Positions 1 to 40,535 of a DNA stretch of 40,535 bases are shown here, piece by piece. The notes under the pieces were generated by a model, which did no database searches, was not told the DNA's origin, and was given only the letters and a program-made list of their open reading frames with translations. This DNA comes from a virus (lineage: Duplodnaviria > Caudoviricetes). Where the stretch lies: positions 1 to 40,535 of the IMG/VR virus record IMGVR_UViG_3300032218_002385; one strand, given 5' to 3'. Each line of letters opens with the position of its first letter. Within the stretch, counting starts at the first letter, position 1. The translations under genes and the position numbers were made by a program.

Positions 1-933
1 AATAAACGTCAGGCTATTGCGATACGGTATTTCTTTTAAGAAACGGTGTACATAACCAGTTAAACGTCCTGTATTCAAGCCGTGTCTAATATATTCAGCG
101 TGAGCCGATTCTCCCGAGTCAATACTAACGTACTGCATGAAGTGTTCAATGTTGGTATTGCATAACTGCTTTACATATCCCATGTATTTTTCAAACAACT
201 CATGCTCTACACTGAAGTTGCTGGTTACATTCAAGTGCAAATCTGGTTTAGGCAGGGCCAACACATAGTCAAATACTTTGTATGTGTTCTTGTCCATCAA
301 TGGCTCGCCACCGGTCATTCTGAAATGCCTTAGGCGGGGATAAAGCGTGGGCCACCAGTTCCAGAAGGCGTCAACGTATGGATTATCATCTCTAGCAGGA
401 ATTGGTCTATTACGGCCAGCAAAGTGGCCAGGATCATTATGAGTAGTGCTAGTAGGATAACCACCCAGACGGTCAACTTCTTGTTGCCAGCTGCTGCTGA
501 ATTGCGGACTACAATAACTACATTTAAGATTACAAGCGTGATTAAAATTAACTTCAACATAACTAGGTACAACATCTTCGTCTCCGGTACTGTTCTTAAT
601 TAGGTCATACGATTCTGCTGCCCAAGGTTCACCTGAACGATAGTGCCTGTCACTTAATTGATCGTGTTTTTCGATATTCCAACAGTAGCTACACTCACTC
701 GGCTTGTCGCCGTTAAGCATCATAATACGCTGTTGCTTTTTGTGTGCGGTGTTATGTAACGCACCAGGATTATCTTTTAACGCTGTAGCATCTATAGCAT
801 GCAACGGTGGATGATAGCAACTGTTGTTTAAGCCGGTAGGTAAATGCAAGCTAACTTGTTTCCATTTGGCCAGACAAAGTGCAGGACCTAACTTGTCCTT
901 CATCTCTTCGGCTGCACTCATAAATGTACTCAT
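1..933 (-). CDS. Radical SAM protein with N-terminal twitch/SPASM-like Cys cluster (3' end truncated by the window edge; absent from the ORF track)
   Basis: Translated by hand from ATG at 933: MSTFMSAAEEMKDKLGPALCLAKWKQVSLHLPTGLNNSCYHPP...ECSYCW...EVNFNHACNLKCSYCSPQFSSSW...FRMTGGEPLM. It has the CxxxCxxC and GGEP motifs, and the frame is open to base 1. Confidence 0.92.
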   Translation of the reverse strand, partial: MSTFMSAAEEMKDKLGPALCLAKWKQVSLHLPTGLNNSCYHPPLHAIDATALKDNPGALHNTAHKKQQRIMMLNGDKPSECSYCWNIEKHDQLSDRHYRSGEPWAAESYDLIKNSTGDEDVVPSYVEVNFNHACNLKCSYCSPQFSSSWQQEVDRLGGYPTSTTHNDPGHFAGRNRPIPARDDNPYVDAFWNWWPTLYPRLRHFRMTGGEPLMDKNTYKVFDYVLALPKPDLHLNVTSNFSVEHELFEKYMGYVKQLCNTNIEHFMQYVSIDSGESAHAEYIRHGLNTGRLTGYVHRFLKEIPYRNSLTFI

Positions 934-937
934 GTGT

Positions 938-1678
938 TTATTGTTGTTTGTATTCATTGTAAAAATCTATTATTGGTGCATTGTTGCCGTGTGTTTCAAA
1001 TACAGTCCAGGCAAAATTGAAAAGATAATTGTTTTTATATAAATCTAATTCTGTCCTCATAACGTCGCAAAACTCGCTGTCATCGTTATCAATATCAACC
1101 AGCTGAAAAGATCCCACTGACATTGGGTATACTTTATACAAATCAGAGTGCCAGCAGATTGCTTCATATGCTGCAATTAGATAGTTAATTGTGTTATCAT
1201 TGTCTATGTAAATCTTATTTTTTTCTGCCTGATCAAATAATTCTTTTTTTATTCTGTCAGATAAACGATAAATTTCAGATGCCGACGAGATCTCTGGCCA
1301 TGAAGAATCACGTATAGAATTATACAACTCTAATATAAAACGATCATAGAACTCTGGATCAGAATTAAACATAGGTTTAAACTTTCCCTTAATACTCCAT
1401 TCTCTTCGGAGAGAAGATTTTAAATCAGCTTTAATTATAACAACATCGTTGTTGCAATCAGGAAATATCTGTTGTATTCTGTCGGCGTTTACATTATGTA
1501 ATAACGCATCTGAGCAATTACGAATTGGCAAATCATTATCTTGGAGATACATACCGCGTCGCGGCATTAATTTGTATGTCTGAAAGTCGTAAGCAATCCC
1601 GGGTTCATTGAATGATTTACCTAAGGAATAATGTAAATACCGATTACCGCCGGCGCCGGGATAGTAAGATATAATCAT
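938..1678 (-). CDS. Hypothetical protein with N-terminal P-loop/sulfotransferase-like motif
   Basis: The ATG at 1678, just after the upstream TAA (1680-1682), is more likely than the track start at 1708. The N-terminus IISYYPGAGGNRYL resembles a beta-strand plus PAPS/P-loop motif. The function is inferred. Confidence 0.55.
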   Translation of the reverse strand: MIISYYPGAGGNRYLHYSLGKSFNEPGIAYDFQTYKLMPRRGMYLQDNDLPIRNCSDALLHNVNADRIQQIFPDCNNDVVIIKADLKSSLRREWSIKGKFKPMFNSDPEFYDRFILELYNSIRDSSWPEISSASEIYRLSDRIKKELFDQAEKNKIYIDNDNTINYLIAAYEAICWHSDLYKVYPMSVGSFQLVDIDNDDSEFCDVMRTELDLYKNNYLFNFAWTVFETHGNNAPIIDFYNEYKQQ

Positions 1679-1679
1679 G

Positions 1680-2603
1680 TTACCAACCTTCCTGTTGTCT
1701 AATAACATCCATTTCTCTTACCATAATGCCACGATTGTGCCAATTGCTGCGATAGTGATGCTTGAAGAAACGACTTTGATCCTTTGTCAGAGTATTCATA
1801 GGCAAGTCTAATTGTGTACGCAATGATTTCTCAAGTTCTTCTGCTCGCCAAGATGGCCCTGTATCACCGTGTTCTTCCCAGAGTTCTGCTAACTTGTCGA
1901 AGTTCTGTACTTCTGTGTAATCCCAATCTGTTAGCATGGTCTTGTAAGTGCCTAATCTTGAACCAAATACTGCCCACATGCCATGTTCAACATCGGCACC
2001 TACGTTGTGCCAAATAGTCAAATGGTCTAAGTTGCGTGTGTGTACACGATCCTTGAACTCGCTTGCGCTAGGTCGGCGTCCTTGATTTAAACACATCTTA
2101 ACACCTTCGCGGAATCCTGCTCTCCAGGCTTGAAAAGGGGATCCGTCGGGATATGTTGTACTGTAGCAATCATGCATGGCAATGTACTTGGGATCAAAAC
2201 AAAACTCTACATTGGTTTCATCTCTACCGTCGGTGTTCTCGTGTGTACGCATGTTGTTGGCAAAGTCACGAGTCCAAATACTAAGCCCACCATTGCCGTA
2301 CATCAGTCCATTGACATGATTCTTTGCACGATATCGGAATACACAATCGATATTGCTATCGTCGAGAGTAAGGCATTGGTTGAAGAAAACAGGATCAGGG
2401 AGATTATCACCGTCAACAAGTACAAAACGGTCAGTATCGCTAGCAGCAGCAGCCGCTTTGTGCGCGGCATCAGAGCCTTTAACCCCGTCGACTCTTTTAG
2501 CCCACGGCACCATGTTTTTAATTTTAACCCAATGTTCTTCTTTCTGTGGCTCATCATAGCTCAAGTATACGGTATCCAAGTCTGCAATATCAACTGTTGT
2601 CAT
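1680..2603 (-). CDS. GT-A fold glycosyltransferase-like protein (GT2-like)
   Basis: Contains VYLSYDEP, an AHKAAAAAS helix, then RFVLVDGDN (DxD-like) and YGNGG. This is the typical GT-A arrangement. Confidence 0.7.
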   Translation of the reverse strand: MTTVDIADLDTVYLSYDEPQKEEHWVKIKNMVPWAKRVDGVKGSDAAHKAAAAASDTDRFVLVDGDNLPDPVFFNQCLTLDDSNIDCVFRYRAKNHVNGLMYGNGGLSIWTRDFANNMRTHENTDGRDETNVEFCFDPKYIAMHDCYSTTYPDGSPFQAWRAGFREGVKMCLNQGRRPSASEFKDRVHTRNLDHLTIWHNVGADVEHGMWAVFGSRLGTYKTMLTDWDYTEVQNFDKLAELWEEHGDTGPSWRAEELEKSLRTQLDLPMNTLTKDQSRFFKHHYRSNWHNRGIMVREMDVIRQQEGW

Positions 2604-2940
2604 AATTTTTTAAATTCCATTTTTGATTAGGGTCAACTGCTGTTACGATCGTAACATTGGTTAAATGACACGGCGTACCTGTGTTACCAGGTATTAGTTT
2701 TTTTGTGGATATGGTGTTTGGCATTTTTTTAATTAGCTGTCCATCGACTACAGTGACTCTATAGCTGTGTTCAGCGTATTGTTGTTGTGTTACTTCAATG
2801 TACTTACCGGGCAAATCTTCTATACTGTATACTATCGGGTTGCCGTCGTCGTCATAATACAAACGATACTGCACAGGCACAGCTTCTGGCCACTTGAAAG
2901 AGTTCCAAAAATCTAAAAATATTTCAGTATTTTTATTCAT
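2590..2940 (-). CDS. Hypothetical protein (~116 aa)
   Basis: The likely start is MNKNTEIF (ATG at 2940), overlapping the upstream stop. It contains YRLYYDDDGNPIVYS and is tightly packed in the operon. Confidence 0.7.
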   Translation of the reverse strand: MNKNTEIFLDFWNSFKWPEAVPVQYRLYYDDDGNPIVYSIEDLPGKYIEVTQQQYAEHSYRVTVVDGQLIKKMPNTISTKKLIPGNTGTPCHLTNVTIVTAVDPNQKWNLKNYDNS

Positions 2941-3724
2941 ACGGATTCCAATTCTTAACATTATAATGTATTGCGCCGTGCTGAGCAATAGTGTTAATCC
3001 TTAGATGTCCGTTGTCCGTTTCCCAAACAAGTTCTTTAGTCCAATCGTCGGTCCGAGTTCCTATTATGCGTTTTTTCATATGTACTATTTTTGGATATGT
3101 AGCGAATGGCATGGTAGTTAATTCAGGTCCGACAATTTGTGCTGCCATTGCATACACCAAGTCAGTAGTGGGTTCATCATCCGGAAACTTTAATAGTGTT
3201 TTAAAATCAGCCCAGTGTTCAAATATTTTTCTTACCAAGGCCCAGAATTCCTGTGCTGTTTTACTTAAACGCCAATAGGTAATGGCATTATAGACATCGG
3301 GTAAATTATTGGCATCAAACACTTTGCGATAAAATCTGCTGGTCGATACATTGTTGTAATAATCTCTACATCCTGTACTGACCACAACGTCTCTATGCTG
3401 TAACAAGTCCCACCAATGGTCAATGCTGCTGGTAATCAGCATGTCTGCTTCTAGCTTGATAGTTTGTCTAAACGGGCTGGTTTCAAACACTTGCCAATCG
3501 TTGGAAAGTTTCCATTGTGTGCCGACAGCTTGGTCGCCATGCGGTAACTGTACTACATAATCAAAGCCTTGGATATTCGAATGTCCAAGTGTGACCAAAC
3601 ATGTCTTGGCAGCAGGATTCCAAATCTTGATACTGTTGTTTAATCTTCGAGCACAGTCAACATAGTCAGTGGTATCTGTGTTGACTGCTACGATCAAATA
3701 TCCTCGTTCATGTCGAACCGGCAA
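2933..3724 (-). CDS. GT-A fold glycosyltransferase-like protein (GT8-like)
   Basis: Contains RGYLIVAVN...DYVDCARRLNNSIK, SPFRQTIKLEADML (DxD-like EAD), TDLVYAMA and a late HMK motif. It starts at TTG and is a paralog of the upstream gene. Confidence 0.7.
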   Translation of the reverse strand: MPVRHERGYLIVAVNTDTTDYVDCARRLNNSIKIWNPAAKTCLVTLGHSNIQGFDYVVQLPHGDQAVGTQWKLSNDWQVFETSPFRQTIKLEADMLITSSIDHWWDLLQHRDVVVSTGCRDYYNNVSTSRFYRKVFDANNLPDVYNAITYWRLSKTAQEFWALVRKIFEHWADFKTLLKFPDDEPTTDLVYAMAAQIVGPELTTMPFATYPKIVHMKKRIIGTRTDDWTKELVWETDNGHLRINTIAQHGAIHYNVKNWNPYE

Positions 3725-4511
3725 TTATATCTCCCAAATGTTTTTTTCCCATGGCGTGAAAGTCTTGATCTTTTATCAGCACATGCTTTAAGCTATTGTC
3801 TGACGTTTTATATTTGACCAAAAAACAATCGTCCGAAACTTGTAGTAATTGATGTTCTGGAAACACCGTGGCCATTGACCAGGGTATACTGGGCCAAGTG
3901 GCCTGATGTCCAGTTAATGTGTTTAATGCAATACTCATGGCATGATCATTACGGTAAGTGCTCTTTGCGATACTGTACAAGTTACGGTAGTGCTGCCAAT
4001 TATCTCGAACCATTGTCATCATGTCAAACACACTCTTGCTCATAAGGCTGCGATTAAAACGCATCACAGTGGCCCAGGCCATTGGCATACGGTTTGCACC
4101 AAACCAGTTGAGATCGTCAAATGCGTGTGTGCCAGTTACATCGTAGGCCCAGCGTGGTGCTAAGAAGTCTTGACTTATTTCAAATAGTTGATTTAGTTGA
4201 TCACTGCATACAACATAGTCGGCATCTAACACCAGAGTTTCGTCGTACGGACTTAAATTATAAACTTCCCGACGGTTACCATTGTACCATGTTACGTTGT
4301 GTCCAATATCTGCAAAGAGTCTGGTGCCACCAGACTCGGCTGTAGTTATAATAACATCTTCAAACTCATGTGCATGTACAGGAACAGTATCAGTTACCAG
4401 CGTGGTAGGTAGTCCCAGGTGTCGTGTAATTCGTCTGGCACTCCAACGAGCCATTGCTTGATAATCTATTTCACCGCTATTGTAAGCAAATATAACTACG
4501 CCGCGTTTCAT
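3708..4511 (-). CDS. GT-A fold glycosyltransferase-like protein (GT8-like)
   Basis: Starts MKRGVVIFAYN (ATG at 4511, ATGA overlap with the upstream stop). It contains SPYDETLVLDADYVV (DxD), RNDHAMSIA and a C-terminal HAMGK. Confidence 0.75.
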   Translation of the reverse strand: MKRGVVIFAYNSGEIDYQAMARWSARRITRHLGLPTTLVTDTVPVHAHEFEDVIITTAESGGTRLFADIGHNVTWYNGNRREVYNLSPYDETLVLDADYVVCSDQLNQLFEISQDFLAPRWAYDVTGTHAFDDLNWFGANRMPMAWATVMRFNRSLMSKSVFDMMTMVRDNWQHYRNLYSIAKSTYRNDHAMSIALNTLTGHQATWPSIPWSMATVFPEHQLLQVSDDCFLVKYKTSDNSLKHVLIKDQDFHAMGKKHLGDIIAGST

Positions 4512-4813
4512 CGTTGTTTTTGCAACTCTGACCATTCCACTAACCAGGCGTTCATTTGTTCATACCATCGCTTTTGCATTAGATCTTTGAGGTCGGCAGC
4601 ATTTACTTTTACAGGATTATCGTAAAGATCTAACAGTACAATATCTTCATTGTTGTATAGGCTTAAGAAGGATATCATCTCAGGTGTAGATTTAAACATG
4701 CCGCCTGCGTGTGCAAACAGCATCTTGGCCTGGTATTTTTCTTTGAGAACTCGGTTTGCAGCAGCATGATCAAACCGGCTGCGAGCCTGTAGTACAAGGT
4801 CATTAGTATCCAT
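4508..4813 (-). CDS. Hypothetical protein (101 aa), first gene of the glycosyltransferase operon
   Basis: Clean ATG ORF directly downstream of a sigma70-like promoter and translationally coupled to the next gene. Confidence 0.8.
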   Translation of the reverse strand: MDTNDLVLQARSRFDHAAANRVLKEKYQAKMLFAHAGGMFKSTPEMISFLSLYNNEDIVLLDLYDNPVKVNAADLKDLMQKRWYEQMNAWLVEWSELQKQR

Positions 4814-4819
4814 CGTTTG

Positions 4820-4848
4820 ATTATACAGGAAAAAAAGACAAAAGTAAA
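4820..4848 (-). promoter_or_regulatory. Sigma70-like promoter TTTACT-N17-TATAAT
   Basis: On the minus strand, -35 TTTACT (4848-4843), a 17-nt spacer and a perfect TATAAT (4825-4820). The ATG follows after 6 nt. Confidence 0.7.
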
Positions 4849-4870
4849 GGACTTATTCAAAGTCCTTTAC
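4829..4870 (-). terminator. Rho-independent terminator ending the structural module
   Basis: A perfect 11-bp stem GTAAAGGACTT/AAGTCCTTTAC (4844-4870) with a 5-nt loop is followed on the minus strand by TTTTGTCTTTTTTT, about 18 nt after the stop at 4889. Confidence 0.9.
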
Positions 4871-4888
4871 CATTTTACTACTATTTGA

Positions 4889-5896
4889 TTAAGTTACTGT
4901 GCCAGCAATAGTAGGTGTTCCCCAGGTATTAAGAGTCAGGTATACTGACTCTGGAGGAAAATATGTTACCAGTGTAGTAGGCGCTGTTGCTGCACCAATC
5001 GCGGTGGCTGGGCTAGTTACAGCAGTACCACCCGAAATTGCATCAGTAGATCCCACTGGGGCGCCGCCTGGGTCGACCCAGGTTGTAGTCAATGTCATAG
5101 TTGTTGGAACTGTGTTGCTGTTTACTGCGGCATTTAACTGAATATACAAACCGGTATAAGGAGCAGTATCTGCAAACTGTTTATACAATGTTGTTGCTGT
5201 TGTAGTTAATGCATAAGCACCGGTTGCAGTAGTCAATGTAGTAGGAGTGCCAGTGCCGCCGCTCTTGGTTGTTCCTGTGTAGGCCACGTTGGCAATTGTT
5301 TTGGAACCAGCAGCGCCAGTGATAAAGATATCGCCAACCAAGGTGTTGGCCAAGTCATTCCATTCTGTATCTGCTTCGGTTGTATCTGCTGTTTTACTGG
5401 TTTCCCATTTGAGCATGCCGCCACTGTTGAAAAAGCTATTGAATGCTGAATTATTGGCCCATGTTATAGTTGATACAAATGTAATTGTCCATGCAGCATT
5501 ACCTATGCCTGTTGTTGTTGTTTTACTGACGTTTCCAGTGAATGTGCCGTATTGTGTACCGCGAGCATAGGCATTATTACGGTTGGTAAAGCAACTGGTA
5601 ATATCTGTGTTAAGATTACTTAGAATTGATATAGTGTTGCCAGTAACTGGTGCTGTTCGCGAAGTGATAGAAGTACCCTGGTGGTTGGCCATGGAGCTTA
5701 CTGTATTAACCAAAGTTGCCCATTGGGTAGCTGTAACTGTTCCAGCAGCAGCCACAGTGGCCACGTTGCCTTGGCCATAACCACTGGTAGATGTTGCAGT
5801 TTGACCCCACGTTGCATTTATGTTAGCACCAACCGAGGTACTAACAAAACCATTATAGTCTGTTGCTTGAATTAATTGTCCGCTTGTATATGTCAT
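4889..5896 (-). CDS. Thr/Gly/Ala-rich virion structural protein (fibre/baseplate-associated)
   Basis: 335 aa, very Thr-rich with a beta-type composition and N-terminus MTYTSGQLIQATDYNGF. It lies next to a tail fibre gene, with an AGGA RBS and a TAAGTA late-promoter-like motif upstream. Confidence 0.7.
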   Translation of the reverse strand: MTYTSGQLIQATDYNGFVSTSVGANINATWGQTATSTSGYGQGNVATVAAAGTVTATQWATLVNTVSSMANHQGTSITSRTAPVTGNTISILSNLNTDITSCFTNRNNAYARGTQYGTFTGNVSKTTTTGIGNAAWTITFVSTITWANNSAFNSFFNSGGMLKWETSKTADTTEADTEWNDLANTLVGDIFITGAAGSKTIANVAYTGTTKSGGTGTPTTLTTATGAYALTTTATTLYKQFADTAPYTGLYIQLNAAVNSNTVPTTMTLTTTWVDPGGAPVGSTDAISGGTAVTSPATAIGAATAPTTLVTYFPPESVYLTLNTWGTPTIAGTVT

Positions 5897-5910
5897 AATT
5901 TTTCCTGTAC

Positions 5911-7275
5911 TTAATTAATAGTAACTATCGCTTCAACTACACCTTCGTTAGTACTAGATTTATTTTCTAATGAGCGACCAATTACATTAAATGCAGTTGC
6001 CTCTCCTGGCTTGGCTGACCGTGCTAAGCCGTTTCCTGCAGAAACTAATCGATCGCCTTTGTTTATTGTTCCGATTACTCTAACAGGAACTCGACCTGTC
6101 ATGGCAATTGGTGGATGAGTTAAATCATTTCCTGCACCTGAATTCATCAGGTAAGCAGCTCTTGTACTTATTACTCCAAATACATTTTCGCTTAATTCAG
6201 TAACGCAATTGGTGATTTCTGCAGTGCCGCCCAATTCAACTACTGTGCCAGGTGATAATTCTGTGTCTGCTGCAAAACGTTCTGCTACGTCAGCATATTG
6301 TGCGCTGGTTGCCTTGGCAAATATTGTGTTAAAGGCTGTTCCTGAAGCACCAATATTACCAACTCCGTCTGCATTTAAGTTAGTAATACCCTTGACGCCA
6401 ACTAATGCAGTTGATCCATTTACAAATATTGCAGTAGTAGTTGTGCCACCGTCGTTGACTTGAATATTGATGTTGGCGTCTGATGTTTGATTTTGTATGG
6501 TAACCGTAGCGTTTGCAGTAATGACAGAAATCTTAGCGTCTTGATCAGCGCCTACAGTTAGACCAGTGTCGTTTAAAATACCCAGCGTGCCGGAAATGGT
6601 ATCGTTTATATCTGATCTTAGGTAATTAGCTGCTGCCACACCACCAAGTGAATTTGAGTCAGATGCTGTGCCATTAAAAACAGCATTACTAACTACTGAG
6701 CTAAGTTGCATTCCAGGACCAATTGTGGCAAAACCACTGATAGCCACCTGCGGAGTAAATGTAGCATCTTTAGAAATAATAGCAACAATAACATTATTGA
6801 CCCACATCTGAATAACCACGTGAGCAACTGCTACGTTATCAGTTATGGTTGCAACAATTGCACCACTTGTGCCTTGTCCAGATGAACTGGCTGGACCAAC
6901 TAAGACAAAAGCACTACCGTTATAGGCTTTAAGTTGTTGATTGGTGGTATCCCACCACAAGTCGCCGGTTACATTGCTTGTTGGAGCAGTTGAACTTGCA
7001 GTAGCACTACTAATAGTTTTAAAAGTTGTACCGTTATAAACCTTCATTAAGCTGTTGGCAGAATCCCACCACAGTTGACCTGTTAACGGTGCGCCCGGGG
7101 CGGTTGTATTAGAACCGTTTTCAAGTAGACGAATAAAATTTTCATCTAAAAACTCACCGTAACCAGCGTAATTCTTACCAACTAGTGTTAACACCGGTTG
7201 AGCAGAAGTATTGATAGTACCGTCTGCAATGGTTGCAAATATAGTACCGTCAGTTAAATTAATTGTGTATGCCAT
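5911..7275 (-). CDS. Tail fibre/appendage protein with C-terminal peptidase-G2-like intramolecular chaperone
   Basis: Two repeats of P-x5-G(Q/D)LWWD-x2-N-x3-K-x-YNG. The C-terminus YADVAERF...PGTVVELGG...GRVPVRVIGTINKGDRLVS resembles the phi29 gp12-type autocleaving chaperone. A GGAG RBS is present. Confidence 0.75.
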   Translation of the reverse strand: MAYTINLTDGTIFATIADGTINTSAQPVLTLVGKNYAGYGEFLDENFIRLLENGSNTTAPGAPLTGQLWWDSANSLMKVYNGTTFKTISSATASSTAPTSNVTGDLWWDTTNQQLKAYNGSAFVLVGPASSSGQGTSGAIVATITDNVAVAHVVIQMWVNNVIVAIISKDATFTPQVAISGFATIGPGMQLSSVVSNAVFNGTASDSNSLGGVAAANYLRSDINDTISGTLGILNDTGLTVGADQDAKISVITANATVTIQNQTSDANINIQVNDGGTTTTAIFVNGSTALVGVKGITNLNADGVGNIGASGTAFNTIFAKATSAQYADVAERFAADTELSPGTVVELGGTAEITNCVTELSENVFGVISTRAAYLMNSGAGNDLTHPPIAMTGRVPVRVIGTINKGDRLVSAGNGLARSAKPGEATAFNVIGRSLENKSSTNEGVVEAIVTIN

Positions 7276-7298
7276 TTTTGTTCACTCCGTCCTATTAG

Positions 7299-7306
7299 TA
7301 TTTATG
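7299..7306 (-). promoter_or_regulatory. T4-like late promoter CATAAATA (second copy at 7324-7331)
   Basis: Near-match to the T4 late -10 TATAAATA upstream of the fibre gene. A gp55-like sigma factor is encoded in the window. Confidence 0.65.
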
Positions 7307-7326
7307 GTGGAATTCTGTACTCATAT

Positions 7327-7932
7327 TTATGCTGCACTCAAGTTAGTTAAAGTCTGAATACGCACAGTATAGTCAATTTGAATTTGTCTGTTTAGGCTTT
7401 TTTGTACAGGATGAAAAATTACATGCGTAATTAACATTGGATTGATTCCAGAGCCTTGCCAGGCTTTTAAACCCAATTCATCAAATACAAATTCGCCGTT
7501 GAAATTAGTACTATTATCAAATGCTTGTTGCCCGGCGGGCTCGCCATAATCCAACAAACATGTGACCAGAATATCAGTATAAACTGTACCGCTAGTATGC
7601 AGTACTGTTAGATTATTTCTAGTAGGATCTGTGTTGGCAGCAGAATTCTGATCCACAACTTTAGCATAAGTTTCATTATACAAGTCTGCATTTGCACCTG
7701 TTACATTGGGAGGAAGATATGTGATAACTCCGGTGGGATCTACTGCGCTTCCGCCGTTTCCAAATGCCATGCTATAAATGTAACCTATATTGGTATCAGC
7801 TAGACTCTGAGCCAATGCAATACTCATATTCTCATAATGAATAGCATTATGCTTGTCAACAAATACTTCCTTGCTTTGAGGATCGTGAATTTTTAAGAAT
7901 CCCTCAATCTTTACTGGTCCTAACATAATCAT
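7327..7932 (-). CDS. Virion structural protein (baseplate/tail-fibre attachment-like)
   Basis: 201 aa with motifs MAFGNGG, LDYGEPAGQ, FDELGL and HPVQKSLNRQIQIDYTVRI, resembling tail-collar/baseplate proteins. It lies between the giant wedge gene and the fibre gene. Confidence 0.65.
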   Translation of the reverse strand: MIMLGPVKIEGFLKIHDPQSKEVFVDKHNAIHYENMSIALAQSLADTNIGYIYSMAFGNGGSAVDPTGVITYLPPNVTGANADLYNETYAKVVDQNSAANTDPTRNNLTVLHTSGTVYTDILVTCLLDYGEPAGQQAFDNSTNFNGEFVFDELGLKAWQGSGINPMLITHVIFHPVQKSLNRQIQIDYTVRIQTLTNLSAA

Positions 7933-8063
7933 GCTCGTTTCTCCACTAACACTTCTTTGGTGTTAGGATCATATATTTTAACGTGTGCTTCGACTGAAAA
8001 AACTCCAGCTTCGTTGGGGTTTTTAACAGATTTTTGTTCTACAGTAGGGTGATTTTCATTCAT
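7929..8063 (-). CDS. 44-aa miniprotein similar to the N-terminus of the downstream gene (absent from the ORF track)
   Basis: MNENHPTVEQKSVKNPNEAGVFSVEAHVKIYDPNTKEVLVEKRA*. It fills the intergenic gap, has an ATGA overlap with the 7932 start, and has TAAATA 5 nt before its ATG. Confidence 0.8.
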   Translation of the reverse strand: MNENHPTVEQKSVKNPNEAGVFSVEAHVKIYDPNTKEVLVEKRA

Positions 8064-8068
8064 GTTAT

Positions 8069-8076
8069 TATTTACC
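8069..8076 (-). promoter_or_regulatory. Late promoter-like GGTAAATA
   Basis: TAAATA core 5 nt upstream of the ATG at 8063. Confidence 0.55.
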
Positions 8077-8079
8077 ATG

Positions 8080-11000
8080 TTAATTACCACGTATAAACCT
8101 TGCTGCTAAAGTTTCTTGTTCTTGCAACGGGATACCATCGCTAGCGGTCCCAGAGCCCGGCGTGTACCAACTTTTGCCTTTGACTACCAAAATAGTGACC
8201 TGGTAATTTTCAGTTGGAGCAGTTGTAAATGTAATGACTACTGGATTAATTGCACTAACTGTATATCCGGAAGTTTGCAGGATTCCGCCAACATATACTT
8301 CAACTGCGGTTGCATCTGTAACTACAATTTCCGTGGCGAACACAGTGGTTGACCCATTGGCTAAGAAGTTTTCATTTACAGTATAGTTTTGATATTCTGC
8401 AGGTAATAAATTACCAATGCCTATATCATATACATCCGTACCAGTTACATGATCAGCTGCACCTGTTCCTGCAGTTCCTCTTCGTAATCCGCTTATGGTA
8501 TTTGCAACAGTATCTCTGTTGCGATATGCAATACGCTCGCCATTGATTGTGATTAGGCCAAAAATACCTTGAGGTAAATTTGGTTCGCTTAGTGCGGCTG
8601 CATTAGCAACATGTATTACATTATCTACTGCTGAACAATCTTGTGTTAGAGTAGTACTTGTATCGTTAGTAATACGGTATGTGCTTTGTAATCCGCGCAT
8701 GTCTTGGAAAATACGGAAAGCAATTTCGCCAGGTACTACATTTTGTGTAAAGCTGGTAATTACTACAACTTGTGCTGCGGTTATAGCAGGCCCTGTAATA
8801 ATAATAAATGTACCATCAACTGTATATCCATTTCCGTTAAACAAGTAAAAACCATCTAGCGTAACTGTCAATCTTGACGGATCAGTTATAATACGACCAG
8901 TATCAAATTTATTGGTTATTATTTGCGAGCCTGTGCTGTAGTCAAAGGACCCTAAGGTATTACTTAATAACGCTTCGTCAAAGTCAGTGGTATCATAACC
9001 TTGTGCAATTGTGACTCCTTCTACCATTGGTCCAACAAACACCTGAGTTAGCATATCTTGTTCAGCTGTATCATTAAAAGTTGTAACAGAGATAATATCT
9101 CCCAGAATTGGAATTAACGAACCTGAGTTATTCCAAATCAGTGTATTTCCCGACAGATAATATTGTGCAGCAGTACGCACCGATATTAAAATCTTAGCAC
9201 CAGAGTCGGGCATCGAAGACAACGTAATTGTTCTGGCTTCAGATGAACCGTTCCATGGATCAAGTACAAAATCAACACCTAACACCTGTGGCACATTGTC
9301 AATGTATAACGACACATCGTTGTTGGCCACTACGGCAGGACTGTACCCAACATGTGTAGGACAATAATATTGTATGCTAGAACCGTCGTCAATGTATTCA
9401 ACGCTGGCAGATGGTCTGGCTCGAATACCATTCTTTTCTACAATGATGTTGGCAGGATTAGTTCCTTCAAGACTATTAGTTAATGTGAATGTCAAGCTAC
9501 CGTTGGCTACAAAATATTGAGTCTGCGGCGCACTCCACGAATACTGAGGAGTCTGAAAACCCATTGCAGTAACAGTAACCAAATCAGTTGACACATATGT
9601 ATTACTAAATGATATGCGTGTGTCGAAAGATCCGTATTGTGCAAAAGTAAAGTTGGTAACTAATTGTCCATTAACAAATACAACTATTTCATTGATAAGA
9701 CTGTATTGAACTGGGATAACCAGTCTATTACCAACGTCGGCTCCGTTGAATGAATTTGTGTACTGTTGACTTCCGCCTCCTAATGCGTATACAGTTATGC
9801 CTATAATGTCGCCATTGAATACACCAGCAGTCACCTGTATAGTCTGAGCAACCCAATTTGTTGTGTAATGTGTGCCTGGTATCAGTTGTACGCCTGATGA
9901 GAAATTATATACTGCCAACGTAATTGGATACGGTAGTAGACCCTGGAAGCTCATTGTAGATGACAATCCCGGAGCATATACATATTTGCGAGTTGATTCT
10001 GGAAATCCGTGTCCGTTATCTTCCCAATCTGCACCAGGTGTTGTAAACACCCGCATATCTAAGGTATCAAATATTGCTCCCGGTACTAGTTCTTCTGGAG
10101 CATGACTTGAGTACTGATCAACAAATGCACCACCGTCGACGTTGATTGAGCTTGGTAGTGTACCCAGGTATGGATCTGTAAAATCGCTTGTGTATATAGT
10201 GTCAAGGATAGCAGGATCGTATGTTGGTAGTCCTTCTGGGCCATAAGCTATGTTATCAAAAGGATTGATATCAAAATTGCCTACATCAAAACCTGTATTT
10301 TGATTAAAGTCAGGGCCTGATACTTGTACTCCTGGGTAATCAACTCCAGAAATCAGTAGAGCAAGATCTAAACCTGGTTCGTTGACTCGCGGATTATAAT
10401 ATCCCATGGTTCGATCTACACCTGTTAACTCAGCAGCTGGTACCAGTGTCCATTGGTCTGTATCGAACGTTGGGCTATCGACACTGGTACTGTCATCTGA
10501 ATTAGCTGACCAGACTCGATTATCGTAACGTACTAAAGTGCCATTATCGTAGCTCCCATTGGGTTCCCAGGCCACTATACTAGATTGATATTCATAACGA
10601 TCGTACTTTATAGTGGTTAGAATATTACGTACCAGCTGATTTCCAGTTACTGGCACAGCCCGAGCGCCAATTCCATTTCCGCCCACAAATGTAATAACTG
10701 GTGTAGTGGAATACCCTACTCCGGGATCTATTATATCAACTGCAACAACAGATCCAGCAGTGTTCACTCTTGCGGTCATAACAGCATTAACTATAGCATC
10801 GCCAGTTACTATAACGTCAGGTGGTACAGTATATCCGGTGCCGCCATCAACTACAGTAGCCGATTCTATTTCTAATAGATAATTTTGGAACCATTGGTTC
10901 CACGGCAATGTTTGCCAGATTGGAGAAGTACTAGGCAAGCTGCTAGTTGTACTGACCGGTGGTTCAGAATTATCTAATATAGGACTTACAAACAAATTTT

Positions 11001-14000
11001 GTTCGTTGTCATAAAATGCCGGCAAGTCAAAGTCGTTTACAGTACCGTTATATTGATCAAATCCATCGTATATTAAATTGAATTCACGTATTTGTACATG
11101 ATACGGTTTGACTTCTTGTATATAATCTAGTACAAAATCTTGGTTGTCTCGACGATAAATTTGATACGGTACTAGTTGGCGTATTGTATGATCAACATCA
11201 ATCAGACTGGTCTTAGTTAACCAATTTGGTGCCTGTTGCTCGCTCAAAATGTAATTAAACATCAGAATCAATGAGCGGTTGCGTTCAATTAAAAGATCGC
11301 CAGTGAACAACTCTTGATTAATTGCCTGTATAATTTTACGTGTTTCAATTACAGGTTCCTGATCGTAGAATTGTGCATCAAAGACTTCTACATCAAATCC
11401 GTAACGGCCAACACTATAATCCCACAACTTGTTAGAAAATTCTATTGTACCGTCTTGCAGTCCTACCCGGACCCAGGAATTAGTGTCGGAGAATTGATAA
11501 AGCTCCCACTTGCCTTGACTATTTGAAGTTACTTTAGCAACGCTGTTGACCGGAACAAACAGAGTCTCCAATGCAGAATACACTGGCACCTCTGTTAATA
11601 CTCTTGTTAGAGGATCGTAGCCAGGTGCAAACCAATTGATATGATTCCAGTATAGTTTAGTATCATAATTTTGAACTCGCACTAATTCTAATGTCTTTGA
11701 TCCTGGCGCATAGTCAGATATGACTTCGTAAATGGTCCATAGACCGTTGTAGGAAGAATTACTTACTACCAGATATTTGTAGCCGAGCGGAACTGTGGCA
11801 AGATCCTGATAAGATAATTCTTCGTTGTTGGCTACTCTAAAGTCCCATGCACCTGATGACCGACTAGGTTCAGATTCTTCGCTATTCAATAATGAAAATT
11901 GGCGAGTCTCTGTTGTAGGATACTGATTAAGAATCAGGTTGGCACGTGATAGATAATTTTTCAGTGCCAAGAAACGATTAACAAACATGCTTTGACGTGG
12001 GCGTGCCTGTGTACCGTATTGTTCGCTTATGCTCAAGAAAGGATCCGGAACTGGATTTCCTACTACATCAGATCCGCAGAAACTATCTTGCAACTTGTTA
12101 TAAAGCACATCAGCCAAGAAACCATCTGCACGATCCTGTGCCACTAATTGGTACTCTACGTGTACTGCATTATCATTAAGAGTCTGGTCGTATCCAACTT
12201 GCAAAATTGTATCCTGAGCAGAAATATAGTCTGCTCCGTTGTAGATCGCAATTGTGCTTGAATTAATAGGAACAACATAGCTGATGCCACTGCTTCTTGG
12301 ACTTTCGATATATTGGGCAATAACAGTTGTGCTAAGAGTTTTCTTAGCAAATGTGTTTACTGTATTAATACCAGATACCCAGAAATAGTATTCTAACGCT
12401 ACAATGCCTTGTTCATTCAATGAGCTGTTGATTGAGTATCTGCTGTTGCTAAACGGTACACCAGGGCCTGTGTATTGAATTGGTGGCACCGAGCTTGAAA
12501 CCCATTGATACACATCTATTGTACTTCCTGGAAACACTTGTCCCCATCTACGACTAGCATAGGTAATGTCATCCTGATTAGGATCAATAAATCTAACGCT
12601 TGAAGTATCCCACCATATTTGCCCAACTCGTGACTGCCGCCACGCACCGCCGTAATTGTTAACAGCGCCTGCATTATACTCAGCAGGATCGATTGCACCT
12701 GTAAAATTGATATTCTGAGCAACAACACCTAATAGGCGTCCTTGCAATGGATTAAAATAATCAAAATATTGTTTGGTATTTCCAGCAACACGATCGTACA
12801 TGTAAACTGTGTTTAGCAGAGAAACATCTACTACTGGCTGCTGTTGTCTAATTGCTTGCCAAGCTGGTTTCAAGTTAATATTTTGATATGATACTGCGTT
12901 ACCACTGTTGTCTTGACTGTCATTGAAGTCTGTACCAGGAGATCCTATTAACAATGTTCCGGTTGTATAATCTATTGCTGCGCCAAATTGTGCAGATGTC
13001 TGACCGCGATTGGTGTATAACTGTTGACCAAATGCAAACTGACCTGGGTTGACCACAGATGCATTAACCGATGGAAGGAAGTCATATGAATATACTACTC
13101 CGCTTTGCAGTATTGTATCAAAGAAAACTGTACTACTTGAGTCAAAGGTAGTACTAGTTTTAGTGATAGCGTTTACATCAAATGTTGTAAGTTCTATTAA
13201 GGAACCGTTTGGTGCGCCTACTAGCAGTGTGGTAGTATTTTCGCTGATGAACAGTTCTCGTCCAAAGTTTGCAAAGTCCTGCTGAACAGGTGCTACGATT
13301 GTCTGTTCATGCACATAGACTGGCCAACTCAGATCTGTGAATACTGTTCCTGTGCCTGGTAGAACTTGCACTTTATTCAGAGCTTGTGCGGATTGAATAT
13401 TTTTAGCTGAGATAGTTAATCTGCCAGATACCACTGTTATGACACTATATGCATAAGGTGCTACTACAAATGTCACGGTCTGAGTAGTATTGTTGTAGGT
13501 GTAATTAACACCCAGAGTCTGTACTACATTATCAACTAACACTAGCGCAGTATACGAATCAGCAGCTGAATAAATTGTTCCTACATCAAACGCCGTAGTT
13601 GCACCGTCTGCAATTATTTCAAGATTGTCAGTCACAGCAGCCTGAGCATTGGGAATAGAAGCTGCATTTATATCTGCAGCCAATTGTTCAACAGTTGTCC
13701 CGGTCACTTCTACAAAGTAGTTGTTGACTCTGACAAAATCACCTGGTGTCAATACAGGGTTAGCAACGGTACTAGATATAGTTCCATAAACTCGTGCCTG
13801 ATTTAAATTAAATTCTACCTGGCCAGATTGTATAGCCGGCGTATTGGCAAATGGTGCGCCAACATATAAACTACAATCATTTACACACTGATCAACTACA
13901 TAACCAAATTTAGCATTTGCAGCTGGATTGTCAGAGTAAATTGTTTGTACCAAGTTAAATTGATTTGTTTCAATTGTTAAAATATCACCAATGTTGATGG

Positions 14001-17000
14001 TAGTATCTAATGTTACTGTATTGGAAGATACTGAATATGTGCCGCCAATGGTGCCCAACTGATTCAACAAGAACTCACCGTTTAGTTCAACTTGTGTAGG
14101 CAATATCAATGGCAATTCTGGAGTATATGATAACACACCAGTATCAGCTATCTGGAAGTTTTGTACAGAACGGTCAAATACATATACCGATCCTGCTTGT
14201 GTAGACACTTCGCCAGTTACTGGATCAGTGTAGGTTGATACAGGACATCCAACTATCAGTTGACGACCGTTTGTTGTTGTTGTAATGCTGTGCCCAAAGC
14301 GGTCAGTTGACGCAAGTCCGGCTACAGTGATTGTATCTACCAAGGCATAATATGTTTCTGCGCGAATAGAAATTACAGTACCTGCAGCAGGTGCTGTATT
14401 AAAAACTAAATTGTGAGAACTGTCTGCTGCATAATCATAATCTAATTTTAATCGTTGTAGAGAGTCGTTGATATAGACGCTAATTGAAGCACCTATATCA
14501 TTGCCTACTGATAAAGTAGCAGGGTAAATGTTAGACAAGTCAAAGGTAGTTGTTACTCCATTACCCAATAGGAGTTCGGCACTTCGTCTGGCAATTGTAA
14601 TTTTCAGGCCAGAAGTTGGCGGAGTTGAAAATACTACATACACACCACTGGTTGTGTAATCAACACCATAAGTTAAAACAACATTTTCTAATACAACTAC
14701 TAATTGGTCACCTGAATCAACTGTAATATAATCACTGTAATTAAACAATGTGTCTGACCCAGTTGCATAATATTCCACAGATTGTGGCTGATAATCTACA
14801 CGTCCGTAAGCGTATACACGATTTCCGCCTGGAGCACCAACATACAGCCAGCGTTCGTCCTGGCTCATTGTGACAGAATAACCAAATTCATCTGCAGGAG
14901 TTGCTGCTTCGGCAGGTTCAATTAGCAGTAATTGCCATTGTTGAAAAGCATTACTTGCAGGGTTTCTATAAATGACTGCTGCATATCCAGCATTACTCAT
15001 ACTAGCACTTGCACCAGCAATGACCCAGGCTTGATTGCCCATGTCTATTGCATTGCCATAACCTACTGTACCTGTTGTGCCGAGTTCTAAGATAGAATTC
15101 TGTGCATAAACATCGTTCTCTGTTTTAACATATGTGTATACAGCACCGGTAGTGTTATATCCAGGTGCACCAATAAGAGCACTTAGATTTTGTAAGCCTT
15201 GACTTATGCTTGCACCAAATTGAGAATTTTCAACTGTTATCTCGGGCGCAATTTCAATTGAATCTGTGAATGGTTCTAATTTTTCCAATACTTCCCATAG
15301 GCCTGCACCGTTGTTGTCAACCCAGATTTTAAGGCCTGGGAAAAGTGGTCGTGCATATGGTAAGTTGACAATGTCAGATGGCTGGGCGACACGCAGAGAA
15401 TCAAGTGTAAAGCCGACTCCAAGTCCGGTATATGTTGTTTGGTTACCAACAAATACAAAATCAATTAGCAACGAGGTTATACCAGACACATACTGTACTC
15501 GGTATACTCCGTCAACTGTTGCATCAAAGAATCTGATTATTAGAATATCACCCTCTGACAATCCGTGCGGGTTAGTAAATTGTACTAATGCCCGATTGTT
15601 GAGATTATTACTAACTGATGTTATGTTTCCAGGCACCAACGATGTGCGATATACATTCCACTGATATTCATTTATTTTGGCTACCCAGACAGTAGTTCCT
15701 ACACCAATTGCAGTTGAACTCAACTGTGGGCTAACCAGTTGCAGAGTTTCCAAGTCAAATACGTTTATATCTACATCATCAAAATTAACATAGCCTGCTG
15801 ATGGCAAACCAATATCAGTAGGAAGTGTTGTAGTAGTTGGGAATATGTCAGTAGATGTGAGTTTTAAACTAGACTTCCAAACATTTTCTAATAGTATTGC
15901 CTGGTCAGCTGAAGACTGTTCTTGAGGCATTACCACTTGTACCAGGCAAGGGTCGCTGTGCAATAATGCTTCATTCAATCTGAAATCAACAAAGCTTTGA
16001 CTAGCAGTAGCGCCATATGTGCTACGCAAAACTGCCCAGTATTCATTAATGTCGTAGGTGGCTGTTTCTTTGCCTAAGTTGGCTAAACTAAACAATTCTG
16101 CAGATTGCAAAGTACCTTTTGTGCCCAAGAACTGTTGATACAAATTGACCTGGCTTACATCATCTAGGTTCAATGCCTGCATGTATTGACGTGGTCTGAA
16201 TCCAATTAGCCCGTAGCTGAATAAATTAACTTCTTGCTCAAGATTAGCATTGTACACACTATATGCTGCTGCCAGCTGATCGCTAGAGTTAGCAGCATTG
16301 GACAACAGCCCTTTTTGTATTTGATTGTAATCGCTCTTGATCCAAAGATTATAATTAAACGCCTGGCTAGGCTGAATGATCGTACTTGACGACCAATATT
16401 CATTCTTGAATAGAACAATTTCACCCTTGGCATATTTGCGATTTGGCGACCACTCAATTATGTTGTCCTGATTTAGTACAAATCCAGGTGCGTTAACTAA
16501 TCCAGTCCAATCGTTAGTGATCCAACCAGATACTAAAACTCGACTCTGTCGAGAGCCAGTGATCTTGTCATATATAAGATCCGCAAAAATGCTGCGATTG
16601 TCCAGAATAACAATATGTTCGTATGCTGTAAATCTCAGGTTCAAGAAGTTTATAGTATTGTTTGTCAATGTTGACACGCGGAACAAATTGTCAACGCGAT
16701 CAATTACTAAATCACCAATTGGCAAGGCTTGACGATTTTGATTTAAAATAATGTCATCAGGAGAATATGTTAAAATACTATCCACAATTGCCTGAGGACG
16801 AGAGATTGATATGCGTGTGGCAGCAGGATTTAGATTTACGATAGATCCAACTGCCCAACCTTGCTGGCTCCAGTATATAAATTCTTGACACATCTGGAAC
16901 CAATCCAAGATATAACCATTTTCTCTTGACTCAAACAAGAAACCTTGCTTTTGCAGCAGCGCACCGTAGCTGACCAAGAAGTCGCACACACTGGCCAAGG

Positions 17001-20000
17001 TTGTAAACACATAACCGTACGGAACTTGAACTACATTATTGGTGTGTTCGGTTGCAACTCTGATCTGTGTCTCTACAGCAGAAATAACTGTGTTTCTACC
17101 TGCAGTACGAGATACTAATATTTCAAAAAATGGCCGTTGCGTACTATAACCCAGTACTGCCCACCCGGTGTCAACTTTCTGCACAATAACAGAGCTGTAG
17201 GTAACTTGCTCAAATGGTTGATCTTTGTAAAGCAATAATGAATAACTTTCATCAGGCAATATCAATCCAGCATTAGTACTGCCTGGAGTAGATCTTTCTG
17301 TATAAATTTTGAGATAATTCTTATCAGTAAATCCTGCTACTCTCCAGCAGAGTCTGACATCAATATTATTCAATGTCACTGTGAGATTGTCAGTGCTGTT
17401 TATACCCAGCTGGCAATTGTAATCAACGATCCAATCTAAGTAGCTGGCTTTGCTTGTGCCGTTTCCATACAACGGGGTCAGTTCGCCGGCATTTAAACGA
17501 TAGCGGCCGTCCCACAAGAATTGTTCCAGTGGCTGATTGTACACATAACGATCTCTGTCAGAGAACAGGCTAAAGAACTTGGCAGGTTTAGTTAAAGCCA
17601 GCAATCGCATTGCTGCAAAAGGCCAAGCACTGCTGGTTCGCCATACATTCTCTACTGGACCGTCGTCGCCAAAAGTCCAGCTACGGCGGAAACTTGTTGC
17701 ATCGTAATTACCAATTACAGCAGCCAATGGATCTAGTAATTCACCTTCTGATCCAACCGGTAATACTGTCAATAAGTCTGGACGAATATAACGAGGATTG
17801 ATCGTAGGGTTTACAGGATCTTTAATTAGACCTGCTGCTAAATCATCCCATAAAACTGTATTGCCACTGGTGTATGGCGCAGGTCCATATTCATTTTCCC
17901 ACCAGCTGGGTTTTTGCATCAATCCTAACATCTCCCACGGAGTTGTGTTGGGAGTATAAGTGTCATAGAAATAGTTGTACAGTCCTCGCCAAGCCCCTGC
18001 AGATACAGATTCACCTGTTAAACGATCGCTACTCTGACTGTAATTGTATGTAAACGGATCAGCAGATCTATAATACTGTTCAGTGTAATCAAGCTTGTTC
18101 CAACCTACCCAGCTCAAGAAGTCTACACTTAGAATATTATTAATTTGTGCCAGTGTATAATCAGTAGTTCTGAATTGTCCTGGCATAACATCTGTTACTA
18201 CTAACGGAATTGGTGAAACTATTTTCAAGTTGTTGAAGATTCGTCTTTCAAATTCCAATAATACCTGGTCTCTGATGTCGTTAAATGCCAGAGTAATTGA
18301 ACCGTCGTGTCCTCGTATCACTGTTTTAGGAGTAATATAACTTGAGTCTAAATATATAGCTGGCAGATAAGATGGATACAATCCCATCTTTGTTGGAGTA
18401 TTAGGAACGTAACTTCCGTATGTCTCAGGATACTCACGAATAGTTATAACATCGCCAATTGATAACGGTACTGTAATAGTTAAATTAGGCTGGTCAACAG
18501 CAACAGTATAGTCGTAGTTAACGGTCAGTAACACACCATTCAAGTATACCAATAATCCCAAGTAGTTTGATGCAGTAAAGTCATATGTCTGAAGTGTGTC
18601 AAAGACTGGGGTGCTAATTGCAGAGTAAGTGTAAGTGTTCTCAGTGTATGTTTCGCCCGACGGAATCATGTCAGACCAATAGAACGGACTTATATTACTA
18701 CGGCCAAGACTAATTTCTTGCAGCACTGTATCTAATATTTGATTAGCTGCGAGGTGTTCAAAATCTCCGTTAGTCACAAGATCCAACATAAAGGCCTTGT
18801 ACTTGGCGTACTCTTTACTGTTAAATTCAATGGCGTTAAACAATTCAAACTGTTTTTCTCTGAGAAATATACCAGTCAGTGTCAGTGGTGCTGAGTTTTG
18901 AATTATTAAGTCACCGTAACGTAAGATATCGCCAAGGTCTCTTGTGTTGTTGGCACCAACAATAGGGCCTTGAATTGTTCTTAGGTTTTGCCCAATGGTT
19001 TCATAATGGGTACGTATAGTTCCTAACGTAAACGTATTACTATTTTCGTTTAACGGATTGTTTTCTAAATTAAGTGGAATTTCGTAGAACCCAGTGGTAC
19101 TGGCAAAGTTACTAATTGCCTGTACTTCCACAATAGTACCAATCAGAATTGGATTTACAGTCGATTCAAGTAAAGTAATTACTGTAGTATTATTAACTAT
19201 TTCATACACATATCCAGTGGGATCGATGAATACGCTGTCTTGGAAAATTTGTAATGGAGCAAATACTGTATTAGTATCCACAGGTACATCAATGATCAGA
19301 GGTGCACCTTCATAAGTGAATCTGAATGTCTGACGACTACGGTTTTCTTCTGCAGCTGGTTGCCATCCAATTAGATTGCTAAATGAAATTCGATCTATAT
19401 ATTGTTGAACAAATCCGTTGCTTATCTGTTCAGTATAGCTGACATTGTCTTGAACATAGATAAAGGTATCGGTATATAGATAGTTTTCAAAAACTATGTC
19501 ACCCACGTTATTGATATTCAGAAACTTCAGCGGAAATCCCAATATTGAATCGGTGATGTCTGTTGAACCTAAGGCATATCCAAATAATTTGCTTCCGGTA
19601 AAGTTTGTGCTGACATATTTTAGTCTGTCAGAAAAACTAACACCGCTGTTATCAACAACATCAAATAACGGCGGTTGATTTACCTGAGTTTTTTGCTGAG
19701 CCAGTGTCCACGATGATCCGTTGAACCAATAGCTTTTTCCCTGCTGAATTATACCGCTTAGGCATACTACAGTCTGATCAACTAGAATTGCACTATCTTC
19801 AGTTGGTATCAAATCAATTATCAATGTGCCAGAATTGTCTGGATCAATAAACTGAACTTCATAGATTTTGTTACGTACTTGCGGATCTAAGTCGGCAGCA
19901 AATATTACTCTGCTACCGTTGATAAATGTGTAACCGTCGATACTATAACCCAATTGACCGTTGATGTCAGAGAAAGCGTCTGTTGCATTAAAGTCGATTA

Positions 20001-22044
20001 TGTTGACTGGATTTTTTCCTTGCGTACCAAAGTTATATAAGTTAAGATTAGCGCGGAATTCAATAATAGGTCGTTTAGCCCGGAATTCATTATTGAGAGA
20101 TAAAATCTGATTATTGTATACCGCAGTGGCACGAATTACATCAATGTGGAACCAACGATTACTGCGTGTCCAAGCATTGCGATCATTGCTAGCACGATTA
20201 ATAGTAATGTAGTCCTGAATTTCCGGTGCATTTAAAATAGCATCATACGGTGAAGAATCGTAACTGGTGCTGTCGTAGGGAATACTACTGCTGAGAGTAT
20301 AAGTTTCCGGAGTAACAAATTCAGTTACCGGAATAAGTTTGATACCGTTGCCTCCAATGGCACCTATAACTGGTGTGTTAGGAAATGGTGCTCCATCTGG
20401 GCCGCCGGCCCCGGTGTTTAATATACTTTCTTCAATGGTATCGTAGATATACTGTTGAAATGTTGTTACGTCTGACAGACCTGTTATCTTCTGACCGTCA
20501 ACAATATGGAATGCACCAAAATATGCTTCGCCGTCAACAAATCCAACTCTTGCTGCAATGCCAGGTCCTGTTCCAACTCCCTCAACGTAGTATTCAAGAT
20601 TTTGAAACTGCGGAGGTTCAACAATTCCACGGAATTGAACTTTTAGTCCATTGGTTAATATTACACCGTTTGGGCTAGTATAATTTTTTGCGCCAATAAT
20701 TTCGTTGGCATCGATGATTAATTCATCACCAGGATTGACTAATTTAATTTGACCAAATATGGAAGGGTTCACGCTGTCTTGATACCATAGCGTATCTAAC
20801 ACAGCAGTTAATAAAGGAATCTGCTCAAAATACCCAGATGCATCTTTATACCACTGAGTACTGGCATTTTGTGTACCAAACTTAATGGTAAATTTACTAA
20901 GGTTAGGTACTTGTATAATACTGGTTAATCGCATGTAAGGATTGCCGGCTTCGTCATTGATATATTGTATTTGCCATACGCTATATCTTTGTGCCTGGCT
21001 ATCGATGTTGGTAGTCTGATCAAAAGCTGTAGTATCAAAGCTACCTGCGAGTCCGTTATTATCGTCGTCTCGCAACAATGGATCAAATTGAGTTGTTACT
21101 TGCCATCCGCCGTCTTCTGAATCAGCAACAGTATTAGTAAATATTACAGTGCGATTTTGTAAGTTTGTAATACCGTCAATACCACCTGGGTACTGAGATA
21201 AAAATTCACTTACGTATACGTTATTAAGTTGATTAAACTTCAATCCTGTAATTAGGTCAACTGTGCCATTTTGATACCCAGCCGGCATTGGTAAAATATC
21301 TAAGGTGTAGTAGAAATCCTGTGCAGTATTCAGCGGCACGTTAAATGTTACTACGCCTTGATCTTCACCGTTGTTTTCTACTCCTAGTACGTCTCTGCTG
21401 CTGACATTGGGAGTAGCAGGCATACTGCCGCTAACACCTGGCGCAGCTTGTATCCAAAAATTATATCCGGGTTGATTTACTACAAATTCATAGTTGCCAC
21501 CACGCATTAATGTGATAACAGGATTGTTTCCTGCTAAGTCACTGAAGTTATACGCATCGGTAACACGAGTAACGTCCCATGAATCAGTTGTTGGAACATC
21601 TGTTCCTGCAATATCAACCGAATCTGGTCCAGCTGCAAGCCAATAATATTGGCTGTAGTTAGTAAACTTGTCAAGGTCGCAAAACGGATCCCATGAATAA
21701 TATTCACTCTCAAACAAGCGATCTTGCTTCTGAGTGTTGGCACCCTTAAGAGCAAGTGCATCAATTATGCCAGGATATGTTATAGCATCTTCTGCTGTGT
21801 TAGTGTCAGGTTTTAAAAATATTACGCCGGGTTCTAATTGATAATCTGCACGTACAGCAGTGGGCTCAACTATGTAATGATCAGCAGGGTTAACCTCGGG
21901 ACCAACTCTACTTCCTACGTATCCCTGTGTACGTTTAAAATTAGGCTCTTGGGTCAGTTGATCCAATGTTGCACTTAAAAATTGCTTGTTTGTATCAGTG
22001 CGGAAAATCTCAGGTAATAGATCTACGGTGCGACGTGTAGCCAT
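8080..22044 (-). CDS. Giant (4654 aa) baseplate wedge-associated structural protein, gp7-like, with beta-propeller, Ig-like and carbohydrate-binding-like modules
   Basis: Uninterrupted 14-kb ORF coupled (TAATG) to gp6. The N-terminal LLPEIF and a late VKPYH motif recall gp7/P2 gpI wedge proteins. It has seven FG-GAP-like repeats, repeated G(N/D)GxTTxF...V.V...DY...F..AP modules and two CBM5/12-like W-x5-Y-x2-G-x2-V motifs. Confidence 0.75.
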   Translation of the reverse strand: MATRRTVDLLPEIFRTDTNKQFLSATLDQLTQEPNFKRTQGYVGSRVGPEVNPADHYIVEPTAVRADYQLEPGVIFLKPDTNTAEDAITYPGIIDALALKGANTQKQDRLFESEYYSWDPFCDLDKFTNYSQYYWLAAGPDSVDIAGTDVPTTDSWDVTRVTDAYNFSDLAGNNPVITLMRGGNYEFVVNQPGYNFWIQAAPGVSGSMPATPNVSSRDVLGVENNGEDQGVVTFNVPLNTAQDFYYTLDILPMPAGYQNGTVDLITGLKFNQLNNVYVSEFLSQYPGGIDGITNLQNRTVIFTNTVADSEDGGWQVTTQFDPLLRDDDNNGLAGSFDTTAFDQTTNIDSQAQRYSVWQIQYINDEAGNPYMRLTSIIQVPNLSKFTIKFGTQNASTQWYKDASGYFEQIPLLTAVLDTLWYQDSVNPSIFGQIKLVNPGDELIIDANEIIGAKNYTSPNGVILTNGLKVQFRGIVEPPQFQNLEYYVEGVGTGPGIAARVGFVDGEAYFGAFHIVDGQKITGLSDVTTFQQYIYDTIEESILNTGAGGPDGAPFPNTPVIGAIGGNGIKLIPVTEFVTPETYTLSSSIPYDSTSYDSSPYDAILNAPEIQDYITINRASNDRNAWTRSNRWFHIDVIRATAVYNNQILSLNNEFRAKRPIIEFRANLNLYNFGTQGKNPVNIIDFNATDAFSDINGQLGYSIDGYTFINGSRVIFAADLDPQVRNKIYEVQFIDPDNSGTLIIDLIPTEDSAILVDQTVVCLSGIIQQGKSYWFNGSSWTLAQQKTQVNQPPLFDVVDNSGVSFSDRLKYVSTNFTGSKLFGYALGSTDITDSILGFPLKFLNINNVGDIVFENYLYTDTFIYVQDNVSYTEQISNGFVQQYIDRISFSNLIGWQPAAEENRSRQTFRFTYEGAPLIIDVPVDTNTVFAPLQIFQDSVFIDPTGYVYEIVNNTTVITLLESTVNPILIGTIVEVQAISNFASTTGFYEIPLNLENNPLNENSNTFTLGTIRTHYETIGQNLRTIQGPIVGANNTRDLGDILRYGDLIIQNSAPLTLTGIFLREKQFELFNAIEFNSKEYAKYKAFMLDLVTNGDFEHLAANQILDTVLQEISLGRSNISPFYWSDMIPSGETYTENTYTYSAISTPVFDTLQTYDFTASNYLGLLVYLNGVLLTVNYDYTVAVDQPNLTITVPLSIGDVITIREYPETYGSYVPNTPTKMGLYPSYLPAIYLDSSYITPKTVIRGHDGSITLAFNDIRDQVLLEFERRIFNNLKIVSPIPLVVTDVMPGQFRTTDYTLAQINNILSVDFLSWVGWNKLDYTEQYYRSADPFTYNYSQSSDRLTGESVSAGAWRGLYNYFYDTYTPNTTPWEMLGLMQKPSWWENEYGPAPYTSGNTVLWDDLAAGLIKDPVNPTINPRYIRPDLLTVLPVGSEGELLDPLAAVIGNYDATSFRRSWTFGDDGPVENVWRTSSAWPFAAMRLLALTKPAKFFSLFSDRDRYVYNQPLEQFLWDGRYRLNAGELTPLYGNGTSKASYLDWIVDYNCQLGINSTDNLTVTLNNIDVRLCWRVAGFTDKNYLKIYTERSTPGSTNAGLILPDESYSLLLYKDQPFEQVTYSSVIVQKVDTGWAVLGYSTQRPFFEILVSRTAGRNTVISAVETQIRVATEHTNNVVQVPYGYVFTTLASVCDFLVSYGALLQKQGFLFESRENGYILDWFQMCQEFIYWSQQGWAVGSIVNLNPAATRISISRPQAIVDSILTYSPDDIILNQNRQALPIGDLVIDRVDNLFRVSTLTNNTINFLNLRFTAYEHIVILDNRSIFADLIYDKITGSRQSRVLVSGWITNDWTGLVNAPGFVLNQDNIIEWSPNRKYAKGEIVLFKNEYWSSSTIIQPSQAFNYNLWIKSDYNQIQKGLLSNAANSSDQLAAAYSVYNANLEQEVNLFSYGLIGFRPRQYMQALNLDDVSQVNLYQQFLGTKGTLQSAELFSLANLGKETATYDINEYWAVLRSTYGATASQSFVDFRLNEALLHSDPCLVQVVMPQEQSSADQAILLENVWKSSLKLTSTDIFPTTTTLPTDIGLPSAGYVNFDDVDINVFDLETLQLVSPQLSSTAIGVGTTVWVAKINEYQWNVYRTSLVPGNITSVSNNLNNRALVQFTNPHGLSEGDILIIRFFDATVDGVYRVQYVSGITSLLIDFVFVGNQTTYTGLGVGFTLDSLRVAQPSDIVNLPYARPLFPGLKIWVDNNGAGLWEVLEKLEPFTDSIEIAPEITVENSQFGASISQGLQNLSALIGAPGYNTTGAVYTYVKTENDVYAQNSILELGTTGTVGYGNAIDMGNQAWVIAGASASMSNAGYAAVIYRNPASNAFQQWQLLLIEPAEAATPADEFGYSVTMSQDERWLYVGAPGGNRVYAYGRVDYQPQSVEYYATGSDTLFNYSDYITVDSGDQLVVVLENVVLTYGVDYTTSGVYVVFSTPPTSGLKITIARRSAELLLGNGVTTTFDLSNIYPATLSVGNDIGASISVYINDSLQRLKLDYDYAADSSHNLVFNTAPAAGTVISIRAETYYALVDTITVAGLASTDRFGHSITTTTNGRQLIVGCPVSTYTDPVTGEVSTQAGSVYVFDRSVQNFQIADTGVLSYTPELPLILPTQVELNGEFLLNQLGTIGGTYSVSSNTVTLDTTINIGDILTIETNQFNLVQTIYSDNPAANAKFGYVVDQCVNDCSLYVGAPFANTPAIQSGQVEFNLNQARVYGTISSTVANPVLTPGDFVRVNNYFVEVTGTTVEQLAADINAASIPNAQAAVTDNLEIIADGATTAFDVGTIYSAADSYTALVLVDNVVQTLGVNYTYNNTTQTVTFVVAPYAYSVITVVSGRLTISAKNIQSAQALNKVQVLPGTGTVFTDLSWPVYVHEQTIVAPVQQDFANFGRELFISENTTTLLVGAPNGSLIELTTFDVNAITKTSTTFDSSSTVFFDTILQSGVVYSYDFLPSVNASVVNPGQFAFGQQLYTNRGQTSAQFGAAIDYTTGTLLIGSPGTDFNDSQDNSGNAVSYQNINLKPAWQAIRQQQPVVDVSLLNTVYMYDRVAGNTKQYFDYFNPLQGRLLGVVAQNINFTGAIDPAEYNAGAVNNYGGAWRQSRVGQIWWDTSSVRFIDPNQDDITYASRRWGQVFPGSTIDVYQWVSSSVPPIQYTGPGVPFSNSRYSINSSLNEQGIVALEYYFWVSGINTVNTFAKKTLSTTVIAQYIESPRSSGISYVVPINSSTIAIYNGADYISAQDTILQVGYDQTLNDNAVHVEYQLVAQDRADGFLADVLYNKLQDSFCGSDVVGNPVPDPFLSISEQYGTQARPRQSMFVNRFLALKNYLSRANLILNQYPTTETRQFSLLNSEESEPSRSSGAWDFRVANNEELSYQDLATVPLGYKYLVVSNSSYNGLWTIYEVISDYAPGSKTLELVRVQNYDTKLYWNHINWFAPGYDPLTRVLTEVPVYSALETLFVPVNSVAKVTSNSQGKWELYQFSDTNSWVRVGLQDGTIEFSNKLWDYSVGRYGFDVEVFDAQFYDQEPVIETRKIIQAINQELFTGDLLIERNRSLILMFNYILSEQQAPNWLTKTSLIDVDHTIRQLVPYQIYRRDNQDFVLDYIQEVKPYHVQIREFNLIYDGFDQYNGTVNDFDLPAFYDNEQNLFVSPILDNSEPPVSTTSSLPSTSPIWQTLPWNQWFQNYLLEIESATVVDGGTGYTVPPDVIVTGDAIVNAVMTARVNTAGSVVAVDIIDPGVGYSTTPVITFVGGNGIGARAVPVTGNQLVRNILTTIKYDRYEYQSSIVAWEPNGSYDNGTLVRYDNRVWSANSDDSTSVDSPTFDTDQWTLVPAAELTGVDRTMGYYNPRVNEPGLDLALLISGVDYPGVQVSGPDFNQNTGFDVGNFDINPFDNIAYGPEGLPTYDPAILDTIYTSDFTDPYLGTLPSSINVDGGAFVDQYSSHAPEELVPGAIFDTLDMRVFTTPGADWEDNGHGFPESTRKYVYAPGLSSTMSFQGLLPYPITLAVYNFSSGVQLIPGTHYTTNWVAQTIQVTAGVFNGDIIGITVYALGGGSQQYTNSFNGADVGNRLVIPVQYSLINEIVVFVNGQLVTNFTFAQYGSFDTRISFSNTYVSTDLVTVTAMGFQTPQYSWSAPQTQYFVANGSLTFTLTNSLEGTNPANIIVEKNGIRARPSASVEYIDDGSSIQYYCPTHVGYSPAVVANNDVSLYIDNVPQVLGVDFVLDPWNGSSEARTITLSSMPDSGAKILISVRTAAQYYLSGNTLIWNNSGSLIPILGDIISVTTFNDTAEQDMLTQVFVGPMVEGVTIAQGYDTTDFDEALLSNTLGSFDYSTGSQIITNKFDTGRIITDPSRLTVTLDGFYLFNGNGYTVDGTFIIITGPAITAAQVVVITSFTQNVVPGEIAFRIFQDMRGLQSTYRITNDTSTTLTQDCSAVDNVIHVANAAALSEPNLPQGIFGLITINGERIAYRNRDTVANTISGLRRGTAGTGAADHVTGTDVYDIGIGNLLPAEYQNYTVNENFLANGSTTVFATEIVVTDATAVEVYVGGILQTSGYTVSAINPVVITFTTAPTENYQVTILVVKGKSWYTPGSGTASDGIPLQEQETLAARFIRGN

Positions 22045-25000
22045 TAGTAACTACTCCCAAATGAAGTGCCTTGGCTGATACTACTTGGATACAGACCCGA
22101 CACAGATGTTTGACTACGGATATTGCTTTGTGTTAGTGCTGTAATTACTTCTACATCGGCCACTGTAGCTGCACTTACAAAAATTTCGTTAGCAGCTGAT
22201 CTGATTTCATACAAATCACCAAACGATTTAAGAGGATTCAAAGGAACTAGCACAACAGAACTTACAATTGATCCTAAATTCTGATGTAGGTATGCCGACA
22301 GCTCTGAGAAGAAAAAGCTGTCGCCAAAATTCCATTTGTCAATTGTAAAATACGTATTGACATACTGGATCACTAAACTTTTTATTTCACTTATACTGGC
22401 AGTAGTATTTTGTGCTTGCACCACTTTGATAGTGGCACGTAATTCTGGTGCTGCTTTTGCACCAAATAATGGTTTAAACACTACGCTATTAAGTACTAAA
22501 TTATCTGATATCATTTTGTAATCGTTTAATGCTGCATATGCTGTATTGAGTTCGTCAATTGTTGGTTGCGCTGGCTCAGGCACAGTTCCTGTAGTATCTT
22601 TAACATAGTTTTGATATGCAGTATAATATTCTTGTGTGACCACATAGGTATCAATAATATTAACTACTCCAGGATCTATTAGATTAGTCAATGGACTGTT
22701 ATGTCTGTATTGGAAATACAGGCTCTGACGACCAACTCGGCTGACAAAGTCTGTGCGAGTAATAAGATTTCTTAGTATCACTCCATTGGTTAATTCTACA
22801 ACCAATTCAAAAAATGCATCTTGTTGATAGGCATAAAAAATTTGCCCGTTAACAAATTCGCTTTTAACTAATTCTATTGCATCACTAGTGGCATAAGATG
22901 AGTTGACTACACCAGCTGCCACAGGAAGATAATTTTCAGTATTGTTAAAATCAGTAGTAAGCTGCAAGAATACATATTTTGTATTAGGGTCAACTGCAGG
23001 TGCTACAACTTCATCAAAGAAATCTGGATTGTCTGCCACACCGTCGGAGTCACTGTCGCGGTAGCTGACAACTACTTGATAATCGTTTACATAACCGTCG
23101 CTCTGCACAGGCTGAGCAATAATATCCATAGTTACATCTGTGGATAATGGAAAGTTTGAATCTGGTCTAGAATTGGTTTTAAGTACTTTAATAAAATCGT
23201 TAATAACTGACCCAGTGCGGCTGTCATAAACTTTTCCACTGCCATCAAAAAAGAATCTTGTTTCTATTACACTGGCAAAAATGTAATCCAACCCACGTGA
23301 TGTAACTGTGTACGAACCAGTGGTTTGAATAACGTGGAACTGTATCAACCATGAAGCGTCAAGACCTAAACCTTGTGTATTTTGTGCATACTGCAGACTA
23401 AATGATGCATCCTGTGCCAGATTGGTACTGGTAATCAGATACCAAGTACTGGTAAGATTATTATATCCTAATCCAAAGTTTCTAACCAGCTCAACTTGCT
23501 GCAATATTGATTGCTCTAACGCAGCCGGCAAGGTATTATTAAACTTAGGTATTACCTGTTGTGCAATAGCACCAGTTGGCACAAAGTTGTTAACTATAAC
23601 AGGACCTACACCGGTAGGTAAATTGCCCAGCCCAGAATTAGTGCCGTCTAAAATTACACCTCTGATAGTGGCCCATATTTCTAATTTTTCATCTGCACGC
23701 ACTGGTGTACCAGCTTTGAGTTGATTATTAGCATCAAAAAAGTAACCTGCTGGCGGAATAAACTTTATCAATGATCCTTGTGTAATATACTTGGCATTGT
23801 TACTGGCATAAGATCCAATCGACTGCGGGGCGTTATTAGATGTATTATAAAAATATCCAGATGTTTCATTGACCACGGTGGTGCTTTGACGCCAAGCCAA
23901 ATTTATTACCAATAAATTAGGACGAGGATAGTTTGCATAATAAAACTGAGTCATGCCTCGTGAACTTAATGTGGGTTCAACTGAATTTGCAAGCACGTCT
24001 ACAATATCATTAGTGCTTGCCCAATCAAAATTAAATGTAGGCAAAACATTTTCTTCGTAAAACATGCCGTCGGCTGCAAAAATATTTGTAGAACTATATT
24101 TTCCAGTAGGATCATTTAAATCAATATATCGCGTGGTACCTACGCTGGAACGCACAATTGATTTACTTTTAATAATGCTGTTGTATCTGGTAAACGGAAA
24201 AAGATTGTAATCTTCTCCATTGACCATACGATTCTGTGTATAGTAACGTGCCGGTGCACGTTGTTTAATTTCTTCTATTGTTTCGCGAGGTTGTGCATTA
24301 CTGACAGGATTTGTAATACCACATGTGAATGTAATAGTTTCTAAACGACCAAATCTGCTGATGTAGCTGATGGGAATTTGTACCGACTGCATCTCTTCTG
24401 GATTAATAATATAGCGTAATCCGTTGCTGGCACGTACATAGTTACGGAAGAATCCAACTGGGGTTTCTGCAAATACACCATCGCCAAATGTTAGTGTAAT
24501 TTGATCATTGGCTCGGCTGGCAATAGAATAAATTTTACGTTGATTTGGTGCTAGTTGTTCAACCGCAGCGGCATAGATGCTTTCTGCATATTTCCATTCG
24601 CTGGCAATAGTTCCCACATTAGTAAGCTCGTACAACCAATAATCTTGATTGTTGATGCCGTCAATATTGATATTGACTGCTCGATTGGGAATAGCTTCTG
24701 CTAAATTAAAATCTTGATTTTGTAAAGTGCCTTGCTTGAACAAAAAGAAAAAGCCAGTGTTGCCTGATCCAAAACCCAGTTGGTCATTGCGGTACAGCAC
24801 GTTAAATGCACCACTGGGCTGTGGTGCCAGTTCGTAAATGTAGTCTCGACCGCTGCTGGAGCCGCTGACAATTTCAAACGGCATATTAACACCATCAACT
24901 ACAGATGAGTAAGGAATAATAGGCAAGAAACCTGGTACTAAATTGATAGTGTACTCGTCTGTGCGTATGCCTTGTAACACAGCATTATTGCCAGGACGGC

Positions 25001-25511
25001 CAAATTTTTGACTGTCGATCAAGCTGGCATTAACAATGTAAGTAAACTGTTCTAACCAGTTTGGGTTAGTGGGATCGTTCCAGTTAACAGTTACGTTTGA
25101 TAAATTAACACCGTTGAAATCTGTAATGCTTTCTGTGGTCTGAACAGAATTTACTTTGATATAACCTTGTGCAGCTTGATTGCGCTTGGGTGTATAGCTG
25201 ACTAAATTAGCAAGACGCACAACTGAATCACGTCGTTCTGCTGTATCTAAGAAGTTTTCTCTGGCATTTAAGTCGTTACGAAAGGCCAAGGCTTGACCCA
25301 TAAAGGCCATAACATCAAGGATAGCAATAAATTCTGACGATTCAATGTAGTCATTGAATGTTTCGGGATAGTATAAACGTAGATAGTCTACAAAACTCTT
25401 ACGTAAAGTTTCAAAGTCGTAGCTTTGGAAGTTGGCTTCTCTGTATGTTTGATACAGACGTTTCCAATCTTCTACTCCAAATATTGCTGTTTGTCGTGCA
25501 GTTTGTGCCAT
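22044..25511 (-). CDS. gp6: Baseplate wedge subunit (T4 gp6-like)
   Basis: Contains YDFETLRKSFVDYL...FNDYIESSEFIAILDVMAF...ENFLDTAERRDSVVRLANLVSYTPKR, FGDGVF and ETIEEIKQRAPARYYTQNRMVNGEDY. It follows gp25. Confidence 0.9.
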   Translation of the reverse strand: MAQTARQTAIFGVEDWKRLYQTYREANFQSYDFETLRKSFVDYLRLYYPETFNDYIESSEFIAILDVMAFMGQALAFRNDLNARENFLDTAERRDSVVRLANLVSYTPKRNQAAQGYIKVNSVQTTESITDFNGVNLSNVTVNWNDPTNPNWLEQFTYIVNASLIDSQKFGRPGNNAVLQGIRTDEYTINLVPGFLPIIPYSSVVDGVNMPFEIVSGSSSGRDYIYELAPQPSGAFNVLYRNDQLGFGSGNTGFFFLFKQGTLQNQDFNLAEAIPNRAVNINIDGINNQDYWLYELTNVGTIASEWKYAESIYAAAVEQLAPNQRKIYSIASRANDQITLTFGDGVFAETPVGFFRNYVRASNGLRYIINPEEMQSVQIPISYISRFGRLETITFTCGITNPVSNAQPRETIEEIKQRAPARYYTQNRMVNGEDYNLFPFTRYNSIIKSKSIVRSSVGTTRYIDLNDPTGKYSSTNIFAADGMFYEENVLPTFNFDWASTNDIVDVLANSVEPTLSSRGMTQFYYANYPRPNLLVINLAWRQSTTVVNETSGYFYNTSNNAPQSIGSYASNNAKYITQGSLIKFIPPAGYFFDANNQLKAGTPVRADEKLEIWATIRGVILDGTNSGLGNLPTGVGPVIVNNFVPTGAIAQQVIPKFNNTLPAALEQSILQQVELVRNFGLGYNNLTSTWYLITSTNLAQDASFSLQYAQNTQGLGLDASWLIQFHVIQTTGSYTVTSRGLDYIFASVIETRFFFDGSGKVYDSRTGSVINDFIKVLKTNSRPDSNFPLSTDVTMDIIAQPVQSDGYVNDYQVVVSYRDSDSDGVADNPDFFDEVVAPAVDPNTKYVFLQLTTDFNNTENYLPVAAGVVNSSYATSDAIELVKSEFVNGQIFYAYQQDAFFELVVELTNGVILRNLITRTDFVSRVGRQSLYFQYRHNSPLTNLIDPGVVNIIDTYVVTQEYYTAYQNYVKDTTGTVPEPAQPTIDELNTAYAALNDYKMISDNLVLNSVVFKPLFGAKAAPELRATIKVVQAQNTTASISEIKSLVIQYVNTYFTIDKWNFGDSFFFSELSAYLHQNLGSIVSSVVLVPLNPLKSFGDLYEIRSAANEIFVSAATVADVEVITALTQSNIRSQTSVSGLYPSSISQGTSFGSSY

Positions 25512-25530
25512 ATCATCTCGTCTATAAGAG

Positions 25531-25553
25531 TATTTATTACAGTTAAAAACGGC
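25531..25553 (-). promoter_or_regulatory. Late promoter GCCGTTTTT-N7-ATAAATA upstream of gp6
   Basis: ATAAATA core plus a 9-nt upstream element, identical in sequence and spacing to the one at 33882-33904. Confidence 0.7.
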
Positions 25554-25559
25554 GCAGTT

Positions 25560-25934
25560 TTAGATAAAACTGGCTCGACGAGATTCCACATCAAAAAATA
25601 ATGCCAGGCTCTCCGAAGTGTAGCTGCCTACCAATTGTACATCCAATTCTACTCGTAGACCGTTATTTTGCGGATATAGGACCAGGCTAGTAATGAACAG
25701 ACGAGGATCTCCACCAACTACACGTTGTAGTTCTGCACGTATATTTTCTTGTGTGTCCGGAGATTGATTTTCAAATAAGAAACTCCAGATTATTGTACCG
25801 TAACCAGGGCGGCCAGGCAACTCGCCTTGCTGTATATTAAGTGCATTTGATAGGTCTCGTTTGACCAGTTCAAAGTCTGTCAAGGTAAACTTCTTGAACT
25901 GATCGATAGTATTGAATCCAATGAATGTAGCCAT
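25560..25934 (-). CDS. gp25: Baseplate wedge subunit / sheath initiator (gp25/gpW family)
   Basis: LTDFELVKRDLSNALNIQQGELPGRPGYGTIIWSFLFE...DPRL gives the GE-x3-P-x-(F/Y)G-x6-LFE signature. It lies between the gp5- and gp6-like genes. Confidence 0.9.
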   Translation of the reverse strand: MATFIGFNTIDQFKKFTLTDFELVKRDLSNALNIQQGELPGRPGYGTIIWSFLFENQSPDTQENIRAELQRVVGGDPRLFITSLVLYPQNNGLRVELDVQLVGSYTSESLALFFDVESRRASFI

Positions 25935-25942
25935 GCTAATAC

Positions 25943-28672
25943 TTATCCTGATCTAGTAGAAGGGTTGGCAGCAAAAAATGCTTCTTTCTGAGCAGCAAGT
26001 TTTGCTTCTCGTGCAATTTCAGCATCTAGCTGAGCCTGTGATTGAAATTGCGAACTGTTGTAATCTATATTTGCTATTGCCCTGGGCTGTGCTAGTGCTG
26101 CATCTGCATTTGATCCTGTATTAGATGCCGGCAAATTAGACTCTCTTCCCAAGAATGTTGATTGTCCCGGTGCCTGTGCAGTTTGTGTACCAAAATCTCG
26201 TTGAAATTCTCCCAGGCCACGAGCAGCTGGTACTGGTGCATTACCTGTGGTACCTGGAGTAAGTCCAGTGGACTGACCAGCACGTGCCAAGGCCGCAGCA
26301 CCGGCATTGTTACCTGCTGCTGCACTGATATTTTGTGCTTGTTCTTCTGTTTTGCCTTCGCTGATTGCCTGCGTGTATGCCGCGACTTTTGCATCTTGCT
26401 GTTCTTGTCTAACGTCAATGTTTATGGGATTTCCAAAGTCCGGTGTTGGTACTTTGGGATTACCAATTACACCTTTGACAGCAGTGTTGACAGTACCACG
26501 AGCAACTGTGTTGATAACACCGTTGGCTGCTACTTGCAAGTTTATAATGCTGAACAGGCCACCTGTGGCTTTGTCAATCGCTTGTTGTGCATTTTTAGCT
26601 ACAGCATTAATTTTATTAAATGCTGCACCTGCAGCTTTGCCAACAACCCAGTTTACTGCTGCCTGCGGACCAAATCTCACAGCAGTTTGCAATACTGCGC
26701 CCAACTGTTGAGCAGTTTCGCCTTTGCCAAGAATGCCTTTCTTTTGCAATGCAGTAAAGCCGGCTGACATTAGATCCTGCTGAATTAGATTTTGTAGATT
26801 TGGGTTGGTCAACAGTGCATTGAGGTTAGGTACATAGTTTTTGCCGGTCCATATTGTTGAACTTGATAACAATCTAACAACGTTGCCAGCATTGACGCCT
26901 GGCACGCCCAGACCGTAACGGGCCAAGGTTCCAGGCTTTAGGTATCCTTGTGATTCTAATTGTCTAGGATCAAACCCAAATTTACCAATACCCAATGTAG
27001 GGCTTATTACATTAAATTGTTGACCCACTGCGGCAGCAGCCGACGACATCATACTGGTCACTTGAGGAATACGCAAAGATCCAATTGCTGTAGTGGCCGG
27101 AGATTGATTTAATATTTGTGCGCCGTTGACAGGTTGAGTTACAGGTAAATTATATGTCTGCGCCACAGCCGCGGCTGTTGGATTAGTTGCAGCAGGCACA
27201 GCAGCACCTGCAGGAGTTGCAGCCGCTGTAGTGCTATCACCTTCTGTCAGGGCAACTTTGACCTTTACACCTTTGTTATGATACGGGTAAGGTTCATGAG
27301 TAGGTGCTCTGCCCACAATAGTTGTAAGTTTTCCTTCATTGACTTCCCAACCTTTACCTTCTACAAACGTAGTGTCAGCAAGTTCAACGTCAGCCAATGA
27401 TTGAGGAGCTTTAACTGCGCCTACACCGGTTCCGCCATTGAGATCTATTTTGCCGGCCTTGAATGACAGTGACTGACCAGAGTCCCAGCCGCCTACGCTA
27501 GCACTTTTTAAGACAAGCGATCCATCACTGACAATACCAAAATTGCCTTTGCTGCCCATAGTAAAGTCAGTTGTGGCAACAAGATCTATTTTTTCACTGC
27601 TGGTGATACGAACATTTTTACTTTTAATGTTGATGCTGTTGCCGGCAAACATGTTGATACTGTCGTCAGCATGCAGATTGATTTGACCCTGCGATCGTAC
27701 GTTCACGCTGTTGGTACTGAACATGTCAATGGTGCCTTCAGAACCTAGTTCAACCCAGGTTTGTCCGTTGGCATGCACAATATAGAAAAAATCTCCATTG
27801 TCGCTCATGGTAATCTGATGACCTTTGCTGGTGCGTATACGCACTAAGTTATCGTTACCGGTCAGGTCACCGTCGTCCATTACTATGCTGTGGCCGCCTC
27901 TGCGTCCAACTATTTTGACATCTTCGGGCTTGAGAGAATTCAATTCTGGGGTGACATCGTCTTTGCCAGCGCCGCCTTGATAGATTGGGCGACCTGGCGT
28001 ACTGACACCGTAGACTCGACTGGGGCTTTCGCGTTGACTGTTGCTGGTAATAGGGCCGCGCTGAGGATCGTTTATCAAGCCTTGCTGCAACATTACAGCA
28101 GCAACTACACTGTGTACTGGTTTTTGTTTGTCAAAGTACCGTGGGTCTTCACTTATCTTTTCGTTTTCGCTGTTGATCTCAGTAACTGGCAACTGTTTGG
28201 AGTCGGCAAAGTAACTTTTCTGTTCATCATTTTGTAGTTCAAAATTCTTGCTGGCACCAATGGCCGGTATCATGTGATTGTTACCAGGATCTGGCACACA
28301 CCCCATGTAATAGCCTTGATTTGGATCACCCTGCACAAAGAAACAAATGACCTGTGTGCCAATATCCGGCGGAGTGAACCACATGCCATAGCTCTGCATA
28401 TTACCCACAAAGGTACCTGTACCTGTGTCTGTGCCGGACTGTTGTACTGCACCGTAAAATGGCGGTATGTAACTGACAGTTCTCCACAAGCTTTGATCAT
28501 CAGGGTTTGGGCCACTATACTGTTCAATATAGACCTGTAGTCGTCCCATTCTGGCAGCATCTACATTATTTTTAACTTCGCCAATGAATGGTCCAAACTC
28601 TGTGTTGGTGCCGCCACGATCAAATTTGTAGCCTTGCCCTCGTCCACGACTCCGTTGTATGTCTTCTGCCAT
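25943..28672 (-). CDS. gp5: Baseplate central spike (gp5/VgrG-like OB fold plus beta-helix) with C-terminal lysozyme-like domain
   Basis: The OB fold reads GEVKNNVDAARMGRLQVYI...SYGMWFTPPDIGTQVICFF. It is followed by RTSKGHQITMSD, beta-helix repeats, RAPTHEPYPYH, and a GKFGF...WTGK...LLTNPNLQ muramidase-like segment. Confidence 0.85.
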   Translation of the reverse strand: MAEDIQRSRGRGQGYKFDRGGTNTEFGPFIGEVKNNVDAARMGRLQVYIEQYSGPNPDDQSLWRTVSYIPPFYGAVQQSGTDTGTGTFVGNMQSYGMWFTPPDIGTQVICFFVQGDPNQGYYMGCVPDPGNNHMIPAIGASKNFELQNDEQKSYFADSKQLPVTEINSENEKISEDPRYFDKQKPVHSVVAAVMLQQGLINDPQRGPITSNSQRESPSRVYGVSTPGRPIYQGGAGKDDVTPELNSLKPEDVKIVGRRGGHSIVMDDGDLTGNDNLVRIRTSKGHQITMSDNGDFFYIVHANGQTWVELGSEGTIDMFSTNSVNVRSQGQINLHADDSINMFAGNSINIKSKNVRITSSEKIDLVATTDFTMGSKGNFGIVSDGSLVLKSASVGGWDSGQSLSFKAGKIDLNGGTGVGAVKAPQSLADVELADTTFVEGKGWEVNEGKLTTIVGRAPTHEPYPYHNKGVKVKVALTEGDSTTAAATPAGAAVPAATNPTAAAVAQTYNLPVTQPVNGAQILNQSPATTAIGSLRIPQVTSMMSSAAAAVGQQFNVISPTLGIGKFGFDPRQLESQGYLKPGTLARYGLGVPGVNAGNVVRLLSSSTIWTGKNYVPNLNALLTNPNLQNLIQQDLMSAGFTALQKKGILGKGETAQQLGAVLQTAVRFGPQAAVNWVVGKAAGAAFNKINAVAKNAQQAIDKATGGLFSIINLQVAANGVINTVARGTVNTAVKGVIGNPKVPTPDFGNPINIDVRQEQQDAKVAAYTQAISEGKTEEQAQNISAAAGNNAGAAALARAGQSTGLTPGTTGNAPVPAARGLGEFQRDFGTQTAQAPGQSTFLGRESNLPASNTGSNADAALAQPRAIANIDYNSSQFQSQAQLDAEIAREAKLAAQKEAFFAANPSTRSG

Positions 28673-31600
28673 TATGGTCCTTTAGCCTGTGTTTGTGGTG
28701 CTGCTGTATTTACAGGAGTCACATTGGCAGGTGTAGTTGTTTTAGTAGTTCCACCAGCACCTGCTGCTGCAATTTGCGGTTCAAATAGTGCAAAAGCTGC
28801 TTTATCTGCTGCAAAGTTAGCTGATATTCGAGCTGTATTTTGAATGCGACTCAATTGAGTCGGTGCATCGTATCCGTTTGGATTATTGTTTGTTGCTTGA
28901 GCAGTTAGTCTTGCTGTTTCAGATTTATAAATTAGATTAAACTGTTGATTTCTATACTCTTGATACTTTGCAAAACTCGCAGGATCTTTTGTTCTAAAAA
29001 TATTTGCATCGTATGTTGTCTGTGTGGTTTCAGTAACTCGAGTACCGCCTGTTTGTGCATTAGTCGGTGAAGCAGGATTAGCAGCACCAACTGGTGCTCC
29101 GCCGCTGGTTGGAGGTTGAGCCGGTGCAGCTGGTCTCACAGTGTCTGGAGTAGTTGGTCTTGCCGCTGATTGATTAGATCGAGTTGACCGTGATCCTGTT
29201 GTATTACTTGTCAATGCTGGTCTTGAATTTACTGCCGCAGGAGATCCACCGCCAGTCATAGCTGCTGCGCCACGAGTTCCGGTTGCTGCTGATGCAGCAT
29301 TTGCTCTCATTGCTGCTCCCAGTGCAGCATCATCATCATCTGCTGCTGTATTTTTCTTCACTGAATTTAACGGGAATAATACTATTGTGCCTTCCAGCTC
29401 TTGAGTAAATTTTCCTTTAGAAAATAAACTGGAAATTGTTGCTGTCTTATAGATATAGCTTTGTGTTGCTTCTTTGCTGCCAACGGTGGTTGCAGGATTG
29501 TTTGCACCGTAACGTGTTTGCCCAGGTTCAATAAGACCAGTTTCTAAACTGTAGTCAACTGGCTTACTCCACTGCACTTCGAATAATACTTCTTGACTTT
29601 CTGGATTGATTGTGCCATCTGCCAAGTAAGGGTCATAGTTAAATCCAGGTCCTGTTACACCAGTTCCTAATTCGCCTTGAAATATCCAAGACGGATCTCC
29701 TAGTATAGTCAAGTGACATCGTGCTAGGTCGCCTGGACTGTACAAATTGTCTTTGGCCTGCGCTGCCGGTTCAGTAACATCTACCGACGAACCCGGTACA
29801 CTTTCATTGCTCTTGGTTTGATACTTGTGCATGACATATTCAGCGTAGCGATAGTCTGCTGTTTGTTCCAACGGCGATGGCTGTTTACTGTTTACAACAG
29901 TATAATAAAGATAATTAAAATCTTGATTGTAATCTAAGATCTCAGAGTTCTCGCCAGTGAACCAATACTTGTAACTCTTGTGTACACCTCTAAACACTCC
30001 CTGTGGGAAATAAGGATTTTTAATATCGTTTACTAGATACGGACTAACTTGATAAGTTATGGCATAAGCATAGTCGTTTCTTTTTGGATCGTATGCAATG
30101 GGTTTAGCTTGTAGACCTATTCTCCACCATCCCATTATACTGGCTGTGGTTTTTTGCGGAACACTTTTTCCAGTAACTGGATCTATAATAGTATTTTGTT
30201 GTTTTGAAATGTAAGTACTGGCAGCAAGTGTGTTATCAATAAATTGCAATAAGGTAGTACCGGCTGTGGCACTATTATTTTTAGCTTTGGTATTGACTGA
30301 ACCGGCTGCTGGATTTAGTTGTTGAGCAGCAGTGGGATTATTTGGTCCCATGGGAGTGTTAGTTTTGTCTGTTTCGCCTGGTGGTACTAAGCTGGCTTCG
30401 GCTAAGATACTGTCGGTGAATATCAGTTCGTAAGTATTGGCTTCGTCAAAAATACCTTCTTCAACTTGCTGCTGTTCATATTCATTCATAGCTGCAACTA
30501 TACCCTGAGTTATAGTAGGTTTGGGTGCAGCATTAGCCTTAGGTGGTGCAGCTCCTGCAGCAGGAGTAGCAGCAGGATTGAATGTAGTTTGAATTACTGA
30601 TCCGCCGTTGAATATATCCTGCATGGTTTCGGCTGTCAGTTCGACGTTGTAAGGTATAGTACCCAGGGCCTGACCTGAGGCTTTTTGATTTTGTACCGCA
30701 ACAGCTTCGCATGCGTATTCAGTCAGTTTGTTTGATACTCGAAATTTAATGCTGGAAAAATTAAACGGAACATATTTTATTATAGGCTTGGTAGTTTTTG
30801 TTGGATCTTTTGGATCTATTCCCATGGCAGGTCCAAGGTTGCCATTTGCATCATAACCCATGAATTTTATCACCATGAGATAAATCTGTGCACCGTAGTT
30901 GGGTCTATCACCCATTATTGATTCAGTTGCCTTGTACAGATTGTCAAGCAAGCTGATGCCATTGGGTTCGGTAATTTTAAAACTTATTTTAGTAACGTTA
31001 TGAGCTGATCTTGTGCCTTTGCCTTGTTGTATTGATTCCAATTTGATATCATCAAGATAATAGTCTAAGGGAAAAAATTGGCTGCGACCATCGCCTAGCT
31101 GTTGCCCGGGCTGATTGGGAGACGAGCCAGTTTGTACATTATTGTTGGTGGGTGCTTGAGAATTACTCGATAGCGGTGCGCCGCCCGATGCCATCAGCAG
31201 CTGGCCATTGGGTATTGTGATATTTTTACTGGTAATATATGTGTTGTATTGTTCTGGCTTTAAAATATAAATGCCGATATTATAAGTGTAAGATGAATAG
31301 CGTGTGAGTGCGTTTGGTTGAGTTTTAATTGTGGTTTCAGTTGAACTGTATAACGTTTGCAATCTTGCTAATATTTCATTTCCAGCAGGGTCGGTTATGC
31401 CAGCTGAAACTCCAGAAGTACGAGCAGCAGATGCCACCGGACCTGGTGCAGGCAATGTTGGAGTTGAGCCAGGAGTACCTGCAGACTGTGACAAATTTGG
31501 TGTTGCTGTTGGCGCGGGTACTGCCTGTGTAGCAGAGCTGGACCGAGTAGGTGCATTAGTTCCAGTAGTGGGCGCAGTAGATGGACGCTGTGCATTTGTA

Positions 31601-31971
31601 GGAGTAGGTGTAGCAGCCGGCTGCACTCGACCATTTGGACCTGCAACAAGTGGAGTGCCCTGTGGGTTCTGTGTATTGGCACCGGTATCTCTGGCATTTT
31701 GAGCTTGTGCTGTGGTTTGTCCTGTGCTATTGGGCGGTGCAGAAGCTGCTTGAGCATTAGGCACTATTACGTTTTCAATAGCTGCAACTTTAGCTCTTGC
31801 TTCTGCAAGCTCTTTCCTTATAGCCGCTATATCCGAAGCTGGCTGGCGTGTTCTTTCAGCATCAAATAGTCTATTTTGTACCGCATCTTCTACCCCGTTG
31901 GCTATTTCCCATTTTGCTATATCAGCAGGATTGGTGATCTTTACACCGTTGATTGTAAGGCTTAGGGCCAT
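28672..31971 (-). CDS. Baseplate hub protein (gp27-like) with long Pro/Ala/Thr-rich N- and C-terminal extensions
   Basis: Located between the gp53-like and gp5-like genes. It contains NALTRYSSYTYNI, FKITEPNG, KSYKYWFTGENSEILDY, LTILGDPSWI and SLFSKGKFTQELE, typical of hub proteins. Confidence 0.7.
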   Translation of the reverse strand: MALSLTINGVKITNPADIAKWEIANGVEDAVQNRLFDAERTRQPASDIAAIRKELAEARAKVAAIENVIVPNAQAASAPPNSTGQTTAQAQNARDTGANTQNPQGTPLVAGPNGRVQPAATPTPTNAQRPSTAPTTGTNAPTRSSSATQAVPAPTATPNLSQSAGTPGSTPTLPAPGPVASAARTSGVSAGITDPAGNEILARLQTLYSSTETTIKTQPNALTRYSSYTYNIGIYILKPEQYNTYITSKNITIPNGQLLMASGGAPLSSNSQAPTNNNVQTGSSPNQPGQQLGDGRSQFFPLDYYLDDIKLESIQQGKGTRSAHNVTKISFKITEPNGISLLDNLYKATESIMGDRPNYGAQIYLMVIKFMGYDANGNLGPAMGIDPKDPTKTTKPIIKYVPFNFSSIKFRVSNKLTEYACEAVAVQNQKASGQALGTIPYNVELTAETMQDIFNGGSVIQTTFNPAATPAAGAAPPKANAAPKPTITQGIVAAMNEYEQQQVEEGIFDEANTYELIFTDSILAEASLVPPGETDKTNTPMGPNNPTAAQQLNPAAGSVNTKAKNNSATAGTTLLQFIDNTLAASTYISKQQNTIIDPVTGKSVPQKTTASIMGWWRIGLQAKPIAYDPKRNDYAYAITYQVSPYLVNDIKNPYFPQGVFRGVHKSYKYWFTGENSEILDYNQDFNYLYYTVVNSKQPSPLEQTADYRYAEYVMHKYQTKSNESVPGSSVDVTEPAAQAKDNLYSPGDLARCHLTILGDPSWIFQGELGTGVTGPGFNYDPYLADGTINPESQEVLFEVQWSKPVDYSLETGLIEPGQTRYGANNPATTVGSKEATQSYIYKTATISSLFSKGKFTQELEGTIVLFPLNSVKKNTAADDDDAALGAAMRANAASAATGTRGAAAMTGGGSPAAVNSRPALTSNTTGSRSTRSNQSAARPTTPDTVRPAAPAQPPTSGGAPVGAANPASPTNAQTGGTRVTETTQTTYDANIFRTKDPASFAKYQEYRNQQFNLIYKSETARLTAQATNNNPNGYDAPTQLSRIQNTARISANFAADKAAFALFEPQIAAAGAGGTTKTTTPANVTPVNTAAPQTQAKGP

Positions 31972-31974
31972 TGC

Positions 31975-32274
31975 TTAAAACCCCAACACTGATTGTAATG
32001 TAGTTACTTTTGGAACGTAAATTTCAACGCCGGCAGCAAAATCCCACGGCGGTGCTGTCAAAGTATTAGGATTGCGTTGATAAAACACCCACCACAGGCC
32101 CGGTTGTCCGTACAAGTCAAATGCCAGCATGTCAGGTCTGTATTGATAAGTTTGTGTAATTGTAAAATATTGATCGTCGGTGTAGCCGGGTATTGGTCTG
32201 TTGACCATGACATCAAGATAAAACTGTGTAACTCCAGTCAGCTCGTATGGACTGGTAGAACCGTATTGTGCCAT
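31975..32274 (-). CDS. gp53: Baseplate wedge protein with LysM-like fold (gp53/gpX-like)
   Basis: YQYRPDMLAFDLYGQPGLWWVFYQRNP...GVEIYVP matches the RPD-x2-A-x3-YG-x4-WW signature. Confidence 0.8.
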   Translation of the reverse strand: MAQYGSTSPYELTGVTQFYLDVMVNRPIPGYTDDQYFTITQTYQYRPDMLAFDLYGQPGLWWVFYQRNPNTLTAPPWDFAAGVEIYVPKVTTLQSVLGF

Positions 32275-33860
32275 TACCAGAACCCTCCTTTTTGTAAGTT
32301 ACCGTTGCCAAATTTTTCCAGACTAAATTGCTGGCTAACTTGTGCTCGTGTTTGAATTGGTAATAATGTTATTGCTATTTCCATCTTGGTCGGAACATAA
32401 GTGGGACTGGCCACGCCCAAGATAGGTGGTGCAGGTGGTATGTAAAGTCCACCTGCTGTGAGCCCAGCAGACTCCAGTCTGTCAGCAGAAGTTGAATCTG
32501 CCCCAAATCCGTTACCGCTACGAGCACGACGTTGCAACAGATTTGCACCACTGACACTAACGCTTCTAGCACGTATGTAATCTACATCATCCGGCAGTAC
32601 ATAATCAAACTGCGACACTACGCAAGGATGGTTACTAAATTGATACTCACCTAAACCTTGTAAAAATACCAAGGGTGGTGGTGAGCCTCGATACTGCTGA
32701 TCTTGTCCGTAAAACATCTTGGTCACACTACGGAAAAAATGTATCACTGCCAACAAATAATTAGCTTCTGTGGTATCCTGTGCTGTAAAAATAGCTGTGA
32801 GTTTTACTTCACCTACGTGGCTACCCTGGTAAAAATATCCGCGAACGTTACTGTGTGTAAGATCATATGGATTATATGTGGCTGTGTATGAAGTACTGAT
32901 TTTTGGAGTATATGGAAATATCACTCCGTTTGTTACTGCCAATGCTTGCAAGATGCCAGGATCTTTGGCCTTATAAAGATAATTGGCACTGGGTGCTAAT
33001 CGTAATTTTACACGCCAGTCACCGGCATTGTCTTGATTGCTTTGTGCTTGTATCTGGCCTTGCAAGTTAGCGTTGTTAGCACCGGATGCTGTTTGATTTG
33101 CTGCTGCTTGTGCTGCACTGACATCAGCCGATTTAGCTGCCGGAGATCCTGCAGGTGTAGGGTTACCAAATGAATCGTATGTTACTGGACCGGCCTGTGG
33201 ATTTACAGCAGGATTTACTGGAGCAGGTGCAGGTATAGGCTTAGGCGGTGCTGCTGTAGGCGTCTTTGGCACTTGTGGATTAGTTGCAGGTGCTACTGCT
33301 GCCGGTGGGACTGCGGCAACAATTGCAGCAGCATCTCCTGTACCTGCTGGATCAGTAAATGCCACTTGTGGGTTGGTAGCAGGTGCTACTGCTGTTGGAG
33401 TAGCGGCAGGTGTGGCGGCAGGTGTAGCGGCGGCAGGTACTTGTGAATTAGACGCAGGTCTAACTGGGGCAGTATTAGATGGTGTTACTGGCGGCACAGG
33501 TTGCGTTGCAAGCAACGGAGTTGTTGTTACTTCTGAGGTGCCGGCACCAGCAGCTATAATTTGAGGTGCAAATTTTTGTCGGGCTGCATCTTCTGCTTGT
33601 TGTGCTGCCACATCTCTAATGGCTTGTCTTGTATCGCCGTCAATGAGTGCACCTGGTGGCAACCTAGCTTTTTCTTCTGCAGTATATTTGTCTATTAAGG
33701 ATCGCTGAGATTCGCTTTGGTACTTTAAAAATTCCGCAAAACCCGCAGGATCACGCTGGCCAAATATTCTTCTGTCAAACGTTTCCCTTACTGTGGTCCG
33801 TTGGCCGATAACCTGTGGATCAGGCGGGTTAGAAACTGCGGTAGGTGGATTGGTGGCCAT
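32274..33860 (-). CDS. Tail tube initiator/baseplate-tube junction protein (gp48/gp54-like) with long low-complexity N-terminal arm
   Basis: The core GVIFPYTPKISTSYTATY...THSN...FTAQDTTEANYLLAVIHFFRSVTKMFYG...GSPPPLVFL...PCVVSQFDYVLPDDVDY has a tube-like fold signature. It precedes the gp53-like gene. Confidence 0.7.
   Translation of the reverse strand: MATNPPTAVSNPPDPQVIGQRTTVRETFDRRIFGQRDPAGFAEFLKYQSESQRSLIDKYTAEEKARLPPGALIDGDTRQAIRDVAAQQAEDAARQKFAPQIIAAGAGTSEVTTTPLLATQPVPPVTPSNTAPVRPASNSQVPAAATPAATPAATPTAVAPATNPQVAFTDPAGTGDAAAIVAAVPPAAVAPATNPQVPKTPTAAPPKPIPAPAPVNPAVNPQAGPVTYDSFGNPTPAGSPAAKSADVSAAQAAANQTASGANNANLQGQIQAQSNQDNAGDWRVKLRLAPSANYLYKAKDPGILQALAVTNGVIFPYTPKISTSYTATYNPYDLTHSNVRGYFYQGSHVGEVKLTAIFTAQDTTEANYLLAVIHFFRSVTKMFYGQDQQYRGSPPPLVFLQGLGEYQFSNHPCVVSQFDYVLPDDVDYIRARSVSVSGANLLQRRARSGNGFGADSTSADRLESAGLTAGGLYIPPAPPILGVASPTYVPTKMEIAITLLPIQTRAQVSQQFSLEKFGNGNLQKGGFW
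33270..33432. repeat. Intragenic repeats: 32-nt imperfect direct repeat (33270-33301 / 33363-33394, encoding AVAPATNPQV) and tandem AATP codons
   Basis: cacttgtggattagttgcaggtgctactgctg versus cacttgtgggttggtagcaggtgctactgctg, plus three AATP units at about 33397-33432. Confidence 0.8.
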
Positions 33861-33881
33861 AAGTGTCGTTATCCTGTATTA

Positions 33882-33904
33882 TATTTATCGTAGACAAAAA
33901 CGGC
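33882..33904 (-). promoter_or_regulatory. Late promoter GCCGTTTTT-N7-ATAAATA heading the baseplate operon
   Basis: GATAAATA lies 21 nt upstream of the ATG at 33860, with the same upstream element as at 25545-25553. Confidence 0.7.
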
Positions 33905-33922
33905 TAACTTTATAAAAAAGAG

Positions 33923-33951
33923 TTGTTTTTTTACGACAAACCTGTTATACT
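33923..33951 (+). promoter_or_regulatory. Sigma70-like promoter TTGTTT-N17-TATACT (extended -10 TG) for the late sigma gene
   Basis: -35 at 33923-33928, TG at 33943-33944, -10 at 33946-33951, and RBS AAGGAG at 33963-33968 before the TTG start. Confidence 0.7.
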
Positions 33952-33975
33952 AAGTAATCGACAAGGAGAACTAGG

Positions 33976-34917
33976 TTGTCCGATACCCCTATAACTAAAC
34001 CAGCAAAGGCATTGCCGCCCAAGGCACCACCCAGAGTAAACTATCTCAACAACAGAGATTTATTAAAACAGATTCACCTAAGCAAAAATACGTACTGTAC
34101 ATATCGCGATCCTGTAACGGATCATCAATACGACATTATTTTGCCCAGTCTTGACAAGATCAACCAACGCACAGTAGCAGAAGCTAGACGCAATCGTGCA
34201 GATCGACTTAAAAGAGAAACAGGTGTAGTGCAAAACGAAAAGAAAATCCCCAACACTGATCTGGTGTTTAGGATTACATGTTGGGATCATATACCAATTG
34301 CTGCCAAGAAAATACCCAAGGTAGTAGCAAAAAAGAAAAAACTACAAGACATCTTAGAATTAGATGAGCCAGTAGATGATGTATTAGCCGATATTGTTGA
34401 TGAAGTAGTATTAGATCCAACACATGTACGTGTAAACTTTCCTCCGTTTTATCATTACAGAATTACCGAAGAAAAAGAACCGTACCTGGTGGGCAAAAGC
34501 CATTGGAAAGGAGACTTAGTCGCAGGCGAGTACAGTAGGGATCACGGAACAATGACTCCCGAACTAGCACGTATGTTCCTAAAGCTATGCGAACGATATG
34601 CGACTCGCAGCAACTGGAGAGGCTATACTTACAACGAAGAAATGCGTGGACAAGCACTACTGCAACTTAGCCAAATTGGATTACAGTTTGATGAATCAAA
34701 AAGTCAAAACCCATTTGCTTATTATACTGCTGCTATCACTAATAGTTTCACTCGTATTCTAAATATAGAAAAGAAAATGCAGAATATCCGTGACGACATT
34801 TTGGAAATGAACGGACTTAACCCGTCCTGGACTAGACAAAACTCTAACAAGGCATATCAAAAGCCCGGCGAGGTTACCATAATTGATCCCAGCACATATA
34901 TTTTACCCGAAGAATGA
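33976..34917 (+). CDS. gp55: Sigma factor for late transcription (T4 gp55-like)
   Basis: Contains VNYLNNRDLL, FLKLCERYATRSNWRGYTYNEEMRGQAL and FDESKSQNPFAYYTAAITNSFTRILNIEKK. The gp55-gp47-gp46 synteny is as in T4-like phages. Confidence 0.9.
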   Translation: MSDTPITKPAKALPPKAPPRVNYLNNRDLLKQIHLSKNTYCTYRDPVTDHQYDIILPSLDKINQRTVAEARRNRADRLKRETGVVQNEKKIPNTDLVFRITCWDHIPIAAKKIPKVVAKKKKLQDILELDEPVDDVLADIVDEVVLDPTHVRVNFPPFYHYRITEEKEPYLVGKSHWKGDLVAGEYSRDHGTMTPELARMFLKLCERYATRSNWRGYTYNEEMRGQALLQLSQIGLQFDESKSQNPFAYYTAAITNSFTRILNIEKKMQNIRDDILEMNGLNPSWTRQNSNKAYQKPGEVTIIDPSTYILPEE

Positions 34918-35804
34918 TAGAGATTACAATTAGCAGTCCGTACTTTGTTGCAGATAAAAATTCAATACTGCTTACAGACGCTAACTTTAACCACTATTTA
35001 AATACCCCGGAGCAGTTTCATACAAGCCTCGGGGATATCACTGTCAGGAACTTACTAAAAATTGCCGAGCGCAGATGTAAGTTTATTTTTATCAACGACG
35101 GGTTTGATAACAATTTATTGTTGTTCGAAAAAACAAAAATATTTTTAAATTCTATATACGATACACACAACGTCATTGGATATGTACGACCGGGGCCAAT
35201 GACATTTTCAGAGCCATCTGTGCCTGTTCTTGCAGAACCTGGGATATGGGTTTTTGGTTGTAGCTTGAGTGCCGGAGTAGGCGTCGAAGCCAATGAAGTA
35301 TACTCGGCAAAGCTAGGGCAATCAGTGGGGCTACCAGTTACCACTGTTGCAAAAATAGGAAGTAGCACACAGTGGAGTTTAAGACAACTACTAAACGCCA
35401 ATCTACAAGCCCAAGATATTGTAATTTGGCAATTAACCACCATTGAACGTTTTACTGTAAAGCAACCTGGTGCTTGGCCAAAAGAAGTCATGCTCAAGGA
35501 TCAACCTAGAGAAATTGTAGTGTCAACAACAGACGAGCAACTTTGGTTTGACCAGATTAGTTTAGTCGAGTACGGTGTAAAATACTTGCGAACAGCCGGG
35601 ATTAAATTTTATATGGTTAGTTTGGATAGCAAAAGTCCAGTTCTGGACCGTTGCTTGGAACAGTATACCCGTTATCCAGAATACTGCTATGTACCGGACT
35701 GGCAAGTTGATTTAGGAACTGACGGTTTACATCCAGGTCCCGAGAGCCATCATTTGCTTTACCAATTCTTAAAGAAAAAAATTATGCTGACCCAAAGATG
35801 TTAA
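34914..35804 (+). CDS. SGNH/GDSL-like hydrolase (acyl-esterase/transferase fold)
   Basis: Block I-like VFGCSLSAGVG, block II-like AKIGSS and block V DGLHPG. It has an ATGA overlap with gp55. Confidence 0.65.
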   Translation: MIEITISSPYFVADKNSILLTDANFNHYLNTPEQFHTSLGDITVRNLLKIAERRCKFIFINDGFDNNLLLFEKTKIFLNSIYDTHNVIGYVRPGPMTFSEPSVPVLAEPGIWVFGCSLSAGVGVEANEVYSAKLGQSVGLPVTTVAKIGSSTQWSLRQLLNANLQAQDIVIWQLTTIERFTVKQPGAWPKEVMLKDQPREIVVSTTDEQLWFDQISLVEYGVKYLRTAGIKFYMVSLDSKSPVLDRCLEQYTRYPEYCYVPDWQVDLGTDGLHPGPESHHLLYQFLKKKIMLTQRC

Positions 35805-35829
35805 CATTTTTCATTTAGTATGCTATACT
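35801..35829 (+). promoter_or_regulatory. Sigma70-like promoter TTAACA-N17-TATACT (extended -10 TG) upstream of gp47
   Basis: -35 at 35801-35806, TG at 35821-35822, -10 at 35824-35829. The ATG is 7 nt later with no SD sequence. Confidence 0.7.
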
Positions 35830-35836
35830 GTGTGCT

Positions 35837-36853
35837 ATGGCTAACTTATTCAACAAAGCAATACTATTCACCGATATACATTTCGGTCTTAAATCCAACA
35901 GCTTGATTCATAATTCTGATTGCGAAGAGTTTGTGTCGTGGGCAATCAAACTGGCTAAAAAAGAAGGATGCGAAACTGGCTTCTTCCTGGGAGACTGGCA
36001 TCATCATCGAGCCAGTTTGAATTTGCAAACTATGAACTTTAGTTTGCGTAGCCTAGAGAGACTAAGCCAGGCGTTCGATAAATTTTTCTTTATACCAGGA
36101 AACCACGATCTCTACTATCGCGACAAACGAGATATTCACAGTGTTGAATGGGCCAAACATTTACCTAACATTCATATTTGTAACGATTTTATAAAAATGG
36201 ATGATGTAGTTATTGCGCCCTGGTTGGTAGGTGATGATTACAAAAAAATTCAAAAATTAAGTGCCAAGTATATGTTTGGACACTTCGAGCTACCGCACTT
36301 TAAGATGAATGCCATGGTCGAAATGCCTGATCATGGTGAACTCAAAGTTGATAATTTTACCGGGTTCGAAGAAGTCTTTTCTGGTCACTTCCATCTAAGA
36401 CAAAAGAAACGCAATGTTAATTACATTGGCAATTGTTTCCCGCATAACTTTGCCGATGCCGGTGACGAGCAGAGAGGTGCTACTATACTTAACTGGGGAT
36501 CAGCTCCAGAGTATCATGCATGGCCCAAGCAACCGTTGTATCGTGTATTAAATTTAAGTCAGGTAATTGACAATCACGCTAACTTACTTTCTGACAGAAT
36601 GCACATTCGTGTGCAACTGGATATTGAGATTAGCTACGAAGAAGCCAGCTACATTAAAGATACTTTTGTTCAACAATATAATCTAAGAGAAATGGCATTA
36701 ATTCCCAGCAGAAGCAGCGAAGTAAGTGAAAATATGGTAACAGGAGATGTACACTTTGAATCAGTTGATCAGATTGTCATTGACCAGATTACCAGAATTG
36801 AAAGCGAATTTTATGATCCTGCTCTGTTACTTCACATCTACAACACACTTTAA
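35837..36853 (+). CDS. gp47: Recombination nuclease subunit (Mre11/SbcD, T4 gp47-like)
   Basis: Metallophosphoesterase motifs TDIHFG, LGDWHH, PGNHD, GHFE and SGHFH. Confidence 0.95.
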   Translation: MANLFNKAILFTDIHFGLKSNSLIHNSDCEEFVSWAIKLAKKEGCETGFFLGDWHHHRASLNLQTMNFSLRSLERLSQAFDKFFFIPGNHDLYYRDKRDIHSVEWAKHLPNIHICNDFIKMDDVVIAPWLVGDDYKKIQKLSAKYMFGHFELPHFKMNAMVEMPDHGELKVDNFTGFEEVFSGHFHLRQKKRNVNYIGNCFPHNFADAGDEQRGATILNWGSAPEYHAWPKQPLYRVLNLSQVIDNHANLLSDRMHIRVQLDIEISYEEASYIKDTFVQQYNLREMALIPSRSSEVSENMVTGDVHFESVDQIVIDQITRIESEFYDPALLLHIYNTL

Positions 36854-38010
36854 TGTTTAGTCAATCTGTTATTGATCGTGTCCAAGAAAAATTTGGTTAT
36901 ACGTCTGTAGACAACATCAACTTGGCCGAATACGAATTTAATCACTGGGACGCATTGTATCGTCGCTTGGAAAAGCTAAAGCGTACAAAATGGCAGCCCA
37001 ATGAAAAAATATTCATACATCAGTTTGATACTCAATTTTTTCTTGGCAGTACTGGATTTTCAATTTATAATTTTAATTTGATAATACAGCATCTTGATAT
37101 TGATCCTTCGGTATTTGTTATCTTGACCACTTACTATAAGAGTCAAGACTCTTGGTTGCAGTATTGCAATCATCCCAACAATCAGTTCCAGGTGTTAGAT
37201 TTACCGTTTACCGAATATCTTATGCCTGACAGCACAATGTTTCAATCGTTTACTGATAACTGTAACTATCATTTTAATGTAATGATTGGAATGGAAAGAG
37301 TCCACCGTAAACTGTTGGCCAAATTCTTAATAAAAAATAATCTTGTTGAAAAAAATATTGTTAAAATTAATTTAATCAACAACCCTGAGATGTTTACCCA
37401 CACAGTTGAACCATTGGATCCTGCACTGGGTCTTAGGTTTTTAACAACAGACCCAATAGTGGTATCAAACGAACATTGGATTCACAGTAAATTTTTATCT
37501 GACCTGCATCTATCAATGGATCAGATACCCAGTGTGACTAATTCAAAAATATCAGATTATACATCGTTCGCTACCGTGTATCAGCAAAATGATCGCAAGA
37601 TAACTTTTTCTGTACAAAGAAATTGGACTGCATGCGATTGGTATCAGGAAGTGTTTGTTGACATTGTGCCGGAGACCGTGTACAATTATCCATACGCTTG
37701 TTTTAGTGAAAAAATAATGCGACCCATAGTAGCAGGACGTCCGTTTATTCTTTTTGGTGCTGCACACACATTAGAATTTTTGCATCACCTGGGATTCCAG
37801 ACGTTTGACGACTACTGGGACGAATCATACGACGGCATGACTGACCCAAATCAACGTTTTGAAATGTTGTGTTCGGTCGTGCAAGAAATTGCAAGTTGGC
37901 CAATTGATCTGTGCCGGAAACATTTACAATCAATGAAATCTATATTCCAGCACAATCAGGAAATCTATAAACGTATTATAACAAATCAAGTTGACTATGT
38001 TACAAATTAA
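36853..38010 (+). CDS. Glycosyltransferase-like protein (GT-B/GT10-like C-terminus)
   Basis: VDIVPET...FSEKIMRPIVAGRPFILFG...LGFQTFDDYWDESYD resembles the E-(N/T)...(T/S)EK motif of alpha-1,3-fucosyltransferase-like proteins. It is coupled to both neighbours. Confidence 0.55.
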   Translation: MFSQSVIDRVQEKFGYTSVDNINLAEYEFNHWDALYRRLEKLKRTKWQPNEKIFIHQFDTQFFLGSTGFSIYNFNLIIQHLDIDPSVFVILTTYYKSQDSWLQYCNHPNNQFQVLDLPFTEYLMPDSTMFQSFTDNCNYHFNVMIGMERVHRKLLAKFLIKNNLVEKNIVKINLINNPEMFTHTVEPLDPALGLRFLTTDPIVVSNEHWIHSKFLSDLHLSMDQIPSVTNSKISDYTSFATVYQQNDRKITFSVQRNWTACDWYQEVFVDIVPETVYNYPYACFSEKIMRPIVAGRPFILFGAAHTLEFLHHLGFQTFDDYWDESYDGMTDPNQRFEMLCSVVQEIASWPIDLCRKHLQSMKSIFQHNQEIYKRIITNQVDYVTN

Positions 38011-39754
38011 AACTATTACCGCACGTAACTTTCTCAGTATTGGTAACGCTACTCAGTCTGTCAATTTTGACCGACGAGATCTTACACTAGTACTTGGAGA
38101 AAACTTAGACTTAGGTGGTGACGGTGCCCGTAACGGAGTAGGCAAAACTGCTATTCTCAACGCACTCAGCTATGCGCTGTACGGCCAGGCACTTACTAAT
38201 ATTCGCAAAGATAATTTAATCAACAAAACCAATGCCAAGCACATGTTGGTCACATTAGATTTTAATTTTAACGGCCACGACTATAGAATTGAACGAGGCC
38301 GGAAGCCCAACATATTACGATTTTTTATTGACAGTGAAGAAAAAGTTGCCAGTGATAATTCACAAGGCGATTCAAGAGAAACACAAACTGCAATTGAACG
38401 CATGTTGGGCATGAGCCCTGACATGTTTCGACATGTAGTGGCTCTCAACACTTACACTGAACCGTTTTTAAGTTTGAAAGCAAACGAACAACGTACTATC
38501 ATTGAACAATTGCTGGGCATTACCATGCTGAGTGAACGTGCCGAAAAGATCAAAGAATTAAACAGACAAACCAAAGACGGCATTACACAAGAGGAGTTTC
38601 GCATTCGCGCTGTACAAGAAGCCAACAAGCGAATTGAAGAACAAATTGAAGCATTGCGTAAGCGTCAGAAGATGTGGACCAACAAGCAGACAGAAGATGT
38701 CGGCAAGCTCAATTCAGCTATTGTAAGTCTGGAACACATAGATATCGAAGCGGAACTTGCTGCACACAAGGCCTTGACAGAATACAACAATCTGTTTAAA
38801 GAACGTGCTGATGCAACCAAATCATTGACCAGAGCCCGGCTTGATCAGGACCGAGAACGCAAGACTTCAGACAAGTTAGCAGCAGAAGTAGCTGCATTGT
38901 TAGAACACAAGTGCCACGCATGCGGACAGGACCTGCATGACGACAAGCACGAAGCTATTATTGCTGTCAAGCAGGATGAATTTGATAAAGCCTGTGTTGA
39001 AGTTGACTTGCTGGGTGTTGGTATTATGGAGTTGGAGAACGAATTAGAAGACTTAGGCGAAACTGGCCCACCTCCGATCGTATTTTACGATACGCTAGAA
39101 GATGCACTTAATCATCGCAACAGCCTTGAAGCACTTCGCAAGGAACTTACAACACGATCAGCAGAAACAGATCCGTATGGCGAGCAAATTGTTGACATGC
39201 AAAATCAAGCCTTGCAAGAAGTCAGTTACAGCCACATGAACGAATTAACACGCCTGCAGGAACATCAAGATTTCTTACTTAAATTATTAACCAACAAAGA
39301 TAGTTTTATACGTAAGAAAATTATTGAACAAAATCTTAGTTATTTGAACACACGGCTCACTCACTATCTAGATCGAATTGGATTGCCGCATACAGTGGTA
39401 TTTCAAAACGATCTTACAGTCAGTATCGAAGAGCTGGGACGAGAATTAGATTTTGATAATCTCAGCCGTGGCGAGAGAAACCGATTGATCTTGAGTATGT
39501 CATGGGCATTTCGAGATGTGTTTGAAAGTTTATATCAACCGATCAATGTACTGTTTATTGACGAAATGATTGACTCTGGCCTAGACACACAAGGTGTAGA
39601 AAATGCACTGGGTCTATTAAAACAGATGAGTCGAGAAAGACAAAAAAGTATTTGGTTAGTGAGTCATCGTGACGAGCTGGCAGGTCGTGTAGAAAATATC
39701 TTGCGTGTGGTTAAAGAGAATGGATTCACAAGTTATAACACAGAGATTGAATGA
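37997..39754 (+). CDS. gp46: Recombination ATPase subunit (Rad50/SbcC, T4 gp46-like)
   Basis: Contains RNFLSIGN, Walker A NGVGKT, a coiled coil with zinc hook CHAC, signature LSRGE, Walker B FIDE and H-loop VSH. The ATG at 37997 is preferred as start. Confidence 0.95.
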   Translation: MLQIKTITARNFLSIGNATQSVNFDRRDLTLVLGENLDLGGDGARNGVGKTAILNALSYALYGQALTNIRKDNLINKTNAKHMLVTLDFNFNGHDYRIERGRKPNILRFFIDSEEKVASDNSQGDSRETQTAIERMLGMSPDMFRHVVALNTYTEPFLSLKANEQRTIIEQLLGITMLSERAEKIKELNRQTKDGITQEEFRIRAVQEANKRIEEQIEALRKRQKMWTNKQTEDVGKLNSAIVSLEHIDIEAELAAHKALTEYNNLFKERADATKSLTRARLDQDRERKTSDKLAAEVAALLEHKCHACGQDLHDDKHEAIIAVKQDEFDKACVEVDLLGVGIMELENELEDLGETGPPPIVFYDTLEDALNHRNSLEALRKELTTRSAETDPYGEQIVDMQNQALQEVSYSHMNELTRLQEHQDFLLKLLTNKDSFIRKKIIEQNLSYLNTRLTHYLDRIGLPHTVVFQNDLTVSIEELGRELDFDNLSRGERNRLILSMSWAFRDVFESLYQPINVLFIDEMIDSGLDTQGVENALGLLKQMSRERQKSIWLVSHRDELAGRVENILRVVKENGFTSYNTEIE

Positions 39755-39782
39755 ACATAATTTTAAGTTTGACCAAAGACGT

Positions 39783-39790
39783 CATAACTA
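39783..39790 (+). promoter_or_regulatory. Late promoter-like CATAACTA
   Basis: One-mismatch variant of the CATAAATA motif, 6 nt before the GIY-YIG ATG. Confidence 0.45.
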
Positions 39791-39796
39791 TGCAAT

Positions 39797-40225
39797 ATGA
39801 CATGGCAATACCAAGGAGAGATAATCAATGAACTACCCGAAGATGCTGTTGGGTTTGTCTACTTGATCACCAATATTGCAACTGGCAAGATGTATGTGGG
39901 CAAGAAGCTCGCAAAGTTTGCTAAGACCTCATACAAAGTAGTAAAATTAAAGAATGGCACTAAAAAACGTAAAAAAATTAAATCAAAAATAGATTCTGAC
40001 TGGCAACAATACTACGGCAGCTCTCCCAATCTCACAGAAGACGTCAACCAGCAGGGCACAGACAATTTCAAACGCGAAATATTATACTACTGTAAATCAA
40101 AATCCGAATGCTCGTACATAGAAGCACGTGAACAATTTTCACGTCGAGTACTTGAATCTGATGACTACTACAATGGTCATATTCAAGTACGTGTACATGG
40201 ATCACACATAAAAAATAAAATTTAA
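39797..40225 (+). CDS. Compact GIY-YIG family nuclease-like protein
   Basis: GFVYLITNIATGKMYVGKK, YYGSS, FKREIL, catalytic-type E in YIEAREQ, and YYN. It has a Lys-rich insertion and no C-terminal DNA-binding domain. Confidence 0.8.
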   Translation: MTWQYQGEIINELPEDAVGFVYLITNIATGKMYVGKKLAKFAKTSYKVVKLKNGTKKRKKIKSKIDSDWQQYYGSSPNLTEDVNQQGTDNFKREILYYCKSKSECSYIEAREQFSRRVLESDDYYNGHIQVRVHGSHIKNKI

Positions 40226-40273
40226 ATCAGCAGTACCATCAACTTTACAGGCAACGATCGGCAGTAACGACCA

Positions 40274-40535
40274 GCACCAGTTAACTTCGGGTGCCCTAAA
40301 CCTGGACGAAAGTCTCAGGGATGGAAGTCTTCTCGCTGCAAGAAGCACTCAATCACTATCCGTAACAGGACGAGGATCGCGAACTGCTGCGGTTTGATTG
40401 TTTGAAAAGATAAAACAAAGCAAAAAGAGGGACAGTGAATTCCCAGATTTATACATATGACTGCGTATGTGTATAAATTGCCGTTGTATAAGACGGAGCT
40501 CGAGGTACAGGACAACCGCCTCTGTAATGCTCTAA
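40274..40535 (+). ncRNA. Candidate large structured non-coding RNA (3' end probably beyond the window)
   Basis: About ten consecutive stems: GCACC/GGTGC, CCTG-GAC-GAAA-GTC-T-CAGG (GNRA loop), CTTCT/AGAAG, TCC/GGA, ATCGC/GCGGT, TTGTTT/AAACAA, GGGA/TCCC, a 13-bp stem at 40447-40478, CCGTT/GACGG, and GAGGT/GCCTC nested in GAGC/GCTC. No credible ORF is present. The G-U pairs favour the + strand. Confidence 0.7.

Follow-up and report, generated by a model that had tools for sequence, protein, structure and literature searches.

The 40,535-nt stretch of DNA analysed here (the window) is a fragment of a T4-like phage, 12% complete by CheckV. Its baseplate and virion genes lie on the minus strand, and the late sigma factor, gp47, gp46 and a GIY-YIG gene lie on the plus strand (Table 1). 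A 4654-aa ORF (8080-22044) is found among the tail genes, and the genes between gp55, gp47 and gp46 (34914-35804 and 36853-38010) have no Pfam or PHROG match. The GIY-YIG family, phrog_447, carries the label 'NAD synthetase' in PHROGs and in many GenBank records, an apparent misannotation. By gp46, the nearest cultured phages are PA5oct (51%), Phosso (47%) and Atu_ph07 (44%). Two relatives are near-complete, at 345,369 and 346,856 bp (94% and 100% complete). The complete 347-kb phage (G158) has a two-piece (permuted) tmRNA inside a cluster of more than 20 tRNAs (C1:110821-111310; L447), which may hint at the host.

The GIY-YIG gene is followed by a structured element. Because the window is the whole available record, the element is truncated at the contig end; the relative used to continue it, locus L002, is 96% identical to the window over the last 310 nt and holds the full element at 3427-3920. 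Fifteen of 80 related contigs (L001-L080) likewise terminate within 500 nt past the GIY-YIG match, probably because assemblies break at a segment common to many strains.

Table 1. Positions of the features at the right-hand end of the window and, where marked, in locus L002
Feature	Position	Strand	Remarks
gp46/SbcC-like recombination nuclease subunit	37991..39754	+	phrog_77, E 1.5e-94; last of gp55-gp47-gp46
142-aa SegE-like GIY-YIG nuclease	39797..40225	+	PF19835; usual upstream neighbour of the RNA, replaceable
5' domain of the RNA (Polynucleobacter-1 motif)	40269..40403	+	13 covarying pairs in or touching it
Variable hairpin, often GNRA-capped	40429..40445	+	covariation analysis
Long hairpin	40447..40478	+	compensatory change in 11/12 pairs
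Pseudoknot from the loop of the long hairpin	40461-66 with 40535-40540	+	6/6 pairs with compensatory change; 3' side mostly from L002
Most conserved core	40480..40533	+	CCGUUGU; GUAC-GG-ACAACCGC within GAGG/CCUC stem
GUUGU/ACAAC pseudoknot in core	40483-87 with 40512-16	+	0.98 paired; 3/5 compensated
Stem enclosing core	40495-99/40529-33	+	covariation analysis
Contig edge inside the element	40534..40535	+	continuation read from relative L002
Repeat 1 (L002)	3764-70
Repeat 2 (L002)	3821-27
DNA-type hairpins (L002)	~3875-3914

A conserved RNA that extends the Polynucleobacter-1 motif

The original prediction, made from the letters of the window, described 40226-40535 as a non-coding region tiled with hairpins and proposed a large, possibly undescribed, structured RNA or ribozyme. 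No credible ORF is present, as only a 66-aa and an open 72-aa minus-strand frame overlap the region. In 80 loci fetched through the GIY-YIG protein, the 310 nt are conserved throughout and the element runs about 175 nt further; the gap to the next gene in relatives is typically 400-500 nt. The sole Rfam match in the window is Polynucleobacter-1 (RF01718), whose whole model (1-141) is matched by the 5' domain at 109.1 bits against a cut-off of 37. This is a clean match of the kind that the original prediction had named as removing its novelty. In the available part of Weinberg et al. 2010 (PMC2864571), the motif is listed for Burkholderiales and fresh water as a possible cis-regulator; no function is assigned to it there or, since then, in the open-access texts that were found. 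The motif covers no more than the initial 135 nt of the element, which is about 450 nt long, and most of the copies seen in this analysis reside in jumbo phages. The epithet 'undescribed' thus fails for 40269-40403 and stands for the remaining ~175 nt and for the module past the contig edge, which are uncatalogued.

Covariation was assessed in 75 distinct type-A sequences kept from 113 full-length copies after near-duplicate removal. The alignment was made by sequence only, and pairs were scored against a tree-shuffled null made for this analysis. Thirty pairs pass E 0.1, and 24 of these are at least 80% canonical. Apart from those of the Rfam part (Table 1), seven lie elsewhere in the window and five in the tail; the others are one pseudoknot pair (40464 to just beyond the edge) and four column pairs that covary mostly by identity. 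Covariation in these phage relatives supports the consensus helices of Polynucleobacter-1, reaches the window edge and includes pseudoknots. A large, conserved and covarying structured RNA, as predicted, is therefore supported.

Eight of the ten hairpins proposed at the outset hold in the alignment. The hairpin at 40274-94 is paired in all cells (1.00), with compensatory change in 5/5 pairs; 40301-19 is paired in 0.92 (outer) and 0.88 (inner), with 2/3 pairs compensated each. Similar support was found for 40329-45 (0.96; 4/5 compensated), 40376-93 (1.00; 2/4), 40430-44 (0.91; 2/3), the long hairpin (0.93 paired, G-U 182 versus A-C 11) and the element at 40495-533 (0.94; 4/5). The hairpin at 40359-70 survives as an invariant CC/GG only, with 0/3 pairs compensated. 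The other two are contradicted by competing helices: in 40398-418 (0.58 paired), positions 40396-98 pair with 40352-54 instead, and 40481-96 (0.82; 0/4) gives way to the core pseudoknot. Plus-strand structure at the RNA level was correctly anticipated for the part within the window, where GNRA loops and the G-U bias are seen. Folding energy by itself is close to chance, which goes against the original prediction. The z-score is -1.89 in the window (5/100 shuffles as good) and -1.02 on the reverse strand, and the medians of 14 relatives are -0.55 (plus) and -0.5 (minus); thus the structural case rests on covariation. Long-range GUCU/AGAC and AGGC/GCC helices are unsupported in the alignment test. 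In line with the original prediction, neither Rfam nor ARAGORN gave a match to tRNA, tmRNA, RNase P, SRP or group I/II introns. Nothing supports identity with a ribozyme, an intron, GOLLD or ROOL.

After the same gene, relatives carry type A (as in the window), type B or type C RNA (B and C, for example, at L078:3427-3780 and L037:3427-3830 and in L081-L200). Type B combines the type-A core with a different 5' half, and type C has a different core, found in about 750 viral stretches. Types B and C gave no Rfam match at E 10 (one locus each); their covariation is weaker yet present (13 and 8 pairs, respectively, at E 0.2). A possible likeness of type C to GOLLD gained no support from Rfam at the same threshold, and the type C motif had no match in five supplementary files of Kretsch, whose gapped alignments would hide it. 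The 3' module of any one type is also recognised by the profiles of the others. Nearly identical nucleases stand beside different RNA types (98.6% identity between L037, type C, and L038, type B; 95.7% between L021, type C, and L062, type A), which indicates modular exchange of the 5' RNA. These pairwise identities were used because a quick GIY-YIG tree (111 rows, type C subsampled) had 15 label changes, of which strong branches force only two.

The GIY-YIG gene lies within 1.5 kb upstream in 65/72 A/B loci and 73/74 C loci, and the RNA core follows in 65/67 GIY-YIG loci, with an unrelated gene in between in 5/65 (L004, L030, L033, L038 and L052). A RusA-like resolvase takes its place in L227 and L236 and, by eye, in L258. 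In L209, L220 and L284 the RNA has other settings, the latter two copies being directly downstream of consensus sigma-70 promoters. No GIY-YIG gene was found elsewhere in the five contigs whose RNA has none nearby (contigs 5-26% complete). PA5oct, Phosso and GAP32 carry RusA-like or endonuclease VII resolvases at the position of the GIY-YIG gene. Since both GIY-YIG genomes are without either type, the nuclease is likely, from gene content, to substitute for a resolvase.

Among prokaryote genomes, three of 121 core-motif matches are real elements, and the others are without the A/B 5' domain or GIY-YIG. Divergent viral copies of the core motif in L270 and L301 have no usual tail, and three copies occur within 6 kb of a Cyclobacteriaceae chromosome (L322/L323). 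L374 and L393, with a type B element and GIY-YIG on contigs of 148-183 kb binned with a Haliscomenobacter genome, are phage contigs, either mis-binned or a hint at the host.

Twin repeats and mini-hairpins beyond the window

The tail of the element reads ACTC plus a 7-nt word, a hairpin, and (A/T)TCT plus the same word. The two copies are 48-72 nt apart around the hairpin, and their spacing is spread (over 48-68 nt in the counted type A, B and C copies) rather than helically phased. In L002 the repeats and the hairpins that follow correspond to 25-175 nt beyond the window edge. A duplicated 6-mer is present in 73/75 type A, 41/43 type B and 83/86 type C copies, and all seven copies missing the pattern retain a duplicated word with altered flanks. 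L124 (type C), L271 and L313 show such altered flanks; in L124 the duplicated word is 10 nt long and stands without ACTC/ATCT. The seventh base, which the pattern does not force, matches in 73/73 A, 41/41 B and 82/83 C copies. The words themselves are diverse, with 21 in phage copies and five others in the islands described below. The word is not enriched elsewhere in the two near-complete genomes, where 7 and 16 loose matches compare with about 15 expected by hand estimate.

Such covariation by identity can have three sources: one protein bound by both copies, one partner complementary to both, or gene conversion. The three bases before the repeats are invariant yet unequal (CTC versus TCT), and a TGAC-like block also precedes both; fixed unequal flanks would suit a protein. 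The type-A covariation analysis found no complementary covarying site for the repeats inside the RNA. As read from the sequence, the template strand at repeat 2 would itself be the complementary partner of repeat 1. The base after the word (+7, repeat 1/repeat 2) is G/A in 126 copies, G/G in 48 and A/G in none, an asymmetry confounded by a local stem that this G of repeat 1 also closes. The following base (+8) is C/C in 69, T/T in 43, T/C in 35 and C/T in 3; this asymmetry is significant in types A and C and not in B (p 0.42), among rows that are phylogenetically related. A mismatch bias for G over A and U over C, rarely the reverse, is what wobble of RNA on the template allows, and it fits template pairing.

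Past the repeats, the prevailing loops change from GNRA, an RNA-type loop, to C-GNA-G, a DNA-type loop found there on both strands. The type-A 5' part has 50 GNRA loops (45 not closed by C-G) versus one C-GNA-G triloop, and the tail has 75 C-GNA-G triloops (51 plus, 24 minus) versus four GNRA loops. According to the accessible portion of PMC13037366, mini-hairpins of this type have far greater stability in DNA form and are found where priming starts in G4 and RSF1010. Within each of the two 345-kb genomes, no C-GNA-G hairpin is longer than that of the tail. The motif GAGCG(N0-2)AGCGA was found in 118/195 tails (49/73 A, 17/40 B and 52/82 C) and nowhere outside the element in these genomes. It occurs once in ColE1 1-2500, 152 nt past the second G run. 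The strict motif is absent from the phiX174 pas, which speaks against a priming role. The final hairpin of L002 scores as a minus-strand terminator; no minus-strand sigma-70-like site was found over the element in that locus.

Copies in bacterial islands

In one small-genome Burkholderiaceae genus, likely Polynucleobacter given the name of the motif and its listed taxa, 17/151 genomes score above the Polynucleobacter-1 cut-off. The 21 loci comprise one phage-like contig with GIY-YIG (L493) and 20 islands, all of which contain the whole element and a divergent 145-aa gene and no GIY-YIG. This gene is DUF6641 in the three copies scanned; DUF6641 is absent from five phage records. Both repeats are readable in 18 loci, with identical words in 13, a G/A difference in two (L497 and L505, which differ by nothing else), a single transversion in one (L499, with one mismatch) and unmatched words in two (L502 and L506). 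A TAAATA box, which we take to be a T4-type late promoter, stands 32-66 nt upstream of the element in 20/20 islands, although these are related and do not count as 20 independent events.

Two islands, each about 10 kb long, have tRNA-Phe att repeats at their ends. They encode an integrase, a recombinase and an ATPase resembling clamp loaders (26% identity to the best match among phages), and no primase, helicase, Rep or capsid gene is recognisable in them; since 9/21 of their genes are without a Pfam match, a hidden Rep is possible. The ~10-kb islands (L485, L488-L519) lie integrated at tRNA genes and also carry a second recombinase and restriction-modification cargo; they are likely satellites of jumbo phages. 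Three island proteins (L511:8662-9123, L513:8590-8994 and L514:8774-9145) are proline/lysine-rich, have no family match and start like MKxxEI. Several phage proteins, including that of the gene adjoining the element in G156, start similarly, and this start is possibly a capsid-targeting signal.

A candidate primer origin and its alternatives

The twin co-changing repeats and the DNA-type hairpins past the edge point to a cis-acting function of RNA on DNA rather than to a free ornate RNA. We propose that the element may work as an R-loop primer origin, like those of ColE1 and T4, of the 345-kb T4-like lake phages, a reading to which we give about an even chance. The window region is likely the 5' two-thirds of this candidate transcription-primed origin. 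In this scheme a folded RNA, about 300 bases long, would attach to the DNA template from which it was copied, and the duplex would thereby be opened for priming. The RNA would come from GIY-YIG read-through or from its own promoter, and its fold would present repeat 1 for pairing with the template strand at repeat 2, a step modelled on ColE1 RNA II, in which an rG run pairs with a template dC run. The persistent R-loop would displace the sense strand. Priming of the leading strand would then fall to the RNA 3' end, and/or primase or helicase would be loaded by the exposed hairpins, GAGCG(N)AGCGA and C-GNA-G. As satellites of the phage, the small islands in bacteria would rely on this origin too.

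Each near-complete genome has one copy of the element, at 195 kb in G158, where the main tRNA cluster is about 80 kb away. Among the points against a primer origin, no skew inversion is seen at the element in G158 or G156, and 7-9 bp is a short anchor. RNase HI (PF00075) and T4 RNase H (PF09293, a profile that matched no control) were not found in five phage records; it is possible that a host RNase H serves instead. Shares are small in four RNA runs, where low-depth contigs cover the RNA and flanking genes alike.

ColE1 RNA II resembles the element in being a structured transcript with a sense-strand word present twice (G runs at L483 928-33 and 1175-80) and, by sequence only, in a GAGCGTAGCGA hairpin downstream on the same strand, which we take to be the primosome assembly site of ColE1. 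The ColE1 G runs, however, are about 250 nt apart, whereas here the words are mixed, 7 nt long and separated by 50-70 nt; antisense RNA I or Rop was not found, and this is a phage, not a plasmid. There is no sequence homology: the A, B and C profiles fail on ColE1 1-2500, and no Rfam RNA I/RNA II match was obtained. T4 oriF/oriG, for which the part of PMC4412123 used here describes R-loop priming from a promoter and a downstream unwinding region, provide a mechanistic precedent in a phage of the same kind, but no folded RNA or twin repeats are mentioned in that part. Promoters at the element are sigma-70-like in L220 and L284 and late-like in the islands. RSF1010 oriV (ssiA/ssiB) and G4 oriC have C-GNA-G or C-GNNA-G hairpins at their priming sites (PMC13037366, in part), but are protein-initiated and without a long RNA. 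By its 5' domain the element belongs to RF01718; it falls outside the ColE1, GOLLD/ROOL and guided-nuclease families.

Several other explanations were weighed against a primer origin. A free trans-acting RNA or RNP scaffold, following the logic of GOLLD, ROOL or raiA, in which the matching loops bind a protein dimer and the tail hairpins only terminate, would agree with the extensive pseudoknotted fold, the sigma-70 promoters of L220 and L284, the terminator-like last hairpin of L002 and the TGAC-like blocks. It appears unlikely, because 26 different words are identical within their locus, the tail loops are of DNA type on both strands, and 5' RNAs without detectable likeness have a common 3' module; high abundance was also not evident in the four RNA runs, a weak argument. 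GOLLD and ROOL are likewise large pseudoknotted phage RNAs of unknown function, but the element is shorter, lies far from the main tRNA cluster and ends in DNA-type signals. No covariance-model match to GOLLD, ROOL or OLE was obtained in searches of which a part matched no positive control, and a GOLLD locus sought as control was found in 0/1, 0/5 and 0/151 genomes. The unphased, variable spacing, the freely varying word and the directional wobble bias make it distinctly unlikely that the repeats are iterons of a DNA-level origin with single-strand priming hairpins, as in RSF1010 oriV, which the RNA only activates or regulates, even though the ACTC/ATCT flanks are invariant, hairpins occur on both strands, the spacer is A-rich, and short-repeat clusters lie in the syntenic GAP32 gap.

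A late-type promoter fits packaging equally well as replication. A transcription-coupled packaging (pac) or recombination signal for terminase or resolvase, copied by satellites, would account for the box in 20/20 islands, the usual resolvase or GIY-YIG neighbour and the islands without recognisable packaging genes. We nevertheless consider it very unlikely, as the mini-hairpins are of the priming type, the sigma-70 promoters of some phage copies suggest early use, and the element at 195 kb of G158 is away from the record ends (which may be arbitrary). Catalysis by a ribozyme or intron-derived RNA might be suspected from the core, about 45 nt of pseudoknotted and almost unchanging sequence, yet this seems highly improbable: even at E 10, Rfam shows no match to a ribozyme, an intron or RNase P, and the element is not inserted within a gene. 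Least probable is that the RNA serves the neighbouring nuclease as guide or cofactor. The close association of gene and RNA speaks for it, but nucleases nearly identical in sequence stand beside different RNA types, a RusA-like resolvase can occupy the place of the gene, GIY-YIG is missing from 20 island loci, and both GIY-YIG genomes are without RusA-like resolvase and endonuclease VII. No joint inheritance or co-evolution of RNA and nuclease was found.

If the R-loop primer origin is correct, ColE1-style RNA priming would extend to giant phages and their satellites, the known length of the motif would be tripled, and two uncatalogued RNA classes would be added. A wider proposal, possible but doubtful, is that T4-like jumbo phages, as a large group, initiate replication at an interchangeable RNA-programmed origin, with at least three differing folds on a common DNA priming module, copied by 10-kb chromosomal satellites. 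Close relatives would then exchange these RNAs in the manner of plasmid incompatibility types, with a self-matching 7-nt anchor delivered by each RNA; satellites, with a phage late promoter ahead of the origin, would gain access to the replisome of the helper.

No description of the origins of these jumbo phages was found in the open-access literature, and a DNA search of cultured phages with types A and C gave no match. A primer origin at the element would point to a syntenic gap in PA5oct, Phosso and GAP32, gene-poor, 0.8-1.5 kb long and lying between the resolvase and baseplate-hub genes, as the place to seek theirs. Since the A, B and C profiles fail on stretches of PA5oct, Phosso, Atu_ph07 and GAP32, these gaps are positional analogues only. 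The four ncRNAs reported from PA5oct RNA-seq in the consulted part of PMC7318152 are located elsewhere than the gap, and the portion of the PA5oct supplement searched lists no expression values for the genes by the names used. The PA5oct gap (L478:7149-8500) begins with a perfect sigma-70 promoter, and its tiny annotated ORFs may be spurious. In the Sinorhizobium phage Phosso, an RNase HI gene (L479:8428-8814) directly follows the 1-kb non-coding gap. The GAP32 gap (L481:6660-7450) contains several CAGTAC repeats.
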